64,000 bases of DNA from an uncultured Candidatus Saccharibacteria bacterium (lineage in GTDB: Bacteria > Patescibacteriota > Minisyncoccia > Phycocordibacterales > UBA9973). Shown in pieces: positions 1 through 64,000 of this stretch. Both the position numbers and the translations under genes were made by a program. The notes beneath the pieces were generated by a model that saw only the letters and a program-made list of their open reading frames with translations, was not told the origin of the DNA and did not search any database. Numbering within the stretch: the first letter of the stretch is position 1; every line of letters starts with the position of its first letter. The stretch lies in assembly GCA_964626965.1 (NCBI GenBank), contig CAZVHB010000001.1, forward strand, positions 1,818 through 65,817. Reading direction: 5' to 3'.

Positions 1-32
1 CCAACATAGAGAATTTAATTTTTAGAAACAAC

Positions 33-64
33 AAAAAAGAGACACATACTGTGTCTCTTTTTTG
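33..64. terminator. Bidirectional rho-independent terminator (hairpin aagagacac-atact-gtgtctctt flanked by an A-run and a T-run)
   Basis: Perfect 9-bp stem with a 5-nt loop, A6 upstream and T7 downstream. It lies just beyond the recG stop. Confidence 0.6.
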
Positions 65-67
65 TAT

Positions 68-183
68 TGTCATTCCGGATGAGGTGAATTGCGAAGCAAG
101 AGAGTATACCCTGGGGTACTTGATCCGGAATCTAGGACTATTCATTTCAAAACTCTGGATTCCGGATCGAGTCCGGAATGACA
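68..183. repeat. Palindromic two-hairpin repeat element (MITE/REP-like), copy A (116 bp with an internal ~37-bp insertion)
   Basis: TGTCATTCCGGA...TCCGGAATGACA terminal inverted repeats. Each arm is itself a hairpin (attccgga-N5-tccggaat). Same family as 2998-3074, 52041-52117 and 63621-63696. Confidence 0.8.
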
Positions 184-228
184 CCCTTATGGATTTTTTT
201 ATTTTTATACTAAGGGTATATTACCTCT

Positions 229-2388
229 CTACTCAAAATGATGACTGATATAGTTCTGTGGAATGTATCCACCATCGATCACTTCTTTTGCTTCTTTTTG
301 TGCAGCTTCGACGAGTTTGATATTTTTGAGTGCCATCATACCGAGGTCTGAGATTCCCCATTGTTTCGTACCGGTGAGTTCTCCTGGACCGCGTGTTTCG
401 AGATCGAACTCGGCAAGTTCAAATCCATTTTTCGCTTGGGTAAAATGTTTCATACGAGTCTGTGTCTTTTCACTCTTTGATTCACAAAAAAGAAAACAGT
501 ATGGCTGTACGGAACTACGCTGAACTCGTCCGCGAAGTTGATGAAGTTGTGAAAGTCCAAATCGCTCTGCACCTTCAATGACGATGATCGTTGCATTTGG
601 GACATTCACTCCAACTTCAACAACAGATGTTGCGACGAGAATATCAATATGACCTTCTGTAAATTGCTTCATGACTTTTTCCTTTTCTATCTTGGTCATC
701 TTGGAGTGGAGACCGGCAATTTTTTGTTTTGGAAAGATTTTCTCTTGGAGTATTTTTACTTCTTGTGTAACAGAGCGCATCTGTAGTGCATTTTCTACTC
801 CCTCATCAGGCTCATCAATACGTGGACAGATGATATACGCTTGGCGACCTTCTTGTATCTTATCTGCGATAAAGTCATACATTTCTTGACGCTTTGGTGG
901 GAGAACAACTTTTGTTTCTACTACCTTTCGTCCTTTTGGAAGTTCATCGAGAAGTGTCAGGTCGAGTCCACCATAGATCGTGAGCGCAAGTGTTCGAGGA
1001 ATAGGAGTAGCGGTCATAGAAAGCAGGTGTGGCATATTGGTATCTTTTTTGGCGAGCATCTTGCGCTGATTTGCACCAAAGCGATGTTGTTCATCGATGA
1101 TCGTGAGTGCGAGATGTTTGAAGACGACACTCTTTTGAATGAGTGAATGTGTTCCGATAACGATACTGATTTCACCACTTGCGACCCATTTACCGAGTTG
1201 AGCTTTGGAAATTGTTGTCCATGTTGATACTTTTTCTCCAGCTTTATTACTTTTGGTTTCAACTTTCGATGGAAATTTCCGACAAGAGTTACTGGTGAGA
1301 AGTCCGATAGAGATACCTGTGTGACGGAAGTATTCAATGAAACTTTCAAATTGTTGTACAGCGAGGATCTCCGTTGGTGCCATGTAACCGACTTGAAGTG
1401 TCCCAAAGTTTTGATCTTTAGGACGTGTCTGTATCGCACTGTAGGCTGCACATGCAGCGACAAAGGTCTTTCCAGATCCGACATCTCCTTCGAGGAGGCG
1501 ACTCATCGGAAAACTTCGACTCATATCAGAGAGAATATCCCCGATAGATTTCTTTTGTGCAGTCGTTGCACCGAAAGGAAATCGATCGATGAAGTCTTGG
1601 ATATCAGTAATTTTTTTATCAATTGGGTACGCTTTTGTTTTTGCTAAAATCTTTTTTTCATACTGCGCGACGAGTTGGATTTTGTATATTTCTTCAAACG
1701 CAAATCTTTTTTGTGCAGCATCTCGATGGTTGTCATTTTGTGGCATATGGATCCAGACGATGGCCGTGGTTTTTTTCGGAAGTGTATATTTTTTTAAAAT
1801 TGCATCCGGTATTGGATCAACGAGTGTTTCGTGAATTCCAAGCTGGATAAGTTTTTTCACTGCGTGATACATCCACTTTGAGGTCACACCTTTACTTTCT
1901 TTATAGATAGGGAAGCCATACTGATTTTCACTGTCGTCATTTTTGAAGAGTGAGTCATGTGTGTCGATCGGTAGATTTTGAATATGTTCAATTTCTGGAT
2001 TGAGGAGTTTCTTTTTATTGTTGTAGACAGATACTTTTCCTGACACTTTCACATACTGACCCTCGTGATACATTTTGGCGATGTACTGCTGATTGAACCA
2101 GATGAGCTCGATATCAGTGCCTTCCATGTCAGTGAGTGTCGCTTTGGCTTGTAGTTTTTTGGTCGTATATGAGCGTCCGAGTTCTATTTTTTTGATAACA
2201 CCGTGAATCGTAACGTAGTCGCCATCAAGTACCGCATCGATAGTTTTAAATGCTGAGAGGTGAGAATACCTGACAGGGAAGTAGGTCAGGAGGTCTTGTG
2301 CTGTTATGAGTCCTATTTTCTCGAGCGCCTTTTTGTGTTCAGGTACGAGTTTGAAGAGTTTTACGAGTAATGTAGCGCCGTTGTCCAT
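229..2388 (-). CDS. recG: ATP-dependent DNA helicase RecG
   Basis: Walker A GDVGSGKT, DEQHRFG, LLSMTATPIPRTL and the N-terminal wedge domain. The start is probably the ATG at 2388 or 2394 (the ORF track extends to 2409), because TATACT immediately precedes it. Confidence 0.9.
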   Translation of the reverse strand: MDNGATLLVKLFKLVPEHKKALEKIGLITAQDLLTYFPVRYSHLSAFKTIDAVLDGDYVTIHGVIKKIELGRSYTTKKLQAKATLTDMEGTDIELIWFNQQYIAKMYHEGQYVKVSGKVSVYNNKKKLLNPEIEHIQNLPIDTHDSLFKNDDSENQYGFPIYKESKGVTSKWMYHAVKKLIQLGIHETLVDPIPDAILKKYTLPKKTTAIVWIHMPQNDNHRDAAQKRFAFEEIYKIQLVAQYEKKILAKTKAYPIDKKITDIQDFIDRFPFGATTAQKKSIGDILSDMSRSFPMSRLLEGDVGSGKTFVAACAAYSAIQTRPKDQNFGTLQVGYMAPTEILAVQQFESFIEYFRHTGISIGLLTSNSCRKFPSKVETKSNKAGEKVSTWTTISKAQLGKWVASGEISIVIGTHSLIQKSVVFKHLALTIIDEQHRFGANQRKMLAKKDTNMPHLLSMTATPIPRTLALTIYGGLDLTLLDELPKGRKVVETKVVLPPKRQEMYDFIADKIQEGRQAYIICPRIDEPDEGVENALQMRSVTQEVKILQEKIFPKQKIAGLHSKMTKIEKEKVMKQFTEGHIDILVATSVVEVGVNVPNATIIVIEGAERFGLSQLHQLRGRVQRSSVQPYCFLFCESKSEKTQTRMKHFTQAKNGFELAEFDLETRGPGELTGTKQWGISDLGMMALKNIKLVEAAQKEAKEVIDGGYIPQNYISHHFE

Positions 2389-2394
2389 AGCCAT

Positions 2395-2410
2395 AGTATA
2401 CCCCCACACC
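2395..2410 (-). promoter_or_regulatory. GGTGTGGGGGTATACT promoter-proximal motif abutting the recG start (left arm of a 24-bp inverted pair)
   Basis: The reverse complement reads tatatataGGTGTGGGGGTATACT-ATG. The same 16-mer recurs at 20460 and 11583, and the partner arm is at 2494-2517. Confidence 0.5.
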
Positions 2411-2500
2411 TATATATATAATAGTGGACATTTTTCAGATTTGTATTTTTTTTGGTTACTAAATTTTTGTATTACTTACAATAAAGTAGCCCTATATATA

Positions 2501-2516
2501 GGTATCGGGGTATACT
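2501..2516 (+). promoter_or_regulatory. GGTATCGGGGTATACT motif, right arm of the inverted pair, 6 nt upstream of the ATG at 2523
   Basis: tatatataGGTATCGGGGTATACT differs from the reverse complement of 2403-2426 at 3 of 24 positions. TATACT-N6-ATG. Confidence 0.5.
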
Positions 2517-2522
2517 ACATGT

Positions 2523-2981
2523 ATGATGTTGCGAAAGAAACGGAGAATAGGTTGGCTTGTCCTGTTTGCAGGATTTTCTCTGCTCGTTTTGTATTTTCTT
2601 TTTCTTGATACTCATAAAGCTAGTTCTTATAAAACAACAGTAATCACACTTGGAGGATCGGTATATACTGTCGCACTGGCTGATACACCAACGAAAAGAG
2701 CGCATGGGCTTTCTGATACTACACAGATCCCGTACGATGGAATGCTGTTTGTTTTTGATACACTAGATACATACAGTTTTTGGATGAAAGATATGCAGTA
2801 TCCTGTCGATTTTATATGGCTCGGTGAAGATAAAACAGTTGTTGATATGCATGAACATATTTCACCAGATACATATCCAAAGCAAATTACACCAATACAA
2901 CCAGTACTCTACGTACTTGAAGTTCCGTCTGGATTTATTCAAAGTCACGGTATTAAAAAAGGAGACTCTATTTCTTTTTAG
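2523..2981 (+). CDS. DUF192 (COG1430) domain protein with an N-terminal TM anchor
   Basis: GLS..IP.DGMLFVF...SFWMKDM..P.D.IWL, then YVLEVPSGF, as in the DUF192 family. Confidence 0.6.
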   Translation: MMLRKKRRIGWLVLFAGFSLLVLYFLFLDTHKASSYKTTVITLGGSVYTVALADTPTKRAHGLSDTTQIPYDGMLFVFDTLDTYSFWMKDMQYPVDFIWLGEDKTVVDMHEHISPDTYPKQITPIQPVLYVLEVPSGFIQSHGIKKGDSISF

Positions 2982-2997
2982 TCTACTGTTTTCCTGT

Positions 2998-3074
2998 TGT
3001 CATACCGGACTTGATCCGGTATCCAGGATTATATATTGCACAGGTCTGGATTCCGGATCAAGTCCGGAATGACA
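2998..3074. repeat. Palindromic two-hairpin repeat element, copy B (77 bp)
   Basis: tgtcataccggacttgatccggtatccagga...ctggattccggatcaagtccggaatgaca, sitting in a convergent intergenic region. Confidence 0.8.
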
Positions 3075-3109
3075 CCAAAAGAGAAGAAGTTGGTTGGAAA
3101 TGATACGAT

Positions 3110-3547
3110 CTATATTTTTTTCTGTTCTTGAACTATGTTGTGAATTCGTGCGTGTGTTCCGAGAAATCTTCCACAAAAGAGTCCTCCAATAAGGATGAGT
3201 GAAAAGTCAGAGAGTGCTTGTCCGTGTATCCAGTGTTTAAAAAGAAAGAGACGGTTTACATCGATGAAGAGGTAAATACTTAAAACAAGAATACCGAGAA
3301 TATCTAATCGTGAGGCAACTTTTTCTTTTTCAGTGTGCCAAAATAGAGTAAACGTACGACGGAGGAGGAGCCCAACACCAAGTGATAATAAAAATCCAAA
3401 CAGTGCGAGGAGGGGATTGATTCTGCCGTTGAATATGTTGATCATACTGATTATAACAATGCCGGTGATAATACCTGCAAAGATGATTTGCCGAACAAGG
3501 AGTTTTCCGTGAACTTTTTCTTGATACATTTTAACAGCGTGTTTCAT
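3110..3547 (-). CDS. Hypothetical integral membrane protein (about 4 TM helices)
   Basis: Long ORF, hydrophobic helices, no recognisable motif. Confidence 0.5.
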   Translation of the reverse strand: MKHAVKMYQEKVHGKLLVRQIIFAGIITGIVIISMINIFNGRINPLLALFGFLLSLGVGLLLRRTFTLFWHTEKEKVASRLDILGILVLSIYLFIDVNRLFLFKHWIHGQALSDFSLILIGGLFCGRFLGTHARIHNIVQEQKKI

Positions 3548-3688
3548 TGTGTGTAGTATACCAAAATATCCTTATTTCTATAAGGTTTTTGAATGTCTCG
3601 ACAGCTTGAAATAGAAGCCTTTTTTGGTGGTACTTGTGGTAAATTCCTTATAAAATAAGGGTATTTAAGACAATTTGCTCATAAATCC

Positions 3689-3717
3689 TTGACATTTAGC
3701 TCATATTATGCTAAGAT
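3689..3717 (+). promoter_or_regulatory. Sigma70-type promoter TTGACA-17-TAAGAT
   Basis: Canonical -35 hexamer with 17-bp spacer, about 110 nt upstream of the ATG at 3831. Confidence 0.5.
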
Positions 3718-3740
3718 AGAGGTAAGTCAGGTTCATTGAA

Positions 3741-3814
3741 AAAGTTTTTAAATTGTTTAAGAAAAAAGAGAAGTTCTCTTTATTTGTCTCTTTTCTTAAA
3801 CAATTTTAAAACCT
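3741..3814 (+). promoter_or_regulatory. 21-bp inverted repeat (1 mismatch) with a 25-nt spacer in the 5' leader of the 3831 gene
   Basis: aaagtttttaaattgtttaagaaaa ... ttttcttaaacaattttaaaacct. Either a leader RNA stem-loop or an operator. Confidence 0.5.
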
Positions 3815-3830
3815 CATAAAAACAATAAAC

Positions 3831-4781
3831 ATGAAAAAGATAATTCTTTTGGCGATAATCGCCTCGACCATTTTTTCTTTACCAACGTTTGCTCAGCAAA
3901 CGTACATCGCAACTGATGTAAACGGTAAGCGGATTGATTCTGTAATTTATTACAGCTTAGAATCAGCGCAAGCTGCGGCTAATGCGTATGACTTACGTCA
4001 AAAACAACAATTAACACAAACGTTCACGGCGAAAGACGAGAACGGAAATGTAATTGGAGTGTATGCTTCTCAGCTAGAGGCACAAAATGCTACTAACGCA
4101 GATTACATGAGGAGGCATCCAGCTCCTGCACAAGGTAACACAAATCAACAGCCTGCTGAAGATCCATATCTTACTCGAAAAAAAGCTCTTGATTTACAAA
4201 AGGATCAAGAAACAGTTAAAGCTTTGAAGTTGCAAAACGCTAATTCCAAAATCACTATTTTAAACAATGGTATTACTACTGTTGGAAATGGTGTGGGGAC
4301 TGGTGTTTACATTGGTCAACAGCTTGGTCTGATTGGAAATGGTGGTGGACGAGCACAGTTCAATCGCTGTCGCTATTGCAATGTTACCTATGTTGGCACT
4401 CAGCATGTATGTAATCAAAGTGGTGTTGGTGGTGTAATGCCTCCTAACAGTGGTTACAATGGTAGTTATTGCCAAGGGTGTCGCCAGACTTATTATGGCG
4501 GTAATCATTCTTGTGGTACTACTGGTTTCGGCCAGCAAACACAAGGTTGCTTTTGTACTTATTATCAAGGGCAAGGATATGTTCCTAACCAATATGGTAC
4601 GGGTACATGGTGTACTTGGAGAATGAATAGTAATGGCTCCGGGTATGGTTGGTTTCCATCAACCCAACAAGGTGGTTGTGGTAATCAATATGGTGACGGG
4701 ATGTTTCATACACCAATCATCAATCGCTTTGATAATGGAGGACCTGTTCCAGGTGCTCAATATGGTGTTCGCATTTATTAA
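3831..4781 (+). CDS. Secreted Cys/Gly/Tyr-rich protein (signal peptide ...TFAQQ)
   Basis: N-terminal signal peptide. C-terminal half has 16 Cys in CxxC/CxC-like spacing and G/Y/N-rich low complexity. Confidence 0.7.
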   Translation: MKKIILLAIIASTIFSLPTFAQQTYIATDVNGKRIDSVIYYSLESAQAAANAYDLRQKQQLTQTFTAKDENGNVIGVYASQLEAQNATNADYMRRHPAPAQGNTNQQPAEDPYLTRKKALDLQKDQETVKALKLQNANSKITILNNGITTVGNGVGTGVYIGQQLGLIGNGGGRAQFNRCRYCNVTYVGTQHVCNQSGVGGVMPPNSGYNGSYCQGCRQTYYGGNHSCGTTGFGQQTQGCFCTYYQGQGYVPNQYGTGTWCTWRMNSNGSGYGWFPSTQQGGCGNQYGDGMFHTPIINRFDNGGPVPGAQYGVRIY

Positions 4782-4803
4782 TCTTATTTCAAAACATTTT
4801 AAA

Positions 4804-4836
4804 CTGACCGTTCTTCACAGAACGGTCTTTTATTTT
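4804..4836 (+). terminator. Rho-independent terminator
   Basis: gaccgttct-TCAC-agaacggtc followed by ttttatttt. Confidence 0.7.
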
Positions 4837-4947
4837 ACCTATATATATCAATAAAAAACGAGCAGAAAGACATTGACAAATAATACTTAATATGCTATAC
4901 TCTAGACAAATAAACAATATTCCAGAAACTCTAAAAAACGATAAAAG

Positions 4948-5904
4948 ATGAAAAAGTTACTCAGTTCTTTCCCAAAAATCCTACTCATTGTAGTAGGTTT
5001 AATAAATTTTAATTACAGTGCATTTGCACAACAGCCCGCCAAGAAAAAAAATATCACGTATTCAGCCGAAGCCGAACTTGCGTACGCGCAAGTATGTGCA
5101 GATTTAAAGGCAGAAAAAGATATTTTTAATTGTAGTCCTACGCTATGGCTACAACAAATCTGTGACAATGCAGTTGAGCAAGGCTATCCGAAATCAACTC
5201 CCGGTCAAATGCTTGATGTTATTCTTGATCCGAAGCAAACTTCTTTGAAGTGGCTTACACCCGATCAAGTTATCAATAGTTATTTGATGAGCGGTGGTTT
5301 TACGGATTGCTTAGCAAAGGAGAATGGATGGTATGTATGTGTTGGAGATTGTATTTTATTTCGACTTGGGCCAACAAATTGTTTGAACCCATGTAAATCT
5401 AAAAATACTGGAACTGGTCGTTACCCTAAAAGAGAACAACCTATTCCTCCTGCACCGCCAATCACTGTTGGACCTGCAAAAGTAACAAACACCGACGTTG
5501 GACCAAATGTAACAGTTACCCAAGCACAAGCACCGCAAAATGTAGTTTCCAATAGCTATAATACATATAACTTTGGAAGTACAACAGTGTCTGCTGTACC
5601 TCAGTTGATGCCGGTTTACTGGCCTCAACAACAACAGGTCAATGTGTATCAGCAACAGGGAACTGTGGCTCCTCCGATTAGCAACCAACCTACGTGTCCT
5701 AATGGGCAACAAGGGTACTGGTACACCTATCCTGATGGACAACGCCAATGGCTTTGTCCTTCATCTGGCACAGGTATCGCCCCTGGAACAGCTCCTGGTA
5801 CTAACGGTATAGGAATCCATCCTGGAGCCCCTGTGAACACCGGTGGTGTCATTACGAATCCTGGAGCAGGCACAAATGGTATCGGCATCACTCCTGGTGG
5901 TTAA
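4948..5904 (+). CDS. Secreted protein with a Cys-containing N-terminal domain and a Pro/Gly/Thr-rich C-terminal repeat region
   Basis: Signal peptide ...SAFAQQ. C-terminus has GTAPGTNGIGIHPGAP/GAGTNGIGITPGG repeats. Confidence 0.7.
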   Translation: MKKLLSSFPKILLIVVGLINFNYSAFAQQPAKKKNITYSAEAELAYAQVCADLKAEKDIFNCSPTLWLQQICDNAVEQGYPKSTPGQMLDVILDPKQTSLKWLTPDQVINSYLMSGGFTDCLAKENGWYVCVGDCILFRLGPTNCLNPCKSKNTGTGRYPKREQPIPPAPPITVGPAKVTNTDVGPNVTVTQAQAPQNVVSNSYNTYNFGSTTVSAVPQLMPVYWPQQQQVNVYQQQGTVAPPISNQPTCPNGQQGYWYTYPDGQRQWLCPSSGTGIAPGTAPGTNGIGIHPGAPVNTGGVITNPGAGTNGIGITPGG

Positions 5905-5931
5905 TTAATTAAATTTATTAAAAAACAAGTG

Positions 5932-5970
5932 TGAGGAATTTTTGGCCTTGCCAAAAATTCCTCCCTTTTA
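5932..5970 (+). terminator. Rho-independent terminator
   Basis: gaggaatttttggc/gccaaaaattcctc stem followed by a T-rich tail. Confidence 0.6.
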
Positions 5971-6049
5971 TAAAAATCTTATTGTTTGTATAATCAATAA
6001 AATGAGGTTTTTTAGAAGAAATTTTCACACATAGTTCCGATCGAGGAGC

Positions 6050-6077
6050 TTGACATAAATTTATAAATTGATATAAT
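6050..6077 (+). promoter_or_regulatory. Sigma70 promoter TTGACA-16-TATAAT, 8 nt upstream of the ATG at 6086 (leaderless or near-leaderless)
   Basis: Exact consensus hexamers. Confidence 0.7.
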
Positions 6078-6085
6078 AGCTTTAT

Positions 6086-8959
6086 ATGAAAAACATATTT
6101 ACAAAAATTAGTTCAAAAGCATACATAGGCGCACTTGCGCTCTTTTTGGCTTTTGGTCTTACAAGCCAAGCATATGCTGGCGCAGTTGCATGGGCAGGTC
6201 CAACAGAGTTTGGTACTATCGCTAATGTTACCGGAACATCAATCGTCGAAAGTAGTCCTTATACACCATTTTCTTATGCAAATACATCTTCTGCGTCTGC
6301 AGGTGATAAAGTTGCGGTTATTGTGTATTTCCACAATAAAGGAAATGCTGCATCTCCAAACACATATATTAAAGTAAATAAATCAACCAACGGCTCTGCC
6401 TCTACGTTTACATTTACTGGTTCTGTGTCTGGTGGTGGAGCTTCAAAATCTGGCTCAACAACAGTGAACCTTTCTTCTAGTCAAACACTCACGTATATCC
6501 CAGGATCACTACGCGTTAGTAAAGACCGTGCTCCAGTAGGGTACTCAGTATCAAATGATACAGACGTTTTTTCAGGTGCTGGTCTTGATATTGGGATGGT
6601 ACAAGGAATGGATACTTGCGGAACAGACGCACTCTGTCACCAAGGTTCTGTTGCACTTGGATTTCAAGTAAGTTCAACTTCTACAACTCATCTTTGTTCA
6701 AATGGACAAGATGATGACGGAGATCTCCTTATCGATATGAATGACCCAGGATGTACTGACCCAACTGATGATAATGAATACAATCTTGTATCACCACTTG
6801 TGTGTACAATCAATTCTTTCACTGGATCACCTTTGACTGTTGCTTCTGGTGGATATACAAATCTTTCATGGAACACAACAAACTGTACAACTGTTACTGT
6901 TGATGGATTTACCTATCCTGTCGATGGTAGTGGAAATTTTGGCCCACTCTTTGTCGGTAAAACATACTATCTTGCTGCTTCAAACGGAACTAGTACTGAC
7001 TCAGAAACAGTCTATGTTGGTGTAAATACTGTTGCTTCAGCATGTACAATTGATACATACTATGCATCACCAACTACAGTAACTTCAGGTGGATATACAA
7101 CAATTTATTGGAATACATCAAACTGTACGACTGTTACTATCGATGGTATGCCTCAGTCAGTAGACGGAAGTAATTCTTTTGGTCCGATCTATTCTGGTAA
7201 AACATACAACATTGTTGCGTCAAACAGTACAAGTACTGATTCAGATAGTCTCTACGTTGGAACAAATTCTGTAAATAACTGTACGATTGATAATTTCTAC
7301 GCATCACCATCTACTGTTTCTTCAGGGAACTACACAACACTTCATTGGAATACATCAAACTGTGACCAAGTGACGATCGACGGTATTACTTATTATTCTG
7401 TTGATGGAAGTGGATCTTTTGGACCACTCTACAGTGGACGAAGTTACCAAATCCAAGCATGGAAAACTAGTCAATCTCCAGTTTCTCAAACAACATACGT
7501 ATCAGTTGATACATACTCTTCAAACAACTGTAGTATCGATACTTTTTATGCATCACCTACAACAGTAATCTCAGGTAGTACTACTCAACTCTTTTGGAAT
7601 ACATCAAACTGCGACCAGGTTACTGTTGATGGTATTAATTATGGTGTTGATGGAAGTGGTTATTTCGGCCCACTCTATAGTGGACGAAGTTACGTGCTCA
7701 ATGCGTGGAAAAATGGTCAAACTGTACGTACACAAACAGTCTATGTTGGTGTAAATTCTGTCAATAATTCATCTTACGCATGTAATGATGGGTATGATAA
7801 TGATGGTGACGGACGTGTAGACTATCCAAATGACGCTGGTTGTTACTCATCAACTGATAACGATGAATACAACTATGTTGCACCAGCTGTTTTGAATACT
7901 GTTGTGACAACACTCAACCCAAGTAATCTTACATCTTCTTCTGCACGTTTGAATGGATCTATCTTCAATGGTGGAAATAATGCAACTCAGTTTTATTTTG
8001 AATGGGGAACAGATACAAATTCTCTTCCAAACAAAACAAATTCACAAACAACCTTTTCAGATAATTCAGTAACGTACTTTGATACTGCATACAATCTTTC
8101 AACTGGTGTTACCTATTACTATCGTGCAGTTGCACAAAAAAGTAATGGAGTGGTCATCCGTGGCGATATTAGACAATTTCGCTTGATTGAAGTGGTAACT
8201 CCTGTATTTACAAATACAGTGACACGAGTAGTTACGGTGCCAGCTCCAGTAGTACAAGAGAGAGGAGTAGTTGTCGGACTTGGAACAAATCTTGTACAGC
8301 TTCGATATATTACGAATGATATCCTTAGTACAAATACTGGTGGTTTTGGAATCACTCAAACTGGTATCAATCAAAATGTAAACAATGGTGTACAAAATGT
8401 CTGTGTTGATGACAGTATTAAATTTGTTGTTGAATACAGAAATATCTCAACAATTACACTTAATAATGCAATCCTTCATATTGATATTCCAAAAGATGTC
8501 GACTTCCGAAGTTCATCAGCCGGAGTATTTAATAAAGCAGACAATACTATCACTATCAATGTAGGAACACTCACTCCTGGTCAATCAGGTCAAGTATCTT
8601 TCGACGGAATTGTTATGAGTAGTGCAGCAAATCGAGATCTTCTCGTTGTCCCAGCAACACTCTCATTTGAAAATCCAAACAATGGTGCTCGAGAAACAGC
8701 GATTGCGTACGGACTCGCAACGACTCAAAACTGTATTAAAAATGGGGGACTTGCCGGATTCGCATTCGGTTCAGGATTCTTTCCAGATACACTCTTTGGA
8801 TGGTTGCTCTTAATTCTCGTACTCCTCGCTCTGATTTACCTTCTTCGAAGAATGTTTATGGTGTATGGAATCGGACCAAGATCAAAGACCACAACCACAA
8901 CGACTACACAAAGACATTACGAGGATATGGATATTCCAACAGCGCCATACCAACACTAA
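6086..8959 (+). CDS. Large cell-surface protein (957 aa): signal peptide, 4 tandem ~80-aa repeats flanked by Asp-rich CxxGxDxDGDG motifs, a fibronectin-III-like domain, a DUF11-like domain and a C-terminal TM anchor
   Basis: Repeats CTIDxFYASPxTVxSGxYTxLxWNTSNC..VT.DG..Y.VDGSG.FGP.YSG. Also NATQFYFEWGTD (fn3-like), TPGQSGQVSFDGIV (DUF11-like) and a C-terminal GSGFFPDTLFGWLLLILVLLALIYLLRR. Confidence 0.75.
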   Translation: MKNIFTKISSKAYIGALALFLAFGLTSQAYAGAVAWAGPTEFGTIANVTGTSIVESSPYTPFSYANTSSASAGDKVAVIVYFHNKGNAASPNTYIKVNKSTNGSASTFTFTGSVSGGGASKSGSTTVNLSSSQTLTYIPGSLRVSKDRAPVGYSVSNDTDVFSGAGLDIGMVQGMDTCGTDALCHQGSVALGFQVSSTSTTHLCSNGQDDDGDLLIDMNDPGCTDPTDDNEYNLVSPLVCTINSFTGSPLTVASGGYTNLSWNTTNCTTVTVDGFTYPVDGSGNFGPLFVGKTYYLAASNGTSTDSETVYVGVNTVASACTIDTYYASPTTVTSGGYTTIYWNTSNCTTVTIDGMPQSVDGSNSFGPIYSGKTYNIVASNSTSTDSDSLYVGTNSVNNCTIDNFYASPSTVSSGNYTTLHWNTSNCDQVTIDGITYYSVDGSGSFGPLYSGRSYQIQAWKTSQSPVSQTTYVSVDTYSSNNCSIDTFYASPTTVISGSTTQLFWNTSNCDQVTVDGINYGVDGSGYFGPLYSGRSYVLNAWKNGQTVRTQTVYVGVNSVNNSSYACNDGYDNDGDGRVDYPNDAGCYSSTDNDEYNYVAPAVLNTVVTTLNPSNLTSSSARLNGSIFNGGNNATQFYFEWGTDTNSLPNKTNSQTTFSDNSVTYFDTAYNLSTGVTYYYRAVAQKSNGVVIRGDIRQFRLIEVVTPVFTNTVTRVVTVPAPVVQERGVVVGLGTNLVQLRYITNDILSTNTGGFGITQTGINQNVNNGVQNVCVDDSIKFVVEYRNISTITLNNAILHIDIPKDVDFRSSSAGVFNKADNTITINVGTLTPGQSGQVSFDGIVMSSAANRDLLVVPATLSFENPNNGARETAIAYGLATTQNCIKNGGLAGFAFGSGFFPDTLFGWLLLILVLLALIYLLRRMFMVYGIGPRSKTTTTTTTQRHYEDMDIPTAPYQH
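6803..7774 (+). repeat. Four tandem ~240-bp (79-83 aa) intragenic repeats
   Basis: Each repeat starts with a TGT (Cys) codon, at 6803, 7043, 7280 and 7529. Confidence 0.8.
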
Positions 8960-8989
8960 TCTGCGCGTATAAAATTTATCACACAAATG

Positions 8990-9025
8990 CACAAAAAACC
9001 GGAATTGCCTCCGGTTTTTTGTTTG
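8990..9025 (+). terminator. Rho-independent terminator
   Basis: aaccggaattgcctccggtt followed by ttttttg. Confidence 0.75.
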
Positions 9026-9062
9026 TCTATAAGTTTATTTGGAAAGCTGATACAATGAGCAT

Positions 9063-11459
9063 ATGCAGAAATCACCCTACACCGAAACCTACATTCTCCT
9101 CGATGCACATGCGATTATTCACCGTGCGTACCATGCGATTCCTGACTTTACGACAAAAAGTGGTCAGCCGACAGGAGCTCTCTTTGGACTCATGAGTATG
9201 CTCATTCGCATTATGACCGAGATCAAACCAGACTATATTATTGCATGCTATGATCTACCCGATAAAACATTTCGTCATATTGCCTACGATGCATACAAAG
9301 GCACTCGCGCAAAGACTGATGATATTCTTGTCGAGCAACTCATCAAATCTCGCAGTATCTTTGAACGGTGTAATATCCCTATTTACGATGCAAAAGGATA
9401 TGAAGCAGACGACGTACTCGGCACGCTCGCTGATATCTTGAAGAAAAATAAGAAAAATAAAGTGATCATTGCGTCAGGTGATATGGATACGATGCAGTTG
9501 ATTGATAGTGACCAAGTTGTTGTGTATACACTCAAGAAGGGGATCACTGATACTATTTTTTATGATGAAGAAGCTGTGGTAGAGCGGTATGGATTTTCGC
9601 CTTCTTCGATTCCAGACTATAAAGGATTACGTGGCGATACATCAGATAATATTATCGGTATCAAAGGTATTGGTGAAAAGACTGCAACAATTCTCATTCA
9701 GAAATACGGTACGATAGAACAGATGTATGTTGCGCTTAAAAAAGACGAAGCAAAATTTAAAAAAGACACAGGTCTCACGGACAGACTTGTGGGGCTTATT
9801 CGTGATAATGAAGAAGAAGCACTTTTTTCAAAAGAGCTCGCGACCATACAACGAGATTTACCAATTAATCTTACGCCTTCTGTTCTTCATCATACTATCT
9901 TTAATAAAGATGACGTGATTGCGCTCTGTGAAGAACTTGAATTCAAAAGCCTCATTCCACGTATCTCAAATTTGTATACGAATAATACAGAAACAATTTC
10001 AAACAAGAAGACAGTTTCAAAAGAGGATACAAGTGAAGTGGTCCCAATAGTAGAGGTAGATCCAAAGTATCTTCTTGCTGTATCACTCCTTGATTCAGAG
10101 AAAATCAAACCAACAGCGGAGGATATTTTGGCCTATAGTAACCAAGGTGATTTGGGTGAAGCATATGCAACTATAGAGAAAGAAATAGTAAAAAATAATC
10201 TCGAGTATGTGTGGAAGGAGATTGAAATACCTCTCTATGATATTGTCCAAGAAATGTCAGCTACTGGTATTACGATTGATATTCCATATTTTAAAAAAAT
10301 GAGTGAAAAACTCCACAGTGAACTCGACACATTAGAAAAAAGAATTTGGCAACTTGCTGGACAAGAGTTCAATATTAACTCACCAAAACAAATGGGAGAA
10401 ATATTATTTACAGTGCTCAATTTAGGTGAAGGGCAGAAGAAAATCAAAAAAACTGCAGGTGGGGCTATTACGACAAAAGAATCCGAGCTTGAAAAGTTGC
10501 GTGATGCTCATCCTATTATCTCGTATATCCTCGAATACCGAGAGATTCAGAAGCTTGTTTCAACATATATTGATAGTATTCCACTCTTAGTTGGTGCTGA
10601 TGGACGAATCCACTCTACTTTCAATCAACTTGGTGCGGCAACTGGACGTTTTTCTTCAAACGACCCAAACCTTCAGAATATTCCTATCAAAACAGAACGG
10701 GGAAGACTTATTCGTGGTGGTTTTGTTGCAAAGTCAGGTTATGTATTTTTGGGCTTTGACTATTCTCAGATTGAGCTACGTGTTGGCGCGCTTCTTTCAC
10801 AAGATCCGGACATGCTTGATACATTCATTCATGGTAAAGATATTCATACAACTGTGGCGAAAAAAGTTTTTAATGTTGAAGAGTCTGGTGTCACTCCTGA
10901 CATGCGTCGCAAAGCAAAAGTGATTAATTTTGGAATTATGTATGGTATGGGTGCGACAGCGCTCTCAGAAAATTTGGGTGTCCCACGAAAAGAAGCCCAG
11001 CTTTTTCTAGAAGAATATAAAAAACAATTTCCTGGGCTCAATATGTACCTTGAATCTATCGTAGAATTTGCAAAGACACACAAATATACGGAAACATTTT
11101 TTGGAAGAAAGAGAAATTTTTCAAAAATAAATTCAGTCATTCCATTTATTCGTGCAATGTATGAACGTATGGCAGTCAATGCACCAGTGCAGGGGACAGC
11201 TGCAGATATTATTAAGCTTGCGATGTTGCATTCACGTAAAATACTTGCGGAACACAAACTTGATATACATGCACAGCTCGTTTTGCAAGTGCATGATGAA
11301 ATTATTTTTGAAGTTGAAGAAAAATATCAACAAGAAGTAGCGGAACTCATCGAAAAGACGATGGAAAATATCATCCCGAAAAATATGAAAAAAGATCTTA
11401 TTTTTCCACCTTTTTCAACTTCTGTTGCGGTCGGGAAAACCTGGGCAGATTTGAAGTAA
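9063..11459 (+). CDS. polA: DNA polymerase I (5'-3' exonuclease plus polymerase; the 3'-5' exonuclease domain looks reduced)
   Basis: Motif A DYSQIELR, motif B RRKAKVINFGIMYG, motif C QVHDEIIFE. TACAAT-N6-ATG lies at the start. Confidence 0.9.
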   Translation: MQKSPYTETYILLDAHAIIHRAYHAIPDFTTKSGQPTGALFGLMSMLIRIMTEIKPDYIIACYDLPDKTFRHIAYDAYKGTRAKTDDILVEQLIKSRSIFERCNIPIYDAKGYEADDVLGTLADILKKNKKNKVIIASGDMDTMQLIDSDQVVVYTLKKGITDTIFYDEEAVVERYGFSPSSIPDYKGLRGDTSDNIIGIKGIGEKTATILIQKYGTIEQMYVALKKDEAKFKKDTGLTDRLVGLIRDNEEEALFSKELATIQRDLPINLTPSVLHHTIFNKDDVIALCEELEFKSLIPRISNLYTNNTETISNKKTVSKEDTSEVVPIVEVDPKYLLAVSLLDSEKIKPTAEDILAYSNQGDLGEAYATIEKEIVKNNLEYVWKEIEIPLYDIVQEMSATGITIDIPYFKKMSEKLHSELDTLEKRIWQLAGQEFNINSPKQMGEILFTVLNLGEGQKKIKKTAGGAITTKESELEKLRDAHPIISYILEYREIQKLVSTYIDSIPLLVGADGRIHSTFNQLGAATGRFSSNDPNLQNIPIKTERGRLIRGGFVAKSGYVFLGFDYSQIELRVGALLSQDPDMLDTFIHGKDIHTTVAKKVFNVEESGVTPDMRRKAKVINFGIMYGMGATALSENLGVPRKEAQLFLEEYKKQFPGLNMYLESIVEFAKTHKYTETFFGRKRNFSKINSVIPFIRAMYERMAVNAPVQGTAADIIKLAMLHSRKILAEHKLDIHAQLVLQVHDEIIFEVEEKYQQEVAELIEKTMENIIPKNMKKDLIFPPFSTSVAVGKTWADLK

Positions 11460-11486
11460 ATCCTTTGGACATTACATGATACTAGT

Positions 11487-11602
11487 GATATACCCCGACA
11501 CCAATCCTTATTTTTTTACCCTAGATTGAGGTTTTTATAAGTAAGGTGGTATGAATGTTATTTCGTTGTAAGTTGTAAAAAGATTGGTGTGGGGGTATAA
11601 TA
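11487..11602. repeat. Inverted pair of the GATTGGTGTSGGGGTATA motif (20 bp, 2 mismatches) flanking ~76 bp
   Basis: 11487-11506 gatataccccgacaccaatc versus 11583-11602 gattggtgtgggggtataat. The right arm precedes the 11625 gene; the left arm has no cognate gene. Confidence 0.6.
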
Positions 11603-11624
11603 TACATATATTTTTAATAAACAT

Positions 11625-12095
11625 ATGATTAAAATCAGTAAAAAACATCTTATTCACAGCATCCTCGGCCACTCGTACCTCGCTTTTGTGGTATTTTTTT
11701 GTGGTGCTATATTTTTTGACCAGATTATTCCTATCACCCGATTAGATACAGCGTATCTTCAATATATTGGTGCGGCGCTCGTACTCTTTGGGACAAGCCT
11801 TATTTGCTGGGCTCAAGTTGATTCTCAGAAATCACTCCATGAAAGACATCAAGAGAAACCAGGAGAACAAGCTTTTTTCCATGGTCCATACAAATTTATT
11901 CGTACTCCTACTCAAGTCGGACTCTTTTTTCTGTTTCTCGGACTCGGTCTTACTCTTGGTAATGTTTGGGTGATTATTTTTTCAGTTATTTCAATCATCG
12001 TCAATTTCACTATCTTTGTAAAACAACAAGAACATATTCTTGCTAAACGTTATGGAGAGAGTTACATTTCATATAAGACAAAAGTTCACTTTTAA
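11625..12095 (+). CDS. Membrane methyltransferase of the isoprenylcysteine carboxyl methyltransferase / phospholipid methyltransferase family
   Basis: GPYKFIRTPTQVG matches the RHP..G-type motif, and there is a C-terminal E...L...YGESYISYK. Four TM helices. Confidence 0.55.
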   Translation: MIKISKKHLIHSILGHSYLAFVVFFCGAIFFDQIIPITRLDTAYLQYIGAALVLFGTSLICWAQVDSQKSLHERHQEKPGEQAFFHGPYKFIRTPTQVGLFFLFLGLGLTLGNVWVIIFSVISIIVNFTIFVKQQEHILAKRYGESYISYKTKVHF

Positions 12096-12098
12096 TCT

Positions 12099-12794
12099 AT
12101 GATTCACGTCATTATTGCTCCGGACTATGATTTTTTTACTAAACAAAAGGAGTCTCTAAAAAAGAAGCTTTCTCTCTCGAACGAATACAATGTGGAAGAG
12201 GTAAGTGGTTGTCCTCTCGTACACGCTGATTTTAGTGTGGAAGGTTTTTTTGAACGACCACCATATCTTCTCGTATATAAATATCTTTTTTCTGAAATTA
12301 GAGAGAACCAGTATGAAGAGTACATCACTGACTTGGCTCAAACCAAACACACGGTTCTTTTGTATGAAAAAACAAACAGTAAAGAATTTACGCAATTCTT
12401 AAAAGACCACAGTATTACTCCAGTAGAAGTAAAGACGGTAGTTGAGAAAAAAGAAGTCACACCTTTTTCTTTTACCGATGCAGTGATTGCAAGAAATAAA
12501 AAAGATGCGTGGATTGAATTTATGGCACTTCGAAACAAACAGGTTGAAATGATGAGCATTACCTCGGGTCTTATTTGGGCGATGAAGAGTTTACTCCTTG
12601 TTCTTACTCAAAAAGATGTCTCGAATACTGGGCTTAATCCGTATGTGTATAGTAAAATGAGTAAAAAGGTGAGTGTCTGGAAAGTATCTGAAGCACAGGC
12701 TTTTCTTCGAAGCTTACTGTACTTGAGTCTTGAAGAGCAATTCGATGAAGAAGCTCAGAGTATCAAATTAGAACAGTTGTTGTTTCAGTTGTAA
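12099..12794 (+). CDS. Hypothetical protein (possibly a divergent DNA polymerase III delta-like subunit)
   Basis: 3-nt gap after the upstream gene. No firm motif. The delta-subunit idea rests only on size and context. Confidence 0.3.
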   Translation: MIHVIIAPDYDFFTKQKESLKKKLSLSNEYNVEEVSGCPLVHADFSVEGFFERPPYLLVYKYLFSEIRENQYEEYITDLAQTKHTVLLYEKTNSKEFTQFLKDHSITPVEVKTVVEKKEVTPFSFTDAVIARNKKDAWIEFMALRNKQVEMMSITSGLIWAMKSLLLVLTQKDVSNTGLNPYVYSKMSKKVSVWKVSEAQAFLRSLLYLSLEEQFDEEAQSIKLEQLLFQL

Positions 12795-13013
12795 ATTCAC
12801 TGTCGACTTTTCCACAGAAACTATTTGCACTTGTTGTTTTTTTTAAAATATTGCTATACTAGAGAGAGTTCTTCTTTATTAGTAAAGAACTAAAGGTCAT
12901 TATTAAAAAAATAAGTGTACGATACGTTTCTGCCTACTAGAGAATGTCTTGGCTATAGAGAAGGTGTTTCCTAGTATACAATACATACGTACACAAAAAC
13001 AAATCATATATAT

Positions 13014-13487
13014 ATGAAAAAATCTCAAAAAGGTTTTACACTCATCGAACTTTTGATTGTTATCGCAATCATCGGTGTACTCGCAGCTGTTCTTATTCCT
13101 AACTTGCTCGCAGCTCGTAACAAAGGAGTAGACGCAGCTATTAAAGCTAACCTTGCTGCTACAAAATCTCAAGCAACATTGTTCTACGAAACATCACAAG
13201 TATTTACTGGTGTGTGTGCAACTGGATCTTCAACAGCTATCGGTGATATGGTTCTCAGTGCAGCACAAAAACTCTCTGGAGCTAACACTGTAACTGCTGC
13301 TACATGGGCGTACTCTTCAACTGGTGCGGCTAACTCTGCTGTGTGTCATGATAACGCTACAGCATGGGCAGCGATGGTATCTCTCAAGAACCCATCAACT
13401 ACATCTGGTGGATGGTGTGTTGACTCAACTGGTGCTACAAAAGAAACAGCTACTGCACTCGCAGCTGGTATTGCTGTTTGTCCATAA
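13014..13487 (+). CDS. Type IV pilin (major pilin paralog 1)
   Basis: Class III signal MKKSQKG/FTLIELLIVIAIIGVLAAV with a C-terminal Cys-Cys disulfide loop. Confidence 0.9.
   Translation: MKKSQKGFTLIELLIVIAIIGVLAAVLIPNLLAARNKGVDAAIKANLAATKSQATLFYETSQVFTGVCATGSSTAIGDMVLSAAQKLSGANTVTAATWAYSSTGAANSAVCHDNATAWAAMVSLKNPSTTSGGWCVDSTGATKETATALAAGIAVCP
13028..13158 (+). repeat. 131-bp segment identical to 13640-13770 (conserved 5' part of two pilin genes)
   Basis: Exact nucleotide identity across the prepilin N-terminal helix coding region. Confidence 0.9.
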
Positions 13488-13505
13488 GGAATTTATATTC
13501 TTTAC

Positions 13506-13537
13506 AAAAAAAACACCCAATCGGGTGTTTTTTTGTG
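13506..13537 (+). terminator. Rho-independent terminator
   Basis: aaaaaaaacaccc-aatc-gggtgttttttt. Confidence 0.8.
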
Positions 13538-13582
13538 TAAAAGGAGCTTGTGCTTTAAAAAAGCAAGATGTATACTGTTCTT

Positions 13583-14098
13583 ATGAAGATTTATATAAAA
13601 CATAAAGAAAAATTCGCGAGGGAAAGTATTATAAATAGTAAAGGTTTTACACTCATCGAACTTTTGATTGTTATCGCAATCATCGGTGTACTCGCAGCTG
13701 TTCTTATTCCTAACTTGCTCGCAGCTCGTAACAAAGGAGTAGACGCAGCTATTAAAGCTAACCTTGCTGGTATACGTTCAGAAGATATTTTATATTATGA
13801 AAATAACAACTCTTCTTTTTTAAACATCTGTACTACGTCAGTTACCGGTCTCGCTGACCAACTTGATAGTGCCGCAAAAAAGCTCTCTGGTTCTAATACT
13901 GTTGGTGGTTCAGCTCAAGCTTTTACCTACTCTGCAACTGGTGGTACTGGTTCTGCTGTGTGTCATGACTCTGCTACGGGTTGGGCTGCGGTTGTGTCGC
14001 TCAAGAACCCATCAACTGCATCTAGTGGATGGTGTATTGATTCCGTGGGTGTTTCAAAAGAAGTTACTACACTCGGAGCTAATATACGTGCTTGTTAA
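13583..14098 (+). CDS. Type IV pilin (paralog 2)
   Basis: Same N-terminus as paralog 1, variable middle, conserved C-terminal CHD...W..VSLKNPST...GWC. TGTATACT-N6-ATG at 13583. Confidence 0.85.
   Translation: MKIYIKHKEKFARESIINSKGFTLIELLIVIAIIGVLAAVLIPNLLAARNKGVDAAIKANLAGIRSEDILYYENNNSSFLNICTTSVTGLADQLDSAAKKLSGSNTVGGSAQAFTYSATGGTGSAVCHDSATGWAAVVSLKNPSTASSGWCIDSVGVSKEVTTLGANIRAC
13640..13770 (+). repeat. Second copy of the 131-bp identical pilin 5' segment
   Basis: Identical to 13028-13158. Confidence 0.9.
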
Positions 14099-14109
14099 TC
14101 AATTATTTT

Positions 14110-14156
14110 CCTCACTACAAAAAAACACCCGATTGGGTGTTTTTTTGTAGTGAGGA
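14110..14156 (+). terminator. Rho-independent terminator (extended stem)
   Basis: cctcactacaaaaaaacacccgattgggtgtttttttgtagtgagg. The core hairpin is the reverse complement of the one at 13506. Confidence 0.8.
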
Positions 14157-14223
14157 AACACGCTATGTGAATATCTTCTGTTTACTTCTTTCTTTTTTAA
14201 AAGTATCTGGGTATACTATACGT

Positions 14224-14700
14224 ATGAAAAAAATATATAAATCTCAAAAAGGTTTTACACTCATCGAACTTTTGATTGTTATTGCAATTATTAGTGTTAT
14301 TGCCTCTGTGCTTATTCCAAACGTCATGGCTGCGCGAGACAAAGGAACAACCGCTGCGCAAAGAGCCGAAGTAAAAACAGTACAAACAGAAGCAGTTGTT
14401 TTATGGGAAGCTAATAGTGGTAATCTTACCACTGTGTGTACTAACAGTACTGGGGCTCCTCGTACAGCACTCTTGAGCGCCCTGAAAAAGGGCTATCCAA
14501 ATGGTCAAATTGGAATTTTGGCGAACTCCATAGCATCGAGTTCTGGTAACGGTGCTGGTGTGTGCCACAGTACGGCATCTGCATACGGGGCAGAAATACC
14601 TCTTAAGTCTGGTGGATTTTTGTGTATGGATTCTACTGGTTTAGTGGTAGAATCTCTGACGACAAAAATTGGAACAGTGAATGATACATCTTGTTTATAA
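14224..14700 (+). CDS. Type IV pilin (paralog 3, divergent)
   Basis: MKKIYKSQKG/FTLIELLIVIAIISVIASV. GGTATACT-N6-ATG. Confidence 0.85.
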   Translation: MKKIYKSQKGFTLIELLIVIAIISVIASVLIPNVMAARDKGTTAAQRAEVKTVQTEAVVLWEANSGNLTTVCTNSTGAPRTALLSALKKGYPNGQIGILANSIASSSGNGAGVCHSTASAYGAEIPLKSGGFLCMDSTGLVVESLTTKIGTVNDTSCL

Positions 14701-14730
14701 TTTGTTTCTAAAATACAAAGGTTATATATT

Positions 14731-14768
14731 ACAAACCCAAGCAAACTAGTTTGCTTGGGTTTGTTTGT
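14731..14768 (+). terminator. Rho-independent terminator
   Basis: aaacccaagcaaactagtttgcttgggttt followed by gtttg. Confidence 0.75.
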
Positions 14769-14795
14769 TCCTTGCTATAGTAGTATACTGTGTAC

Positions 14796-15623
14796 ATGTT
14801 TGAATTATATGGAATCTTCGTTTTTATTTTAGGAATGATTATCGGTTCATTTTTAAATGTTGTCATTTATCGGTTCAATACAGGACGGGGACTTGGCGGA
14901 CGATCATTTTGTTTTACCTGTAGACGGACACTGTCTTGGCACGAACTTGTACCGATCGTCAGCTTTGTTAATCAGAAAGGGCGCTGTAAAGGTTGTGCTT
15001 CAAAAATCTCTTGGCAGTATCCACTCGTTGAAGCTATCACCGGCCTGGTATTTGTTTCGCTCTTTATAAAATTTTTTCCAACACTTGATCTGACGCTTTC
15101 CGGTATTTGGCCAAGTTTGTTTTACCTTATTTTCTACACGTATATATTTTGCCTCCTTATTGTCATTTCAGTGTATGACTATCATCATCAGATTATTCCC
15201 AATAAACTTGTTTGGCTATTTAACATCCTCGCATTTTTAAGCCTCTTTTTGTTTGTGGGTGTTTCAGGTAGTGCTGTATACAGTATTCATCTTCCAACAC
15301 TTATGTCTATTGTGGCGGGGCCACTTATTGCGTTACCGTTTTTCTTTCTGTGGATGATTACCAAAGGGCGGGGTATGGGATTTGGTGACGTAAAGCTCGC
15401 ACTCGGTATTGGCTGGCTTCTTGGACTTTTTGCAGGACTTGCGACAGTTATTGTCTCTTTTTGGATTGGAGGATTTTGTGCGCTGATTGTACTCTTTCTT
15501 AAGAAAAATAAATATACACTCAAGAGTCATATTGCATTCGGTCCATTTCTTTGTATCGCTACGTTCCTTGTTTTTTTATTTAATGTTACAATTATTGATA
15601 TATTGCTACGGTTTCACTTTTAA
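14796..15623 (+). CDS. pilD: Prepilin peptidase (A24 family)
   Basis: GSFLNVVIYR, a CxxC...CxxC zinc knuckle and the catalytic GFGDVKL. TATACT-N6-ATG at 14796 (the ORF track starts at a GTG at 14790). Confidence 0.9.
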   Translation: MFELYGIFVFILGMIIGSFLNVVIYRFNTGRGLGGRSFCFTCRRTLSWHELVPIVSFVNQKGRCKGCASKISWQYPLVEAITGLVFVSLFIKFFPTLDLTLSGIWPSLFYLIFYTYIFCLLIVISVYDYHHQIIPNKLVWLFNILAFLSLFLFVGVSGSAVYSIHLPTLMSIVAGPLIALPFFFLWMITKGRGMGFGDVKLALGIGWLLGLFAGLATVIVSFWIGGFCALIVLFLKKNKYTLKSHIAFGPFLCIATFLVFLFNVTIIDILLRFHF

Positions 15624-15631
15624 TACACTCA

Positions 15632-16372
15632 ATGGAAAATAGATTATCACAATTACAAAATAGATTAGCTTGTAAACAGAGCGTTAAAAAAAGCGGAGCT
15701 TTTTTTAACGCTGGTTTTACAGTTATCGAAATGGTGACAGTGATTGCTATTTTTACAATACTTCTCGGAATCACTATGGCCAACTTTGACCTTTTTAAAA
15801 AGACGACTGATTTTAATCTCTCCGCTCAAGAGGTAGCATTTTTTATCAAGAGTCAACAACAAAATGCTATGGCTGGAAGATTTCCAGAAATTGATCCGTA
15901 TGTAAAAAATTATCCACCCACATCATGGCGCCCTTCATATGGACTCTATTTTAGCGTAGCCAACTCAGATAGAGTGTTACAGTTTTATGATAGTGATAAT
16001 GACTTCCTCATGACTGCGCCGTCAGGAAACACTTCGTGCGCAAATGACCCAGAGTATGAATGTATGAAAGAGATTATTTTTGACAAGATGACACTTGTGA
16101 GTATCTGTGATATGGATCCAAGTGGGTGTATTTCACGTAGTTCAGTTTCTGTTGTGTTTAAGCGTCCATTTCCTGATGCTCGTATTAATGCAGACTATAC
16201 TCCTTTTGATGTGTATGATTGTGTTGTAAATATGATATGTAATGCTACTAGTGTACCTACCCCAGTAGCAAACACTATAGAATTACGTTTTGAAACACCT
16301 GGTGTTACTGGTGCCAATATTGTCTCTATAAATCCACTTGGTGTTTTGACTGTTAGAAGAAGTAGTATATAA
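15632..16372 (+). CDS. Minor pilin / pseudopilin (FimT/GspH-like)
   Basis: Prepilin signal ...NAG/FTVIEMVTVIAIFTILLGI. Confidence 0.7.
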   Translation: MENRLSQLQNRLACKQSVKKSGAFFNAGFTVIEMVTVIAIFTILLGITMANFDLFKKTTDFNLSAQEVAFFIKSQQQNAMAGRFPEIDPYVKNYPPTSWRPSYGLYFSVANSDRVLQFYDSDNDFLMTAPSGNTSCANDPEYECMKEIIFDKMTLVSICDMDPSGCISRSSVSVVFKRPFPDARINADYTPFDVYDCVVNMICNATSVPTPVANTIELRFETPGVTGANIVSINPLGVLTVRRSSI

Positions 16373-16375
16373 CAC

Positions 16376-17065
16376 ATGATACACAAAATAGAGAATACAA
16401 AAAAATATAATCAAAATTTCATGGCCGGGTTCACACTCATTGAGCTTCTGGTTGCAACGTCGATATTTTTGATGACGATCACCGTTGGTATTACATCACT
16501 TCTTATGATGCATCGGACACATCACATTACTCAGTATAAAAAAGAGCAGTTGGATGCACTTCACGCGGTAATGGAAGACATGGTGCGAAATATTCGTGTG
16601 GGAACAAAAATCAGATGTGATATCACTGGTGCGTATAGTGGTACTGTGCTTGATCCTTTCACTGGTGCAACTGAAATAAGAACCCCTCTGTCGTGTTTTA
16701 ATAATTACACCACAGATCAACCTCAGAGTAATTCAATTGCTTTTGAAGGGATTGATGGGGATCCCTTAGATGATTTGGATCAAATTTCATATTATATTGA
16801 GTATGATGCTATTCTTGATAAGCGTGTCATATATAAGGCACACGATGTCGATTTTTATAATGATTTCACTAAATCAATCCGTGTCTCTCCTGATTCTGTA
16901 GATATCGATTTTGATAAATCTGGCTTCACTGTCATTCATGCTGAAGATTCTGACTTAAAACAACCACTCGTGTTGATTCGTTTGGTTGGTACGGTGACGT
17001 ACCAAAACGATAGTACTCCATTTTCTCTTCAAACAGCCGTGATGCAAAGAAATCCAAAACTATAA
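16376..17065 (+). CDS. Minor pilin (PilW/GspJ-like)
   Basis: ...FMAG/FTLIELLVATSIFLM. Confidence 0.7.
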   Translation: MIHKIENTKKYNQNFMAGFTLIELLVATSIFLMTITVGITSLLMMHRTHHITQYKKEQLDALHAVMEDMVRNIRVGTKIRCDITGAYSGTVLDPFTGATEIRTPLSCFNNYTTDQPQSNSIAFEGIDGDPLDDLDQISYYIEYDAILDKRVIYKAHDVDFYNDFTKSIRVSPDSVDIDFDKSGFTVIHAEDSDLKQPLVLIRLVGTVTYQNDSTPFSLQTAVMQRNPKL

Positions 17066-17068
17066 TAT

Positions 17069-17680
17069 ATGCAATATACACATATTACAAAAAAATACTT
17101 GCCCAGCACTAAATTAATGTTCTCTAAATATAGAAAATTTAGTACTGGATTCACCCTAGTGGAAACTCTCGTAGGTATTTTTATCTTTCTTTTAGCGTAT
17201 ATGGCACTTGCAAGTGTTAATGGTAGTTCTCTTCAAGATATTAGTATCACAAGCAGAAAACTTACTGCGGAGTATCTTGCGGAAGAGGGGATTGAATACG
17301 TAAAGTATTTTCAGAAATCATACGATAATGATCCGACACCAAAGGCATCATTTCTTGGTGTGACTGATCCAATGCCTTGTACGAGCTCACCTTCTGCTGT
17401 TGGGTGTGATTTTTATCTTAATCCTGGATCTCAAGATGTTACTGTGGATACTTACACAGGGCCTTTGAACCAATACCCGTATGGTTTTCTTGTACCAAGT
17501 TCTGTGGGTAGTGGTTATTCGGGTTTGACTACTGTCTCTGGTTATGAAAGGCATATTTATATAGATGATATTACTCAAAATGCGCTAGAGAGTCAGACAG
17601 TAAAAGTCACCTCCGAAGTAACCTATCTTCCAAGCCAGCCACCTGTGGTGGTTACCGCAATAATTCATTTCAATTTTTAA
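17069..17680 (+). CDS. Minor pilin (PilV/GspI-like)
   Basis: ...FSTG/FTLVETLVGIFIFLLAY. Confidence 0.7.
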   Translation: MQYTHITKKYLPSTKLMFSKYRKFSTGFTLVETLVGIFIFLLAYMALASVNGSSLQDISITSRKLTAEYLAEEGIEYVKYFQKSYDNDPTPKASFLGVTDPMPCTSSPSAVGCDFYLNPGSQDVTVDTYTGPLNQYPYGFLVPSSVGSGYSGLTTVSGYERHIYIDDITQNALESQTVKVTSEVTYLPSQPPVVVTAIIHFNF

Positions 17681-17681
17681 T

Positions 17682-18380
17682 ATGACACACCTTTCCTATA
17701 CAAAAAAACAAGACGGATTTATCATACTTTTCTCTGTACTCATCACAGCGATTATTCTCTCTATCACTCTCGGTGTTGCTAATGTTGCATTTCGGCAGAG
17801 AATCTTTACTCAACAAGTGACTCAGTCTACGAAAGCATTCTATGCAGCAGAAACAGCACTTGAGTGCCTCGTGGCGCTCGACGCACGGGGGGATTTTGGT
17901 CAAGATCCGTACCCGACAAGTATGCCGACAGATGTGAATGTGTATTGTAATGGTATTACAGCACCAGCAACACCAAATGTTTCAAACTCTCCTATTGTTG
18001 GGACTGGACCTTACTGTGCAGATGAAGATCCTATGACATCCCCGACATATTGTCCTGGAGGAGGTCTTGGAGTAGGAAGTACTGTGTATGAATTTGATCC
18101 GGTCAACTTCTCTCCAAGTACTTTTATAGAGGTGTCTGATACGTCAGGTGCACTTACTGGTTGTGCTCGTGCCAGAGTAACTAAATATTATGATACCGGA
18201 TTGAGTAATTTAACTGAAAGATATAAACACGTAATTCAAGTATGGGGGTATCAAGTAGACTGTGCCACTCTTGAGGCTCAGTTGACTTTTGCCCTCTCGA
18301 ATCCTTCTAGCCCTCTTGGATTTGGCCCGACAAACAACATTGTAGAGCGAAGTCTTACATACACCTACGAATCAGAATAG
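17682..18380 (+). CDS. PilX-like minor pilin
   Basis: QDG/FIILFSVLITAIIL... and FYAAETALE resemble the PilX N-terminal domain. Confidence 0.55.
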   Translation: MTHLSYTKKQDGFIILFSVLITAIILSITLGVANVAFRQRIFTQQVTQSTKAFYAAETALECLVALDARGDFGQDPYPTSMPTDVNVYCNGITAPATPNVSNSPIVGTGPYCADEDPMTSPTYCPGGGLGVGSTVYEFDPVNFSPSTFIEVSDTSGALTGCARARVTKYYDTGLSNLTERYKHVIQVWGYQVDCATLEAQLTFALSNPSSPLGFGPTNNIVERSLTYTYESE

Positions 18381-20408
<2,028 letters not shown>

Positions 20409-20409
20409 T

Positions 20410-20450
20410 TAATAGGGGCGGAAAACCGTAGGTTTTCCGCCCCTATTTTG
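20410..20450 (+). terminator. Rho-independent terminator
   Basis: aataggggcggaaaacc-gta-ggttttccgcccctatt followed by ttg. Confidence 0.8.
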
Positions 20451-20459
20451 AAAAGCATA

Positions 20460-20475
20460 GGTGTGGGGGTATACT
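20460..20475 (+). promoter_or_regulatory. GGTGTGGGGGTATACT motif, 6 nt upstream of the ATG at 20482
   Basis: Identical 16-mer to the one at recG. Confidence 0.5.
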
Positions 20476-20481
20476 TCACAC

Positions 20482-23481
20482 ATGAACACAAAAGAGTACC
20501 AAGAAGGTCTTGAAAAGCTTAATAGGGAGCAAAGATTAGCGGTTGAGTCTACTGAAGGACCGGTGATGGTTATTGCTGGTCCAGGAACAGGGAAGACACA
20601 AGTCCTCACGCTTCGAATCGCGCATATTTTAAGTGAAGGTCTCTCAGAAGCGTCTGGAATACTCTGTTTGACATTTACTCGCTCTGGTGTGTCTGCAATG
20701 CAAGCACGACTTGAAAAGTATATTGGTGTGACTTCTCGAGATGTACGAATCACCACGTTCCATAGTTTTGCAATTGATTTAGTTGAAAAACATTATGAGC
20801 TATTGGACTTTGAGAGCACACCGAAACTTCTTGAAGAAACAGAAGCAATTTTTTTACTTGATGAATTACTCGAGTCACATGCATGGGAGTATCTCACACC
20901 AAGGACTGATAAAACAAAATATTTTCGTGATTTGACGAATCTTATTTCATTTTTAAAACGAGAACGTATTACACCAACTGATCTCAAAGTTGAGATTGAA
21001 GGAGAAATCAAGACACTGATGGCTGACCCAGAAAATATTTCTTCTCGGGGTGCAACAAAAGGGCAACTTAAAAAAGAAACAGAAAAAAGAATCGATAGCT
21101 TGAATAGAACCAGTGAAATTGTAACTTTTTATACTGAGTATGAAAAACTCAAGAAAGAAAATAATTTTATGGACTACAATGATGTACTTGAGTATGCCGT
21201 AACACTCGTATCTGAATATGAAGATGTGAGATCTCTTGTTCAAGAAAGTTATTTATATGTGCTTGTTGATGAACATCAAGATTCAAACAATGTCCAGAAT
21301 AGTTTTTTGAAAGCTGTGTGGGCGGACAAAGATAATCCAGTTGAGAAGCCAAATATTTTTGTAGTGGGGGACGATCGCCAGCTTATTTATGGATTTTCTG
21401 GTGCGAATATAGATTATTTTACGGATTTTAAAACAAGTTTTGGAGGGTCGACTCGTATTGTGTTAGTTGAAAACTATCGTTCAACAAAACCTATTTTGGC
21501 TTTAGCTGACGCTATCTTACAAAGTACGCTCGCAACAGAAGCACTTTCGAGTAATAAAGAAGGGGGTGATAAAGTGTGTTTGTCTGAGTTTGAATATAAT
21601 CGTGACGAGCTCATTGGCGCAGGGTTGTATTTTAAAAAATTAATCGATTCTGGGGTACACCCAAAAAAATGTGCATTACTCTTGCCAAAAAATAGACATG
21701 TGAAAAATGCAACAACACTCTTTCGGGGTATGGGGCTTCCTGTTGTGTCTGAGATGAATGTATCTTTGCTTGATCTCCCTAAAGCCGAGAGTCTTATGGG
21801 GGTGTTGCAGTTTATTGCAGACCCAACAAATCCTTTGCTTTTAAGTGAATTGATACTTGATGAGACAAGTGCCATTCCACCATTGTTTGCTCATACGTTT
21901 TTGAAAGGATTTAAAAAAATAGACGAGCTTTCTGTGGACGCAATGATTCGACTTGGTCATGCTGATGGATTATTTGGTAATGAAAATCCGATTGCAGTGT
22001 TTGGAATGAAGCTCAACACTTGGATTGATACACTGACGTACGAACCCTTAACACACATCGTAAGTACTATTGGTAATGAATTACTTATTGAGCAGGCGTC
22101 CGATCATGATGACTTACTTGAATCAATTGAAATTGTTCGTACCTATATTCACAGCGCAACACTCTGGGAAGAGAAAAATAAGAATGCGACACTTCCAGGT
22201 TTTATTGAATATTTTAAACGGCTTAAACTATACGGAAATCAGGTTGCTGTTGCGCGCCTTGATAGTACAGAGGGGATTGCAATTAATACATTTCATAAAT
22301 CAAAAGGATTGGAATATGAATATGTGTGGATTGGTCATGTGAACGAAGAGATTTTGATGAGTGAAAAAAATACACCATTTACGCTTCCAGAAAAAATAAA
22401 AGAGAAAGTAAATGAGCGAAATGAGCTTACAACAAAACGAGAACTCTACGTTGCGGTGACACGCGCTGAGCGTTTTTGTACGATAAGTTATGGACTCCAT
22501 AAAGATGATGGAGTGGAGTTGAGTCTCGCGCATAGTATGAGTGACTTGGATCAAAATCATTTTATTCACACGACGAGTGTGCAGAACGAAGAATATCTCC
22601 TCTCTGAAAACCCAAAACTCTACGCATTAAAACCAGCAGTATTAGAAAATACTGAACTTACTCCACAAATACAAGCATTCGTAAAAGACCGTTTTGCTGA
22701 GACGAAAATATCTGTTTCTATGCTCAATAATTTTTTTGAATGTCCTTGGAAATGGTATTTTAGAAATTTCCTTCGTCTTCCAGAAACAAAAAGTGTTTCA
22801 CTCGCTCTTGGGTCTGTTGTGCACGGTGTGATTGAATATATTTTAAAAGCTGAAACACTACCGAGTCAGACACAGATACAAAAACAAATTACCTATCAAT
22901 TAGAAAAAGAAAAAATCACTAATATCAAAGATGCTACCCGTCTCGCAAAAGATGCAGAGTCCGCTATTATTCACTGGGTTGATACGTACTATACATCTCT
23001 TGCAAAAGACCACGTGTCTGAAAGAAATATTGCGTATAAAGATAAGCAATTTCCAAACCTGATGATGTATGGAAAAATTGATTTGACTGAAAGATATCCA
23101 GATGGAAGTATCGTGGTGACCGATTTTAAAACAGGTACCAGTAAGACGAGTGGTGTGATAGAAAAAATAACCGAAGAGGGAAGACTCTCGTCACTTTTGC
23201 GTCAATTGGCGATGTACTCATATTTAATCTTGGGTGCTGAAGGCGTAGAAGTGAGTGAATCTCGGCTACTCTTTCTTGAAGAAGATAAAGAAAATAAAAA
23301 TGCATTGTATAAAACACACGTAGAGAGAGACATGATAGATCTGCTTGTTAAAGATATCAAAGATTATCAAGATTTATTGACCAGTGGTGAATGGGTAACA
23401 CGACCTTGTACCGCAAAGTCCTATGGTTCGGGTTCTGAATGTGAATCGTGTGCACGGATTAATAAAATACTGAGTAAATAA
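20482..23481 (+). CDS. UvrD/PcrA-type superfamily-1 helicase fused to a C-terminal PD-(D/E)xK (RecB/Cas4-like) nuclease with a 4-Cys cluster (AddA/AdnB-like)
   Basis: AGPGTGKTQVL (Walker A), DEHQDSN, VVGDDRQLIYGFSGA. The C-terminus has CPWKWY...DGSIVVTDFKTG...RPC...SECESC. Confidence 0.8.
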   Translation: MNTKEYQEGLEKLNREQRLAVESTEGPVMVIAGPGTGKTQVLTLRIAHILSEGLSEASGILCLTFTRSGVSAMQARLEKYIGVTSRDVRITTFHSFAIDLVEKHYELLDFESTPKLLEETEAIFLLDELLESHAWEYLTPRTDKTKYFRDLTNLISFLKRERITPTDLKVEIEGEIKTLMADPENISSRGATKGQLKKETEKRIDSLNRTSEIVTFYTEYEKLKKENNFMDYNDVLEYAVTLVSEYEDVRSLVQESYLYVLVDEHQDSNNVQNSFLKAVWADKDNPVEKPNIFVVGDDRQLIYGFSGANIDYFTDFKTSFGGSTRIVLVENYRSTKPILALADAILQSTLATEALSSNKEGGDKVCLSEFEYNRDELIGAGLYFKKLIDSGVHPKKCALLLPKNRHVKNATTLFRGMGLPVVSEMNVSLLDLPKAESLMGVLQFIADPTNPLLLSELILDETSAIPPLFAHTFLKGFKKIDELSVDAMIRLGHADGLFGNENPIAVFGMKLNTWIDTLTYEPLTHIVSTIGNELLIEQASDHDDLLESIEIVRTYIHSATLWEEKNKNATLPGFIEYFKRLKLYGNQVAVARLDSTEGIAINTFHKSKGLEYEYVWIGHVNEEILMSEKNTPFTLPEKIKEKVNERNELTTKRELYVAVTRAERFCTISYGLHKDDGVELSLAHSMSDLDQNHFIHTTSVQNEEYLLSENPKLYALKPAVLENTELTPQIQAFVKDRFAETKISVSMLNNFFECPWKWYFRNFLRLPETKSVSLALGSVVHGVIEYILKAETLPSQTQIQKQITYQLEKEKITNIKDATRLAKDAESAIIHWVDTYYTSLAKDHVSERNIAYKDKQFPNLMMYGKIDLTERYPDGSIVVTDFKTGTSKTSGVIEKITEEGRLSSLLRQLAMYSYLILGAEGVEVSESRLLFLEEDKENKNALYKTHVERDMIDLLVKDIKDYQDLLTSGEWVTRPCTAKSYGSGSECESCARINKILSK

Positions 23482-23514
23482 AAAGCTGGGCGCCCAACGG
23501 GCGCCCAGCTTTTA
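23480..23514. terminator. Bidirectional GC-clamp terminator between convergent genes
   Basis: aaaagctgggcgcccaacgggcgcccagctttt. Confidence 0.8.
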
Positions 23515-23522
23515 AGTATATA

Positions 23523-24476
23523 TTAGTGTCCGTGTCCATGTGCATCATGCCCATGAGCGTTTCCTCGTCTGAGGAAAAATCTAAATAAGTAGATGATTGC
23601 ACCAACAAGAACTGCAAGGAAAATCCATCCGAGGAGTGTTCCTCCGAAGAAGTTACTTCCTGAACCGATTGCACTTGCTCCGAGAGCACTGTTTGCACAG
23701 GTACCGTTTCCAAATGCATATGCGACAACCATGTTTTGATTTTGATCAGGGAGTGTATAGACCATTTCACTACGAGCAACTCCTTCTATGATTCCAGTTT
23801 TTTTAACTGGGAAGAGAATTTGTCCTCCTTGTTCAGGTGCGAGTGTGCCTACAAAGAAGGTGACAGTGTTGTCTCTTTCTGAGTATGATCCACCATTCGT
23901 ATTTGTTGGGGTGATTCCTGTTGGGAGACTGATTCGAATTGCAACATTAGTTACAACAGCTCCTGTGATATTTTTGTACAAAATAAGATATTCTTCTTTT
24001 GTTGTTCCACAGAGTCCGTTATTAGTACCCATAGCAAGTCCCTTACTATTTACGAGTGCCTGAAGGTTTTGATCGGCTTGTGCACTATCAGACCCATTTG
24101 AAAAGATTTTTTTACCTCCAAAGATACCGTCAAAAATAGTTCCATCGTTATTTGAACTGGTGTTCGTTGTTGTGTTGGTGTTTCCTGCACTGTTTCCATA
24201 CTGTGTGCCTGCATACGTATCATTACCCATAATAATAGGGGCTTGAGGAATATACTGAGCTGGTTGCTGGTAGTTTGAAGTAACCACACCTTGATTGGTG
24301 TTTTGGTATGCAGATACAGCATTGTTTTGTCCTGTGTATGTATTTCCGTAGGTTTGTGGTAATTGATTTGCATATTGAGCACAACCTGGGTCGTACATAG
24401 TACATGCCGATGCTTTACTTGCAAGTACAGAGAAAACAAAGAAAGCTATTAAAATAATGATTTTTTTGATATTCAT
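23523..24476 (-). CDS. Surface protein with a DUF11-like domain and a C-terminal sorting-signal-like tail plus a His-rich end
   Basis: Signal peptide. GTLAPEQGGQILFPV (DUF11-like). The C-terminus GSGSNFFGGTLLGWIFLAVLVGAIIYLFRFFLRRGNAHGHDAHGHGH parallels the C-terminus of the 6086 protein. Confidence 0.7.
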   Translation of the reverse strand: MNIKKIIILIAFFVFSVLASKASACTMYDPGCAQYANQLPQTYGNTYTGQNNAVSAYQNTNQGVVTSNYQQPAQYIPQAPIIMGNDTYAGTQYGNSAGNTNTTTNTSSNNDGTIFDGIFGGKKIFSNGSDSAQADQNLQALVNSKGLAMGTNNGLCGTTKEEYLILYKNITGAVVTNVAIRISLPTGITPTNTNGGSYSERDNTVTFFVGTLAPEQGGQILFPVKKTGIIEGVARSEMVYTLPDQNQNMVVAYAFGNGTCANSALGASAIGSGSNFFGGTLLGWIFLAVLVGAIIYLFRFFLRRGNAHGHDAHGHGH

Positions 24477-24566
24477 ATAGATACATTATAGCAAATATAC
24501 ATAATTTGTCAAGTTTTTTGTATTAAAACTCTTTACCCTATAAAAGCTTTAAAATAAAGGATATAT

Positions 24567-24595
24567 TTGACATTTTTTTATATATAATATATAGT
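24567..24595 (+). promoter_or_regulatory. Sigma70 promoter TTGACA-17-TATAGT
   Basis: Consensus hexamers 17 nt upstream of the ATG at 24613. Confidence 0.55.
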
Positions 24596-24612
24596 AAAAA
24601 AAATTTAACAAT

Positions 24613-25233
24613 ATGAATATAGACTCCACAGAATCAGTTAATTTTGATAATGGGTTACTCAAACAACCTTTTTCTAAATTTACTATTCGCTTAATTGGTC
24701 ATTGCGATAAGTTATTTATTGGTTTACTTTTACGAGTTGAACATATTTATAAAAAACTCATCGACCGTGAAATACATCAGTGTCATCGGCCTGCACCAGT
24801 GATTGACCCTAAGTTTCATAATATGCTTAGTGGTGTACTCATTAGTGCAACTCCATCATTTGAATTAAATTCTTATTTTGGTTTTACACCTAAAATGTTT
24901 TTTAAAAAAAGCCAAATGAATGCTGAGGAAATCTTAACTCACCTTCGTGCTAATAATTTTGGATTTAAGTTTTTTACACCAGAAGAAGTACATCAGGTGG
25001 TAGCAAAAATTACTCAAAAAGATTTTTTCTGTAAAAGAAATCAGCCGGTAATTATCTTCTATAGATATCCTGAAAGTTTAAGGATTTTCTGTATCTGGAT
25101 GTTTCGTGATAAACGGAATCGGTTGCATGTTTATGACCTGGACTATTATGTCAGTGGTTTTAAGTTACCAACTTTCTCTATTGTCTTTACTAAAGACAAT
25201 GTTCTGGAACAAGAAGAAACCATCCCCGATTGA
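24613..25233 (+). CDS. Hypothetical protein
   Basis: Long ORF downstream of a promoter. No recognisable domain. Confidence 0.5.
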   Translation: MNIDSTESVNFDNGLLKQPFSKFTIRLIGHCDKLFIGLLLRVEHIYKKLIDREIHQCHRPAPVIDPKFHNMLSGVLISATPSFELNSYFGFTPKMFFKKSQMNAEEILTHLRANNFGFKFFTPEEVHQVVAKITQKDFFCKRNQPVIIFYRYPESLRIFCIWMFRDKRNRLHVYDLDYYVSGFKLPTFSIVFTKDNVLEQEETIPD

Positions 25234-25307
25234 GCCCATCGACTTCGATTCATAAGCCCTTGCGAAAGTGAGGGTTTTTTTATTACCCAAAATAGAGTAT
25301 AGTGTGT

Positions 25308-25632
25308 GGGTTGCACAGATACACGCGCTCTGCCTTAAAACAGAGTGAGGAAAGTCCGAACACACCTACAGCAATGTAGAGAATGGTAGTGGGTAATACC
25401 CATCCGTAGTAATACGCGTGGTGCGAGCAGTGACGCCAATGTCGAAAGGCTAGGCATCCTTCGGGATGATGCCTCTCGAGAGAGAGGAGTGAAACGGCTA
25501 AATCCGTACTTGTGTGCAAGATCGCGTCTGAGATAGAAATATCGAGGAAGAATCGCTTGAGGTAGATAGTAATGTCTATCCTAGATAAATGTGTATACTA
25601 GACAGAATTCGGCTTATCGTGTGACGTTATAA
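25308..25632 (+). ncRNA. rnpB: RNase P RNA (bacterial type, reduced)
   Basis: P4 5' strand GAGGAAAGUCCGAAC and P4 3' strand ACAGAAUUCGGCUUA with the expected single-nucleotide bulge. TATAGT lies upstream and a terminator follows. The ends are approximate. Confidence 0.65.
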
Positions 25633-25665
25633 AAAACACCATTGAAAGATGGTGTTTTTTATTTT
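25631..25665 (+). terminator. Rho-independent terminator
   Basis: aacaccattgaaagatggtgtt followed by ttttatttt. Confidence 0.8.
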
Positions 25666-25753
25666 CTGGTAGTGAATTTTGCAGAAGCGATTTTTTGTCG
25701 CGTTATATAAACATCGTCAAAATCTACTATCGGGTTTGTGATATAATTCTTAT

Positions 25754-26242
25754 ATGGAACGTATCGTAAAAATATATAAACACATATTTCATTTTTTTGA
25801 TAGATTAGAAGACCATGTTCGTGGATTACTTTCAAAATATCCTATCTGGTATGCAATTCTTGCAGGTATCTGTATTGTCCTTTTTTGGAGAGGTGTATGG
25901 CACACAGGGGATAGTATTCAAGCCAGAGGAGGGTTTTGGGGATTTATTTTCTCTGGGCCAATATCACTTGCGCTGAGTACTATTCTTCTTTTGGTTATCG
26001 GAGTCTTTGTGTCTGCTTTTGTTGGTGACATGCTTGTTCTCTCTGGAATAAAAAAAGAAAAAAAGATGGTTGATAAGACAGAAGAAGAAGTGAGACAAGA
26101 GGGAGGTGAACTCGAGCAAGTAGAACAGGTGATAGATGATTTGTATGAAGAAGTTGATGAGGTGAGTGATAAGCAAGAGGTATTAGAGAAAAAGATTGAT
26201 GAACAAACGGAACTTTTGAAACAGGTTCTCAAAAGAGATTAA
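25754..26242 (+). CDS. Hypothetical membrane protein with an acidic coiled-coil C-terminus
   Basis: Two TM helices, then an E/K-rich heptad region. Confidence 0.5.
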   Translation: MERIVKIYKHIFHFFDRLEDHVRGLLSKYPIWYAILAGICIVLFWRGVWHTGDSIQARGGFWGFIFSGPISLALSTILLLVIGVFVSAFVGDMLVLSGIKKEKKMVDKTEEEVRQEGGELEQVEQVIDDLYEEVDEVSDKQEVLEKKIDEQTELLKQVLKRD

Positions 26243-26447
26243 AGTCTTGTTATGTGTCGTCTTTTCTGACACTACTAGCCTCTCACTCTAAGCCCTCAAA
26301 GAAAAAGAATTGTTAAAAAGAGAACTGTTTGAACGAAGTGAGTTTTCGCTTTTTTTAATTCTTTTTCTTCGAGGTGAGTAAAAGAGGGTAGTGTGTCTTG
26401 ATTTTTTTGTTTCTTTTTTACATCTAAGGTAAAAAAGAATGAAAAGG

Positions 26448-26476
26448 TTGACAAATAGACCCTAACCTGCTATACT
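26448..26476 (+). promoter_or_regulatory. Perfect sigma70 promoter TTGACA-17-TATACT with no downstream CDS
   Basis: Consensus -35 and -10 with an exact 17-bp spacer. The next feature downstream is a terminator about 50 nt away. Confidence 0.6.
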
Positions 26477-26482
26477 CTTTTT

Positions 26483-26555
26483 GTGAGATAATACTCCTTA
26501 AAGTAATATTGCACAAATGCCTCACAAAACACCCGCAAGGGTGTTTTGTGTTTAT
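26483..26555 (+). ncRNA. Candidate small RNA (about 70 nt, or about 135 nt if it reads through to the second terminator at 26620)
   Basis: Bounded by a consensus promoter and the intrinsic terminator cacaaaacacccgcaagggtgttttgtgttt. No ORF of at least 60 aa. Confidence 0.35.
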
Positions 26556-26581
26556 GGGCAACCTAAAAATAGTGTAATAAG

Positions 26582-26620
26582 AAAAAGTGGGGCAACTATG
26601 TTGCCCCACTTTTTCTTGTT
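26582..26620. terminator. Bidirectional terminator that also ends efp
   Basis: aaaaagtggggcaac-tat-gttgccccacttttt. Confidence 0.8.
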
Positions 26621-26635
26621 TCTATAAATTGTATT

Positions 26636-27217
26636 CTAATTCGCCCTCTCTACATACTCACCATTTTCTGTATTGATACGAATTTTCTCTCCTTCATTTA
26701 AGAACATTGGTACAAAAATTTCTGTACCATTTTCCAAGATAACTGATTTTGTTGCATTTGTCGCGGTGTTACCTCGTACTGCAGGTGCAGCTTCTTTGAT
26801 AATGAATTCCATTTTGATTGGGATTTCTACTGATACGATGATACGATCTTCATTTTCATTTTCAAAAATTTTCATAGTCGCAGTCATTCCTTCTTTAAGA
26901 AATTTTACTTGAGGGTTCCCGATTTTGTCAGCAGGAACAACAAATCTATTTGCTGGATCTTGTGCGTCACAGAACCAGTATTCTCCTTTTGCATTGTACA
27001 GATACTTCACTTCACTTTTTTCGAGATCAGCTTCATCTACTTTATCTGAAACGTGAAAAGAGATTTCAAGTACTTTCCCAGTGAGGAGATTTTTAAGTTT
27101 GGTTGCATTAACCGGTTTTCGTTGTTGTTTTCTAAAAACATGACTCGTGATGACTTCATACGGTTCATCTTCATAGATAATAACTTTTCTTTCTCTAATT
27201 TCATTATATTCTAGCAT
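26636..27217 (-). CDS. efp: Elongation factor P
   Basis: ...NATKLKNLLTGKVLE..., three-domain length, KOW-like N-terminus. Confidence 0.85.
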   Translation of the reverse strand: MLEYNEIRERKVIIYEDEPYEVITSHVFRKQQRKPVNATKLKNLLTGKVLEISFHVSDKVDEADLEKSEVKYLYNAKGEYWFCDAQDPANRFVVPADKIGNPQVKFLKEGMTATMKIFENENEDRIIVSVEIPIKMEFIIKEAAPAVRGNTATNATKSVILENGTEIFVPMFLNEGEKIRINTENGEYVERAN

Positions 27218-27292
27218 ATATTGATATAGTACTTTTTTTTAGGCTAAAAGCAACCCCCGCATCACTTACATTTTTAAAATATGCTATATTGT

Positions 27293-28087
27293 ATGTATAT
27301 GAGTTGGGCAACAGCGCGTCAAGCAAAAGTTATTTTTTCTATACTATTTCTTCTTGTAGGTATTGCAGGTGCGATTTTTCTTTCTGCTTCTGTGAAAAAA
27401 CCAACATGTTTTGACGGGAAAAAAAATGGAGTAGAAGACGGAGTTGATTGTGGTGGTGGATGTTCACTTCAATGTAAAGAATATACTCAAGATGTTGTGG
27501 TGAAATGGCAACGGTCTTATCAAATTACAAAAGGATTTTATAATGCGGTTGCATATGTTGAAAATCAAAATTTTCAAGCAGGAGTACGGAGCGTTCATTA
27601 TAAATTCCGGCTGTATGATGCAGACCGTATTCTGTTGACTGAGCGTGATGGAGAAACTTTTCTTGAACCAAATAAAGCAGTTGTTGTATTTGAACAACAA
27701 ATTCCTGTAGGTAACGCTATTCCGGCATATACAACATTTCAGTTTACTGATGCGATTTCTTGGATCAAAACTGATGCTCGGTACAATGAAATGATTATTG
27801 CGCCATCTGAACAAGTATTTGATGAGAAAGATATCAAACCTCGTTTTTCTACTGTGCTCAAAAATGTCTCTGAAAAATACACCATTTCAAATATTGATGT
27901 GTATGTTGTTGCGTATGATGATGTCGGGAATGCTATTCAGGTTGGAAAGACGCTTATTAAAGAGCTTCCACCTCGTGCGAAAAAAAATGTATTCGTTATT
28001 TGGCAAAATAAATTTGATGTGAAACCGACTCGATTTGAAATAATTCCACGATATAATCCATTTACTCAAGAGTATCCAACCAAATAG
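27293..28087 (+). CDS. Hypothetical membrane-anchored protein
   Basis: N-terminal TM helix and a CFDGKKNGVEDGVDCGGGC motif. The start is 27281, 27293 or 27299. Confidence 0.5.
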   Translation: MYMSWATARQAKVIFSILFLLVGIAGAIFLSASVKKPTCFDGKKNGVEDGVDCGGGCSLQCKEYTQDVVVKWQRSYQITKGFYNAVAYVENQNFQAGVRSVHYKFRLYDADRILLTERDGETFLEPNKAVVVFEQQIPVGNAIPAYTTFQFTDAISWIKTDARYNEMIIAPSEQVFDEKDIKPRFSTVLKNVSEKYTISNIDVYVVAYDDVGNAIQVGKTLIKELPPRAKKNVFVIWQNKFDVKPTRFEIIPRYNPFTQEYPTK

Positions 28088-28088
28088 T

Positions 28089-29222
28089 ATGGGAATGAGT
28101 ATACAGAAAAAATTTTTCAAAGTAGATTGGATTATTTTAAGTATTGCTATAGTTATTTGTATTGCATCACTTGTCACACTCTATACATTTGATCACTCAA
28201 CGAGCTTTTTTGATAAGCAGGTTATTTTCCTCCTTATCTCTATTATCTCTTTCTTTTTGGCGAGTCAGGTAGATTTACAAATCTTTAAATCGACTAATGT
28301 AATTATTTATGTGTATCTTGCTGGTATTGTTATATTGGCTGTCTTATTTATCTTGGGGCATACTGTAAAAGGTGCACAGAGTTGGTTTTCTTTTGGTACA
28401 TTTTCTTTCCAGCCGACAGACCTTATGAAACTCGCTGTCATCTTAATGTGTGCAAAGTATTTTTCTCGCAGGCATGTGGAGATTAAACGTTTTCGGCATA
28501 TTCTCATTTCTTCTGTCTATATGGCTATTCCATTTATCCTGATTTTTTTACAACCAGATTTTGGTTCAGCGATCATTGTGTTCATTGTCTGGTTTGGACT
28601 CCTTTCTATTTCAGGTCTTTCTAAAAAACACCTTCTCCTGTTTTTTGTTATAGGATTATCTCTCTTTGTCGTACTGTGGAGTTTTGTGTTTAAAGAATAC
28701 CAAAAGAAAAGAATAGAAAATTTTATCAATCCAACACTCGATGTTACTGGAACGGGCTATAATGCAAAACAATCTCTTATCGCTGTAGGATCTGGCCAGA
28801 TTACAGGGAAGGGAATCGGACACGGAACACAATCTCGACTACACTTTTTACCTGAATATCAGACAGACTTTATTTTTGCGGCGTATGCTGAAGAATGGGG
28901 TTTCATTGGAACGTGTTTTATTATCATTTTGTACGCTCTCTTGTTTCTCCGGATTATTATGATTGCGCTTCAAGGTGCCAGTAATTTTGAAATTTTGGTT
29001 TGCGTGGGGATTGCGATATTTTTCCTCGCACATGTTCTTATTAATATTGGTATGAATATCGGTATTATGCCGATTACTGGGATTACGTTACCATTTATGA
29101 GTTATGGTGGATCCCACTTAGTTACAGAGTTTATTGCACTTGGTTTGGTTTCTTCTGTATATCGAAATCGTCGTGCAACACATCGCGACAATTTGCATTA
29201 TGAGTTTTTAGGAGTAGAGTGA
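28089..29222 (+). CDS. SEDS-family peptidoglycan glycosyltransferase (FtsW/RodA)
   Basis: FQPTDLMKLAVIL, the GTGYNAKQSLIAVGSGQITGKG motif, 10 TM helices. Confidence 0.85.
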   Translation: MGMSIQKKFFKVDWIILSIAIVICIASLVTLYTFDHSTSFFDKQVIFLLISIISFFLASQVDLQIFKSTNVIIYVYLAGIVILAVLFILGHTVKGAQSWFSFGTFSFQPTDLMKLAVILMCAKYFSRRHVEIKRFRHILISSVYMAIPFILIFLQPDFGSAIIVFIVWFGLLSISGLSKKHLLLFFVIGLSLFVVLWSFVFKEYQKKRIENFINPTLDVTGTGYNAKQSLIAVGSGQITGKGIGHGTQSRLHFLPEYQTDFIFAAYAEEWGFIGTCFIIILYALLFLRIIMIALQGASNFEILVCVGIAIFFLAHVLINIGMNIGIMPITGITLPFMSYGGSHLVTEFIALGLVSSVYRNRRATHRDNLHYEFLGVE

Positions 29223-29230
29223 TACAGAGT

Positions 29231-30034
29231 ATGATTATTGATGGAAAAACAATACAAAAAAATATTGAAGAGCAATTGAAAGCACAAATAGTAGGTAAGG
29301 ACTATGTGCTTGATATTGTGTATGTAGGAGAGAATCCAGTGATTGAGACGTATATCCGTGCAAAAAAGCGTTTTGGTGAAAAACTCGGGATTACTGTTCG
29401 CGTACATCATCTTGCTGAATCGACAACATATGAACAGCTACAGGAACGCATCCGAATAATTGAAATCGATTCTTCTGGTGTAATCGTGCAACTTCCATTA
29501 CCGGCGAGTCTTGATACAGTAGAGGTGATTAATTCTATTGATCCGCGACTTGACGTCGATATTCTCTCTGAATGTGCGTATCAAAATTTTCTTGAGAAAA
29601 AAAATAAACGCTATCCACCGGTTCTTCGAGCAGTACTCTACGCACTTGAAGCTTATGATATATCACTTACTGGTAAAAATATTTATGTTCTCGGAAATGG
29701 GCGACTTGTTGGTAAGCCAATTGCTGATTACCTGACGATACATGGATTTCCCTTTACTCAACTCACAAAAGCAAATTTTTCAGTATCAAAACTCAAAGAA
29801 GCTGATGTTATTTTCTCTGGTATGGGTATGTCTCACATGATCACATTCGATATGGTGAAGTCTGGTGTGATAGTGCTTGATTGTGGAACGAGCGAAGAAG
29901 GAAATACTGTTCTTGGTGATGTGCATCCAGATGTTGCAGAGAAAGCAACATATTTTACTCCTGTCCCTGGTGGAATCGGACCACTGACAGTGACTGCACT
30001 TTTTAATAATGTTATTACTCCATATGAACTATAG
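29231..30034 (+). CDS. folD: Bifunctional methylenetetrahydrofolate dehydrogenase/cyclohydrolase
   Basis: YVGENPVIETYIRAKKR, NGR.VGKP.A, PVPGGIGPLTV. An alternative GTG start lies at 29219. Confidence 0.8.
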   Translation: MIIDGKTIQKNIEEQLKAQIVGKDYVLDIVYVGENPVIETYIRAKKRFGEKLGITVRVHHLAESTTYEQLQERIRIIEIDSSGVIVQLPLPASLDTVEVINSIDPRLDVDILSECAYQNFLEKKNKRYPPVLRAVLYALEAYDISLTGKNIYVLGNGRLVGKPIADYLTIHGFPFTQLTKANFSVSKLKEADVIFSGMGMSHMITFDMVKSGVIVLDCGTSEEGNTVLGDVHPDVAEKATYFTPVPGGIGPLTVTALFNNVITPYEL

Positions 30035-30533
30035 TATTTTGCAATTTTTATATGGGATTGGACAAACATATCCAAAACTTGGAAGTATGTTTGTGTTTAT
30101 TTCAGGGCCGGTGAGTTACATCATTATTCCATTCTTAGTACTCGTGTATCTTTCGTATAAAGCAAAAGAGAATTTTATGTATGTATTTTCACTTGTTTTC
30201 CTTGCAGGTTTCTCGAGTCTTCTGGCTGCTCGAATTCTCAAAGAAATATTTCGAGTTGCTAGACCTGCGCTCACTCATGACGCAATTATTCCGCTCTCAA
30301 AAATTGGAGGGTATAGCTTTCCTTCTGAACATGCTTCAGTGTATGGAGCGTTGACCATCGTATTATTTCATTTTGATTATAGGCTTGGTCTGATTTCACT
30401 TGTATTTGCGATACTCGTCATGCTTTCTCGTGTTGTTGTTGGTGTACATTACCCACTTGATGTTGTGGTGGGATTTTTTGTTGGAGCAATGGTCGCATAC
30501 GGATGTATTATTTTTTTTAAAAGATTTATATAA
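30009..30533 (+). CDS. PAP2-family phosphatase (undecaprenyl-diphosphate / phosphatidic acid phosphatase-like)
   Basis: PAP2 motifs KEIFRVARP, SFPSEH and VGVHYPLDVVVG. Confidence 0.75.
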   Translation: MLLLHMNYSILQFLYGIGQTYPKLGSMFVFISGPVSYIIIPFLVLVYLSYKAKENFMYVFSLVFLAGFSSLLAARILKEIFRVARPALTHDAIIPLSKIGGYSFPSEHASVYGALTIVLFHFDYRLGLISLVFAILVMLSRVVVGVHYPLDVVVGFFVGAMVAYGCIIFFKRFI

Positions 30534-30539
30534 ATCAGT

Positions 30540-31307
30540 ATGACACTCCTACAGGTATGTATCTTAAGTATCGTTGAAGGTATCACAGAATTTTTACCGA
30601 TTTCTTCGACTGCTCATTTGCAAATTGTTGAACGTATACTCGGTATTGTTCCAACAGACTTTGTCCGATCATTTACACTTATTATTCAAGTGGGGGCACT
30701 TTTTGGTACAGCACTCTATATACTACAAAAAAGAAATATGTTTGTCCTTGATTTTAGGACATGTAAAAAAATTATCATTGCATGTATTCCAACTCTTATG
30801 ATTGGTTTTGTGTTGTACAAGCTTGTTAAGGGATATTTCTTCGGTAATTTTATACTCATTGCGTGGGCACTCATTCTCGGTGGGATACTGATGATGATTG
30901 CGGAGCAGTATGCAAAAAAACACACAAACAAAAAAATAGGTATTACTCAAAAAGAGGGGATCATGTTAGGTATTGCACAAGCAATCGCAGTCATCCCTGG
31001 CGTCTCTCGGTCCGGTGCGGTACTTGTCGCTGGGTATTTTGGGGGAATTGAAAAAAGAGCACTTGCGCAGTTTTCATTTCTCATTGGGCTTCCTGTGGTA
31101 TTTGTTGCATCAGTGTATGATGTTTTTAAATCAAATATCAGTTTCTCTTCCCATGAAGTAAATCTGACTATTCTAGGTGTACTTATCTCCGGAGTATTTT
31201 CATACTTAGTTGCTGGTTTATTTTTGAGACTTATTGCTCAGTATTCGCTTACTCTTTTTGCATGGTATCGGATAGTGGTTGGAGTGGTTATTCTGTTTTT
31301 GATCTAA
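30540..31307 (+). CDS. uppP: Undecaprenyl-diphosphatase (BacA/UppP)
   Basis: EGITEFLPISSTAHL; PGVSRSGAVLVAG. Confidence 0.9.
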   Translation: MTLLQVCILSIVEGITEFLPISSTAHLQIVERILGIVPTDFVRSFTLIIQVGALFGTALYILQKRNMFVLDFRTCKKIIIACIPTLMIGFVLYKLVKGYFFGNFILIAWALILGGILMMIAEQYAKKHTNKKIGITQKEGIMLGIAQAIAVIPGVSRSGAVLVAGYFGGIEKRALAQFSFLIGLPVVFVASVYDVFKSNISFSSHEVNLTILGVLISGVFSYLVAGLFLRLIAQYSLTLFAWYRIVVGVVILFLI

Positions 31308-31323
31308 ATGTATATACGTCTTT

Positions 31324-31366
31324 AAAAACAAGGCGTTTTGGTGTAGCCAAAACGCCTTGTTTTTAA
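31324..31366 (+). terminator. Rho-independent terminator
   Basis: aaaaacaaggcgttttgg-tgta-gccaaaacgccttgttttt. Confidence 0.8.
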
Positions 31367-31420
31367 ACCAAAAACGTGTAAAATGAGACTATTATTTACT
31401 TAATAGAGTATTCCAATATA

Positions 31421-32809
31421 ATGAAAAACCGATTGATAGCATTACTTATTTTAATTTTAGGAGTTGGGTTCGGGTATTTTGTATACGCGAGTGACCATTC
31501 ATATGTACACCATAAAGCTGTACCAGCTTGGGTCGCAAAATATCCATTCAAACTCGGGCTTGATTTGAAAGGGGGAGTACACCTTGTGTACAAAGCAGAC
31601 GTGTCAAAAATCGACTCAAAAGAAGTTGGTAATGCAATGACCGCACTTAAAGATGTTATAGAACGACGCATTAATGCGTTTGGTGTTGCAGAACCTATTA
31701 TTCAAGTTCAAGAAGCAAGTTTCACTAATAATAATGAACAACGTCTCACTGTGGATCTTCCTGGTGTTACTAATATTGATGAAGCGATTAAGACAATTGG
31801 TGAAACCCCAAATCTTGAATTTAAAACAGAGAATCCAGATTTTGATCCTAATGCTCCTCTCAAATTAGATGCTTCTTCTGTTGATGGAAATGGAAATGTC
31901 TCTCTCGGTGCATCATTTGATCCTTACGCAAATAAGTATGTTAGTTCAGAACTCACCGGTCGCTACTTAAAAAAAGCTACAGTAGAATTTAACTCAACAA
32001 CATACCAACCAATCATTGGCTTGCAATTTAACGACGAAGGAGCAAAGCTCTTTGAAGAAATGACAAAAGCAAATGTTGGTAAAACTATCGCTATCTATCT
32101 CGATGGGCAAATCCTTTCTGCGCCTGTTGTACAGGCTGTTATTACTGGTGGTCAAGCAACTATCACGGGTACATTTAAACCAGAAGAAGCAAAAACACTC
32201 GTTGGTCGTCTTAACTCTGGTGCGCTTCCTATTCCAGTAGAACTACTCTCGACTCAAACAATCGGTCCGACTCTTGGTGAAAAGGCTATTTCTGCTGGTG
32301 TTCATGCTGGTGTCATTGCACTGATTCTCATCTCTGTTTTCTTCGTGCTCTGGTATAGACTCCCTGGTTTGGTTGCAGTAGTTGCACTTGCGCTCTATGT
32401 AGTAATCGTTTTGTTTTTCTTTAAAATAATCCCAGTCACGCTGACAGCCTCTGGTATTGCTGGTTTTATTATATCTATTGGTATTGCGGTGGATGCGAAC
32501 GTGCTTATCTTTGAGCGTATTAAAGAAGAAATGAAAAGTGGTAAGAAGTTACAAGAAGCGTTGCATGATGGATATGGACGAGCATGGACCTCGATTCGTG
32601 ATTCAAACTTATCAACACTTATTACTGCACTTATCTTGTTCTGGTTTGGTACAGCGCTTATTAAAGGGTTTGCATTGACACTTGGTGTCGGAGTTCTTAC
32701 TGCACTCTTTTCAGCCGTAATGGTAACACGAATTTTCTTGTACGCACTTCCTGCTTCGAAGTCGAATAAGGTTAATAAAATATTATTCGGATCAGGTTTT
32801 CTGAAATAA
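31421..32809 (+). CDS. secD: Protein translocase subunit SecD
   Basis: LGLDLKGGVHLVY; C-terminal 6-TM domain. Confidence 0.9.
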   Translation: MKNRLIALLILILGVGFGYFVYASDHSYVHHKAVPAWVAKYPFKLGLDLKGGVHLVYKADVSKIDSKEVGNAMTALKDVIERRINAFGVAEPIIQVQEASFTNNNEQRLTVDLPGVTNIDEAIKTIGETPNLEFKTENPDFDPNAPLKLDASSVDGNGNVSLGASFDPYANKYVSSELTGRYLKKATVEFNSTTYQPIIGLQFNDEGAKLFEEMTKANVGKTIAIYLDGQILSAPVVQAVITGGQATITGTFKPEEAKTLVGRLNSGALPIPVELLSTQTIGPTLGEKAISAGVHAGVIALILISVFFVLWYRLPGLVAVVALALYVVIVLFFFKIIPVTLTASGIAGFIISIGIAVDANVLIFERIKEEMKSGKKLQEALHDGYGRAWTSIRDSNLSTLITALILFWFGTALIKGFALTLGVGVLTALFSAVMVTRIFLYALPASKSNKVNKILFGSGFLK

Positions 32810-32828
32810 TTTTAAAATATAAATATAT

Positions 32829-33722
32829 ATGTGGATAATTAAAAACAAAAAAATATTTCTCACTATCTCAGCGTTACTTGTGGGCTCATCTGTTTTACTC
32901 GTTGTTTTCTTAGGACTCAAATTAAGTATTGATTTCAAAGGTGGAGCAGAAACAGAAGTAAGTTACACTGTACGACCAACAACAACTGAAGTTAAAACAT
33001 CTCTCGATGCTATTGGGCTCAAAGATGCACTTGTTCAAGAGGTGGGTACTCAAAAAGTGAGTATTAAGACTCTCGCCCTCACTGAAATAGAAAGACAGAA
33101 CTTAGAAAAAAATCTTGGAGCTCTTGGTCAAGGTGGAAAGATAGAAAATTTTAACTCTATTGGTCCATCTGTTGGACGTGAACTTGTTCGAAAATCACTC
33201 TTGGCGATAGTCCTTGTGTCACTTGCTATTATTCTTTTTATTGCATATGCATTTCGTGGGGTTTCAAAACCAGTTGCGTCATACAAATATGGATTGATTG
33301 CGATTACAACACTGATTCATGATATTGCGATTCCATCTGGAGTATTTGCACTCTTAGGTCAAATTCGTGGTGCAGAAGTAGACACACTCTTTGTTGTTGC
33401 ACTTCTCACCGTCCTCGGTCTTTCTGTTTCAGATACGATTGTGGTCTTTGACCGAATCCGTGAAAATCTCCGCGGAGCAAAAGGGGTAGCATTTGAAGAT
33501 ACTGTTGGAAAAAGTCTTTCACAAACATTTGGACGATCTATCAATACATCACTCACTGTTATTCTCGCACTTCTCGCACTCTTCTTCTTTGGTCCTGAAT
33601 CAACCAAGAACTTTTCACTCGTGTTGATTGTTGGTATGTTTTTTGGAACATATTCATCAATCTTCGTCGCATCACCACTGTTGGTTATGGTGGAGAAGTA
33701 TCAGAGAAGAAAGAACAAATAA
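32829..33722 (+). CDS. secF: Protein translocase subunit SecF
   Basis: DFKGG...; HDIAIPSG; FDRIREN. Confidence 0.9.
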   Translation: MWIIKNKKIFLTISALLVGSSVLLVVFLGLKLSIDFKGGAETEVSYTVRPTTTEVKTSLDAIGLKDALVQEVGTQKVSIKTLALTEIERQNLEKNLGALGQGGKIENFNSIGPSVGRELVRKSLLAIVLVSLAIILFIAYAFRGVSKPVASYKYGLIAITTLIHDIAIPSGVFALLGQIRGAEVDTLFVVALLTVLGLSVSDTIVVFDRIRENLRGAKGVAFEDTVGKSLSQTFGRSINTSLTVILALLALFFFGPESTKNFSLVLIVGMFFGTYSSIFVASPLLVMVEKYQRRKNK

Positions 33723-33796
33723 TCTCGACGTAAAGTCGGGATCCCGAACGACGCTTCGGGATTCTAAATGATACATGCCAAATGCTAAAACAAGAG

Positions 33797-33848
33797 GCAA
33801 AAACACAGCAGAGTGGCCAAAGGCCACTCTGCTGTGTTTTTGCCTTCT
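33797..33848 (+). terminator. GC-clamp terminator (ACAGCAG...GGCC-aaa-GGCC...CTGCTGT)
   Basis: ggcaaaaacacagcagagtggccaaaggccactctgctgtgtttttgcc. Confidence 0.85.
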
Positions 33849-33872
33849 TCTAAACAGGGTGGTTTTGTATTT

Positions 33873-33900
33873 TTGACAAATATTATATATTTGTTATAAT
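33873..33900 (+). promoter_or_regulatory. Sigma70 promoter TTGACA-16-TATAAT
   Basis: Consensus hexamers 18 nt before the ATG at 33919. Confidence 0.6.
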
Positions 33901-33918
33901 AAAAAAAATTTAACAAGA

Positions 33919-34467
33919 ATGAAAAAAGATAAACAAGCACTTACAACTTCCGACTTGTCACAAAAGTATGGTCAGTTCGCAATGCGACTCGTTCCTCGCC
34001 TGCTCACTACTTTTGAAGAAGCAGAAAAAACAGCCCACATTAATAACGGCCATGATGACTTTTATGAAAAAAATTCTATTGCCAAAGCGAAATTATTCGA
34101 TATTCCGACAAGTATCGAAGGAGAAGAATTAGTCTTGTATTACGAAGGGAAAAAACAGCTAATTTTAAAAGAAGGATTTCATGAGTATTTTAAATTAAAA
34201 GGTTATGAAGTCATTAATAATCCTGCACCCTCCTTACTCATTGATGCCAGCGCAATTTTAACGGAGCAAAAGCTCACGGAGCTTGGTATCCCGGCTGATG
34301 TGAATATCGTGTTGCCGTCTGCCTATGGGAATACCTTCTGGATCGCTCTTAGTATTTTCTGTTTTCCAGCCGTGCATCGTGGCGGAGGCTATCGTGGCCT
34401 GGACATGGCGAGCATTAATCTTGTTTGGAACCGCCACTTTGCATTCCTTCTTCGTAAAATCATTTAA
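33919..34467 (+). CDS. Hypothetical protein
   Basis: ORF with its own promoter. No recognisable domain. Confidence 0.5.
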   Translation: MKKDKQALTTSDLSQKYGQFAMRLVPRLLTTFEEAEKTAHINNGHDDFYEKNSIAKAKLFDIPTSIEGEELVLYYEGKKQLILKEGFHEYFKLKGYEVINNPAPSLLIDASAILTEQKLTELGIPADVNIVLPSAYGNTFWIALSIFCFPAVHRGGGYRGLDMASINLVWNRHFAFLLRKII

Positions 34468-34564
34468 TTTGTTTGTTCTTAATCATGTAAGTGAGACCTC
34501 CTGTGTTTTTAGCACGGAGGTCTTTTAATTTACGTTTTATTTTCTTTTTTGCTATACTTCACCT

Positions 34565-35206
34565 ATGGAAAATACACAACAAAGTATGCCTGAAAAAATG
34601 GCAAATAATGCATCAAATCATATGAATACAGTAGTGAGTGGCTTCAAAAAGCTCTCTACTACTATCGTTGTTCTTGGTGTCGTAATAATCCTCGTACTCT
34701 GGGGTATGAGTATCAGAAACGGTTTTGCAACAAAGAGTCTTAATGTTGAAGCAAAATTTTCAGCGATAGATACAGACCTAGAGCGTAGATTTGCTTTGAT
34801 TCCAAACTTGGTTTCAACGGTCAAAGGACTCACAGCCCAAGAACAAGAAGTCTTTGGCACTATTGCCCAAGCTCGTTCACAATATGCTGGAGCACAAACA
34901 ACAGAGGGGAAAGCACAAGCTGGAGCTCAGTTTGAAAGTGCACTCGGAAGACTTCTTGTCATTACCGAAAACTATCCTGCTCTTCGTTCAAGTGAAGCAT
35001 TTCAAACACTCATGGCACAACTTGAAGGAACAGAAAATCGTATTTCAGTATCACGTAAAGATTACAATACTGCGGTTCAAGAATACAATACGATGATCGT
35101 TCGTTTCCCAGCAAATATTGTAGCGAAAATCTTTGGCTATACAAGTAAAACATTCTTTACTGCGACAGAAGAAACTCGAACAAATCCACAAGTTAACTTT
35201 CAGTAA
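34565..35206 (+). CDS. lemA: LemA family membrane protein
   Basis: NVEAKFSAIDTDLERRFALIPNLVSTVKG...QARS. TGCTATACT-N6-ATG. Confidence 0.85.
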   Translation: MENTQQSMPEKMANNASNHMNTVVSGFKKLSTTIVVLGVVIILVLWGMSIRNGFATKSLNVEAKFSAIDTDLERRFALIPNLVSTVKGLTAQEQEVFGTIAQARSQYAGAQTTEGKAQAGAQFESALGRLLVITENYPALRSSEAFQTLMAQLEGTENRISVSRKDYNTAVQEYNTMIVRFPANIVAKIFGYTSKTFFTATEETRTNPQVNFQ

Positions 35207-35209
35207 TAT

Positions 35210-36097
35210 ATGAGACGAGTATTGTTCTCTACAATTCTCGCGGTTCTAACACTCTTTCTTTTTACAGGAAAGAGTGTTTTGGCATACAGTAGCCCTGGAA
35301 AACCAACAGGCTATGTAAATGACTTTGCAGGAATGCTCAAGCCTGAAACAAAAACTGCTCTTGAAGCGACACTTACTCAATTTACTAAAGAAACCAGTAG
35401 TGAAATTTCTGTGGTCACAGTAAACAATCTCGATGGAGACAGTATAGAAAACTACGCGAATGAACTATTCCGCGCGTGGGGGGTTGGGACAAAAACAAAT
35501 AACAATGGTGTCCTTCTTCTCATCTCTCAAGAAGATAGAAAACTTCGTATTGAAGTTGGTTATGGTCTTGAAGGTGCACTCCCTGATGCGACAGCCTTCA
35601 GTATTATTCAGAATGACATCACCCCACTTTTCAAGACTGGGGATTATGACGCAGGTGTAACTATCGGTGTAGAAAAAATAATTTCTGCAACGAAAGGCGA
35701 ATATACTGCAGAGCCTGTGAAAAAGAAAGGCATATCAGGAAACGTTCTCGAAGTGCTCTTTTTTGTTCTTATCTTTGGGTTTAATATTCTTGTTGCAATC
35801 CTTGCTCCCTCAAAATCTTGGTGGCTTGGCGGTGTAATAGGGGGAGTGATCGGCGGAATTGTCGGCTTTATATTCTGGTCTCTTGTTGGCGGAGCTATCC
35901 TCGGAGGAATTCTTTTAGGACTAGGGCTCATCATTGATTTTTTTGTTTCAAAAGCGTATCAAAAAGGAGGAGGGAGAGGTGGTCCATTCGGTGGTATCTG
36001 GACCGGTGGCGGATTCGGAGGTGGCTCATCAGGAGGTGGTTTCGGTGGATTCTCTGGTGGTTCATCTGGTGGTGGAGGATCTTCGGGAGGTTGGTAA
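35210..36097 (+). CDS. TPM-domain (TLP18.3/Psb32/MOLO-1, DUF477) protein with a Gly-rich C-terminal tail
   Basis: YVNDFAGML...LLLISQEDRKLRIEVGYGLEG; C-terminal GGGFGGGSSGGG repeats. Confidence 0.8.
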   Translation: MRRVLFSTILAVLTLFLFTGKSVLAYSSPGKPTGYVNDFAGMLKPETKTALEATLTQFTKETSSEISVVTVNNLDGDSIENYANELFRAWGVGTKTNNNGVLLLISQEDRKLRIEVGYGLEGALPDATAFSIIQNDITPLFKTGDYDAGVTIGVEKIISATKGEYTAEPVKKKGISGNVLEVLFFVLIFGFNILVAILAPSKSWWLGGVIGGVIGGIVGFIFWSLVGGAILGGILLGLGLIIDFFVSKAYQKGGGRGGPFGGIWTGGGFGGGSSGGGFGGFSGGSSGGGGSSGGW

Positions 36098-36099
36098 AT

Positions 36100-36131
36100 A
36101 AAAAATCCAGAACATGTCTGGATTTTTTTAA
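36100..36131 (+). terminator. Rho-independent terminator (it can also serve the convergent desaturase gene)
   Basis: aaaaaatccagaacatgtctggattttttt. Confidence 0.8.
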
Positions 36132-36141
36132 TGTATGTGAA

Positions 36142-37194
36142 TTATTTTTTACCTAAATTTCGCAAATGTCGAAAGTGGCTTTTGAGTGCATACCAAAATG
36201 TAACTTCTGTGTATGGTAAATCAAACTCCGTGCATCTATCTACAACAATTTTCTGCATGTCTGGATAATGTGTGTGACTTACTTTAGGGAATAAGTGATG
36301 AACTGTTTGGAAATTAAGTCCACCGAGTAACCATGTCAGGAGTGTGCTATCTGTTCCAAAATCCATCGTTTCAAATACTTGCTGTTCTGCCCAAGATGTT
36401 GGCATTTTTCTATCTCTACTTTCTGTAAAATGTGCATGTTCGTGTATATGTGCAAGTTGGAATATAACACTAATAATAATCCCAACAGTCATAAAGTACA
36501 CAAGCCAGCCGATGATAAACATCCAACCGAATACAACATAAGGGATGATTACAAAAAATGTGATGTGTAGTATTTTTGTGATCCAAAAAATCCATTTGTC
36601 GTTTGTACCCATGTTTATTTTTTTTCCATGAATTTCTTTTTTAAAATACTTTTCATAGTCGTTAAAATAAATCCACTGTATCGCTAGAAATGAGTAGAGA
36701 GGTACTGCGTAGAGATGTTGGTATTTATGATACCATCTCCATTCTTGGTTTGGACTCATGCGAAGTAACCCACCTGTATCAATATCGTCATCATGCTCTG
36801 TGTTTACAAAAGTATGATGTAGTACAACATGTTTTGTCTTCCACATAAAATCACTGCCACCAACGAGGTTCAGTGTTCTTCCGAGCCAGGTATTAACCCA
36901 TCCTTTCTTGGAGTATGCACCATGAGACGCATCGTGCATGATGTTGAAGTTTACTAACGAAGAGAGTACTCCTAACACACAACATAAAAAGAGAAGTGTT
37001 TGAGGGGAGAAATTGTAGATGAAAATAGAGATGTAGCAGAGTGTCCATAGTGTAAAAAGCATAATACTTTTTACGTAGAGTCGAAAGTCAGCATACGGCG
37101 ATATCTGCCGTTTTTTAAAATAGGTATCTTTTGCATCTTTTAAAGATGTTAAAAATGGCCCGTCCGGGGCGTATTTTAGTGTGGCTATTTCCAT
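36142..37194 (-). CDS. Membrane fatty-acid desaturase family protein
   Basis: Three His boxes: HDASHGA, HVVLHH and QTVHHLFP. Four TM helices. Confidence 0.8.
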   Translation of the reverse strand: MEIATLKYAPDGPFLTSLKDAKDTYFKKRQISPYADFRLYVKSIMLFTLWTLCYISIFIYNFSPQTLLFLCCVLGVLSSLVNFNIMHDASHGAYSKKGWVNTWLGRTLNLVGGSDFMWKTKHVVLHHTFVNTEHDDDIDTGGLLRMSPNQEWRWYHKYQHLYAVPLYSFLAIQWIYFNDYEKYFKKEIHGKKINMGTNDKWIFWITKILHITFFVIIPYVVFGWMFIIGWLVYFMTVGIIISVIFQLAHIHEHAHFTESRDRKMPTSWAEQQVFETMDFGTDSTLLTWLLGGLNFQTVHHLFPKVSHTHYPDMQKIVVDRCTEFDLPYTEVTFWYALKSHFRHLRNLGKK

Positions 37195-37270
37195 GAGTAT
37201 ATATTTTTAAGTGAACAATTTTATTTATTCCAAGTATACCATCTCAGGATTGAAGTGATATAATGGGTGT

Positions 37271-38152
37271 ATGCAGAATAATATACAAAATAACCTCCAG
37301 ATTCAGCAGTCAAAAAATATCCGCCGGACGTGGACACTTATCGGTTTTGTTGGGTTTCTTATTATCGGTCTTGGTTGGCTTTTTTCATACAAAACAGGGA
37401 ACCCATCTATGGTGACCTATTTCGCAGTCGGTGCAATCGTGCTTAATCTTATTTCATATTGGTTCTCTGATAAAATCGCACTGTCTATGAATGGCGCAAA
37501 AGAAGCAAATCCTACTGACTTTCCAAAATTACATGAGATAGTCGAACGTGTTGCACAAAAAACAGGCCTACCAAAACCTCGTGTATACGTGATACAAGAC
37601 AGTGCACCGAACGCCTTTGCGACAGGAAGAAATAAAGAAAATGCTGCTATTGCGTGTACTACTGGGATTCTTGCACTTCTTTCTGATGAAGAGCTCGAAG
37701 GAGTGCTCTGTCATGAATTTGCTCATATTCAAAATAGAGATATTTTGATCAATACGATTGTTGTTGTACTTGTTGGATTACTCTCTATTATCGCTCAAAT
37801 GTTTATGTTCTCGGGGCAGTCACGTGATCGGGATAATAACTCTGGACTTCTTGTGATGCTCGGTTTTCTCTTTGCGTTTCTTTCTCCTATTATCGGGCAA
37901 CTCATTCAGCTTGCAATATCACGCAAGCGTGAATTTCTCGCTGATGCAACAGGCGCGCTGACTCACGGACATCCGGAACATCTCGCCCGAGCGCTTGAGA
38001 AAATTTCAGGTTCTGCACAGCCGATGGTACATGCAAACACTGCAACAGCACATATGTTTATTGCAAATCCATTTGGAAACATCGGTGCACTCTTTGCTAC
38101 TCATCCTCCAGTAAAAGAGAGAGTCAGGGCACTTTTGGGTAATACAAAATAA
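37271..38152 (+). CDS. htpX: M48-family zinc metalloprotease HtpX
   Basis: HEFAHIQNRD (HExxH); TM helices. TATAAT-N6-ATG. Confidence 0.85.
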   Translation: MQNNIQNNLQIQQSKNIRRTWTLIGFVGFLIIGLGWLFSYKTGNPSMVTYFAVGAIVLNLISYWFSDKIALSMNGAKEANPTDFPKLHEIVERVAQKTGLPKPRVYVIQDSAPNAFATGRNKENAAIACTTGILALLSDEELEGVLCHEFAHIQNRDILINTIVVVLVGLLSIIAQMFMFSGQSRDRDNNSGLLVMLGFLFAFLSPIIGQLIQLAISRKREFLADATGALTHGHPEHLARALEKISGSAQPMVHANTATAHMFIANPFGNIGALFATHPPVKERVRALLGNTK

Positions 38153-38153
38153 T

Positions 38154-38618
38154 ATGAACTACTGGTTAATGAAAAGTGAAGGTTCGTGTTACAGTATTGA
38201 CGACCTGAAAAAAGATAAAAAAGTTGCATGGGAAGGCGTACGAAATTTTCAAGCACGAAATTTTATGATGAAAGATATGAAAAAAGGGGACACTGTTTTC
38301 TTTTATCATTCAAATGGGAAGGGGGAGAGTCCTACTGGAATTTATGGCTTGGCAAAAGTTACGAGTTCTGCACATCCAGATGAAAGTCAGTTTAACCCAA
38401 AAGACGAACACTATGACCCAAAGAGTAAAAAACAAAATCCTACATGGTACTGTGTAGATGTTTCTTTTGTAAAAAAGTTTAAAGAACCAATTGCATTGTC
38501 GTATGTAAAAATCGATCCACATCTTGTCGGTATTATGGTTGCCCAAGGTGGATCACGACTTTCAATTCAACCTGTATCAGAAAAACATGGGAAGTACTTA
38601 TTAGAAATTAGTAATTAA
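38154..38618 (+). CDS. EVE (PUA-like, DUF55) domain protein
   Basis: YWLMKSE......W.GVRN.QARNFM..MK.GD.VFFYHS. Confidence 0.75.
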   Translation: MNYWLMKSEGSCYSIDDLKKDKKVAWEGVRNFQARNFMMKDMKKGDTVFFYHSNGKGESPTGIYGLAKVTSSAHPDESQFNPKDEHYDPKSKKQNPTWYCVDVSFVKKFKEPIALSYVKIDPHLVGIMVAQGGSRLSIQPVSEKHGKYLLEISN

Positions 38619-38637
38619 ATATTTTTTATTTTCTGAT

Positions 38638-39192
38638 ATGTATGAAATTATCCACACAAAAGCAATTGTACTTCTCGATCGAGTAGAAAAAGAGTACAAT
38701 AAAATATTTTTTTTGTTTACCGAAGAACTCGGGCTTGTTTCGGTGCATGCAGTTTCTATTTTGAAACCAGGGGCGAAACTTGTTTCTATGTTGCAACCAC
38801 ATAGTATTATTTCTTGTGATATTGTCGTCGGGAAACACTCAAAGAGAATTACGACGATTGTTGAGAAACATCCATACGAGCATATTTTTTTAAATACACA
38901 CAAGAAAAATAGTTTTCTCTCTATTTTTAATTTTATTATTGCGATGGTTCCGCGAAATATTCCAGTGAAAGACGTGTACGCGCTCTTTTCTGATTTTATT
39001 TATACGCTTGAAACTGACACTCACACAGAGGAAAGCGTACAACAACTCGAAGTTCGTACACTCTATAAAATATTGGCTTCACTTGGGTATATCGACACAG
39101 AGTACCATTATATGTTTGATACAATTGAGACAGATGATTATCCAAAAATGTACGATACGGTAAATAAGGTATTGAAAGAAATACATACATAG
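38638..39192 (+). CDS. Possible DNA repair protein RecO (short form)
   Basis: N-terminal OB-like AIVLLDRVEKEYNKIFFLFTEELGLVSVHA... and C-terminal LEVRTLYKILASLGY. This rests on weak similarity only. Confidence 0.35.
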   Translation: MYEIIHTKAIVLLDRVEKEYNKIFFLFTEELGLVSVHAVSILKPGAKLVSMLQPHSIISCDIVVGKHSKRITTIVEKHPYEHIFLNTHKKNSFLSIFNFIIAMVPRNIPVKDVYALFSDFIYTLETDTHTEESVQQLEVRTLYKILASLGYIDTEYHYMFDTIETDDYPKMYDTVNKVLKEIHT

Positions 39193-39239
39193 GGGATTAG
39201 TAAGTAGTAAGTAGTAAATAGGACTACCGTGAACATAAT

Positions 39240-39317
39240 ACAGTAGGGCGCCTATGGCGCCCTACTGTATTTCTATAACCTGTAACCTTTCACCTGTACC
39301 CTAGTTCGTGCTATAGT
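39240..39317 (+). promoter_or_regulatory. Terminator-promoter cassette 1: GC-clamp hairpin, then 4 tandem heptads (ataacct gtaacct ttcacct gtaccct), 9 bp, TATAGT
   Basis: acagtagggcgcc-tat-ggcgccctactgt; heptads 39275-39302; TATAGT 39312-39317; ATG at 39330. Confidence 0.6.
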
Positions 39318-39329
39318 GTATGTACTATT

Positions 39330-41282
39330 ATGGATAATAAATATATGCCAAAAAGTTCCAAATTTCAGAATTTAGAGGATTCTTTGTACGATCCAACCGA
39401 TGACAGTATCCGCACTCGAAGCGGATCTCTACATCCCTCACAAGTTTCTGTTGAACAAAGTTGGTCAAAAGTTGATCAAGCTGAAGACTCACAAGGGCAA
39501 GCTGCAGAAAAAGCATTGATTGAAAACAGGGACGCGCTTTCCAGAAAGAAAAACTCTTTTTTTAAGAAGTTTTTTGTCTCATCACTCCTTTTTCTGTTTG
39601 TCGCTGTTGGTTTTGGTGTGTATTCTTTTTTTATAAAAAATACGATCAATCCAGAGGGGAATATCACTATCGGTATCGTTGGAAGTACTTTTACTCAAGC
39701 TGGAGAAGAATTACCTTTGATTGTTGAAATAGAAAATAAAAATGATTTTGCACTCGAAGTAGTTGATCTGATTGTTGAATATCCTCGTGAAGGAGCGATA
39801 CCGACTGCATCTCTTGAAACGACCGACAGAGAGCGGATATCTCTTGGTACTATTGATGCGCATCAACACATGTTGAAAGAAGTTCCACTCACACTCTACG
39901 GTAAAGAAGGTGATAAAAAGGAGATTCATTTTACACTTGAATACAATATCGAAAGTGCTTCAACAATTTTTCAAAAACAAAAAATATATTCAGTAACACT
40001 CTCTTCTTCTCCGATTGCGATGCGTGTTATTGGTTCTGATATCGCTGTGCCTGATCAGAGTTACCGGTTCACGGTTGAGGTAAGTACTAACACTAAGAAA
40101 CCTCTTGAAAATATTCTTCTTGCATTAAATTATCCTATTGGATTTACCTATACGAGCGCGAGTATTGAACCAAGCTCAGGTAACTATTTGTGGGATATTG
40201 GTACCCTTGTACCAGGAGCCCCAAAGACTATAGAAATTATAGGAAAATTTTCAGGCCTTGAAGGAGACGAAAGATCTGTTCGTGCTATTTTTGGTACGTA
40301 TCTTCCTGATGATAAGACAAAAATCAGTACAAATCTTGGAACTCTCTTGCAAACCGTAAAATTAGAGAAACCTTTCATATCAACAGATCTTGCTATTAAT
40401 GGAGTGAATGGTGAATTTGTAAATATCAACAGTGGTGAACAAATTCAAGGAGTGATTAATTGGAAAAATAACCTAACTAACCAAGTGCTCGATCTTGAGA
40501 TTCGTCTGAAGCTCAAAGGTGACTTACTTGATCGAACAAGTATTGAAGCACAGGATGGCTTTTATGATTCACTCAATGATACGATTGTGTGGAATAAAAA
40601 TACAATTAATTCTTTTGTTCGAGTTCCGGCTGGTGCAAATGGAGCACTTAACTTTACTATTCGCACACTCCCTGCAAAAACAGATGGAAGTATGAAAAAT
40701 CCTCGTATTGAAGTTGAGGTTGGTGTTAAAGCAATTGAAGATAGTGAAGGTAAAACTCCAAAAATTATTGAATCTGTTGAACAGACAACAGTACGTGTTG
40801 GTGGTGATGTGTTTTTGACTCCAGTTGTCTATCATCGTACTGGTCCTATTACAAACGTCGGTGCGTATCCTCCAAAAGTAAACACAGAGACGACCTATAC
40901 TGTTGAACTTAATATTAAGAATACTATTAATGATTACAGTGGTGGAGAAGTTCGTGCAAAATTCTTCCAAAATGTAACATTCACCAATGTTATTGCACCT
41001 GCAACCGAGCAAATTTCATACGACGAGAAAACAGGTGAGCTTGTTTGGAAAGTCGGTGCTATCCCTCAATCAAGTGGTATCGCACGTACTGTCGCATTTC
41101 AATTAAAGACGATTCCTTCACTTTCTCAAGTTGGACAGTTTGTACCTCTCCTTAAGGAAATGACTTTTGTCTCGACTGATCAATTTACTAAAACTCAAAA
41201 ATCTCAGAGTATTGATACGATTACCTCTGAAGTGAGTCGAGTGATTGAGCTCGATGGAGGGAATGCTGTCGTAGTTAAATAA
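39330..41282 (+). CDS. Large membrane-anchored protein (cytoplasmic N-terminus, 1 TM helix, extracellular DUF11-like repeat domains)
   Basis: TM helix FFVSSLLFLFVAVGFGVYSFFI; several blocks matching the conserved repeat domain (DUF11) pattern ...GxxVxYTVxVxN.... Confidence 0.6.
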   Translation: MDNKYMPKSSKFQNLEDSLYDPTDDSIRTRSGSLHPSQVSVEQSWSKVDQAEDSQGQAAEKALIENRDALSRKKNSFFKKFFVSSLLFLFVAVGFGVYSFFIKNTINPEGNITIGIVGSTFTQAGEELPLIVEIENKNDFALEVVDLIVEYPREGAIPTASLETTDRERISLGTIDAHQHMLKEVPLTLYGKEGDKKEIHFTLEYNIESASTIFQKQKIYSVTLSSSPIAMRVIGSDIAVPDQSYRFTVEVSTNTKKPLENILLALNYPIGFTYTSASIEPSSGNYLWDIGTLVPGAPKTIEIIGKFSGLEGDERSVRAIFGTYLPDDKTKISTNLGTLLQTVKLEKPFISTDLAINGVNGEFVNINSGEQIQGVINWKNNLTNQVLDLEIRLKLKGDLLDRTSIEAQDGFYDSLNDTIVWNKNTINSFVRVPAGANGALNFTIRTLPAKTDGSMKNPRIEVEVGVKAIEDSEGKTPKIIESVEQTTVRVGGDVFLTPVVYHRTGPITNVGAYPPKVNTETTYTVELNIKNTINDYSGGEVRAKFFQNVTFTNVIAPATEQISYDEKTGELVWKVGAIPQSSGIARTVAFQLKTIPSLSQVGQFVPLLKEMTFVSTDQFTKTQKSQSIDTITSEVSRVIELDGGNAVVVK

Positions 41283-41300
41283 CATAAAATACATAACGAT

Positions 41301-42650
41301 ATGTCAAAAGAAAATAAAGAAATAGATAATACAATGGAAAAGATAATCTCACTTTGCAAAAGACGTGGGTTTATTTACCCAGGGTCTGAAATATACGGTG
41401 GACTTGCTGGGACATATGACTACGGACCAAATGGTGTAGCGCTCAAAAATAATATCAAAAAAATTTGGTGGAAACGTTTTGTTGAAGATCGTGATGATAT
41501 GTACGGCATAGACGCAGCTATTTTGATGAACCAATCAGTATGGATTGCATCAGGGCACGTTGGTGGATTTTCTGATCCACTTTCTGAATGTTCAAAGTGT
41601 AAACATCGTTTTCGAACAGATCAATTGAGTGATGAATCTGTCTGTCCTGACTGTGGTGGAGCCTTAGCTTCTTCAAAACAATTCAATATGATGTTTCAAA
41701 CGAATGTCGGTGCAGTACAAGACGAAACTTCTGTTTCATACCTTCGCCCAGAAACAGCAGGTGGTATGTTTGTAAATTTTAAAAATGTCCTTGATACGTT
41801 TTCACCAAAACTACCTTTTGGATTAGCGCAGATTGGTAAAGCATTTAGAAATGAAATTGCTCCTCGTGACTTTATTTTTCGCGTTCGAGAATTTGAACAA
41901 ATGGAAATTGAGTATTTTGTAAAGTCAGAAGACTGGGAAAAATCTTTTGAAGAATTGCGCCTTGAGATGCACTCGTTTATGAATGATGTTGGTATTGATA
42001 AAACTCTTGTTTCAGAGCTTGCTGTATCAGAAGAAGACCGTGCATTTTATTCAAAAAAGACAACCGATTTTGAATTTGAATATCCTTTTGGGAAAAAGGA
42101 ACTCTATGGGCTTGCGTACAGAACTGACTATGATTTGAATGCTCATCAAGCTGGTTCAAAAAAAGACCTCACCTATTTTGATGAAGAAACACGAGAGCGA
42201 TTTTTACCACATGTTGTGGAACCCTCTTTTGGTCTAGATCGAACAATTCTTGCAGTGCTCTGTAGTGCATACAAAGAAGAGAAAATAAGTGACGATGATA
42301 CTCGTGTGTATCTTGATTTGCCATTTACTGTTGCACCATATAAAGTGTGTGTGTCACCACTATTGAAAAATAAAGAAGAATTACAGAGTAAAGCACGAGA
42401 AGTGTATGCAATTCTTAAAAAAGAATTCGGCTTCGTCATCTATGATGATGGTGGAAATATTGGAAAACGCTATCGTAAACAAGACGAAATTGGGACACCA
42501 TACTGTGTTGTGATTGATTTTGATACCATTGGCACAGGGGACAGTATCAATCCGGACTTCAAAGACATGGTGACTGTCCGTGATCGAAACACAGGAGAGC
42601 AAGAACGAGTCTCAACTGAAAAACTCGTAGAATACATAAAAAATAAATAA
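41301..42650 (+). CDS. glyQS: Glycine--tRNA ligase (dimeric class II, GlyQS type)
   Basis: RRGFIYPGSEIYGGLAGTYDYGP; class II motifs; anticodon-binding C-terminus. Confidence 0.9.
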   Translation: MSKENKEIDNTMEKIISLCKRRGFIYPGSEIYGGLAGTYDYGPNGVALKNNIKKIWWKRFVEDRDDMYGIDAAILMNQSVWIASGHVGGFSDPLSECSKCKHRFRTDQLSDESVCPDCGGALASSKQFNMMFQTNVGAVQDETSVSYLRPETAGGMFVNFKNVLDTFSPKLPFGLAQIGKAFRNEIAPRDFIFRVREFEQMEIEYFVKSEDWEKSFEELRLEMHSFMNDVGIDKTLVSELAVSEEDRAFYSKKTTDFEFEYPFGKKELYGLAYRTDYDLNAHQAGSKKDLTYFDEETRERFLPHVVEPSFGLDRTILAVLCSAYKEEKISDDDTRVYLDLPFTVAPYKVCVSPLLKNKEELQSKAREVYAILKKEFGFVIYDDGGNIGKRYRKQDEIGTPYCVVIDFDTIGTGDSINPDFKDMVTVRDRNTGEQERVSTEKLVEYIKNK

Positions 42651-42681
42651 CAAAATCCTGCGAGAGCAGGATTTTGTTTTA
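42649..42681 (+). terminator. Rho-independent terminator
   Basis: aacaaaatcctgc-gaga-gcaggattttgtttt. Confidence 0.8.
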
Positions 42682-42724
42682 TATGGTATATATAATCTAT
42701 TAACTAGTAACTACGAATTAACTC

Positions 42725-43993
42725 ATGAAATACACTCAAAAAAAACTACCCAACGGTATTCGCGTCATTTTTCACCCAATGCAAAATACTGAAACCGTAA
42801 CAGTTATGACACTTGTTGAAACTGGTTCAAAATACGAGACAAGAAAACAAAATGGACTCTCTCATTTTCTTGAGCATATGTGTTTCAAGGGGACAACAAA
42901 GCGTCCAAGTAGCTTTCTTATCTCAAAAGAACTCGATGAAATAGGTGCTCAGTACAATGCTTTTACCTCACACGAATATACTGGCTACTACGCAAAATCC
43001 GCATCAAATCACTTTGAACGTATTTTTGATGTCGTTTCTGATATTTACCTCAATCCACTTTTTAAGCAAGAAGAAATAGATAAAGAAAAAGGAGTGATCA
43101 TTGAAGAAATAAATATGTATCAGGATGACCCTAAGCGACACGTCTTTGAAGTTTTTATGCGGGCACTGTATGGTGATCAGCCAGCTGGGTGGTCTATCAC
43201 TGGAAGTAAAGAAAATGTGAGTAGTATGAAACATCGTGACTTTGTGCAGTATCACGATACACACTATATTCCTGAAAAGACATTACTGGTTATTAGTGGT
43301 AACTTTGATACAAAACATGCGGACATGCTTATCAAAAAAACCTTCACTAGTCTCAAGAATAAGAAGGGGATTCAAAAAAAGAATACTAAAGATAGCCAAA
43401 CAAAACCTGTTGTTATGATTGAAAAGAAAAAAACTGATCAAGTTCACTTCGTGCTTGGTTTTAGGAGTATCAATGTGTACGATGCGGACGCACATATTTT
43501 TGATGTTTTAAATGCAATTCTCTCTGGTGGTTTTTCTTCACGACTTCTGATGAAGCTCCGTGAAGAATTAGGTGCTGCATACTATGTCGGATCTTTTTCT
43601 GATCCATTTACTGATCATGGTTTTTTTGGAATACGCGCAGGTATTACAAAAACAAAAGTACCACTCGTGCTCACTGAAATTGCAAACCTATTGAAAGAAT
43701 TATCTGAAAAAGAAATTGATAACACAGAATTAAAGAAAGCGAAAGAGTATTGTATTGGTGGAATGAAACTTGATTTAGAGACCAGCGATTCGTATGCAAA
43801 TTTTTTAGGAGGGCAAGCAATCGTTCGAAAACCAATTGAGAGCTTGTCTGATATTGAGAAAAAAATAGCACGTGTGACGTCTAAAGGTATTCTGCGTATT
43901 TGTAAAAAAACATTTGTTTTTAAGAAAATGACTATTGCGCTCATAGGTCAAGATGTGAAAGAAAGTGAAGTTTTAAAAGCATTTTCCCTGTAA
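42725..43993 (+). CDS. M16-family (insulinase/pitrilysin-like) zinc peptidase
   Basis: Inverted zinc motif HFLEHMCFKGT (HxxEH). Confidence 0.85.
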   Translation: MKYTQKKLPNGIRVIFHPMQNTETVTVMTLVETGSKYETRKQNGLSHFLEHMCFKGTTKRPSSFLISKELDEIGAQYNAFTSHEYTGYYAKSASNHFERIFDVVSDIYLNPLFKQEEIDKEKGVIIEEINMYQDDPKRHVFEVFMRALYGDQPAGWSITGSKENVSSMKHRDFVQYHDTHYIPEKTLLVISGNFDTKHADMLIKKTFTSLKNKKGIQKKNTKDSQTKPVVMIEKKKTDQVHFVLGFRSINVYDADAHIFDVLNAILSGGFSSRLLMKLREELGAAYYVGSFSDPFTDHGFFGIRAGITKTKVPLVLTEIANLLKELSEKEIDNTELKKAKEYCIGGMKLDLETSDSYANFLGGQAIVRKPIESLSDIEKKIARVTSKGILRICKKTFVFKKMTIALIGQDVKESEVLKAFSL

Positions 43994-44050
43994 GTGTAAT
44001 AAATATCGCATATATTCGTTATATAGTGTATAGTAAAGAAGAAGAACGTT

Positions 44051-44128
44051 ACCACCAAGGTTCATGAGCGACTGCACTCACATAGGCATTTGTGTTGGAG
44101 TCTGCACCCGCTCATGAACCTTGGTGGT
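44051..44128 (+). terminator. Unusually long hairpin (perfect 20-bp stem, 38-nt loop) followed by a T-run; terminator and/or structured RNA
   Basis: accaccaaggttcatgagcg ... cgctcatgaaccttggtggt, then aattttttt. Confidence 0.6.
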
Positions 44129-44401
44129 AATTTTTTTATTTAGAATTTTTATTTTCTAAATAAAAATTTCTCAATAATAAAATATTTTAAAAAAATAAAT
44201 GTATAAAAATATTTTTTTGAAAAAAAACTTTTATAAAAAATAAAAAAAGTTTTCCACAGTTTTTATTTTTTTTTCAAAAAAACTATTTACTTTATTTTTG
44301 TATATACGATAATTAAATTATCAAGTACATTTAGTAGCATTAAAAATATTTTTGCGAAGGTCGGTGTACTTATTTATTACTAATTGCATGCAAACAATTA
44401 T

Positions 44402-44530
44402 ATGGCAGCTAAAAAAGCAAAAAAGAAAGTAGCTAAGAAAGCAGTTAAGAAAACTGTAAAAAAAGTAGCTAAGAAAGCAGTTAAGAAAACTGTAAAGAAA
44501 GCAACAAAGAAGGTAGCGAAGAAAAGATAG
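44402..44530 (+). CDS. 42-aa Lys/Ala-rich basic protein (histone H1-like / Hc-like nucleoid protein). It is not in the ORF track because it is shorter than 60 aa.
   Basis: MAAKKAKKKVAKKAVKKTVKKVAKKAVKKTVKKATKKVAKKR. It contains an internal 36-nt tandem duplication and has its own terminator. The 82-aa minus-strand ORF 44321-44569 is its antisense shadow. Confidence 0.6.
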   Translation: MAAKKAKKKVAKKAVKKTVKKVAKKAVKKTVKKATKKVAKKR

Positions 44531-44552
44531 TTCTTCTACATTCTTCCCACAA

Positions 44553-44587
44553 GCAAAATATCCTCGCAAGAGGATATTTTGCGTTTT
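44553..44587 (+). terminator. Rho-independent terminator
   Basis: caaaatatcctc-gcaa-gaggatattttg followed by cgtttt. Confidence 0.8.
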
Positions 44588-44704
44588 AGGCTGGGGTTGA
44601 GATTATAAAACATACCCGTTCAATAAACGGGTAGGGGAATCTTTTCAAATTTGACAAATCTCTTAATTTAAGTATTATTAGAATTAAATTAAAAAGATAA
44701 TATC

Positions 44705-45337
44705 ATGAAAAGATTAACCCTTGATTCAGTCCTACCTGTTATTTTGAAAGAGCGTAATATTGCTCCGCAACACCTAGCTTCTATCTTAAAAGATGTAGAA
44801 GCATCTTTTGTAAAACACAAAAAGAAAACAGATTTTTTAAAATACTCAGTTTCATGTGTTGCAAATAAATGTTTGAATACTTCACCACTTTTATCAGTAA
44901 AAAAATTTTTTACCGGAGGATATGATGAAAGCTTAGTGACGTTTTTTGCAGGACAGAAACTGAAACCACTTACGAGTGGTTACGGTGGAGTGTGTTTGTA
45001 CAAAATGAAGAAAGGTGTAAGTGGATCACCAAAAGAAGCGTTCTATTCGCTCGGTAAATCTCTCAGTTCTTTGCATCTCCCGCAAAACTTATTGGTGCAG
45101 ATTCTCACTCAAGATAAATTTCTTTCTTTACGACAGAAGATATTTACATCTGGAAAATCATTCCATTGTGTTATGACTAACCAAAATGGACACCACTTTA
45201 CTGAACAAGAACACTGTTATGCTGTGGTGACACTGACATCCAACGAAGACGGCCCACAGATATACATGAATGAATTTGGGTTCAGAACTTCCCTTAAAGG
45301 AGGTTCAAATAACCAAATTTTAGTCATGGAAAAATAA
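44705..45337 (+). CDS. Hypothetical protein
   Basis: ORF between two terminators. No recognisable domain. Confidence 0.5.
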   Translation: MKRLTLDSVLPVILKERNIAPQHLASILKDVEASFVKHKKKTDFLKYSVSCVANKCLNTSPLLSVKKFFTGGYDESLVTFFAGQKLKPLTSGYGGVCLYKMKKGVSGSPKEAFYSLGKSLSSLHLPQNLLVQILTQDKFLSLRQKIFTSGKSFHCVMTNQNGHHFTEQEHCYAVVTLTSNEDGPQIYMNEFGFRTSLKGGSNNQILVMEK

Positions 45338-45345
45338 TAGAAATA

Positions 45346-45380
45346 TACCAGAAGTATGTAAAACGTACTTCTGGTTTTTA
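45346..45380 (+). terminator. Rho-independent terminator
   Basis: accagaagtatg-taaaa-cgtacttctggt followed by ttttaattt. Confidence 0.8.
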
Positions 45381-45437
45381 ATTTCACTTTACTATTGAGA
45401 CATTAATTTTTACTTTATTTTATGCTATAATCGACCT

Positions 45438-47963
45438 ATGAATCTCATGAAAACCATATTTCCGACTTTTTCGGATACGTTTATAAAGAAAGCCGAAAAG
45501 ATAGTAAAAGCTGTAAATACCGAAGAAGTTGAGGTGGTGAAACTCGCCGATGCTGATTTTCCAATAAAAACACAAGAACTCAAAGATAAACTTGCATCAG
45601 GTACATCAATTGATGATATTCTTCCATATGCATTTGCGCTTGTTCGTGAGGCTTCAAAACGTACACTTGGGCAACGCCACTATGATGTTCAAATTATTGG
45701 TGGATATGCACTCCACTCTGGTCATATTGCCGAAATGCGTACCGGAGAAGGAAAGACACTCGTTGGAACACTCCCTGTGTATCTCAATGCTCTGACTGGT
45801 AATGGAGTTCATGTTGTCACTGTAAATGATTACCTTGCGCGTCGTGACGCTGTGTGGATGGGTCAAGTGTATGCATTCCTCGGTCTTACTATCGGTATTA
45901 TTAATTCTCAAAACGTCTCATATCAGTATGATCCAAAACATACAGAACAAGATGAGAATCGCGACGATGTTGGGTCATTTAAGGTAGTTTATGATTTTTT
46001 ACGTCCGACTACGAGAAAAGAAGCATATGCATTAGATATCACTTACGGAACCAATAATGAATTTGGATTTGATTATCTCCGTGACAACCTCGTGGTGTCA
46101 AAAGAGCAACTCTCACAACGGCAACCTTTTTATGCAGTCGTAGATGAAATAGACTCTATTTTGATTGATGAGTCTCGTACCCCGCTTATTATTTCAAATG
46201 AATCAAGTGAATCAGAAAAACTCTATACTGATTTTGCGCGTATTGCAAAACTCCTCATAAAAGATGATGACTATAAGATAGATGAAAAACAGCACACTAT
46301 TGAAATTACTGACCAAGGGATTACCAAAGCAGAACAAATGCTTGGTATAGAAAATATTTATACAGAAAAAGGTATTAAGTATGTCCACCATCTTGAAATT
46401 GCTATCAAAGCTCAATCTCTTTATCATAAAGACAAAGAGTATGTTGTTGCTGACAATGAAATTATTATCGTTGACTCTTTTACAGGACGATTACAACCAG
46501 GACGTCGTTGGTCAGAAGGAATTCATCAAGCAATAGAGGCGAAGGAAGGTGTTGAAATTCAAAAAGAAACAAAAAGTGTCGCGACTATTACATTCCAAAA
46601 CTATTTTAGATTTTATAAAAAGCTCGCTGGTATGACAGGAACCGCAGAAACTTCCAAAGAAGAGTTTTTGAAAGTATATGGCCTTGAAGTTGTGGCTATC
46701 CCAACACACCGACCTGTGAAGCGTATTGACCAAAACGACTTTATTTTTCAAAATGAAAAAGGAAAATTCAAAGCGATTGCCAAGAAAGTAAAAACTCTTC
46801 AAGAGAAAGGACAACCAGTACTTATTGGTACTGTTTCAATTGAGAAAAATGAACTTCTCTCTGCGTACCTTTCAAGTGAAGCTGTCGCGCATACAGTACT
46901 CAATGCAAAGAACCATGAAAAAGAGGGTGCTATTATCGCAGATGCTGGACGGAAAGGTAGTGTGGTAATCGCGACAAACATGGCTGGGCGTGGAGTTGAT
47001 ATTAAACTTGGTGGATCTCATGCAACAGAGACAGAATCAGAAGAGATTAAAACTCTTGGTGGTTTATTTGTGATGGGTACAGAGCGTCATGAAGCACGCC
47101 GTATTGATAATCAGCTTCGAGGACGAGCAGGCCGACAAGGAGATCCAGGAGAAACACAATTTTATGTATCTCTTGAAGATGACCTGATGCGTATTTTCGG
47201 ACCAGATAGAATCAAAGGCATTATGACAAAACTTGGTGTTCCTGAAGATGAACCAATTCAAAATAAGATGATCTCTCGTGGGCTTGAAAGTGCACAGGAA
47301 AAAATTGAAGGATTTCACTTTGACTCTCGAAAACACACACTTGAATACGATTCTGTGATGAACCACCAGCGTGAGACAGTCTATGCTCGCCGTCGTAAAA
47401 TGGTAGAAGCAGAAAAAGCACATATAGAAGAGTATCTTGTAGAATTTATTGGGGCAGATCCGGAATATAGCGAAGAATTACAAAAGCTCATTGATGAGCG
47501 AAAGAAACTCGTCGGCGATGAGGCGTTTATTGAAACATTTCGTCGTGTCGTCCTCCATGTAACTGATATTCTCTGGGTAGAACATTTGGAAACAATGGAT
47601 TATCTGAAGTCTTCAGTGAATCTCCGTGCATATGGCCAGCGTGAGCCACTCATTGAATATAAAAAAGAAGGATTACAGCTTTTTAAAATGATGGAAATTT
47701 CATTCCGTGATCAAGTAATTAACTTCATCAAAACGATGAACACCGAGGCTAGGGTTGCAGGGTCCCAACCGATGGACGATATTAAAGAAAACTATGTTCC
47801 TCATCATGAAGAGATTGGTTCATTTGGAATAGAAGGTACTGCTGAAATGAATACTCACGCTCAACCAATTGAAGCAAAAGATAGTAAGGGGAAAGATATT
47901 GGCCGAAATGATCCTTGTTACTGCGGAAGTGGTAAAAAGTTTAAGAAGTGTCATGGAGTATAA
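45438..47963 (+). CDS. secA: Preprotein translocase ATPase SecA
   Basis: MRTGEGKTLV; DEAD-like motor domains; C-terminal zinc site CYCGSGKKFKKCHG. TGCTATAAT-N6-ATG. Confidence 0.95.
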   Translation: MNLMKTIFPTFSDTFIKKAEKIVKAVNTEEVEVVKLADADFPIKTQELKDKLASGTSIDDILPYAFALVREASKRTLGQRHYDVQIIGGYALHSGHIAEMRTGEGKTLVGTLPVYLNALTGNGVHVVTVNDYLARRDAVWMGQVYAFLGLTIGIINSQNVSYQYDPKHTEQDENRDDVGSFKVVYDFLRPTTRKEAYALDITYGTNNEFGFDYLRDNLVVSKEQLSQRQPFYAVVDEIDSILIDESRTPLIISNESSESEKLYTDFARIAKLLIKDDDYKIDEKQHTIEITDQGITKAEQMLGIENIYTEKGIKYVHHLEIAIKAQSLYHKDKEYVVADNEIIIVDSFTGRLQPGRRWSEGIHQAIEAKEGVEIQKETKSVATITFQNYFRFYKKLAGMTGTAETSKEEFLKVYGLEVVAIPTHRPVKRIDQNDFIFQNEKGKFKAIAKKVKTLQEKGQPVLIGTVSIEKNELLSAYLSSEAVAHTVLNAKNHEKEGAIIADAGRKGSVVIATNMAGRGVDIKLGGSHATETESEEIKTLGGLFVMGTERHEARRIDNQLRGRAGRQGDPGETQFYVSLEDDLMRIFGPDRIKGIMTKLGVPEDEPIQNKMISRGLESAQEKIEGFHFDSRKHTLEYDSVMNHQRETVYARRRKMVEAEKAHIEEYLVEFIGADPEYSEELQKLIDERKKLVGDEAFIETFRRVVLHVTDILWVEHLETMDYLKSSVNLRAYGQREPLIEYKKEGLQLFKMMEISFRDQVINFIKTMNTEARVAGSQPMDDIKENYVPHHEEIGSFGIEGTAEMNTHAQPIEAKDSKGKDIGRNDPCYCGSGKKFKKCHGV

Positions 47964-48007
47964 GAGAGAATGCTAAATTCTAAATGTTAAATGCTAAAAT
48001 AGAAACC

Positions 48008-48045
48008 AAAACAGCAGGGCGCCAAAGGCGCCCTGCTGTTTTCTG
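48008..48045 (+). terminator. GC-clamp terminator (ACAGCAGGGCGCC-aaa-GGCGCCCTGCTGT)
   Basis: Same hairpin design as at 33797, 39240, 57183 and 60530. Confidence 0.85.
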
Positions 48046-48067
48046 TTGATTATGCTATAATGCATAT

Positions 48068-48394
48068 ATGAATAGTGAAAATGTAAAACTCGTCGTTTTT
48101 GTTCCAATAAGTCATGCAGATATTGTTCGAGAAACGCTGGGAAAAGCTGGAGCAGGAAAAATCGGTAACTACACTTTTTGTTCTTTTTCCGTATCTGGGT
48201 ACGGGCGGTTCTTGCCTGAGCAAGGTGCAACTCCCGCTATTGGGGAGGTCGGTGTATTTGAAAAAGTTGAAGAAGAAAGAATCGAAGTTGTTTGTCCGAC
48301 TGGAATAATAAAAGATGTAATACAGGCCATGAAGGCGGCTCATCCTTATGAAGAAATTGCTTATGAGGTATATCCACTCTTGAATTTTGAATAA
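48068..48394 (+). CDS. Small PII/CutA-like fold protein resembling the insert domain of the Nif3/YqfO family
   Basis: ...GNYTFCSFSVSGYGRFLP..GA.P.IGEVG..E.V.E.RIEVVCP......V..A....HPYEE.AYEVYPL. TGCTATAAT-N6-ATG. Confidence 0.45.
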   Translation: MNSENVKLVVFVPISHADIVRETLGKAGAGKIGNYTFCSFSVSGYGRFLPEQGATPAIGEVGVFEKVEEERIEVVCPTGIIKDVIQAMKAAHPYEEIAYEVYPLLNFE

Positions 48395-48397
48395 TTT

Positions 48398-48845
48398 ATG
48401 AAAACAATCATGACTCTCTGTATTATCCGAGATGGAGACAATATCCTACTTGCCGAGAAGAAGCGAGGATTTGGTGTTGGCTATTGGAATGGCTATGGAG
48501 GCAAGCTCGAGGATGGGGAGACAATAGAACAAGCACTCGTACGAGAAGTTAAAGAAGAATCTGGACTGGATCTCCTTGAATACAAAAAACGGGGGGGAGA
48601 TGGAATTTCATCTCTCTGATGGAGCAATAAAAGAGGTTCATATATATGAAGGGGTGAAATGGGTAGGAGAGCCAGTTGAAACTGAGGAAATGCGACCCGC
48701 TTGGTTCTCTATCTCTCATATTCCTATGGAGAATATGTGGGCAAGCGACCTCCATTGGTATCCATCTTTCCTCAAACGAGAGGATTTTCGAGGTAGAATA
48801 GACTTTGATGAAAACAAGCAGGTAACTGCTATAAAAATGTACTAA
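48398..48845 (+). pseudogene. Nudix hydrolase (MutT/MTH1-like) disrupted by a 1-nt frameshift in the A6CG7 homopolymer at 48584-48597
   Basis: The N-terminal part (48398-48619) carries the Nudix box GGKLEDGETIEQALVREVKEESGL. The C-terminal part (48576-48845, +1 frame) carries W..ISHIPME.MW..D..W.P. Deleting one A or one G gives a contiguous ~150-aa protein. Confidence 0.65.
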
Positions 48846-48939
48846 TTATATTGACTAAAGTCAAGTAAATATGACATAAAAAGCCTTATAAAATAAGGCT
48901 TTTTATGATTTGACAAGAGGTAAAAATATTGTGTAGCTA

Positions 48940-48968
48940 TTGACAAAATTGACGGAGTTTGCTAGTAT
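48940..48968 (+). promoter_or_regulatory. Sigma70 promoter TTGACA-17-TAGTAT with a ~125-nt structured leader
   Basis: Consensus hexamers. The leader contains the palindrome ggcctaattggcc and a ggcggagcgaaatcgcc hairpin. Confidence 0.5.
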
Positions 48969-49096
48969 ATAACCAGAACCTAGAGTATTGAGTACAGTTT
49001 ATTGTAATCAATAATATAAGGTTTTTTTGTTTCTTGGCCTAATTGGCCTAGAAATAGAAATCAGTTTTGGTGTTTGGCGGAGCGAAATCGCCAGTT

Positions 49097-49684
49097 ATGA
49101 CTTTGCATAAGATTGCAAAACCTCTACAGATCTTTGCTGTTCTTCCTATTTTAACAGCAAACGTTGTATCGGCGACACCACTGTTGCCTGTACAAGATAA
49201 CGTCCCCACTGTAGTTGTATCGCAGAATGAACAAAATGGGCTCCTTTTTGGAAAGAAGCTTGATAACAAACAAGCTGAACTCGAAGAAAAGGCACAAAAA
49301 ATTGACAATTATTTTAAAAGTAAAAATCTACCTATGGCAGGATATGGTAAGAAGTTCGTAGAAGAAGCTGAGAAAAACGGCCTCCCATACAATCTTTTGC
49401 CGGCAGTCGGTATGATAGAAACTACTGGAGGTAAGTTTGCTTGTAAAAAAGTAGCCTTTAGTTGGTTCGGATGGGGATCATGTAAAATTCCTTTCCAATC
49501 TGTCGACGAATCTATCGAGAAAATTTCTCACCACCTTGGTGGAAATCACCCGAAGACCTCACGGTATTATGACGGCAAGGATGTTGACGGTATTCTTAAA
49601 TCGTACAACCCACCTTCTGTTGTTCCAGACTATAGTGCGAAAGTTCAGAGAGTTATGACTGCGATTGATAATCAACCAGTCTAA
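49097..49684 (+). CDS. Hypothetical secreted protein
   Basis: Signal peptide MTLHKIAKPLQIFAVLPILTANVVSA. No firm domain. Confidence 0.5.
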   Translation: MTLHKIAKPLQIFAVLPILTANVVSATPLLPVQDNVPTVVVSQNEQNGLLFGKKLDNKQAELEEKAQKIDNYFKSKNLPMAGYGKKFVEEAEKNGLPYNLLPAVGMIETTGGKFACKKVAFSWFGWGSCKIPFQSVDESIEKISHHLGGNHPKTSRYYDGKDVDGILKSYNPPSVVPDYSAKVQRVMTAIDNQPV

Positions 49685-49685
49685 A

Positions 49686-49727
49686 ACAAAAAACCATCAA
49701 GCAATTGATGGTTTTTTGTTTTTTTGG
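49686..49727 (+). terminator. Rho-independent terminator
   Basis: aaaaaaccatcaa-gcaa-ttgatggtttttt followed by gtttttttgg. Confidence 0.85.
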
Positions 49728-49768
49728 TACACTATTTTTATTATAAGTAATCTCATAATTAACATTGA

Positions 49769-50347
49769 ATGAATAAAAATTATATTTTTCTTACGCTCGT
49801 CGTGATTGTCATTATTGCTTTTGCGTATGTTGTTGTAAAACGGACACAGAAACCGGTGGACCTTTTAAGTACTGAAGGTGCCATACAGTTACAAAATGAA
49901 ACTCCTACACCAGCTCTTGTTGAACAAAATACAACAGCGGGTGTAGAAACACAATTAACAGGTAATGAAAAAAAATATATGAATGACGCTGATGTAAAAA
50001 CACTCGATATACAAGTAACAAAAGAAGGTACAGGAACAGTGGTTTCTAAAAAAGGAGATCATTTGACTATGAATTATACAGGGAAGCTTTTGAATGGAAC
50101 TTCTTTTGACTCTAATATTGATCCGAAATTTCAGCACGTAGCACCATTTGATTTTATTATTGGTGCTGGGATGGTGATACAAGGATGGGAACAAGGACTT
50201 TTAGGTATGAAAGTAGGTGAAAAACGGACATTGACCATACCAGCAGGTATGGCTTATGGGGCACAGAGTCCAAGTCCAGCTATCCCAGCAAATTCAGCTC
50301 TTGTGTTTGATGTAGAGCTTTTGAAAATAACTCCTCCGGTGAAATAA
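49769..50347 (+). CDS. FKBP-type peptidyl-prolyl cis-trans isomerase with an N-terminal TM anchor
   Basis: GDHLTMNYTGKLLNGTSFDSN......F.F.IG.G.VIQGWEQGLLGMKVGEKR.L.IP..MAYG; LVFDVELLKI. Confidence 0.9.
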   Translation: MNKNYIFLTLVVIVIIAFAYVVVKRTQKPVDLLSTEGAIQLQNETPTPALVEQNTTAGVETQLTGNEKKYMNDADVKTLDIQVTKEGTGTVVSKKGDHLTMNYTGKLLNGTSFDSNIDPKFQHVAPFDFIIGAGMVIQGWEQGLLGMKVGEKRTLTIPAGMAYGAQSPSPAIPANSALVFDVELLKITPPVK

Positions 50348-50364
50348 AGTCGTATTGATTTAGA

Positions 50365-50403
50365 AAAAAGAGATGCATGGCGTAGCCATGCATCTCTTTT
50401 TTA
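50365..50403 (+). terminator. Rho-independent terminator
   Basis: aaaaaagagatgcatggc-gta-gccatgcatctctttttt. Confidence 0.85.
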
Positions 50404-50443
50404 GTGTGTTTAAACTCTTACGTTAATATGCTAGTATGTATAT

Positions 50444-52033
50444 ATGCAAGAAAAAATAAAAAAATTTTTAGGAAAAACGAAAAAAACAACTACCACCACT
50501 CTTAAAACTGTAAGTGATACAACTGAACAAAAATTTCCTAAGGTGTATGCATATATGTTTAAGCATAAGAAAAAATTGTACTGGATTGTTCCAGTAGTTT
50601 TATTGCTTGGGTATTTTGTTTTTAAGCCAAAAAGTATTGACCTAAATACGATTACAGTTGTTCCTGTCGAGACTAAAACTCTCACCTCTACTGTGAAGGC
50701 GAGTGGTAAGGTAACATCACAAGTTGATCTAGAGCTTTCATTTAAGAAATCTGACCTCGTGGACTCTGTACTTGTTTCCGTTGGTCAAACAGTCAAAAAA
50801 GGTCAAATTCTCGCAACACTCAAAAATCAAACTGAGCTCGGTGGTGTGATTCAAGCACGTGGGTCATTAGCTAGAGTTCTCGAAGGTGCGAGTACTGAAG
50901 AGGAACGCGTTGCAGAAGTTTTGTTGGAGAATGCACAAAAGGATCTAGTAAATACAAAAAGACAACAAGAAAAAAATATTGAAAATGCATATCGTACACT
51001 TTTGTCATCGAGCTTACAAGCAATACCTAATACATCTCTCTATTTTGCAACAGTTTCTAATCCAGCAGTGCTTGGAACATACACAGGTTCACAAGAAGGA
51101 ACGTACCGTATTGAGGTATATACTTCAAGTGGTGGGTATGGATTTTATGTAACAGGATTAAACACCACGAGTGGGTCAGTATCTGCTACAAGCCCAACTC
51201 TAATTGGGCACGGTCTATCTTTACAATTTCCAACAGATTTCAATCTTGGTTCAAATAGTGTGTGGAATATCACTGTTCCAAATAAAAATGGGGCTCTGTA
51301 TACCACAAATCTCAATACGTATGAATCAGTAAAGACAACAGCTGAAAGTCTTATCTCGTCAGCTCAATCTATTGTCTCTCAGAGAGAAGCAGAACTTGCA
51401 TTAAAGAAAGCAAAACCAAGAAACGGAGATGTTCTTACTGCTGAAGGTCAGCTACAAAATGCTCTTGGTATTTACGAGGGTACTGTTATCCGTGCTCCAG
51501 CTGATGGTGTTGTGACTAAAGTCTCGATTAAACCAGGAGAGTTAGCAAAAGCGCTAGAGTCAAGTATTGTGATTCAGGATGTATCAAAACTCTATGTAGA
51601 GGCAAATATCAATGAGTCAAACATTACGACTATTCTTGCAGGGCAACCAGTGAGTTTTACTATTGATGCATTTGGTTCAACCCGTGTTTTCTCAGGAACG
51701 GTGATTCAAGTTGACCTAGCACCAACAGTTGCTGATGGTATCGTAAACTATGTGGTTCGAGCATCACTTGATGATACTGATCCACTGATTAAATCAGGAA
51801 TGAACGCAAATCTTACCATTACTACAGGTACAAAAGAGAACGTCCTTGCTATCCCTGGTGCAAGTATTACAAAAGTAGATGATCAGCAAATAGTAAAGAA
51901 AATCACCGATGTAAAGAAAAAGAAGTTTGTAGAAGTTTCCGTGTCTACTGGAATTATGGGTGATGGGAATATGACTGAGATTACGAGCGGACTTACTACT
52001 GGTGATAGTGTTGCACTTATTGAAGCTAAATAG
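50444..52033 (+). CDS. HlyD/MacA-family periplasmic adaptor (membrane fusion protein) with a long inserted domain
   Basis: N-terminal TM helix; biotinyl/lipoyl-like GQTVKKGQILATL; C-terminal beta-barrel GTVIRAPADGVVTKV. TGCTAGTAT-N6-ATG. Confidence 0.7.
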   Translation: MQEKIKKFLGKTKKTTTTTLKTVSDTTEQKFPKVYAYMFKHKKKLYWIVPVVLLLGYFVFKPKSIDLNTITVVPVETKTLTSTVKASGKVTSQVDLELSFKKSDLVDSVLVSVGQTVKKGQILATLKNQTELGGVIQARGSLARVLEGASTEEERVAEVLLENAQKDLVNTKRQQEKNIENAYRTLLSSSLQAIPNTSLYFATVSNPAVLGTYTGSQEGTYRIEVYTSSGGYGFYVTGLNTTSGSVSATSPTLIGHGLSLQFPTDFNLGSNSVWNITVPNKNGALYTTNLNTYESVKTTAESLISSAQSIVSQREAELALKKAKPRNGDVLTAEGQLQNALGIYEGTVIRAPADGVVTKVSIKPGELAKALESSIVIQDVSKLYVEANINESNITTILAGQPVSFTIDAFGSTRVFSGTVIQVDLAPTVADGIVNYVVRASLDDTDPLIKSGMNANLTITTGTKENVLAIPGASITKVDDQQIVKKITDVKKKKFVEVSVSTGIMGDGNMTEITSGLTTGDSVALIEAK

Positions 52034-52040
52034 AAATGAT

Positions 52041-52117
52041 TGTCATTCCGGACTTGATCCGGAATCTAGGACTACCTATACTATACATCTGGATCCTGAA
52101 TCGAGTTCAGGATGACA
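52041..52117. repeat. Palindromic two-hairpin repeat element, copy C (77 bp), sitting inside the transporter operon spacer
   Basis: The left arm is canonical. The right arm carries compensatory changes (atcctgaa-tcgag-ttcaggat) that preserve the hairpin. Confidence 0.8.
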
Positions 52118-52131
52118 CCATAAATTACAAA

Positions 52132-53436
52132 ATGACCACACATACACATCATCTTACAAATAAAGAATTACTCAAAAAAGAAAATTCGTTTTCTTTAAAT
52201 CTCCGTGTTGGTTGGTTTTTAGCAAAACGTGATATCAAGCGTGCAAATATTTGGACAACATTACTCATTGTGATGGTGATGATGTTTACTTTTTTGAACC
52301 TTGTCGTCGTCTCTGGTATTTTAGTCGGGCTCATTGAAGGATCAGAGAATTCAGCTCGTGAATATGGTACAGGAGATGTTGTTATTTCGTCATTTTTAAA
52401 TAAATCAAATATAGAAAACACTCCTGAAGTTATAGATATTGTCAAAACACTTCCTGGGTATGAGTCACACACCGTAAGATACACTGCAAGTGCACGTATT
52501 GAATCTGACTACCGTTCGACGGTCAAACCGGGTGAATTACGAAATGGTGCCGGAGGCGTACTTTCAGGTATTGATCCAGTCCAAGAAGAAAAGTTTTCTG
52601 GGTATTCTAAATTTATCATGCGTGGTGAACCACTTACTTCTACTGATTTTGATAGTGTGCTCATCGGTAAAAATTTACTGTACGAATTTACCCCCATCGA
52701 AGCTCCAGGATTCCAGACTCTCAAAAATGTGGAGATAGGTGACAAAGTGAAAGTGACGGTTGGTAAAAACAGTAAAGAATATTTTGTTAAAGGGATTTTA
52801 AAATCCAAAGTTGATGAATTTGATAGTACTATTTTAGCTGTTGATAGTGAAGTCCGTAAATTAACAGGCGCAAATGATTTGAATGCTGACGGCATCTCTA
52901 TCAAGCTTAAAGATGGATATACTGATCTGAGTGCTAAACAGTTTTTGGTAAATAGTGGTGTTGGTGAATGGGCTCGAATTCAAACGTTCGAAGAGGCGAT
53001 TCCTAAATTCTTAAAAGATATTAAAGGTACTTTTGCAATCCTTGGAAATGCTATTTCGGGTATTGGGCTCATCGTTGCATGTATCACCATCTTCATCGTG
53101 ATTTTTGTTAATGCGATTACGCGTCGTCGGTTTATTGGAATCTTGAAGGGGATTGGTATCAATCGCCGAGCGATACTGTATTCATATATGATGCAGGCGA
53201 TTATTTATGCTTTGTTTGGTATTGCGATTGGTATGTTTTTAACTTTTACTCTCATTAAGCCGAGTATCGCTGCTCATCCAATCGATTTTCCGTTCTCTGA
53301 TGGTATTCTTGTTGCGACTGTTCCTGGTACAATACAGCGTGCAATTATATTACTCATTGCGACCATTATTGCTGGGTATATTCCAGCGCGGATTGTGGTC
53401 AAGCAAAATACATTAAGTGCAATTTTAGGAAGATAA
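52132..53436 (+). CDS. ABC transporter permease, FtsX/MacB family
   Basis: Four TM helices with a large periplasmic loop; C-terminal FtsX motifs GIGINRRAIL. Start at the ATG at 52132 (the ORF track extends upstream across the repeat). Confidence 0.8.
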   Translation: MTTHTHHLTNKELLKKENSFSLNLRVGWFLAKRDIKRANIWTTLLIVMVMMFTFLNLVVVSGILVGLIEGSENSAREYGTGDVVISSFLNKSNIENTPEVIDIVKTLPGYESHTVRYTASARIESDYRSTVKPGELRNGAGGVLSGIDPVQEEKFSGYSKFIMRGEPLTSTDFDSVLIGKNLLYEFTPIEAPGFQTLKNVEIGDKVKVTVGKNSKEYFVKGILKSKVDEFDSTILAVDSEVRKLTGANDLNADGISIKLKDGYTDLSAKQFLVNSGVGEWARIQTFEEAIPKFLKDIKGTFAILGNAISGIGLIVACITIFIVIFVNAITRRRFIGILKGIGINRRAILYSYMMQAIIYALFGIAIGMFLTFTLIKPSIAAHPIDFPFSDGILVATVPGTIQRAIILLIATIIAGYIPARIVVKQNTLSAILGR

Positions 53437-53441
53437 ATAAT

Positions 53442-54119
53442 ATGATACAAGTAAAAGATTTAAGAAAAGTTTTTAAAAGTGGAGATAGTGAGATTGTGGC
53501 GCTCAAGGATTTGACCTTCTCAGTCCCGAAAGGGCAGTTTTTGACCATAACAGGAAAGTCAGGTAGTGGAAAATCGACACTCTTATACCAATTGAGTCTT
53601 CTTGATACTCCAACTGCGGGATCGATTAAAATTGAGAATCAAGAAATGATTGGTCTGTCTGAAAATGAACGAACACAAATTCGTCTTAATAATCTCGGAT
53701 ATATTTTTCAAGACTATGCGATTATTCCAACGCTTACTGCACTTGAAAATACAATGGTCCCACTTCTTCAGCAAGGGTATTCTGAAAAAGAAGCAAAAGA
53801 TATTGCGATAAGTGCACTCGGTAAAGTCGAGATGCTTAATCGCCTTGATAATCTCCCGAGTGCACTATCGGGCGGACAACAACAGCGTGTCGCTATTGCG
53901 CGTGCTATAGCACATAAACCAAAAATTATTTTTGCTGATGAACCTACTGCAAACCTCGACTCTGAAACATCCGACCAAGTCATTAAGACGTTTTTGGAAT
54001 TGAGTAAAGAAGGGCAGACCATTATTATGGTGACGCACGAACCAGAGTATGCAAAGCTCTCTGATCGGACAATTTTCCTCGTTGACGGAGCTCTTGTAAG
54101 TGATATAAATAATAAGTAG
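53442..54119 (+). CDS. ABC transporter ATP-binding protein (MacB/LolD-like)
   Basis: Walker A GKSGSGKST; signature LSGGQQQRVAIARA; Walker B IIFADEPT. Confidence 0.9.
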   Translation: MIQVKDLRKVFKSGDSEIVALKDLTFSVPKGQFLTITGKSGSGKSTLLYQLSLLDTPTAGSIKIENQEMIGLSENERTQIRLNNLGYIFQDYAIIPTLTALENTMVPLLQQGYSEKEAKDIAISALGKVEMLNRLDNLPSALSGGQQQRVAIARAIAHKPKIIFADEPTANLDSETSDQVIKTFLELSKEGQTIIMVTHEPEYAKLSDRTIFLVDGALVSDINNK

Positions 54120-54159
54120 ATTGATTTTTTAGCTCATATCCTATTTCGCTTAGGAATAT

Positions 54160-54201
54160 AAAGACCATATATTGACAAATATATGGTCTTTATGCTATAA
54201 T
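54160..54201 (+). promoter_or_regulatory. Sigma70 promoter TTGACA-17-TATAAT whose -35 element is centred in a 13-bp perfect palindrome (AAAGACCATATAT-N6-ATATATGGTCTTT)
   Basis: Operator-like dyad overlapping the -35. The MutS-like gene lies downstream. Confidence 0.55.
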
Positions 54202-54255
54202 AAGGAAAATATTTTCGTAATTTTTCAATTAAATAAACAATAAAATTCTATTCAC

Positions 54256-56259
54256 ATGCAGAAACTCAATTTGCCAAAATTTACTTTTTGGAACAAAATC
54301 GCTAAAAAAATCTCTTTTATTAATATGAAGGAGGTAAATTCTCTGGTTGCTAAGTTGCAACTCGGAGAGATGTCTTTGTTGAATTCAATGGGGATTTCAG
54401 ATTCATTGGAGATTATAAATCGCCAAGAGACAATGAAGTTACTCAATAAGTACCCTGAACTTCGTAAGTTTATCATGAGGCATGACCTATCATCCGTATT
54501 TCCTGGTAATGAAATTTCTTTTTTGGATCAGTTTAATGTAAATTCAGAACACTCTCTTTTTGTCAAAAAACTAAAACACCTATTGGCTGTTCTTCGTAAA
54601 ATAAAACAAAAAGAAGGTCGTTTTGTCGGTAGTGTAAAAACTTTTTTTGATTTTCTTCAGGACAACCTCGAAGCTATTAATGTAAATGAAAATGAATTTG
54701 CTTTAGTTGCTGGTAAGGAGATTTCAAAAGGTTCATTTATGCAAGGTTCAGTTGATTATGATTTAACATTGCAAGCAAATGGTTATGACGTTATTAATGA
54801 TGCGTCATCCAGATGTTTTGGTCACAAGAGATATTCTTACAACGAAAGACTCATCACAATACCATATGATTGGTCAGAGTTTAAATGGTGGGCGTATCGT
54901 TATTTATTGCCATGGAACGGTGTAAGAATTTATTTACATAATTCCCGTGCCATGAAGGTCAACAACACAACAAGTATTATCGAAAAGACTCCTCCAGTTG
55001 TTATTGAAACAATACGTGATTTCTTGGAATATCGCGTTGTAAGTCCTATCTGGCAAGAGTTGGCGAAGACTTCTAAAGATTTTCCTGACTCCGTAAGATT
55101 TAGAATTAGGTGTTTATTCACGTATAATCATACGGGTCTTAAAGTTAAACTTGGAAGTATTCAACCTCTTGGGACTTCTATCGCTTCAAAAGAAGATTTC
55201 GCTAAAGTGTATCCATTTCTCAATAATGATCTTATTGGGTATTCAAAGGATAAGCTTGAGTCATTTAAGGAATTTTCTATGTCTACATATTCTAATCTTG
55301 AAATCAAGAACGGTACATTACAGGTATTGATGGCTTTCTGGAAGGCTCTCGAAGTTCAAAAAGAATATCGTAAATTGATTTATGATGGAATGATTATTGA
55401 GTCAAGAAATGTTGATATAGAATTTAAATTATTTTCCATGAAACAAGTCTGTGAATTAGAAGATATCAGTCCGTATCACCAAAATATTATGACAGTTCGC
55501 GATTTTATTGGTCATCATTTTGAAACTTTACAGAGCATGGCTAAGATGATGGATACATTCGCGGATAGGGCTCAATCTTGGAATCTACCGTTTAGCTTTC
55601 CTGACATTTTAGGTGAAGAGCATCATCTCATAGAGTTTTCAAAATTGTTGCCCGTTCACCTTATTAACAGAACAAAAGTTATTGGTGGTGATGAAGTGAA
55701 GATAAAACCAGACGATTTGGTTCCAATCACCATGCCTTCATTGAACGGCAGGATGGTTGCATTAACAGGTCAAAACGCCGGCGGTAAAACAGTCGCACTA
55801 GTTAGCTTGATGGATAACATTTATCTTGCTCAGTCTGGACTTCCTGTTTTTGCTGAATCATTTGCACTCAATCCAAAAGAAACAGTAGCAACTGTCTTTA
55901 TTGAAAAAGGTGAAGGTTCACTTTTGGAACTTGTACTTGGTAAAATTAAAAATGTTATCGAAGTGTCAAAAGTTTCGAATCCCAATAAAACAATTGTTGT
56001 TATGGATGAACTATTAAGTGGAACACAGGAAATGGCTGGTCGCGACTTGGGTGAAGAAGTTTTAAAGAAATTGAATACCATCGGTTGCTCAGTTATCTTT
56101 AATACTCAAATTACTGCTTTGGCAGAGTTTGCGGAAACTGATCTTAACGCATTGACCTTTAAATTTGATCTTGATCATCTTATTAAACCAGGCATAGGTT
56201 CTGGTGGTTCTAAGCGATTAGCAGATCAAATTGGTTTAACAGCAGTTCTTGAAAGTTAG
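54256..56259 (+). CDS. MutS-family ABC ATPase domain (domain V) protein with a ~470-aa N-terminal region of unknown function
   Basis: The C-terminus has VALTGQNAGGKTV (Walker A), VVMDELLSGT (Walker B) and KPGIGSGGSKRLADQIGL (MutS C-terminal HTH-like). No mismatch-binding or Smr domains. Confidence 0.6.
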   Translation: MQKLNLPKFTFWNKIAKKISFINMKEVNSLVAKLQLGEMSLLNSMGISDSLEIINRQETMKLLNKYPELRKFIMRHDLSSVFPGNEISFLDQFNVNSEHSLFVKKLKHLLAVLRKIKQKEGRFVGSVKTFFDFLQDNLEAINVNENEFALVAGKEISKGSFMQGSVDYDLTLQANGYDVINDASSRCFGHKRYSYNERLITIPYDWSEFKWWAYRYLLPWNGVRIYLHNSRAMKVNNTTSIIEKTPPVVIETIRDFLEYRVVSPIWQELAKTSKDFPDSVRFRIRCLFTYNHTGLKVKLGSIQPLGTSIASKEDFAKVYPFLNNDLIGYSKDKLESFKEFSMSTYSNLEIKNGTLQVLMAFWKALEVQKEYRKLIYDGMIIESRNVDIEFKLFSMKQVCELEDISPYHQNIMTVRDFIGHHFETLQSMAKMMDTFADRAQSWNLPFSFPDILGEEHHLIEFSKLLPVHLINRTKVIGGDEVKIKPDDLVPITMPSLNGRMVALTGQNAGGKTVALVSLMDNIYLAQSGLPVFAESFALNPKETVATVFIEKGEGSLLELVLGKIKNVIEVSKVSNPNKTIVVMDELLSGTQEMAGRDLGEEVLKKLNTIGCSVIFNTQITALAEFAETDLNALTFKFDLDHLIKPGIGSGGSKRLADQIGLTAVLES

Positions 56260-56276
56260 TTTTTTATTAAAAATGG

Positions 56277-56308
56277 TAAAAACCCGTCTTATTAGGCGGG
56301 TTTTTTTA
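56277..56308 (+). terminator. Rho-independent terminator
   Basis: aaaaacccg-tcttattag-gcgggttttttt. Confidence 0.7.
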
Positions 56309-56349
56309 TGTTATACTGTCTCTTATTACCCTTAATCATACATATATAT

Positions 56350-57141
56350 ATGGAACATCAAAAAACAACAGACGATTTATTTAAAAAAATAGGATGGTTG
56401 GTTATTGTCCTTTCTGTAGTTGGGATTCTTATCGGACTGAAAACTATCAAAGAGTTTAGCTTTATCGGCAAAGGCGCAAATGAAACAAACCAATTTTCCG
56501 TGAGTGGGCGTGGTGAGGCATATGCATCACCTGATGTAGCACAACTTACTTTTATCGTAGAAAAAGAAGCGAAAACAGTTAAAGAATCAAATACATTTGT
56601 TGATGAAAAAATGGCGAAGATCGTCTCATTTCTCAAAGAACAAAAAATTGACGAGAAAGATATCAAGACAGTAAATAATAGTTTTTACCCAGTGTATGAC
56701 TATCCGCAGTGTCTCATGTATCCATGTACTCAAACACAAAAGCTTCGTGGATATACCACAAGTCGAAGTATTGAAGTAAAAGTTCGAAGTATTGATAATG
56801 CAGCAGCTATTACAGAAGGACTAGCTATGCTTGAAGTGACCAACCTCCAAGGTCCAAACTTTATTGTTGATGATACTGATAAGGTTAACCAAGAAGCTCG
56901 AGATAAAGCGATAGAAAATGCTCGAGAAAAAGCTAACCAATTAGCAAAATCACTTGGTGTAAAAATTGTCCGTGTTGTTAATTTCTCAGAATCTACCGAT
57001 GGCGGGTATCCTCCACAGCCAATGATGTATGGGAAAGGTGGAGCTGATATGGCGGTCCTTCAGAGTGCTAGTCCAGAGAGTCTTCCGGAGGGGCAGAATA
57101 AATATATCTCAAACGTGACGATTGTCTACGAGATACGCTAA
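56350..57141 (+). CDS. SIMPL-domain (DUF541 / 26 kDa periplasmic immunogenic protein) protein
   Basis: FSVSGRGEAYASPDVAQLTFIVE...; C-terminal NKYISNVTIVYEI. An alternative start lies at 56308. Confidence 0.75.
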   Translation: MEHQKTTDDLFKKIGWLVIVLSVVGILIGLKTIKEFSFIGKGANETNQFSVSGRGEAYASPDVAQLTFIVEKEAKTVKESNTFVDEKMAKIVSFLKEQKIDEKDIKTVNNSFYPVYDYPQCLMYPCTQTQKLRGYTTSRSIEVKVRSIDNAAAITEGLAMLEVTNLQGPNFIVDDTDKVNQEARDKAIENAREKANQLAKSLGVKIVRVVNFSESTDGGYPPQPMMYGKGGADMAVLQSASPESLPEGQNKYISNVTIVYEIR

Positions 57142-57182
57142 CAAATAGTGTATAGGTTTTAGGTGACAGGTTATAGTATAAA

Positions 57183-57276
57183 CAGACGAGGTGTCCGAAG
57201 GACACCTCGTCTGTTGTCTATTCTGTATTTTCTGTACCCTACAACCTACCACCTAAACCCTCGCTCATGCTATAGT
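57183..57276 (+). promoter_or_regulatory. Terminator-promoter cassette 2: GC-clamp hairpin, then heptads (gtaccct acaacct accacct aaaccct), 9 bp, TATAGT, N6, ATG
   Basis: acagacgaggtgtcc-gaa-ggacacctcgtctgt; heptads 57234-57261; TATAGT 57271-57276; ATG at 57283. Confidence 0.6.
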
Positions 57277-57282
57277 GTCTGC

Positions 57283-58626
57283 ATGAATTCCGACAACACA
57301 CTCTTTTTCCAAACCCACCCTGAACTGAAAAATATTCTAGAAGCACACGGAAGTAAGACAATTATGGAGTATATTACTTTTGTGAATGACTTTATTTCAA
57401 AGGGTGATTTTTCTTTTTTTGACCAACGACAGGAAGATTTTTTTGCAGTGTATCAAGAAACACTGAAATCGATTTTTGACGAGCGTGTCATTCGGGAGTC
57501 TATTGAAACCCTTAAAAAAAATAGACTTATCTCTACTGCTGATCATCAAGGTGTCATCTCACATCCATTTTTTCTCAGTAGTACCTATGCTCGTACTCTC
57601 TATGCTCAAAAAGTAGGTCAGGGGAGTGTTGTGACTTTTCCGTGTGCAAGTATCTCTCTTTCAAATTCATCTTTTCCTCGAGGGCTTATTGTTCATGATC
57701 GTGATGATGTTGAGAAAAAAATATATTTTAAATCTCTCGTCCATAAACTCAATCCGGTCTTTTGTGAAGAAAAAATAGAGAGAGACGGTGTACAGAAAAT
57801 GTATGATACTCTCTCTTCAATTACTCTTGAGAAAGAAATGCGTAAAAAAATACTTTCTGTATTTAAAGATATCTTTTTTTCAGAAAAATTTCTAAGCTTG
57901 GAAAGTTTCGATGAACAGTGTACGTATGGGAGTTTAATGCTTTGGAAGTATGTTCCTACTTTCGAAAATATAGATCTCATCTATGTATCTCAAGAAAAAG
58001 TAGTAACTGATTTGATTATTAAAAAACATTTGGGTGGCGATACGCTGATCCACTCTCTTTTGTTCGATGAAACGTATCATGCACTTTTTGTAAGATATTT
58101 TGATGGAATTACTGGGGCATTTGATATACAGGCGAAGAAAGGTACGCAACTGTTTTGGGGTGTTCGCGCGCATGAACGTGTCGCACTTTTTATTCAAGAA
58201 AATAAGCTCATTGATAGTAATGGAGATATATTTCTAATAATAGAGACAGAAGAAATAAAAAAAGCATTACAAGAGAGGCGAATCATGCCGAGCATGCCAC
58301 TCGTTTTTATTGTGCTCTCTTTTTACTATGGTTTTGTCTGTGGTGGGGGATTTAGTCAGGTGGATTATCTGGGGTCTATGAAAAATGCCTGGATGAATAT
58401 GCTTCGTGATGTTGGAGAAAATAGTGAAACTGATCAAGTAGAAAAAATACCGACTAATATTTTGCTTGGTGACTATGCAACGATTCAGTCTGGAGATACT
58501 AAAAAATTGCGTCATGCTTTTCATTTAATCATGAAAGATTCAGCACATACTGAAGATATTAAAAAAATCTTCTTACAGAGAACTATATCAGAAGACATGA
58601 AAGATGGATTTACTCTCTATTTATAA
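57283..58626 (+). CDS. Hypothetical protein (448 aa)
   Basis: Long ORF driven by the heptad-type promoter. No recognisable domain. Confidence 0.5.
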   Translation: MNSDNTLFFQTHPELKNILEAHGSKTIMEYITFVNDFISKGDFSFFDQRQEDFFAVYQETLKSIFDERVIRESIETLKKNRLISTADHQGVISHPFFLSSTYARTLYAQKVGQGSVVTFPCASISLSNSSFPRGLIVHDRDDVEKKIYFKSLVHKLNPVFCEEKIERDGVQKMYDTLSSITLEKEMRKKILSVFKDIFFSEKFLSLESFDEQCTYGSLMLWKYVPTFENIDLIYVSQEKVVTDLIIKKHLGGDTLIHSLLFDETYHALFVRYFDGITGAFDIQAKKGTQLFWGVRAHERVALFIQENKLIDSNGDIFLIIETEEIKKALQERRIMPSMPLVFIVLSFYYGFVCGGGFSQVDYLGSMKNAWMNMLRDVGENSETDQVEKIPTNILLGDYATIQSGDTKKLRHAFHLIMKDSAHTEDIKKIFLQRTISEDMKDGFTLYL

Positions 58627-59268
58627 ATGTATTTTTGCCACATTTGTACGGATTGAAAACGTTTCTCCCTTTTTTGTGACTTCTATGATTTCACCAGTAG
58701 GTTGAATTACTTTTTGGATGCCTGTGTATATACTGAATGCGATACTTCCAGAACCACAACTTGTTTCTGTGACGAAGGAGTTAGTTTTTTGTACATAAAT
58801 AATTGGGAAGATTTGTTCGTCTTTGTAAAGAATAATTCCAAATGCGGGTAGTTTGTATTTTTTACATAATTGCGCCACCGTCTTTTTTGAGATGTCTTGT
58901 TTATTTTTTTTCGGGAGAATAACGAAACCAATTCCATCAAAAATAATACTATTTTTATTTTTCTTAAAAGGGAGTGTTATTGTAATTTTTGTATATTTTT
59001 TTGTATTTGTAAAAGAAACTTTTTCTTTTAATCCGCTTGCTTCGAGGTGTCCTTTTTTTCCGAGTGTTGAAGCAAAGGCAAGTACTGCATTGATGCATAA
59101 TTCTTCTCCCATCATGACGAGTTTCGGTTTTTTTTCTTTGTACAAAAAACCAACTTGCTCCACTTGAGTGAGCAGTTTTTTAATAGTATCTTTTTTATGT
59201 AATTCACCGTGTTCTGAAACAAGCGCGGTAGTATTACCTTTTGCTATGATAAATATATCTACTTTCAT
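58621..59268 (-). CDS. Diaminopimelate epimerase-like (DapF/PhzF-fold) protein, short form
   Basis: Two pseudo-symmetric halves with Cys-containing motifs, EELCINAVLAFA and ETSCGSGSIAFS, matching the DapF catalytic Cys positions. Confidence 0.4.
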   Translation of the reverse strand: MKVDIFIIAKGNTTALVSEHGELHKKDTIKKLLTQVEQVGFLYKEKKPKLVMMGEELCINAVLAFASTLGKKGHLEASGLKEKVSFTNTKKYTKITITLPFKKNKNSIIFDGIGFVILPKKNKQDISKKTVAQLCKKYKLPAFGIILYKDEQIFPIIYVQKTNSFVTETSCGSGSIAFSIYTGIQKVIQPTGEIIEVTKKGETFSIRTNVAKIHL

Positions 59269-59338
59269 CTTTTGTATATAAATATGCTACCGTATAATAC
59301 CATATTTTTAGAGAAATAGATTTTTCTGTGTTTATATG

Positions 59339-59425
59339 CGGAAGAGGGGAGATTCGAACTCCCGGTGCGGTTTCCCGCACGCCACCTTTCCAAGGTGGTA
59401 CATTAAACCGCTCTGCCACCCTTCC
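59339..59425 (-). tRNA. tRNA-Ser (anticodon GGA), type II with a long variable arm; CCA is not encoded
   Basis: RNA sequence GGAAGGGUGGCAGAGCGGUUUAAUGUACCACCUUGGAAAGGUGG...GGGAGUUCGAAUCUCCCCUCUUCCG. Anticodon loop UUGGAAA, T-loop GTTCGAATC. TATAGC lies 7 nt upstream. Confidence 0.85.
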
Positions 59426-59445
59426 GTTACTGCTATAGTAGCATA

Positions 59446-59988
59446 TTAGAGGCTGAAGACCTTGCAGACGAGTACCGTCACTGGGTCAATACTACAACTA
59501 TTTGCGAGGATTCCGCCGAGTGCGCCAGTCATCATGACTGAGAGAAAACCAGCACTTGCGAGTATGATTCGAACAGCTGTTTTTTCAAACAAGAAAATAA
59601 AACTGAGAAGAAATGCTGGGATTTTTGATCTGATGAGTGTGTATATTTTTGAGTTTCTCACTTGTGGCATATTCTCCATGAATGAAATAAGATATGATAT
59701 TGCAAGTACTAAAAAAATTGCCACAGTTATACTTGCAAATGTTTGATGGAGGTCGAGTGTTGCACGAAGGTGCATATCATTTCTGTTGATAATGTCTTCT
59801 ATCATCTCACCGGTTGTTTCTGAGAGAAATCCAGAAACAACTCCAGTAACGAGAAGTATTCCTTTGGTGACTTCTAAAGATTCTTTTTTACGAAGGTATT
59901 TTGACAGGGAGAGCATTTCTAAAAACGCATATAAAGAGAGCAGTGCAATAGGGAAATGGACGAGTAATAAGTGGTAGTTATTGTTCAT
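59446..59988 (-). CDS. Hypothetical integral membrane protein
   Basis: Five or six TM helices. Start taken at the MNNNY ATG (59988) to avoid a 5' overlap with ogt; the ORF track extends to 60084. Confidence 0.5.
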   Translation of the reverse strand: MNNNYHLLLVHFPIALLSLYAFLEMLSLSKYLRKKESLEVTKGILLVTGVVSGFLSETTGEMIEDIINRNDMHLRATLDLHQTFASITVAIFLVLAISYLISFMENMPQVRNSKIYTLIRSKIPAFLLSFIFLFEKTAVRIILASAGFLSVMMTGALGGILANSCSIDPVTVLVCKVFSL

Positions 59989-60010
59989 ATTCACATGATA
60001 CACTGTTTTT

Positions 60011-60430
60011 ATGATGCAAACAATTGAAGTTGAGACACCAATAGGGAAGATGACCGTAATGTCAGGTAATAGTACTCTCCTCAAAAAATACCAAAAAAAT
60101 ATAAAGAATTACTTTTCCAAGAAAAAGTACGATATGGATTTTGCTGATTTTGATATAGAAGGTACACCATTTCAAAAAAAAGTTTTGGAGGTACTCTTTA
60201 GTGTTCCTTATGGAGAGACTATTTCATATAAGGAACTGGCAAAATACGCAGGCAAACCAAAAGCAATTCGTGCTGTTGCGAATGTAGTTGCGAGTAATAA
60301 ACACTATATTTTTATTCCGTGCCATCGTGTGGTCGCAAGTGATGGAACACTTGGTGGATACGGTGCAGGATTTAAGAGAAAAGCGTGGTTATTGAGGCAT
60401 GAAAGTGGAAGGATTATAAATACTAAATGA
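60011..60430 (+). CDS. ogt: Methylated-DNA--protein-cysteine methyltransferase
   Basis: Active site IPCHRVV; HTH YGETISYKELA. Confidence 0.85.
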   Translation: MMQTIEVETPIGKMTVMSGNSTLLKKYQKNIKNYFSKKKYDMDFADFDIEGTPFQKKVLEVLFSVPYGETISYKELAKYAGKPKAIRAVANVVASNKHYIFIPCHRVVASDGTLGGYGAGFKRKAWLLRHESGRIINTK

Positions 60431-60452
60431 GAAATACGAAAAGCATAACAGC

Positions 60453-60494
60453 GGGGGGGGGGGGGGGGGGGGCGGGGGGGGGGGGTGGGTGGGG
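60453..60494 (+). repeat. 42-nt poly-G tract (interrupted by c, t, t) followed by A13
   Basis: gcgggggggggggggggggggcggggggggggggtgggtgggg aataaaaaaaaaaaaa, in a genome of ~35% GC. Confidence 0.9.
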
Positions 60495-60529
60495 AATAAA
60501 AAAAAAAAAATCAAAAAACCCAAAACAAC

Positions 60530-60616
60530 AACAGCGGGACGCCCTTCGGGCGCCCCGCTGTTTGATTTTTCCTATAACCTAATACCTATCAACTATAACC
60601 TAGCGCGTGCTATAGT
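60530..60616 (+). promoter_or_regulatory. Terminator-promoter cassette 3: GC-clamp hairpin, then heptads (ataacct aatacct atcaact ataacct), 9 bp, TATAGT, N6, ATG
   Basis: acagcgggacgccc-ttc-gggcgccccgctgt; heptads 60574-60601; TATAGT 60611-60616; ATG at 60623. Confidence 0.6.
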
Positions 60617-60622
60617 TTCTCT

Positions 60623-61402
60623 ATGCACACAGCACACAGTGTTAAAAAAATAGGATTCTATGATTCTGGATTAGGAGGACTCTTTTTAATGCACTATGTA
60701 CAAACAGTATTTCCGGGATACGAATATGTCTTTTTGGGGGATGAGAAAAATCTACCCTATGGTCCACGTCCTGTCGAAGAACTATTTACCTTTGCTCGTA
60801 CTGCTATCGATTTTTTATATGATAAAGAAAATTGCGATATTGTCGTTATTGCGTGCAATACGCTCTCTGCGACTGTGTATGAAACTTTGGCGCTCGAGTA
60901 CAAGGTAAAGCATCCTGACCGATTACTTATCGATGTCATTACACCGACTATCGACGCACTTGAGAAAGATACACACTTCAGTGTCTTTGGAACACTACGC
61001 ACTATTGAAAGTCATCTCTATCGAGATGGCATTACTAAAAATTTTCCTGACGCGAAAGTCGATGAGTACGTCGCGACTAATCTTGCATTGTTGATAGAAG
61101 AAAAAAGAGATACGACCGAATCAATCAGTTCTTTTAAAGATCAGGTTTATCCTCATCCTCATACGATGATCTTGAGTTGTACTCATTATGGAATAGTGGA
61201 AGATGTTTTTCGAAAGGTATATCCAGAGTGTTCCGAGATTATTTCCCAGCACTCAATCATAACTGATCTCTTTCGTTTCATGCTCCATCCAGGAGGTGAA
61301 GAGGTATCTGTGCGGATATTGGTGACAAAAGATAATCCAGTGCTTACTGCATATAGTAAAGAATGGTTTCCTTCGGTAGGGCCTGAAGTGATAAATCTCT
61401 AA
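60623..61402 (+). CDS. murI: Glutamate racemase
   Basis: IGFYDSGLGGL; VIACNTLSA; SCTHYG. Confidence 0.9.
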   Translation: MHTAHSVKKIGFYDSGLGGLFLMHYVQTVFPGYEYVFLGDEKNLPYGPRPVEELFTFARTAIDFLYDKENCDIVVIACNTLSATVYETLALEYKVKHPDRLLIDVITPTIDALEKDTHFSVFGTLRTIESHLYRDGITKNFPDAKVDEYVATNLALLIEEKRDTTESISSFKDQVYPHPHTMILSCTHYGIVEDVFRKVYPECSEIISQHSIITDLFRFMLHPGGEEVSVRILVTKDNPVLTAYSKEWFPSVGPEVINL

Positions 61403-61417
61403 ACACACTCTGCGCTT

Positions 61418-62002
61418 GTGTGGTATGATATCCAAGTAATGAAACCTGTTATTCCACCACATGCAAAAAAAGTCTTTGAAGGGATTATTTTTGATATTCA
61501 TCAGTGGCAACAAGAAATGTTTGACGGTACTACTGCGACCTTTGAACTCGCCAGTAGACCAAGTGTTGTCGTAACACTCCCTGTGATGGGTGATAAAATC
61601 TTGGTGGTTAAGGAAGAACAGCCGGGACGTCCACCGTATATTTCTGCACCAGCTGGATTTTCTGAGAAACAAGATATTGATGCACTCGCAACTGGAAAAC
61701 GAGAACTACGGGAAGAAACAGGCCTCACGAGTGACGACTGGGAACTTTTTGATATATATGAACTCTATCCGCGGATGAGTGTCACAGACGTAGTCTATAT
61801 TGCTCGTGATTGTAAAAAGACTCATGAGAAGACTCTCGATCGTGGAGAGCGACCTCTTGAAGATTTATGGCTGACGCTCGATGAATTTATTGATTTAGTT
61901 GATCGACCTGATTTTGCGAGTTTGTTTATGAAACATCATCTTGTTCGTGCAAAGTATGATCCTGAGTACAGAGAAGTTTTGAGGAAGAAAATTTTTGGTT
62001 AG
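61418..62002 (+). CDS. Nudix hydrolase (ADP-ribose pyrophosphatase-like)
   Basis: Nudix box AGFSEKQDIDALATGKRELREETGL. Confidence 0.75.
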   Translation: MWYDIQVMKPVIPPHAKKVFEGIIFDIHQWQQEMFDGTTATFELASRPSVVVTLPVMGDKILVVKEEQPGRPPYISAPAGFSEKQDIDALATGKRELREETGLTSDDWELFDIYELYPRMSVTDVVYIARDCKKTHEKTLDRGERPLEDLWLTLDEFIDLVDRPDFASLFMKHHLVRAKYDPEYREVLRKKIFG

Positions 62003-62003
62003 T

Positions 62004-62318
62004 ATGAAAAAAACTACAGCAAAATCAGATTTGTATGAGTTACCAAATCTCGGTCCACGTTCCATCGAACGTTTGGAAAAAATCGGTGTGACTTCGATAA
62101 AACAATTACAAAAGCATGGACCAGAAAAAGTCTATGACATGCTCTGCACTCATTACAAAACTCACATGCATATGGCGTTTCTGTACGTCCTCCGCTCTGC
62201 GTACTCGTATGCGAACGGTAAAATTGACCGAGATGGCGCATTACGCTGGTGGATGTTTCGTTCAGTGAAAGATAAAGACTTGGTTTTGCAGTATCAAAAG
62301 AAGTTTTGTAAAAAATAA
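62004..62318 (+). CDS. TfoX C-terminal domain-like (HhH) protein
   Basis: LYELPNLGPRSIERLEKIGVTSIKQLQKHGPEKVY matches the TfoX_C helix-hairpin-helix pattern. Confidence 0.45.
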   Translation: MKKTTAKSDLYELPNLGPRSIERLEKIGVTSIKQLQKHGPEKVYDMLCTHYKTHMHMAFLYVLRSAYSYANGKIDRDGALRWWMFRSVKDKDLVLQYQKKFCKK

Positions 62319-62342
62319 CACACAATTGGTGCGGACATACTG

Positions 62343-62825
62343 TTGTGGTATTATGGAGGTGAACCTAAAACCCCTCAATACATGTCACATAAAGTATCAC
62401 CCTATACTTCAGTAGAGCTCCATACTTCCTCTGTTGTTATCCCATTTTTTATTGATAGTGACGAATACTTCCTTTTTTGGGAAGGATCACACCAGCTCAT
62501 CGAAACAGCTGATGATGGCTTTATTCGTTATTTTCACTATTACGGTTTTTGTCTTGTTGAGCATCGAAGTCTTGAGCTTCTTGAAAAAATTCATTTTGAA
62601 TTAACAGAAGAAAAGTTGATCGAACATGGATTACCTCCGTATGTGAGTATCGTGCTCCCTTCACAGTGTGAATACAGTTATCCAAGTCCCGCTGATGACA
62701 GACGTCAGCGAAGACGGTATCCTGGTATTTTTCGTTCTCCAGCTGGGAGGACAGAAGGCGTTGTATTTTTTGTCGATGATTGGGATGGCTATCGTGCGTT
62801 TATTGTAAAGAAAATAGTAGAGTAA
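62343..62825 (+). CDS. Hypothetical protein
   Basis: ORF ending at a terminator. No recognisable domain. Confidence 0.45.
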   Translation: MWYYGGEPKTPQYMSHKVSPYTSVELHTSSVVIPFFIDSDEYFLFWEGSHQLIETADDGFIRYFHYYGFCLVEHRSLELLEKIHFELTEEKLIEHGLPPYVSIVLPSQCEYSYPSPADDRRQRRRYPGIFRSPAGRTEGVVFFVDDWDGYRAFIVKKIVE

Positions 62826-62829
62826 CTTA

Positions 62830-62870
62830 TTCCATAACCTGTATGTTGATACAGGTTATGGTTTTTTTAT
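62830..62870 (+). terminator. Rho-independent terminator
   Basis: ccataacctgtat-gttga-tacaggttatgg followed by ttttttta. Confidence 0.85.
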
Positions 62871-62909
62871 TTCTTTATAATTTGGAATTTATAATTTATA
62901 ATTGTTTGT

Positions 62910-63599
62910 ATGGCTCTAGTTAAAACAAAAAAAGAAATAGAAAACATACAAACTGCGTGTCAGATTACCGACGAGATTTTTAAAGAGGTGATTGTGTATG
63001 TGAAAAAAAATCGAGCGTGTACTGAGATTGAATTACAAAAATATATTTTACAACTCATAAAAAACAGAAATCTTCGCCCAAGTTTTCCGCCGATTGTGAC
63101 TTCGGGTTTCCGAGCAGGGAACGACATTCACCCAAAACCGACTGATAAAAAACTTGCCGGATTTACTATTATTGATCTCGGTGTTCGGTATAACGGATTT
63201 TGTTCTGATATGACTCGTACTATCTATGTAGGTGGACCAACAGAAAAAGAAAAAGAACTGTATCAAAAAATACTTGATGTGCAGTTGCTCGGTATCAAGC
63301 TTTCTCAGTCTGATGTGCGTTGTAGTGATATTGATGCGTCTGTGCGTTCATCACTTGATTCGCTTAAGAAATATTTTATTCATACCCTCGGACACGGTGT
63401 CGGACGAAAAATTCACGAAGCACCGATTATCTATGAAAAACGTACTAAGCCAGTTTTGAAAGATGCTATGGTGATTACTATTGAACCAGGTATCTATATC
63501 AAAAACAAGCTCGGAATAAGGATAGAAGATACGATTGTGGTCCAAGGTAAGAAACCGCTCATTTTGACTAAAACAACTAAAAAATTAATTTCTCTATAA
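62910..63599 (+). CDS. M24-family metallopeptidase (Xaa-Pro aminopeptidase / methionine aminopeptidase fold), catalytic domain only
   Basis: DLGVRYNGFCSDMTRT; HTLGHGVGRKIHE; MVITIEPGIY...GIRIEDTIVV. Confidence 0.8.
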   Translation: MALVKTKKEIENIQTACQITDEIFKEVIVYVKKNRACTEIELQKYILQLIKNRNLRPSFPPIVTSGFRAGNDIHPKPTDKKLAGFTIIDLGVRYNGFCSDMTRTIYVGGPTEKEKELYQKILDVQLLGIKLSQSDVRCSDIDASVRSSLDSLKKYFIHTLGHGVGRKIHEAPIIYEKRTKPVLKDAMVITIEPGIYIKNKLGIRIEDTIVVQGKKPLILTKTTKKLISL

Positions 63600-63620
63600 T
63601 ACGCACAACCTCACTTGTTG

Positions 63621-63696
63621 TGTCATTCCGGACTTGATCCGGAATCTAGAGTTTTGGAATGATCCATCCTGGATTCCGGATCAAGTCCGGAATGAC
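63621..63696. repeat. Palindromic two-hairpin repeat element, copy D (76 bp)
   Basis: tgtcattccggacttgatccggaatctaga...ctggattccggatcaagtccggaatgaca. Confidence 0.8.
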
Positions 63697-63772
63697 AATG
63701 CGGGCACATAACCCTTTCACAAAATATCGTATTTGTTATACTGTAATTGTATTAGTTTAATTATTACATTTC

Positions 63773-64000
63773 ATGAATTCATCATTTTCTATCAAAGAAG
63801 CATTTTCCTACGGTTGGGAGACATTTAAAAAACAATGGAAGTCTTTATTACCGTATTTTGCTGTACTTATTATTATACAAGTTGTATTCTCTTATCTTGG
63901 AGGAGAAAAAAGTCCAGTTGGTCTAACAGGGGCTATGGTCATAAATCTCCTTGGGACAGTTGTCAGTATTTTCTTGTCTGCAAGTATGATTAAAACAATA
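63773..64000 (+). CDS. Hypothetical membrane protein, 5' fragment (runs off the end of the window)
   Basis: ATG at 63773; at least two predicted TM helices; open to the window edge. Confidence 0.35.
   Translation, partial: MNSSFSIKEAFSYGWETFKKQWKSLLPYFAVLIIIQVVFSYLGGEKSPVGLTGAMVINLLGTVVSIFLSASMIKTI

Follow-up and report, generated by a model that had tools for sequence, protein, structure and literature searches.

The window, i.e. the whole 64-kb stretch of DNA analysed here, stems from a member of the Patescibacteria (CPR), as its nearest named homologues belong to Pacebacteria, Paceibacterota and Parcubacteria. It encodes RecG, Pol I, LigA, a UvrD-PD-(D/E)XK helicase-nuclease and a RecO-like protein, as well as a type IV pilin cluster with a prepilin peptidase and a TfoX_C/Cdd1 protein. 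Dispersed in it are four repeats of ~77 bp, subsequently designated copies A to D, each of which is composed of two inverted arms (eight arms in total, arm consensus TGTCATTCCGGACTTGATCCGGAATCYAG). Copy A (68..183, + strand) is located downstream of recG, beside a terminator-like hairpin at 35-65. Copy B (2998..3074, + strand) lies between a convergent DUF192 gene and a 145-aa ORF, and copy C (52041..52117, + strand) separates the hlyD-like from the ftsX-like gene within one hlyD-like/ftsX-like/ABC operon. Copy D (63621..63697, - strand), which is inverted relative to copies A-C, is found between an M24 peptidase gene and a DUF975-like gene.

Copy A is a doublet of 116 nt, as established by reading its sequence, matching its right arm to the consensus and folding it. 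Its left arm (68-137) consists of TGTCATTCCGGA, followed by 39 additional nucleotides (80..118, + strand; TGAGGTGAATTGCGAAGCAAGAGAGTATACCCTGGGGTA) in the loop, as revealed by comparison with the other arms, and by CTTGATCCGGAATCTAGGA. A spacer (138-154) connects it to the right arm (155-183; CTGGATTCCGGATCGAGTCCGGAATGACA). The other three copies are doublets of 77 nt. In copy B, the stem of the left arm (2998-3026) is compensated (ATACCGGA...TCCGGTAT) and the right arm (3046-3074) is canonical. In copy C, the left arm (52041-52069) is canonical and the stem of the right arm (52089-52117) is changed and compensated at three positions (ATCCTGAA tcgag TTCAGGAT). Both arms of copy D (63621-63649 and 63669-63697) are canonical and 97% complementary to each other.

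When the window was searched with a 26-nt arm consensus (TGTCATTCCGGACTTGATCCGGAATC), six arms were retrieved at ≤3 mismatches, compared to 0.00 expected from 100 shuffles. This match does not extend to the left arm of copy A, which is interrupted, or to the right arm of copy C, whose stem is substituted. A repeat search recovered the family of four copies (D4) as well as the inverted repeats within copies B (I11) and D (I13). The elements are polar and read TTGTCAT...AATCYAGGA - spacer - TCTGGAT...ATGACAC. In copy D, the side bearing AGGA and the spacer motif CATT.CAAAACT, which is common to copy A, are on the opposite strand, and the reverse complement of copy D agrees with the spacer of copy A at 12 of 17 positions. 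The inter-arm spacers measure 17-19 nt and the units are single; neither solo arms nor arrays of the repeat are present in the window, all four copies being doublets. An earlier note on this DNA had described a dispersed two-hairpin palindromic repeat with four intergenic copies, and the sequence, the arm search, the local folds of the arms and the inverted repeats within the elements agree with this description, including the positions, except that copy D ends at 63697 rather than at 63696. The note had further placed an internal insertion of ~37 bp in copy A. Extra DNA is indeed present, but it comprises 39 nt and is located in the hairpin loop of the left arm, not in the central spacer.

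The insertion in copy A has a counterpart in the relative L145 (4660-4700, - strand), where 23/23 exact matches precede a hairpin whose changes are compensated (TACCCTGGGGTA vs TGCCCTGGGGCA). This stretch is part of an unannotated region of ~190 nt (L145 4590-4785, - strand) just downstream of tRNA-Ser(GGA), which exhibits a tRNA-like acceptor pairing (GGAAGAG/CTCTTCC), a stem GGGAGA/TCTCCC and an RNA fold with z = -2.5, and which matches no Rfam family. The DNA downstream of tRNA-Ser in the window is without such a region. The only assembly contig found for the organism of the window (L121, Logan SRR12712864_21137; 2.4 kb) ends in the right arm of copy B, at window position ~3046. Because this contig ends inside the arm, we conclude that the repeat breaks short-read assemblies; the doublets also create spurious ORFs, both of which are relevant for annotation.

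Further repeats were noticed in the window. In the type IV pilin cluster (13014-18380), three paralogous pilin genes that encode N-terminal methylation motifs are arranged in tandem, and a near-identical terminator-like hairpin is placed after each of them (repeat families D1, D6 and D10); after the pilin genes come the prepilin peptidase gene (14790-15623) and more pseudopilin-like ORFs. A second palindromic intergenic repeat with the core ACCCCCACACCTAT has five matches (2394-2418, 2493-2517, 11492-11505, 11583-11596 and 20457-20470) compared to 0.19 expected, and forms inverted pairs ~75-90 nt apart that overlap TATAAT-like boxes. Related repeats (AGGATAGGTGTTGGGG / CCCCCCGACACCTATC) at 9290-9460 of L160 flank a 75-aa YhbQ-like GIY-YIG gene (9018-9245), and this may represent a second pairing of a nuclease with a repeat, or a promoter motif. 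Three direct repeats of ~55 nt (family D8; 39270-39324, 57229-57283 and 60569-60623) are 76% identical, end with ...GTGCTATAGT upstream of genes and resemble a shared promoter/leader region. Family D9 likewise exhibits a recurring TGCTATAAT box. Finally, a tandem repeat with a 12-nt period (family D2, 44405-44524) encodes a lysine/alanine-rich AKKA/VKKT-like stretch, and the 82-aa ORF overlapping it has no Pfam match.

Compensated changes argue for the local hairpin as the conserved unit

As single-stranded DNA, an individual arm forms a stem of 8 bp closed by a 5-nt loop (-6.4 to -8.3 kcal/mol, DNA parameters). When the whole single strand was folded, one long hairpin was favoured over two local ones in copies B and D, which have near-identical arms, and two local hairpins were the minimum-energy fold of copy C. 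Compensated changes, double in the left arm of copy B and triple in the right arm of copy C, preserve the 8-bp local stem and disrupt the pairing between the arms. These two copies speak for the local hairpin as the unit that is conserved, and their compensated stems suggest that selection on the hairpin continues. A four-way junction or cloverleaf formed by the whole element was also considered as the selected structure, but was rejected because partner arms in other genomes form local pairs only.

All eight window arms read TGTCAT-hairpin-ATCYAG and have the 3' end ...AT-C-TAG or ...AT-C-CAG. In a search relying on the flanks only (YGTCAT-N13-26-ATCYRG), which involved no selection for a hairpin, the stem variant used as query elsewhere was left out. 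Six out of six Watson-Crick pairs were possible in 46 of the 74 arms defined in this way, compared to an expectation of 0.2 from shuffling, and 22 distinct stems were represented. Therefore, the conserved object is GTCAT followed by any local hairpin and ATCYRG.

Orthologous sites are empty in close relatives

The sites corresponding to copies A, B and C carry no element in the relatives compared. At site A, the terminator directly follows the recG stop codon in L160 and L161 (RecG 89% identical), and an element is likewise absent from L162 (85%) and from L163 and L164 (77%). At site B, no element is present downstream of DUF192 in L160, L162, L163 and L164, for which the same recG identities apply. 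At site C, the stop codon of the hlyD-like gene and the start of the permease gene are separated by merely 6 nt in L122 (permease 94% identical at the amino acid level), and stop and start overlap in L123-L125 (neighbouring protein 69-73%). Site D is different: an identical copy is present in L145 (M24 peptidase 79%), whereas L146 and L147 (78%) have an 85-nt intergenic region without the element. L145 and L160 derive from the same assembly, and therefore this relative possesses copy D, but neither A nor B. Arms of the window kind are absent from ~66 kb of L160-L164, and the copy load in relatives is far lower than in the window, amounting to one pair in 34.7 kb and to zero in 42.6, 22.2 and 9.8 kb. 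The high copy number that the earlier note had proposed for the whole genome is a prediction from the four copies in 64 kb. A GIY-YIG gene beside DUF192 in L160 was considered as a filled site B and rejected, as it belongs to a different, YhbQ-like subtype and has different flanking repeats.

Target-site duplications were detected neither at the junctions of the four copies nor in the comparison of filled with empty sites. The flanks of copies A, B, C and D are TAT/CCC, TGT/CCA, GAT/CCA and TTG/ATG, respectively, the filled sites contain ~15-20 extra non-conserved nucleotides beyond the 77-nt core, and no defined insertion target emerged from the comparison of filled with empty sites. The insertions are recent and site-independent. 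That the repeat is inserted DNA had been implied in the earlier note, and the empty sites A, B and C as well as the distribution of copy D agree with it; conservation at orthologous positions in all relatives, which it had named as an argument against mobility, was not seen.

The tract around copy D that is shared with L145 exhibits 91-100% identity, as opposed to 60-75% in the adjoining coding DNA, and copy D may have moved between lineages by recombination. Across a larger interval (window 60600-63900 vs L145 7000-11200), nucleotide identity forms a mosaic: it is ~60-68% at 60.6-61.5 kb, 81-92% at 61.5-62.2 kb, 26-57% at 62.3-62.9 kb, where an ORF is replaced or divergent, 65-76% over the greater part of the M24 gene and finally 91-100% around copy D. 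As judged from these identities, the mosaic suggests recombination tracts between lineages.

The arms share the oriented flanks of hairpins recognised by Ssn nucleases

The Neisseria Transformation Sequence (NTS; CGTCATTCCCGCGMAVGCGGGAATCYRG), which contains the older dRS3 repeat, is described in the main text of Chenal et al. (Nat Commun 2025, PMC11893778) as an oriented hairpin, which SsnA, a 94-aa single-domain GIY-YIG nuclease, binds and cuts exclusively in the form of ssDNA. According to the same text, cleavage is governed by GTC, the base triplet preceding the palindrome, and occurs a few nucleotides upstream, while binding depends most critically on the C right after the palindrome. RNA and dsDNA forms of NTS are not substrates, and the RNA form is not bound; recognition is sequence-specific as well as structure-specific (PMC11893778). 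Ssn-related motifs (SRMs) are reported there to flank ssnA homologues in many phyla, in the layout NTS-ssnA-NTS, and to follow the degenerate pattern HGTCWYN(0-2)YYVSBRHN(0-5)WNVSBRGN(0-2)RNCYNB, which was built by hand from 29 genomes (PMC11893778).

We compared the window arms with these features. The hexamer TGTCAT directly precedes the palindrome in 8/8 arms, corresponding to (C/T)GTCAT in SRMs, and a C followed by YRG is placed just 3' of the palindrome in all eight as well. The strict SRM pattern has 0 matches in the window: one substitution is required to fit the canonical arms, two are required for the left arm of copy B and more than three for the right arm of copy C. In comparison, the arms flanking ssn genes of Patescibacteria fit the pattern with no substitution. 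Judged by their sequence, the window repeats are TCCGGA-stem, doublet-form NTS/SRM hairpin repeats that are putatively tied to Ssn GIY-YIG nucleases. A literature search retrieved no follow-up work on SRM doublets.

The TCCGGA-stem variant occurs in many phyla

To assess distribution, one genome per GTDB species was scanned with the 22-mer CATTCCGGAYTNGATCCGGAAT, in which the flanks are unspecified. It was found in at least 120 loci from many phyla. The matches listed include Patescibacteria, Dehalococcoidia, Campylobacterota, Planctomycetota and Bacteroidota, and further Ignavibacteriota, Nitrospirota, Alpha- and Gammaproteobacteria (including Rickettsia and Sphingopyxis), Spirochaetota and others; Rickettsia and Rickettsiales genomes are represented by L022, L025, L035, L105 and L114. 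Among the 128 arms of the matches listed, the upstream flank reads Y at -3 in 115, G at -2 in 126 and T at -1 in 125 cases, and downstream of the 22-mer there is C at +1 in 127, Y at +2 in 126 and A at +3 in 91 cases. A perfect hairpin in reverse orientation, ending with ...ATGAC, follows 56 of these 128 arms at a distance of up to 200 nt, and 33 different stems occur among these partners. A scan of viral contigs yielded only 11 stretches, too few to be informative. The published SRM pattern misses a stem variant that is common, being present in well over 100 species of many phyla.

GIY-YIG cassettes and gene-less pairs occur together in other Patescibacteria

The loci chosen for closer inspection (~1.2 Mb) were screened for GIY-YIG genes and hairpin arms only. 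Three small GIY-YIG ORFs were detected (PF01541, E 1e-17 to 4e-11). In L112, a Parcubacteria locus, the layout is TGTCATCCCCGACTTGATCGGGGATCCAGGAGCCT-ATG...TAA-atgca-CTGGATTCCCGTTTCCACGGGAATGACA, and L092 is organised in the same manner. The arrangement of forward arm, ~95-aa GIY-YIG gene and reverse arm was found in L112, L092, L130, L134 (twice), L139 and L159, and in all Patescibacteria loci examined the gene bracketed by arms encoded a GIY-YIG protein. For the L112 protein, at least 8000 homologues were counted, which are 70-80% identical and belong to several Patescibacteria lineages. We inspected the contigs of four of them, with labels including Doudnabacteria, Taylorbacteria and Parcubacteria, and each gene was placed between a forward and a reverse arm; the Taylorbacteria arms differ from the Neisseria NTS consensus by one mismatch. 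The catalytic residues of the Patescibacteria GIY-YIG proteins are spaced Y-11-Y-47-E, as are Y6, Y17 and E64 of SsnA. Based on the PF01541 match, the catalytic spacing and the flanking arms, these ~95-aa proteins appear to be Ssn-like and are putative orthologues of Neisseria SsnA (CDD cd10448).

Pairs of arms without a gene occur on such contigs, too. L133 contains gene-less pairs of ~70 nt at 4115/4185, 8014/8084, 9909/9978 and 16295/16365. The pair at 5240/5308 of L139 has the left arm TGTCATTCCGGACTCGATCCGGAATCCAGA with the TCCGGA-stem, i.e. the type present in the window. In L159, a gene-less pair (463-536) and an ssn cassette (654-1020) are 120 nt apart and agree in the left as well as in the right arm. 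In the loci inspected, no ssn cassette was bordered by TCCGGA-stem arms at both ends. The AGGA after the left arm of the window elements is the positional counterpart of the ssn ribosome-binding site in L112. As cassettes and gene-less pairs occur on the same Patescibacteria contigs and have identical arms in L159, we regard the window elements as the gene-less form of the cassette.

The two ssn cassettes of the Taylorbacteria-like locus L134 (8464-8814 and 9647-10100) are 1.2 kb apart and reside in a type IV secretion-like cluster (PrgI, TraC-like, TraG P-loop, T4SS pilin), where a gene-less doublet adjoins the second cassette on its upstream side. Sister contigs contain the first cassette as well (L133 8727-9076), but without a gene call.

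No mobilising enzyme was detected in the window

Pfam scans of 60 window ORFs revealed no transposase, Y1/RAYT or GIY-YIG domain, the remaining ORF being the M24 peptidase, and a regular expression for the GIY-YIG motif was negative in the window. An HMM built from three Ssn-like proteins was run against the 683 stop-to-stop ORFs of the window and yielded a best E of 0.026, i.e. no ssn homologue. The absence of a transposase from the window, as claimed before, is thereby confirmed. The element is non-autonomous as far as the window is concerned, because nothing in it could mobilise it, which is again what had been proposed.

Discussion

We consider it likely that the four copies are gene-less, tail-to-tail SRM doublets, whose arms would represent cognate ssDNA sites of an Ssn nuclease, and that they entered their sites recently as MITE/REPIN-like counterparts of an ssn cassette. 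This explanation draws on the match in sequence and structure, the covariation within local hairpins, the relation of cassettes and doublets in other Patescibacteria and the presence/absence polymorphism. According to this model, the site at the left end (5'-TGTCAT / 8-bp stem, 5-nt loop / C-YAG-3') is read forward on the top strand and the second site, at the right end, forward on the bottom strand, with ~19 nt between the sites. By homology with the Neisseria NTS, the single arm would be the unit that matters. In the single-stranded state, i.e. during replication, repair or in DNA taken up by transformation, the arm would fold into its local hairpin and be bound by a cognate ~95-aa single-domain GIY-YIG Ssn nuclease, which would introduce a nick a few nucleotides 5' of GTC. 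Owing to the inversion of the arms, each of the two strands would offer one cleavable site. The doublet corresponds in termini and polarity to an SRM-ssn-SRM cassette minus the gene, a relationship reminiscent of that between a MITE and an IS or between a REPIN and its RAYT gene. Entry of the doublets into intergenic DNA is recent, and the route may include recombination with DNA of relatives.

The model presumes that a cognate Ssn is encoded by this genome and that Ssn would cut arms with the TCCGGA stem. Cleavage of this stem is not guaranteed, because SsnA is sequence-specific as well as structure-specific. Ssn cleaves its site in one orientation only, and is not known to join or transfer strands. 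The gene set of the window would fit DNA uptake and recombination, which in Neisseria form the context of Ssn activity.

A farther-reaching idea, which we put forward only tentatively, is that SRM-ssn-SRM cassettes (~0.35 kb) and gene-less doublets of ~70-77 bp may form a two-tier selfish system, whose only enzyme would be the ~95-aa GIY-YIG ssDNA nuclease. The empty doublets would then be non-autonomous copies or homing sites, and the system would move inside lineages as well as from one to another, the Patescibacteria among them, possibly through natural transformation and recombination. If this were true, it would rank among the smallest autonomous mobile units known. The insertion polymorphism of the doublets and the pairing of a doublet and a cassette with identical arms are compatible with such a system, but are no proof of it. 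Resemblance to insertion sequences was raised in the main text of the 2025 paper as a hypothesis only (PMC11893778).

Alternatively, the copies could be orphans or relics, i.e. SRM doublets of the same family that have no cognate Ssn and travel as inert passengers through recombination with relatives, being harmless in intergenic DNA. We deem this rather unlikely. In its favour, no ssn gene is present in the 64-kb window, the identity of at least 91% around copy D suggests transfer by recombination, and the main text of Chenal et al. states that 19% of the genomes with >200 SRMs are devoid of an SsnA homologue (PMC11893778). However, the density of four copies per 64 kb, three of them lineage-specific, argues for active spread within the lineage, the compensated stems of copies B and C suggest that the hairpin is still under selection, and Ssn-like genes are very common in the Patescibacteria.

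There is little probability that the copies are cis-regulatory RNA hairpins of the host, acting as terminators, attenuators or mRNA-stabilising elements. A U-tract or T run follows none of the eight hairpins on either strand, the copies are absent from the orthologous sites of close relatives, where the operon junction measures 6 nt or overlaps, and the motif occurs in unrelated contexts across many phyla. Nor does any copy match an Rfam family at the gathering score; at E ≤10, the single match was that of copy B to a microRNA precursor, which reached 28 bits compared to a cut-off of 200 and is attributed to chance. The inability of SsnA to bind the RNA form of NTS (main text of PMC11893778) points in the same direction. 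The copies do form strong RNA folds (-28 to -63 kcal/mol, z -3 to -12), and their location at the 3' ends of convergent genes (A and B) or between operon cistrons (C) would suit such a function, but RNA effects of the copies are likely side effects.

The earlier note had also proposed a REP-like nature with a RAYT, i.e. an IS200/IS605 TnpA-like tyrosine transposase, as the mobilising partner. A doublet of inverted hairpins is indeed the dispersed unit, and two inverted hairpin repeats with a short spacer in several intergenic copies would be expected for REPINs. Mobilisation by RAYT is nevertheless very improbable: the 60 window ORFs contain no Y1 transposase domain, the genes bracketed by arms in the other Patescibacteria loci examined invariably encode GIY-YIG proteins, and the arms carry NTS/SRM flanks starting with GTCAT rather than the tetranucleotide GTAG/GGAG, which is reportedly typical of REPs (attributed to Nunvar 2010 and Bertels & Rainey 2011). 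Hardly any weight remains for a classical MITE derived from a DDE-transposase IS with the same terminal inverted repeats, a MITE-like nature being the other reading given in the note, as the small size, the 29-nt terminal inverted repeats and the polymorphic insertion of several copies are accompanied neither by target-site duplications at the four copies nor by a transposase-bearing parent in the window, and as partner arms elsewhere differ in the stem and share the flanks, which fits recognition of a hairpin and not of a terminal inverted repeat. Nor did a transposase gene with these termini and a target-site duplication turn up in the ~1.2 Mb of loci screened for GIY-YIG genes and hairpin arms.

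The preferred reading, gene-less SRM doublets, extends the Ssn/NTS hairpin system, which was studied experimentally in Neisseria and Wolbachia, to the Patescibacteria. These bacteria are small-genome episymbionts thought to depend on DNA uptake. The empty orthologous sites reveal that gene-less doublets insert into intergenic DNA, even inside an operon, which bears on the question of how such repeats multiply. The main value of the present data lies in the host range and in the evidence for insertion of gene-less doublets.

Comparison with known systems

The system shares several traits with REPINs and RAYTs, namely a dispersed doublet of inverted hairpins, a single-copy enzyme gene that is itself flanked by the repeat and recognition of hairpins in ssDNA. 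It differs by its enzyme, a GIY-YIG nuclease instead of an HUH/Y1 transposase, and by its flank, GTCAT instead of GTAG/GGAG.

Similarity is also evident to the NIMEs of Neisseria, which are said to have been described by Parkhill in 2000 as well. NIMEs are built as dRS3-RS-dRS3, with dRS3 being ATTCCC-N8-GGGAAT and RS units of 50-150 bp, usually in arrays (Bentley 2007, PMC1797815). Common to both are intergenic pairs of inverted ATTCC...GGAAT hairpins around a short variable spacer and a connection to recombination tracts. However, the window arms (ATTCCGGA-N5-TCCGGAAT) do not conform to the dRS3 consensus, their spacer measures 17-19 nt rather than 50-150 nt, they occur as single units rather than in long arrays, and NIMEs are described as specific to Neisseria.

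The RPE palindromic repeats of Rickettsia and Wolbachia are longer and often located in frame within genes. A link to the present repeats is that the 22-mer of the window type occurs in Rickettsia and Rickettsiales genomes, and that Rickettsia and Wolbachia are among the genomes richest in SRMs according to the main text of Chenal et al. (PMC11893778).

The closest relatives are the NTS/SRM repeats themselves. The window arms share their oriented flanks (YGTCATTCC...GGAATCYRG, compared to CGTCATTCC-stem-loop-stem-GGAATCYRG in NTS/SRM), and like SRMs they are multi-copy, nearly always intergenic, spread over many phyla and contain a palindrome of 20-50 nt that can fold in ssDNA. In other Patescibacteria, though not in the window, arms in forward and reverse orientation bracket a gene for a single-domain GIY-YIG protein of ~94 aa. 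Differences concern the stem and loop (TCCGGA with a 5-nt loop vs CCCGCG with a 3-4-nt loop), the occurrence in the window as isolated gene-less doublets with no cognate ssn seen in 64 kb, and the host, since the RefSeq set of that work, judging by its main text, does not include the Patescibacteria (PMC11893778). The repeats described here are thus a known kind of repeat in a new host and in a new sequence variant, rather than a new type of element.

Follow-up and report, generated by a model that had tools for sequence, protein, structure and literature searches.

The 64-kb stretch of DNA analysed here, referred to throughout as the window, carries three exact copies of the 16-mer GGTGTGGGGGTATAMT, at 2395-2410 on the minus strand and at 11586-11601 and 20460-20475 on the plus strand, together with two near-copies, GGTATCGGGGTATACT at 2501-2516 (+) and GGTGTCGGGGTATATC at 11487-11502 (-). 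All five copies are intergenic, and the core GGGGTATA is confined to them in the window. With up to three mismatches allowed, six matches to GGTGTGGGGGTATAMT were found against a chance expectation of 0.33, and none of 100 shuffles yielded six. The neighbouring genes were identified by Pfam as those encoding RecG, a DUF192 protein, a PEMT/ICMT-like methyltransferase and a UvrD+PD-(D/E)XK helicase-nuclease, and no tRNA or Rfam RNA was found at the motif sites. The first-pass annotation had described the 16-mer as shared by recG and the UvrD-nuclease gene, with further copies at the DUF192 and methyltransferase genes; we confirmed the first pair (2395-2410 and 20460-20475), the DUF192 copy with mismatches and the methyltransferase copy as exact, and the TATACT-N6-ATG spacing at the recG, DUF192 and UvrD-PD-(D/E)XK genes also holds. 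A "partial" version counted at pilin gene 3 (GGGTATACT, 14209-14217 (+), ATG at 14224) is instead an ordinary leaderless promoter, with neither the GGTGTG nor a partner arm. The near-copy at 11487-11502 and a second inverted pair had both been overlooked.

The recG/DUF192 intergenic region is occupied by the first element, E1, delimited by its inverted repeat and by an empty orthologous site (2397-2514, both TATA copies included). It consists of TATA (2397-2400), the C block CCCCCACACC (2401-2410), an inner part of 90 bp (2411-2500), the G block GGTATCGGGG (2501-2510) and a second TATA (2511-2514), which makes an insertion of 114 bp with one TATA counted. The inverted repeat (2394-2418/2493-2517) spans 25 nt with 92% complementarity, slightly better than the 24-bp pair originally proposed. 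Both arms are "live". The left one (2395-2410, minus strand), composed of the terminal repeat, TATA and CT, supplies the -10 hexamer TATACT (2400-2395) of recG, whose leaderless ATG lies at 2388-2386, while the right one (2501-2516, plus strand), with two mismatches in its G block, supplies the TATACT (2511-2516) of the DUF192 gene, with its ATG at 2523. A second in-frame ATG of recG adjoins the hexamer, at 2394.

The second element, E2, lies between polA and the methyltransferase gene (11489-11599 including both TATA copies, defined by a MAFFT gap and an inverted repeat). Here TATA (11489-11492) and the C block CCCCGACACC (11493-11502) are followed by an inner part of 83 bp (11503-11585), the G block (11586-11595) and TATA (11596-11599); the insertion measures 107 bp, and its inverted repeat (11489-11509/11579-11599) 21 nt with 90% complementarity. 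The live arm (11586-11601, plus strand), with the hexamer TATAAT at 11596-11601, serves the PEMT-like gene (ATG 11625, 23 nt 3' of the hexamer, leader of about 16 nt) and the next gene (231 aa). The opposite arm, GGTGTCGGGGTATATC at 11487-11502 on the minus strand, points at the 3' end of polA; it has neither a T at -7 nor a gene start behind it, and we call it "dead". The third site, E3 (20460-20475, plus strand), is a solo arm with the G block at 20460-20469, the hexamer TATACT at 20470-20475 and the leaderless ATG of the UvrD/PD-(D/E)XK gene at 20482. No left partner arm was detected within 160 bp of E3; directly 5' of it, and outside the element, stands the intrinsic terminator hairpin of ligA with its T run (20414-20444, plus strand).

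Comparison with relatives established how these arrangements differ from the uninterrupted promoters. In L141 (RecG 85% identical), the region between DUF192 and recG is an empty site, CAT-ctctat-AGTATACT-acatat-ATG, whereas at the same position the window and a further relative, L017, read AGTATA(CCCCCACACC...GGTGTGGGGGTATA)CT, with the element in brackets. L017 is thus also filled, with an inner part of 20 bp against 90 bp in the window. Likewise, L206 (PEMT 87% identical) retains an empty site, TTGGACA-N14-TGATATAAT, before the methyltransferase gene, and its MAFFT alignment with the window gave a single clean gap of 107 nt in L206 between well-conserved flanks; in the window, these 107 bp stand between TGA and TATAAT, with TATA at either side. 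The polA/PEMT site is empty in L206, L207 and L208 alike. Collinear with the intact promoter of L206, the upstream half of the old methyltransferase-gene promoter is still recognizable in the window, in a displaced position, at 11465-11492 (plus strand), with a -35-like TTGGACA (11465-11471), a 17-bp spacer ending in TGA (11486-11488) and TATA (11489-11492), which now abuts CC to give the crippled hexamer TATACC. At the UvrD/PD-(D/E)XK gene, L141 has TGGTATAGT-N8-ATG instead of the arm. The window sequence equals the empty sites of L141 and L206, each with a single TATA, plus CCCCCACACC...GGTGTGGGGG and TATA, and the empty orthologous sites, in two independent cases, indicate that the G block arrived by insertion. 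As two taxa are compared each time, a gain by insertion in the filled lineage and a precise excision from the empty one would look alike.

These observations suggest that the conserved 16-mer is probably a junction, made of the last 10 nt of a terminal inverted repeat (GGTGTGGGGG), a TATA 4-bp target duplication and the host -10 leftover MT. The reading that we judge best, and consider likely, is that of a MITE-like palindromic insertion element which targets, or survives in, the TATA cores of -10 boxes. In a scan of 185,579 species genomes, where counts taken from the matches listed are lower bounds, exact matches to the motif numbered at least about 75, in at least about 48 Patescibacteria MAGs, and an inverted partner arm lay within 160 bp of 68 of the 73 evaluable exact Patescibacteria sites, where chance would give 0.08. 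The general plan is CCCCCACACC-WAC-TTTT...AAAA-GTW-GGTGTGGGGG, non-coding and 29-136 bp long, with the blocks separated by 8-116 bp (peak 16-22 bp); about 90 elements have the CCCCCACACC...GGTGTGGGGG ends and a complementary inner extension in common. TATA stands at either side in 49 of these 90, about one-third have non-identical 4-mers at the two sides, and among non-self-complementary flanks direct repeats (TAAA, TGTA, CAAG) outnumber inverted ones. Three elements were counted in the 64-kb window and at least nine exact arms in one Nomurabacteria MAG, CALRGH01. Terminal inverted repeats, target-site duplication, presence/absence polymorphism and a small, non-coding, multicopy nature are thus all those of a MITE. 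An internal sequence common to the copies, on the other hand, was not observed: copies differ in the length and sequence of their inner parts, and those of the window (90 bp) and L017 (20 bp) are unrelated although the site is orthologous, which is unusual for a MITE family. The non-CPR matches in the genome scan proved to be a separate Clostridia hairpin repeat and an OmpR-type coding sequence, and viral contigs were rejected as carriers, with 16 singleton matches that did not exceed the chance estimate for that collection size.

We also considered that the palindromes are not transposons. Template switching, or microhomology-mediated gene conversion at TATA, could copy them from promoter to promoter, or they could be kept as a cruciform or hairpin for read-through insulation or DNA melting. 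Indeed, the short elements are near-perfect hairpins (that of L029 reaches -27.6 kcal/mol as DNA, z = -11.9), arm complementarity is maintained by compensatory changes, TATA microhomology is found at either junction, and many elements lie between tandem genes. Furthermore, about 1 Mb of loci, searched for arm pairs 200-6000 bp apart around an ORF-bearing element, yielded neither an autonomous copy nor a transposase with matching ends, and no transposase domain was detected in ten unannotated window ORFs. However, the non-TATA direct repeats (TAAA, TGTA, CAAG) resemble true target duplications, some elements lie outside promoters between 4-mers other than TATA, long elements (inner parts of 42-116 bp) make poor hairpins, and the hairpin is not followed by a U tract. 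Canonical terminators often adjoin the elements (L087, L078, L136 and 20414-20444 in the window), which would make a terminator role redundant; on these two grounds, the missing U tract and the adjoining terminators, the palindrome was rejected as an intrinsic terminator. We therefore regard a copied or structural palindrome as quite unlikely.

The promoter context of the insertions was then compared with that of ordinary genes. TATAMT is the organism's usual -10 box for leaderless genes, in the generic form TGnTATAAT-N6-ATG, or more loosely TGnTAnnnT-N6-ATG, and the proposal that it serves as a -10 hexamer is supported here, with the G block occupying the TGn (extended -10) position of other promoters. 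As only about 4 of some 24 recognizable window promoters carry the G block, the alternative raised in the first-pass annotation, that the motif is simply the generic promoter form, does not hold. The live arms keep the geometry of generic leaderless promoters (TAnnnT-N6-8-ATG), with an ATG 6-8 nt past the hexamer at 42 of 70 sites; the hexamer and spacing expected of sigma-70-type leaderless promoters are both present, and TGn is replaced by GGG, while the generic window promoters have hexamer, spacing and TGn together. The partner arms, in turn, lack the TAnnnT hexamer in 50 of 68 cases, and an ORF start within 12 nt was found for none of 31 dead arms, as compared with 50 of 81 TAnnnT arms. 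Read on the opposite strand, the outer flank of dead arms is TGnTATA (G at -14 in 34 of 40, p = 1e-12; T at -15 in 22 of 40, p = 7e-4), and TTG occurs at -35 spacing in 9 of 40, against 0-3 in shifted controls. On these sequence grounds, the TGnTATA and TTG flank of dead arms is the footprint of a split promoter. TATA opening a -10 box beside an ORF start makes up 3% of window TATA and 12% of intergenic TATA, and the window elements are all in promoter -10 boxes. In a flank-unbiased metagenome scan, the live arm was beside an ORF start in 15 of 29 elements, and elements were also found off promoters, flanked by other 4-mers.

The sequences show the element inserted in TATA, in many cases a TATA that opens the -10 box of a leaderless gene. 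The former -35/TGn half is displaced 30-110 bp upstream and now ends in TATA+CC without a T at -7, presumably a dead hexamer; at the opposite junction TATAMT is regenerated with the original distance to the ATG (N6-8) kept. The element end would replace the upstream promoter half by providing G at -14/-13 and an A-rich tract from -30 to -26; if so, the gene would stay expressed and the insertion be tolerated. Where the target is a symmetric bidirectional -10 (AGTATACT) shared by divergent leaderless genes, two live arms result, as at recG/DUF192; a one-way promoter yields one live and one dead arm, as at polA/methyltransferase. The element end and the host -10 leftover probably constitute a working promoter, and the hybrid promoters would indeed have to work, given the essential genes predicted behind live arms (those for aminoacyl-tRNA synthetases, RF2, LigA, FtsH and GatC).

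We next weighed the original proposal that GGTGTGGGGG+TATAMT is a promoter class evolved in place, read by a specific sigma or transcription factor and governing a DNA-damage or repair regulon. Of the four window genes preceded by live arms, two encode repair helicases (recG and the UvrD-nuclease), LigA (twice), UvrD and a DNA polymerase III delta'-like gene stand behind sites in other genomes, and the register of the motif to the -10 is fixed. The clean insertions with TATA duplication at empty orthologous sites nevertheless argue against evolution by point mutation, and a dedicated sigma- or transcription-factor signature that evolved at promoters is not supported. Nor is the damage regulon: the genes listed behind the motif, about 60 from at least about 48 Patescibacteria genomes, form a broad housekeeping mix (RF2, ArgRS, SerRS, GatC, Ddl, LigA, FtsH, YchF, pyrophosphatase, G6PD, SpoU, Hsp20, pilus genes and others), mostly with translation, cell-envelope, protease and metabolic functions by Pfam annotation of about 57 of the downstream genes, and the majority are unconnected with DNA repair. 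Coincidences of gene family numbered nine against about eight by chance (about 71 sites; a rough estimate assuming about 300 promoters per genome), dead arms sit at positions without a gene, polA and ligA of the window are devoid of the motif, and relatives with 77% and 60% identity place recG behind generic TGn promoters. No LexA-box-like dyad was found at the motif. Taken together, an in-place repair regulon is highly improbable.

Several known motifs were also tried and rejected. The mycobacterial -26 element has the form TGTCGGTG-N8-TAnnnT, and a PafBC-like element of this type (RecA-NDp) was dismissed because, despite the resemblance of GTTGGTG to GTCGGTG, there is a 2-bp offset, the genes behind the motif do not fit, and the block has an insertional origin. 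A sigma-54 -24/-12 promoter has TGG alone in common with the motif, which lacks GC at -12 and requires a T at -7 in its live arms. The GTGGG repeats of MraZ have the wrong periodicity, integron attC (RYYYAAC/GTTRRRY) matches poorly and in the wrong genomic context, and DNA uptake sequences are excluded by the rarity of the motif (about 1 per 20 kb) and by the target duplications, which are not expected of them.

The conservation of the arms raised another possibility, namely that they are a portable operator, recognised by a DNA-binding protein conserved in Patescibacteria (such as a domesticated transposase or a global activator or repressor) and forming a mobile regulatory module that places 10-20% of promoters under one control. 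Such an operator can be compatible with an insertional origin. Very divergent lineages, with 37-55% GC, share almost unchanged arms of about 21 nt, dead arms included, 93% of sites are inverted pairs, as for a dimeric binder, and the arm covers -29 to -9, a classic repressor position; at the orthologous L067/L099 site, the inner parts are about 25% diverged (by eye, not from a computed alignment), whereas the live arm is identical at 16 of 16 positions. Against this, the arm spacing of 8-116 bp has no clear helical phasing (on the same range of gaps we rejected one dimeric operator whose half-sites stand a fixed distance apart), the target genes share no theme, no transcription-factor gene recurs beside the sites, and the fixed -10 register is unusual for repressor operators. 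In addition, inner repeat bases covary between the arms in JACPHR01 (aaTcttgt/acaagAtt vs aaActtgt/caagTtt), which fits hairpin correction better than protein read-out. We thus consider the portable operator rather unlikely, even though the invariance of the arms suggests selection on them or recurrent homogenisation, beyond parasitic spread. A joint reading, which we put forward tentatively and would not expect to hold in full, combines both ideas: an ancient palindromic element that homes to promoters and is active to this day in Paceibacteria-type Patescibacteria would specifically recognise the TATA of -10 boxes, perhaps when melted or RNA polymerase-bound, and its invariant 21-nt arms would be bound by a conserved protein. 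The result would be a portable, self-spreading core-promoter/operator module by which 10-20% of transcription units were rewired in genomes almost free of transcription factors.

The preferred reading, a MITE-like element in -10 TATA cores, has partial parallels. Correia elements start with TATA at their ends (TATAGTGGATTAA...) and duplicate a TA target. By inspection against that Correia end, there is no sequence similarity to the present element, and the likeness is functional only. Correia elements measure 100-200 bp, with 26-bp inverted repeats, a conserved interior, an IHF site and a range of one genus, whereas the present element goes down to 29 bp with an unconserved interior, is common to many Patescibacteria lineages and, unlike Correia, sits inside a -10 hexamer, which it regenerates. 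REP/BIME units with RAYT and the IS200/IS605 type are small GC-rich hairpin-forming extragenic repeats present in tens to hundreds of copies, and elements of the IS200/IS605 type insert on the 3' side of a particular tetranucleotide, with no cutting that truly depends on inverted repeats. The present element is likewise a small GC-rich hairpin-forming extragenic repeat, and a mechanism of the latter type would also give "TATA + hairpin + TATA". However, the GTAG tetranucleotide of REPs is absent, the ends reading TATA-CCCCCACACC, and REPs are species-specific and mostly at gene 3' ends, in contrast to a widely shared element that stands at gene 5' ends in 15 of 29 flank-unbiased cases and throughout the window. 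No RAYT or TnpA gene was found in the loci examined. The ends of IS1, IS2, IS256 and IS257 carry outward -35s that pair with a resident -10 at chance distance; there, as predicted here, a mobile end joined to resident promoter sequence gives a promoter, but in the present case the -10 itself is split, and its 3' part keeps its register to the ATG of a leaderless gene. Extended -10 (TGn) leaderless promoters and symmetric bidirectional -10 promoters are known types, and the targeted host promoters belong to them (TGnTATAAT-N6-ATG, and AGTATACT for divergent leaderless genes 20 bp apart). GGTGTGGGGG, in contrast, is read as imported DNA rather than an in-place extended -10 variant, with the G at -14 kept by the G run of the element.

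Correia elements (CREE/NEMIS), a prokaryotic MITE family of Neisseria, carry sigma-70-like promoter sequences from which adjacent genes are driven, a uvrB gene among them (PMC10969869), and they resemble the present element in being short, non-coding, multicopy, bounded by terminal inverted repeats and mostly located directly 5' of genes (PMC10969869 for Correia). A G-rich region adjoining the -10 has also been noted (PMC12641261). Patescibacteria go unmentioned in a survey covering the MITEs of 183,232 genomes, and no description of the element was found in the searchable literature, by its sequence or by CPR together with leaderless, promoter, MITE or palindromic.

The regulon-like 16-nt motif 5' of repair helicases is thus read as the end of a repeat element, which corrects a tempting mistake, and motif-based regulon inference in CPR/Patescibacteria should mask this element family first. 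The element also offers a lineage marker and a handle for finding a transposase or an arm-binding protein, and the approximately 21-nt arm with TATAMT is a candidate portable promoter for CPR bacterial genetics. Its preferred surviving site would be the -10 box, with the hexamer intact and in register, unlike promoter creation by known IS or MITEs, and this would show how leaderless, -10-dominated promoters can tolerate insertions. If the share in the window (about 4 of some 24 promoters) is typical, a sizeable fraction of promoters in these reduced genomes would be chimeric, which would bear on how expression levels are set in organisms with very few transcription factors.

The exact GGTGTGGGGGTATAMT 16-mer, a ten-base G block joined to the -10 hexamer TATAMT, occurs in the window at 2395-2410 (-), 11586-11601 (+) and 20460-20475 (+), and a mismatch search added near-copies at 2501-2516 (+) and 11487-11502 (-), the latter overlooked in the first-pass annotation. 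Allowing up to three mismatches gave six matches against 0.33 expected, a number reached in none of the shuffles, and throughout the 64 kb GGGGTATA was confined to the five copy positions. Pfam confirmed the genes already assigned behind four of the five copies, namely RecG, DUF192, a PEMT/ICMT-like membrane methyltransferase and a UvrD helicase-PD-(D/E)XK nuclease fusion; the copy at 11487-11502 (-) is directed into the 3' end of polA, with no gene behind it. The inverted pair between recG and DUF192, previously given as 24 bp, was recovered as a 25-nt repeat with 92% complementarity, and a second pair of 21 nt, unnoticed at first pass, flanks 11489-11599. The copy at 20460-20475 follows the ligA terminator as a solo arm and presumably represents a truncated element. 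The window's lineage also carries a variant with C at block position 6 (GGTGTCGGGG / GGTATCGGGG), in the arms at 2501-2510 and 11493-11502 and in the YchF promoter of a 90%-identical relative (locus L116, 4438-4453).

Most transcription units in the window begin with a leaderless gene whose promoter has the form TGnTAnnnT-N6-8-ATG, as in TGATACAAT-N6-ATG at polA and TGCTATAAT-N6-ATG at 45438 and 48068. TATAMT is thus an ordinary -10, and the special part of the 16-mer is GGTGTGGGGG, which occupies the place of TGn. Since only ~4 of the ~24 recognisable window promoters carry this block, it is not simply the generic promoter form. At least 11 transcription units have TGnTAnnnT precisely 6-8 nt ahead of ATG (e.g. 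9049-9065, 25742-25756, 45426-45440, 48056-48070 and 60609-60625); the genome is overwhelmingly leaderless, with no Shine-Dalgarno visible at internal operon genes. The organism belongs to the Patescibacteria (CPR); its RecG matches one NCBI protein at 100% identity, and matches at ~57% identity are named Candidatus Pacebacteria.

An insertion predicts uninterrupted sequence at orthologous sites, and both sites compared indeed showed it. In L141, from a relative with 85% identical RecG, the DUF192/recG spacer reads CAT-ctctat-AGTATACT-acatat-ATG, where AGTATACT is a symmetric -10 common to two divergent leaderless genes; the window has CAT-agccat-AGTATA[ CCCCCACACC-90 bp-GGTATCGGGGTATA ]CT-acatgt-ATG, and L017 (RecG 90% identical) is also filled, with merely 20 bp between blocks. 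In L206 (methyltransferase 87% identical, polA-PEMT synteny kept) the promoter is TTGGACA-ttatctgtagctag-TGATATAAT, and the window differs by a single clean 107-nt gap, TATACCCCGACACC...GGTGTGGGGG, between TGA and TATAAT, with well-conserved flanks. More distant relatives (L019, L021, L207 and L208) lack the block and use generic promoters. At the UvrD gene, L141 has TGGTATAGT-N8-ATG in place of the window's solo arm; there uvrD starts 9 bp past ligA, its promoter embedded in the ligA end, and ligA (527-2536, -) is split into three ORF calls by frameshifts or assembly errors. The proposed -10 hexamer stands; the G block, first suggested as the signature of a sigma or transcription factor, is more probably an insertion-element end.

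The element is a stretch of inserted DNA: its ends are inverted, and TATA is duplicated. At the live junction, where an arm has an intact TAnnnT hexamer, the -10 and its distance to ATG are restored, and the displaced upstream half ends in TATACC. The live junction is probably an active promoter, given that essential genes depend on it and that it has the geometry of generic leaderless promoters; the TATACC half would be inactive, since T at -7 is missing. The element end may stand in for TGn/-35, keeping G at -14/-13, and G-rich sequence beside the -10 is known to be stimulatory (PMC12641261). At recG/DUF192, insertion into the symmetric AGTATACT box explains why both arms are live, and insertion into a one-way promoter accounts for the polA/methyltransferase case.

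The exact 16-mer was scanned in one genome per species (185,579 species), and at least 118 stretches matched. Among the matches listed, ~75 lie in ~48 Patescibacteria MAGs, several per genome, labelled Nomura-, Yonath-, Taylor-, Kaiser-, Wolfe-, Moran- and Colwellbacteria, Paceibacterota and others; ATG starts 6-8 nt past the hexamer at 42/70 of these sites, and upstream conservation reaches AAAAGTW. The ~57 annotated genes downstream of these matches include translation-related (RF2, ArgRS, SerRS, GatC) and DNA-related ones (LigA twice, a DNA polymerase III delta'-like protein, UvrD), D-Ala-D-Ala ligase, two beta-CASP RNases, FtsH, YchF, pyrophosphatase, cyclophilin, G6PD, two SpoU, Hsp20, PilB, prepilin peptidase, a DsbA-like protein, M1 peptidase and many unknowns. 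They are a cross-section of a small genome, and the suggested DNA-damage regulon found no support, nor did an enrichment at repair or recombination genes. The few families that recur among the matches listed are about as many as chance overlap predicts, by our rough estimate. The remaining matches were unrelated, comprising an OmpR-type coding sequence and a separate, abundant hairpin repeat of Clostridia MAGs, GGGGGTGTGGGGGTATAATACCCCCAC, often adjoining GCGAGGGTGTAACACCCTCGC hairpins, which matched by chance and looks like an unrelated REP-like family (L025, L032, L036, L042, L060, L082, L083, L097, L100, L104, L108, L112, L119, L120, L129 and L137).

Without the -10 requirement, many more GGTGTGGGGGTATA copies appeared, ending in CC, GC, TC or AC in place of MT. 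Among the matches listed, an inverted partner arm lies within 160 bp upstream at 68/73 evaluable sites (0.08 expected), with inter-block gaps peaking at 16-22 bp (maximum 116 bp), and no TAnnnT hexamer is present in 50 of those 68 partner arms. Among the arms listed, an ORF starts within 12 nt of 50/81 TAnnnT arms and of none of 31 such dead arms. The outer flank of these dead arms is non-random, reading TGn-TATA on the live gene's strand, with G at -14 in 34/40 (p = 1e-12), T at -15 in 22/40 (p = 7e-4) and TTG at -35 spacing in 9/40, where shifted controls gave 0-3. This is the pattern expected if an ordinary promoter (-35, spacer, TGn, TATA/MT, N6, ATG) were cut after TATA by insertion of CCCCCACACC...GGTGTGGGGG+TATA.

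TATA stands on both sides of 49 of ~90 non-redundant elements, and among the non-self-complementary flanks direct repeats (TAAA, TGTA, CAAG) are commoner than inverted ones, as expected of a 4-bp target duplication. The repeat extends inward (AACTTTT/AAAAGTT, TACTTTT/AAAAGTA, AATC/GATT and others), and both arms of an element covary, even within one genome. In its short copies the element forms a near-perfect hairpin (-27.6 kcal/mol as DNA, z = -11.9). When metagenomes were scanned with CCCCCACACCAACTTTTT, free of flank bias, 29 non-redundant elements emerged; in 15 of them an ORF starts 4-12 nt from a live arm, and several of the rest lie at non-promoter sites with other 4-mer flanks. Since only 13/375 TATA tetranucleotides in the window (13/108 of those in intergenic DNA) begin a -10 box next to an ORF start, promoter occupancy is far above random, which reflects either target preference or survival only of insertions leaving a working promoter.

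Taken together, the motif is quite probably the end of a palindromic MITE/REP-like insertion element. Several features fit a plain MITE poorly: interiors are unconserved and unrelated from copy to copy, the arms are almost invariant over lineages of 37-55% GC, and dead arms are still near-perfect. In the orthologous elements L067/L099, the interior is ~25% diverged (by eye) and the live arm 16/16 identical. These observations would allow for selection on the arms, acting through their promoter role and possibly through a conserved protein that binds them, or for homogenisation driven by the hairpins, each as a rival or complement to insertion. No ORF-bearing copy was seen in the fetched loci, and no transposase domain in ten window ORFs. 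For the insertion itself, a DDE transposase making 4-bp duplications would fit, as would a single-strand mechanism of the IS200/IS605 or RAYT type, in which an element that ends in TATA inserts 3' of TATA.

Elsewhere in the window, Pfam gave no match at E <= 1e-4 for nine ORFs of 162-957 aa (regions 3831-8959, 23523-26242, 33919-34467, 44705-45337 and 59446-60084). Three tandem type IV pilin genes (13014-14700; 13014-13487, ~13631-14098 and 14224-14700) have almost the same N-terminal coding sequence, and a separate terminator hairpin follows each gene. A bacterial class A RNase P RNA (25307-25632, +) barely reaches threshold (score 100.6, Rfam gathering threshold 100), and the mechanical ORF overlapping it (25283-25519, -) is spurious. 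A fatty-acid desaturase-like gene (36142-37194, -) is unusual in a reduced CPR genome. The intergenic stretch 60451-60511 holds a near-pure G tract of ~44 nt (GCG22CG12TGGGTGGGG), followed by A13 and then by a canonical terminator hairpin at ~60534-60561; the tract could be a genuine homopolymer or else a poly-G artefact of sequencing or assembly.

In behaviour, the nearest parallel is the Correia element of Neisseria, a MITE whose copies mostly lie directly ahead of genes and carry sigma-70-like promoters, one of them for uvrB (PMC10969869). Unlike the present element, those of the Correia family are confined to one genus and are longer, with conserved interiors; inspection against the Correia end gave no sequence relationship. 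Mechanistically, hairpin elements of the REP/RAYT and IS200/IS605 types are candidates; REPs bear a GTAG signature and lie mostly at gene 3' ends, neither of which applies here. Outward -35 hybrid promoters borne by ISs are conceptually related, but do not split and regenerate a -10 as this element does. A literature search found no report of the 16-mer or of such elements in CPR bacteria, and a MITE survey of 183,232 genomes does not mention Patescibacteria; as the searched library is incomplete, 'undescribed' is provisional. What is notable is that the element sits inside the -10 boxes of leaderless genes, and broadly across Patescibacteria.

What the first reader, a model, noticed from the sequence alone, without database searches (positions are those of the whole stretch)
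6086..8959. 957-aa surface protein with an Asp-rich-motif / 4x80-aa repeat / Asp-rich-motif module, an fn3-like domain and a DUF11-like domain
The four tandem repeats (CTIDxFYASPxTVxSGxYTxLxWNTSNCxxVTxDG..Y.VDGSG.FGPLYSG) are bracketed by two near-identical Cys-Asp-rich motifs, CSNGQDDDGDLLIDMNDPGCTDPTDDNEYN and CNDGYDNDGDGRVDYPNDAGCYSSTDNDEYN. These resemble calcium-binding thrombospondin-type-3 / MopE-like motifs. The repeats are 240-bp near-identical at the DNA level in places, so repeat-number variation by slipped-strand recombination is likely. This is a candidate adhesin for host attachment.
Basis: partly seen in the sequence, partly recalled or inferred. Interest (0 to 1): 0.5.

Follow-up and report, generated by a model that had tools for sequence, protein, structure and literature searches.

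The report
Surface protein with variable-length calcium-jointed stalk
This gene encodes a membrane-anchored surface protein of a tiny uncultured (Patescibacteria/CPR) bacterium, in which four antibody-like domains flanked by two calcium-binding motifs form a spacer whose length differs between related bacteria; it is an uncharacterised but fairly ordinary kind of modular surface protein, and the repeats in this gene are too diverged to be hypervariable.

Summary
The ORF (6086-8959, 957 aa), the four ~80-aa repeats (R) and the two bracketing Cys/Asp motifs (A) are real. The repeats are only 59-69% identical in DNA (longest shared exact run 23 nt). An ortholog at dS 0.59 keeps the same 4R+2A. 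Ongoing slippage in this gene is therefore not supported.

From the N-terminus the protein has a signal peptide, a 165-aa beta-sandwich head, A1, four Ig-like R domains, A2, an fn3-like domain, a disordered linker, a DUF11-like domain, a TM helix and a 33-aa tail.

The A profile best matches the Teneurin-4 C-rich domain (7PLP). It conserves 7 calcium-ligand side chains and the Cys pair matching one teneurin disulfide. NCBIfam NF033662 also models it. The Pfam MopE and TSP_3 models do not match.

Positional orthologs next to polA carry 1-4 R and 2-4 A. Two alleles 100% identical in DNA differ by exactly one 114-bp A unit. The head occurs in about 1,540 protein clusters, usually with 0-9 R before the same anchor.

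My best reading is a calcium-stiffened spacer of evolutionarily variable length that displays a conserved head. Adhesin versus S-layer component is unresolved. This is a new variant of a known kind, of modest interest.

The parts
5933..5963 (+). Intrinsic-terminator-like hairpin (14-bp stem plus T run) that closes the upstream gene and isolates the target gene.
6050..6077 (+). Perfect sigma-70-type promoter, TTGACA-16 nt-TG-TATAAT (12 of 12 matches). It ends 8 nt before the ATG and there is no Shine-Dalgarno sequence. This implies a leaderless or near-leaderless transcript that is probably strongly expressed (inference).
   Evidence: The same arrangement is conserved upstream of the orthologs in L005 and L006.
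6086..8959 (+). Complete ORF of 957 aa plus stop codon.
   Evidence: The exact protein is also found on an independent Logan contig.
6086..6178 (+). Sec-type signal peptide, aa 1-31. It has a basic N-terminus, a hydrophobic core, and AYA followed by G.
   Evidence: Sequence. AF2 predicts helix 4-22 at low pLDDT. The cleavage site is inferred.
6179..6679 (+). N-terminal 'head', aa 32-198. It is a beta-sandwich with one Cys pair (C178/C184). It has no Pfam or PDB sequence relative and shows only weak local resemblance to the DUF11/CARDB hairpin.
   Evidence: - AF2 pLDDT 80-93.
- CARDB E 0.2.
- hhalign against the DUF11-like domain gives probability 36%.
- No PDB hit.
- 1,540 representative clusters carry it, almost always at the N-terminus.
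6686..6793 (+). A1, aa 201-236. Acidic single-disulfide motif CSNGQDDDGDLLIDMNDPGC...DDNEYN, a degenerate copy.
   Evidence: E 7e-15
6803..7042 (+). R1, aa 240-319. Ig-like beta-sandwich with Cys pair 240/267.
7043..7279 (+). R2, aa 320-398. Ig-like beta-sandwich with Cys pair 320/347.
7280..7528 (+). R3, aa 399-481. Ig-like beta-sandwich with Cys pair 399/426.
7529..7771 (+). R4, aa 482-562. Ig-like beta-sandwich with Cys pair 482/509.
7772..7882 (+). A2, aa 563-599. Canonical acidic single-disulfide motif CNDGYDNDGDGRVDYPNDAGC...DNDEYN.
   Evidence: E 5e-20
7895..8185 (+). fn3-like beta-sandwich, aa 604-700.
   Evidence: AF2 predicts 7 strands at pLDDT 81-93. Of 55 family members, 9 hit Pur_ac_phosph_N, 4 hit PhoD_N and 2 hit fn3. 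The window protein itself has no Pfam hit here.
8195..8389 (+). Low-confidence T/V/P/N-rich linker, aa 704-768.
   Evidence: pLDDT 30-50. It is the least conserved extracellular segment.
8390..8740 (+). DUF11-like beta-sandwich, aa 769-885, with Cys pair 773/883.
   Evidence: PF01345 scores 20.6 bits against a cut-off of 24.6. 44 of 55 homologs hit DUF11. pLDDT is about 90.
8741..8857 (+). Conserved pre-TM motif (GFAFGSGFFPDTLFGW) followed by the TM helix, aa 886-924.
8858..8956 (+). Cytoplasmic tail, aa 925-957. It ends in RHYEDMDIPTAPYQH, which is conserved within this clade.
8991..9022 (+). Intrinsic-terminator-like hairpin (13-14 bp stem plus T run) between the gene and polA. The gene is therefore monocistronic.
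   Evidence: It is conserved after the orthologs.

Best explanation
The gene encodes a type-I-anchored cell-surface protein of a Paceibacteria-type Patescibacteria (CPR) bacterium. It is transcribed on its own from a consensus promoter.

**Topology (inferred from the anatomy).** After Sec export and signal-peptide removal, a C-terminal TM helix holds the protein in the membrane and a 33-aa tail stays in the cytoplasm. From the membrane outward it has:
- a DUF11-like beta-sandwich;
- a ~65-aa flexible linker;
- an fn3-like domain;
- motif A2;
- four Ig-like domains R4 to R1, each with a conserved Cys pair that probably forms a disulfide;
- motif A1;
- a 165-aa beta-sandwich head at the tip.

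**The A motifs.** Each A motif is a loop closed by one disulfide (CxDGxDNDGDGxxDxxxDxxC). It most likely binds two or three Ca2+ in the manner of the Teneurin-4 C-rich domain and thrombospondin type-3 repeats. This would stiffen the joints at both ends of the Ig-like array (inferred by residue-for-residue correspondence to 7PLP).

**The A-R(n)-A cassette.** The cassette acts as a spacer that sets how far the head stands from the membrane. Module number changes over evolutionary time by unequal recombination between module copies (shown across orthologs). In this gene the copies have diverged, so the array is now stable (shown).

**The head.** What the head binds is unknown. I favour a conserved binding or contact function, such as a partner-cell or envelope ligand, over a hypervariable adhesin.
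For: **Anatomy**
- AF2 full-length model: mean pLDDT 78, R domains 85-95, TM helix 903-924.
- AF2 model of R4+A2: pLDDT 86.
- Foldseek with the whole model returns multi-Ig ectodomains.
- The 16 Cys fall into 8 within-domain pairs. The Cys of R and A are invariant across the family.

**Calcium**
- Across 41 A copies, C4, D9, D11, D13, D17, D20 and C23 are invariant. D6, N10, G14, D28 and E31 are at least 90% conserved.
- The A profile best matches Teneurin-4 7PLP, aligned to [22 protein letters not shown].
- PMC9058538 shows that D840, D843, N844, D845, D847, D851 and D854 of that stretch coordinate Ca2+, and that C838-C857 is a disulfide. These are the positions conserved in A.
- EF-hand loops are the next-best hits.
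- NF033662 matches twice and passes its cut-off in the homologs P0026 and P0028.

**Spacer logic**
- The 73 homologs show the architectures ARA (commonest, ~635 aa), ARRA, AARRA, AARRRA, ARRRRA, ARARA, ARARARA and R(n).
- Six loci with the same neighbours (target, sometimes TsaE, PolA, PEMT, then a holA-like gene) carry 1, 2, 3 or 4 R.
- Repeats group mostly by lineage, which indicates local duplications.
- The alleles in L086 and L087 are 100% identical over 2,184 nt except for one 114-bp A unit. The adjacent A copies share an 81-nt exact run.
- Of the 147 best head-bearing cluster representatives, 113 have head...DUF11-like with 0-9 R and 0-3 A between them.

**Stability and constraint here**
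- DNA identity between R copies is 59-69%.
- Against the L006 ortholog dS is 0.585 with the same module count, and dN/dS is 0.03-0.13 in every extracellular domain.

**Transcription unit**
- Consensus promoter and flanking terminators.
Against: - No experiment or expression data exists for this protein.
- Calcium binding rests on a borderline profile hit (E 0.0046) to a 23-residue stretch. A has two Cys where teneurin has six. A1 has lost two consensus positions.
- The Pfam TSP_3 and MopE models give no hit.
- I could not inspect the model coordinates, so disulfide and Ca-site geometry are unverified.
- A stalk role is an argument from architecture. Variable domain number is also seen among predicted Patescibacteria S-layer proteins, which come in 6-domain and 3-domain forms (bioRxiv 10.1101/2024.05.28.596244).
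- The 114-bp allelic indel comes from two short-read assemblies. An assembly artefact is not fully excluded, although the 81-nt identical run is shorter than the k = 119 suggested by the contig name.
Confidence: 0.55

Rival explanations
1. It is the S-layer protein of this bacterium, or one component of its S-layer. The beta-sandwich domains would tile into a Ca2+-dependent 2-D lattice that the C-terminal helix ties to the membrane, as in archaeal S-layers built of Ig-like domains.
For: - The protein has a signal peptide, a string of Ig-like domains, a C-terminal TM anchor and acidic Ca-binding motifs.
- The gene is monocistronic with a perfect consensus promoter and strong terminators.
- It sits in a conserved position beside housekeeping genes.
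- All domains are under strong purifying selection.
- bioRxiv 10.1101/2024.05.28.596244 predicts Patescibacteria S-layer proteins made of six or three Ig-like domains, some of similar size (643-727 aa).
- PMC10936435 finds Ig-like secreted proteins among the five most expressed signal-peptide genes of cultured Paceibacteria.
Against: - Positional orthologs differ by 1-4 R domains, and near-identical alleles differ by one A unit. That is hard to reconcile with a fixed lattice geometry if these modules make lattice contacts.
- A ~65-aa disordered linker interrupts the chain.
- Two other window ORFs carry DUF11-type domains. The 317-aa protein at 23523-24476 has the same DUF11-like + TM anchor cassette. 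The protein at 39330-41282 has a divergent DUF11 domain behind an N-terminal TM segment and lacks that cassette. The shared cassette looks like a general anchor.
- No match to any known S-layer or SLH family.
- Homology to the published candidates could not be tested here.
Confidence: 0.25
2. It is a phase- or length-variable adhesin whose repeat number changes frequently within populations by slipped-strand mispairing or recombination between near-identical 240-bp repeats.
For: - Module number does vary across orthologs.
- A one-unit A indel exists between identical alleles in a sister lineage.
Against: - In this gene the R copies are 59-69% identical in DNA, with a longest exact run of 23 nt.
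- TRF finds no array.
- A1 and A2 share no long identical run. The best stretch is 75% identical over 40 nt.
- The ortholog at dS 0.585 has the same 4R+2A, and the only length differences are 1, 1 and 5 codons elsewhere.
- dN/dS of the head is 0.08.
Confidence: 0.05
3. The Asp/Cys motifs are MopE-type copper-binding (or other metal-binding) sites, and the protein scavenges or buffers metal at the cell surface.
For: PMC3278476 aligns the related teneurin core with the Pfam Cu-binding_MopE consensus. The motifs are strongly acidic.
Against: - PF11617 gives no hit to A1 or A2 even at E <= 10, and none in the 55 family members.
- The conserved ligands are all carboxylate or amide oxygens in a DxDxDG pattern typical of Ca2+. 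His, Met and kynurenine-type Cu ligands are absent.
- The closest solved relative binds Ca2+.
- There are only two motifs per 957 aa.
Confidence: 0.03

Closest known systems
Teneurin C-rich domain (human Teneurin-4, PDB 7PLP) and the thrombospondin type-3 repeat Ca sites it resembles
   Same: The stretch CxDxxDNDGDGxxDxxDxxC is shared. Seven Ca-ligand side-chain positions (D840, D843, N844, D845, D847, D851, D854) are conserved in the A profile, and the A Cys pair aligns with the C838-C857 disulfide. Both sit between extracellular beta-rich or EGF-type domains.
   Different: - A has 2 Cys, not 6.
- A lacks the LDL-A-like third site residue D856 (Gly in A) and E835.
- A carries its own conserved tail (TDNxEYN).
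- A is prokaryotic and occurs in 1-8 copies.
- The profile match is borderline (E 0.0046), and the Pfam TSP_3 model does not hit.
NCBIfam NF033662, 'acidic double-disulfide repeat'
   Same: It is the only curated model that recognises the A motifs. It gives two matches in the window protein and passes its cut-off in the homologs P0026 and P0028.
   Different: The window protein scores 35.2 bits, below the 41-bit cut-off. Only profile positions 3-28 of 32 are matched. The A motif has one Cys pair, whereas the family name implies two.
Ca2+-rigidified Ig-like extender regions of bacterial repeat adhesins, such as the Marinomonas ice-binding RTX adhesin, SiiE and Bap/SasG-type stalks (from my own knowledge, not tested here)
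   Same: Both have tandem Ig-like domains acting as a length-setting stalk between an anchor and a distal binding region. In both, calcium sits at the joints and copy number varies between strains or species.
   Different: - Here there are few (1-9) diverged repeats rather than tens of near-identical ones.
- Calcium would be bound by separate 37-aa motifs at the ends of the array rather than at every Ig-Ig interface.
- The anchor is a C-terminal TM helix preceded by a DUF11-like domain, not T1SS/outer-membrane or LPXTG.
- There is no sequence relationship.
DUF11 (PF01345 / TIGR01451 'conserved repeat domain') surface proteins
   Same: The membrane-proximal domain is DUF11-like. Most homologs are annotated this way.
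   Different: The window protein is below Pfam's threshold (20.6 against 24.6 bits). There is a single copy rather than an array. It is followed by a conserved FFPxTLxGW + TM signal, not LPXTG.
Predicted Patescibacteria S-layer proteins built of three or six Ig-like domains (bioRxiv 10.1101/2024.05.28.596244)
   Same: Same phylum and class, a signal peptide, several Ig-like domains, and similar sizes for the short forms (643-727 aa against ~635-690 aa for the one-repeat members of this family).
   Different: [quoted passage not shown]

Membership tests
NCBIfam NF033662 acidic double-disulfide repeat | Whole-protein HMM score at or above the curated cut-off (41 bits) | tested here: inconclusive
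   The window protein scores 35.2 bits with E 7e-9 and two matched stretches. The homologs P0026 and P0028 score 46.5 and 47.6 bits.
NCBIfam NF033662 acidic double-disulfide repeat | Two disulfides (four Cys) per repeat, as the name implies | tested here: inconclusive
   The A motif has exactly two invariant Cys, and only profile positions 3-28 of 32 are matched. I could not see the model's own Cys pattern.
Teneurin C-rich domain / thrombospondin type-3-like Ca site | Conserved acidic Ca ligands in the pattern D-x2-D-N-D-x-D-x3-D-x2-D, closed by a disulfide | tested here: met
   The profile-to-7PLP alignment was mapped onto the ligand list in PMC9058538. Seven of seven positions are kept in the family consensus and in A2. 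A1 keeps five unchanged, swaps D840 to N206 and N844 to D210, and also has Leu for a conserved Gly.
Teneurin C-rich domain / thrombospondin type-3-like Ca site | Six Cys forming three disulfides (1-3, 2-5, 4-6) | tested here: not met
   Only the pair equivalent to C838-C857 is present.
Pfam TSP_3 (PF02412) and Cu-binding_MopE (PF11617) | HMM match | tested here: not met
   Neither family hits A1 or A2 at E <= 10. Neither appears among the families hit by the 55 homologs at E <= 0.01.
Calcium binding as such | Measured Ca2+ occupancy or Ca-dependent stability | not testable with these tools
   Needs protein biochemistry.
Pfam DUF11 (PF01345) | HMM score at or above the gathering threshold (24.6 bits) | tested here: inconclusive
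   The window domain scores 20.6 bits, E 6e-4. 44 of 55 homologs hit at E <= 0.01, and most carry a precomputed PF01345 annotation.
fn3-like (PF00041 / Pur_ac_phosph_N / PhoD_N) | HMM match, and a seven-strand sandwich | tested here: inconclusive
   The window segment has no Pfam hit. Of 55 homologs, 9 hit Pur_ac_phosph_N, 4 hit PhoD_N and 2 hit fn3. AF2 predicts a confident beta-sandwich at 604-700.
Slipped-strand / contingency-type repeat adhesin | Near-identical tandem DNA repeats | tested here: not met
   59-69% DNA identity and a longest exact run of 23 nt. TRF finds no array.
Slipped-strand / contingency-type repeat adhesin | Copy-number differences between closely related strains | tested here: inconclusive
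   Not seen for this lineage: the count is the same at dS 0.585. Seen for the A unit in a sister lineage between alleles 100% identical in DNA, from short-read assemblies.
S-layer protein | Known S-layer or anchoring domain (SLH and similar), or homology to a demonstrated S-layer protein | tested here: not met
   No such Pfam, NCBIfam or PDB sequence hit. Comparison with the predicted Patescibacteria S-layer proteins was not possible.
S-layer protein | Self-assembly into a 2-D lattice; very high abundance | not testable with these tools
   The only indirect evidence is the consensus promoter.
LPXTG / sortase-anchored surface protein | LPXTG-type motif, hydrophobic stretch and a short basic tail at the extreme C-terminus, recognised by curated models | tested here: not met
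   - The motif is FFPDTLFGW.
- A 33-aa conserved tail follows the helix.
- There is no NCBIfam sorting-domain hit. PEF-CTERM and JDVT-CTERM score only 12-13 bits.
- No ORF with a TLxTC motif occurs in the window.

The most novel reading that the evidence does not exclude
The head-(A/R)n-DUF11-TM proteins are a major, lineage-wide envelope system of Paceibacteria-type CPR bacteria. In this reading the A motifs have two roles. They are Ca2+-dependent rigid joints. They are also conserved DNA 'handles' for unequal recombination that adds or removes A and R-A units. The projection length of a conserved head would thereby be tuned to the thickness of the cell's own S-layer or of the host's envelope. 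A corollary is that the teneurin C-rich Ca module has a widespread prokaryotic (CPR/DPANN) counterpart. That bears on the proposed horizontal origin of teneurins.
Probability: 0.12. Interest if true: 0.6.

Novelty: new variant of a known kind. Interest (0 to 1): 0.33.

Why it matters
Patescibacteria live attached to other cells, and very little is known about their surface proteins. This analysis defines a large uncharacterised family. The head occurs in about 1,540 clusters at 50% identity, the anchor is conserved, and the middle is built from two module types in variable number.

It also yields a concrete, testable calcium-binding prediction based on a solved structure. In addition it provides a natural series of 1 to 4 or more Ig-like spacers at one conserved locus. 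That series could be used to test whether stalk length tracks envelope or host properties.

For this particular gene the practical conclusion is sobering. It is a stable gene under purifying selection, not a hypervariable contingency locus.

Tried and rejected
- **Pfam and NCBIfam on the whole protein and on excised segments**. Nothing scored above threshold. The sdhA and L-aspartate oxidase hits and the NOMO1 and DUF6301 hits are short chance matches inside the R domains.
- **PDB sequence search** with the whole protein and with the head and DUF11 profiles. Only chance-level hits appeared (TCR, ABL SH2, ribosome assembly factors).
- **Foldseek with the full-length model**. It returned only generic multi-Ig proteins with TM-scores near 0.1, which are uninformative beyond 'a string of beta-sandwiches'.
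- **The afdb50 library** was unavailable.
- **The search for related loci with the full-length alignment** failed because no block was conserved enough. The R-A alignment worked.
- **hhalign of head against the DUF11-like domain**. It found only a 34-column hairpin at 36% probability, so I do not claim that the head is a second DUF11.
- **Upstream secreted proteins as partners.** The 318-aa ORF is found only in the closest relatives (L005, L006) and the 316-aa ORF in none, so I rejected a conserved operon partner.
- **Sortase search in the window**. None was found.
- **Literature searches** for 'acidic double-disulfide', for DUF11 with Patescibacteria, and for thrombospondin type 3 with Patescibacteria returned nothing relevant.
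- **The listing of cluster members** gave no link to the accession numbers of the published S-layer candidates.


Full report

The window holds an uninterrupted ATG-initiated ORF at 6086-8959 on the + strand, encoding 957 aa.

Splitting the protein at the recurring 'C[TS]I[DN]' start gives four tandem units:

| Repeat | Residues | Length |
|---|---|---|
| R1 | 240-319 | 80 aa |
| R2 | 320-398 | 79 aa |
| R3 | 399-481 | 83 aa |
| R4 | 482-565 | 84 aa |

- The repeats are 55-63% identical to one another in protein.
- A repeat HMM built from the family scores each copy at E 1e-25 to 1e-29 and hits nothing else in any frame of the window.
- Two Cys/Asp-rich motifs (A1 at aa 201-236, A2 at aa 563-599) bracket the array exactly.

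- The repeats are not near-identical in DNA. Codon-aligned identity is 59-69% and the longest exact shared run is 23 nt. Ungapped extension gives 68-76%. Tandem Repeats Finder finds no ~240-bp array even at its lowest score threshold.
- A1 and A2 are only 47% identical to each other, and A1 is a degenerate copy.

**2. Anatomy**

AlphaFold2 with a 55-sequence family alignment gives a mean pLDDT of 78. Domain boundaries are clear:

| Residues | Feature | Confidence / notes |
|---|---|---|
| 4-22 | signal-peptide helix | low pLDDT |
| ~32-198 | beta-sandwich 'head' | pLDDT 80-93 |
| 201-236 | A1 | pLDDT 71-75 |
| 240-562 | four 7-8-strand sandwiches (R1-R4) | pLDDT 85-95 |
| 563-599 | A2 | pLDDT 63-74 |
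| 604-700 | beta-sandwich | pLDDT 81-93 |
| 704-768 | disordered stretch | pLDDT 30-50 |
| 769-885 | beta-sandwich | pLDDT ~90 |
| 903-924 | TM helix | |
| 925-957 | disordered tail | |

- The 604-700 domain has no Pfam hit in this protein. In 55 family members it hits Pur_ac_phosph_N (9), PhoD_N (4) and fn3 (2). 'fn3-like' is therefore fair.
- The 769-885 domain hits DUF11 at 20.6 bits, just under the 24.6 cut-off. 44 of 55 homologs hit DUF11. 'DUF11-like' is therefore fair.
- The 16 cysteines fall into 8 within-domain pairs: head, A1, R1-R4, A2 and DUF11-like. The R and A pairs are invariant across the family. This is what one expects of an exported, disulfide-stabilised protein.

**3. The Asp/Cys motif**

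Forty-one copies from the family give the consensus TYQCNDGiDNDGDGxxDYPNDPGCSSxTDNxEYN.
- Invariant: C4, D9, D11, D13, D17, D20 and C23.
- At least 90% conserved: D6, G7, N10, G14, D28 and E31.

A profile of this alignment searched against all PDB sequences puts the Teneurin-4 C-rich domain first (7PLP, E 0.0046). It aligns to '[22 protein letters not shown]'. EF-hand loops of calmodulin-type proteins follow.

The 7PLP paper (PMC9058538) reports three points.
- In exactly this stretch D840, D843, N844, D845, D847, D851 and D854 (with D856 and E835) coordinate three Ca2+.
- Sites I and II match thrombospondin type-3 repeats.
- C838-C857 is a disulfide.

Mapped through the alignment, these seven ligands are the invariant or near-invariant positions of A. 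The A Cys pair corresponds to C838-C857.

As formal membership it fails.
- Pfam TSP_3 and Cu-binding_MopE give no hit.
- A has two Cys where teneurin has six.
- NCBIfam NF033662 ('acidic double-disulfide repeat') recognises both copies but scores 35.2 bits, below its 41-bit cut-off. It passes in the homologs P0026 and P0028.

A pattern scan of one genome per species found the R-A unit in Paceibacteria/Nomurabacteria-type Patescibacteria. The A motif alone is much more widespread. It occurs in other CPR lineages, in DPANN archaea (Woesearchaeota, Nanobdellota), in Thermoplasmatota, in Methanosarcinales and in a few other bacteria.

**4. Family and copy number**

The first search returned 73 homologs, all unnamed or 'DUF11 domain-containing', from Nomurabacteria and Paceibacteria MAGs. 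Counting modules with HMMs gives ARA as the commonest form (~635 aa). Other forms are ARRA, AARRA, AARRRA, ARRRRA (this gene and its 91%-identical relative), ARARA, ARARARA and R-only arrays.

Six loci share the same neighbourhood: target, sometimes TsaE, PolA, a PEMT-family protein, then a 231-aa holA-like protein. They are positional orthologs, yet they carry 1, 2, 3 or 4 R and 2-4 A. In a repeat tree the copies group mostly by lineage, which indicates local duplications.

The sharpest case is in a sister lineage.
- P0005 (727 aa) and P0083 (765 aa) are identical at all 727 aligned residues.
- Their genes are 100% identical over 2,184 nt.
- They differ only by a clean 114-bp indel equal to one A unit, and the adjacent A copies share an 81-nt exact run.
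- P0007 (689 aa, 94% DNA identity) is the one-copy form.
- These are short-read assemblies, so an artefact cannot be wholly excluded. However, the identical run is shorter than the k = 119 suggested by the contig name.

In the window lineage nothing of the kind is seen. Against the ortholog in L006, dS is 0.585, module counts are identical, and the only length differences are 1, 1 and 5 codons outside the repeats.

An exhaustive profile search with the head domain found 1,540 representative clusters at E <= 1e-3 and 657 at E <= 1e-10, almost always with the head at residues ~28-195. Of the best 147, 113 have head...DUF11-like with 0-9 R and 0-3 A in between. The family rule is a conserved head, a conserved anchor and a variable middle.

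Head and anchor similarities are discordant between subgroups. P0009-P0013 share the head at 56-65% identity but the DUF11-like domain at 26%. P0002, P0003, P0005 and P0007 share the DUF11-like domain at 82-85% but the head at 46-63%. This indicates domain shuffling as well.

**5. Transcription unit and context**

- A perfect TTGACA-16-TG-TATAAT promoter ends 8 nt before the ATG, with no Shine-Dalgarno sequence. The same layout stands before the closest orthologs. A leaderless, strongly expressed mRNA is inferred.
- Strong hairpin terminators flank the gene at 5933-5963 and 8991-9022, and the downstream one is conserved.
- The neighbours are housekeeping genes: RecG, a DUF192 protein, PolA, a PEMT-family protein and a holA-like protein.
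- Three type IV pilin genes and a prepilin peptidase lie 4-6.5 kb downstream.
- GC content is about 38%. The window also holds RNase P RNA and one tRNA.

**6. How it most likely works**

The topology follows from the signal peptide and the single C-terminal helix. The head is distal and the DUF11-like domain is membrane-proximal.

The A-R(n)-A cassette behaves as a spacer.
- Its modules are the best-conserved parts in sequence, with medians of 53-68% identity against 30-37% for the head, fn3-like and DUF11-like domains.
- They are also the most variable parts in number.
- That combination is the signature of a structural extender rather than a ligand-binding surface.

The A motifs sit at the two ends of the Ig-like array. 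By analogy with teneurin and T3 repeats they should fold only around Ca2+, which would make stiff joints.

Every extracellular domain has dN/dS of 0.03-0.13, and the head is at 0.08. The head's function is therefore conserved. This does not look like an antigenically racing adhesin.

I commit to 'Ca-jointed, evolutionarily length-variable stalk displaying a conserved head' at 0.55 confidence. Whether the head binds a host or partner surface or makes envelope contacts is open.

**7. Rivals**

The serious rival is an S-layer component (0.25).
- A preprint predicts Patescibacteria S-layer proteins of six or three Ig-like domains, some of similar size.
- Ig-like secreted proteins are among the most expressed genes of cultured Paceibacteria.
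- The consensus promoter, the housekeeping locus and purifying selection all fit.
- Against it are the copy-number differences between orthologs and near-identical alleles, the long disordered linker, and the reuse of the same DUF11-like + TM cassette by a 317-aa protein at 23523-24476.
- A further DUF11 protein at 39330-41282 has an N-terminal anchor and lacks that cassette.
- I could not test homology to the published candidates.

A MopE-type copper role gets 0.03.

**8. Novelty and verdict**

Each ingredient is known in kind: Ig-like repeats, a T3/teneurin-like Ca motif, DUF11 and a TM anchor. The motif already has an NCBIfam model.

The following are not described in anything I could find:
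- the head domain family;
- the R domain family;
- the FFPxTLxGW pre-TM signal;
- the use of single-disulfide Ca motifs as end-joints of a copy-variable Ig array.

I rate it a new variant of a known kind, with interest 0.33.

Noticed in passing
window 8741-8956 (aa 886-957); also homologs P0001-P0059: The C-terminal signal is conserved: LGASAFG..FFPxTL(L/V)GW, then a TM helix, then basic residues. In the ~635-aa members the protein ends 6-9 aa after the helix, which is the three-part layout of a sortase/exosortase-type sorting signal. In the window clade a further ~30 aa follow and end in the conserved RHYEDMD(I/V)PTAPY(Q/R)H. Another clade ends in EVEYTPYRPTPK. No curated sorting-domain model matches. 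50 of 125 head-bearing representatives carry F[FLW]Px[TS]xxGW.
   Followed up: partly
window 23523-24476 (-): This 317-aa protein has a signal peptide, an N/Q/T-rich low-complexity region, a DUF11-like domain homologous to that of the target (E 3e-18), and the same pre-TM motif and TM helix (..FFGGTLLGW..) with a His-rich tail. The DUF11-like + TM cassette appears to be a shared anchor for several surface proteins in this genome.
   Followed up: partly
window 39330-41282 (+): This 650-aa protein has an N-terminal TM segment (type II topology) and a DUF11 hit above Pfam threshold (29.1 bits). It is another beta-sandwich surface protein, with the opposite anchoring polarity.
   Followed up: no
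window 6050-6086; L005 and L006 upstream regions: The consensus promoter (with an extended -10) ends 8 nt before the start codon and there is no Shine-Dalgarno sequence, so the mRNA is probably leaderless. This is conserved in the two closest orthologs. More distant orthologs (L002-L004) have different upstream regions, also without an obvious SD.
   Followed up: partly
L086 3001-5298 vs L087 2074-4257 (sister lineage), and L002 8001-10070: This is an allelic series of 689, 727 and 765 aa that differs by whole 38-aa A motifs. The 727 and 765 forms are 100% identical in DNA apart from one 114-bp unit. The A copy that follows the R domain also shares 76-84-nt exact runs with the upstream copies. 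Those runs could mediate R-A duplication or deletion and so explain the ARARA forms.
   Followed up: yes
L005 8150-8260: The ARARARA ortholog (P0004) is split into 736-aa and 236-aa ORFs by a 1-nt frameshift in the linker region (near ..CCAGATAGGGTG..). The second ORF carries the DUF11-like domain, the TM helix and the tail. This may be a sequencing error, a pseudogene or a programmed frameshift; I did not resolve it.
   Followed up: partly
window 13014-16372; L002-L004 upstream: Three type IV pilin genes, a prepilin peptidase and a further N-methyl-motif protein lie 4-7 kb downstream of the target. In three orthologous loci a PilB-type ATPase (T2SSE) lies ~3 kb upstream. This could be chance proximity in small genomes or a surface-structure neighbourhood.
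   Followed up: no
window 3831-4781 and 4948-5904 (+): These are two ~317-aa proteins with signal peptides and Cys/Gly/Gln/Pro-rich C-terminal halves, and neither has a Pfam hit. The second is found only in the closest relatives (L005, L006). The first was found in none of the five compared loci.
   Followed up: partly
family-wide (alignment A1): There is domain mosaicism. Some homologs share a similar head but a very different DUF11-like anchor with the window protein, and others show the reverse. This suggests recombination between family members.
   Followed up: partly
window 8888-8908 (aa 935-941): A run of seven Thr codons (ACC ACA ACC ACA ACG ACT ACA) lies in the cytoplasmic tail. The 91%-identical ortholog lacks five of these codons. 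It is the only multi-codon length difference between the two genes.
   Followed up: no
loci (e.g. L037, L048, L050, L064, L071): The A motif alone, without R, occurs in DPANN archaea (Woesearchaeota, Nanobdellota), Thermoplasmatota and Methanosarcinales, and also in several CPR lineages. It is thus a widespread prokaryotic counterpart of the teneurin C-rich calcium motif.
   Followed up: no
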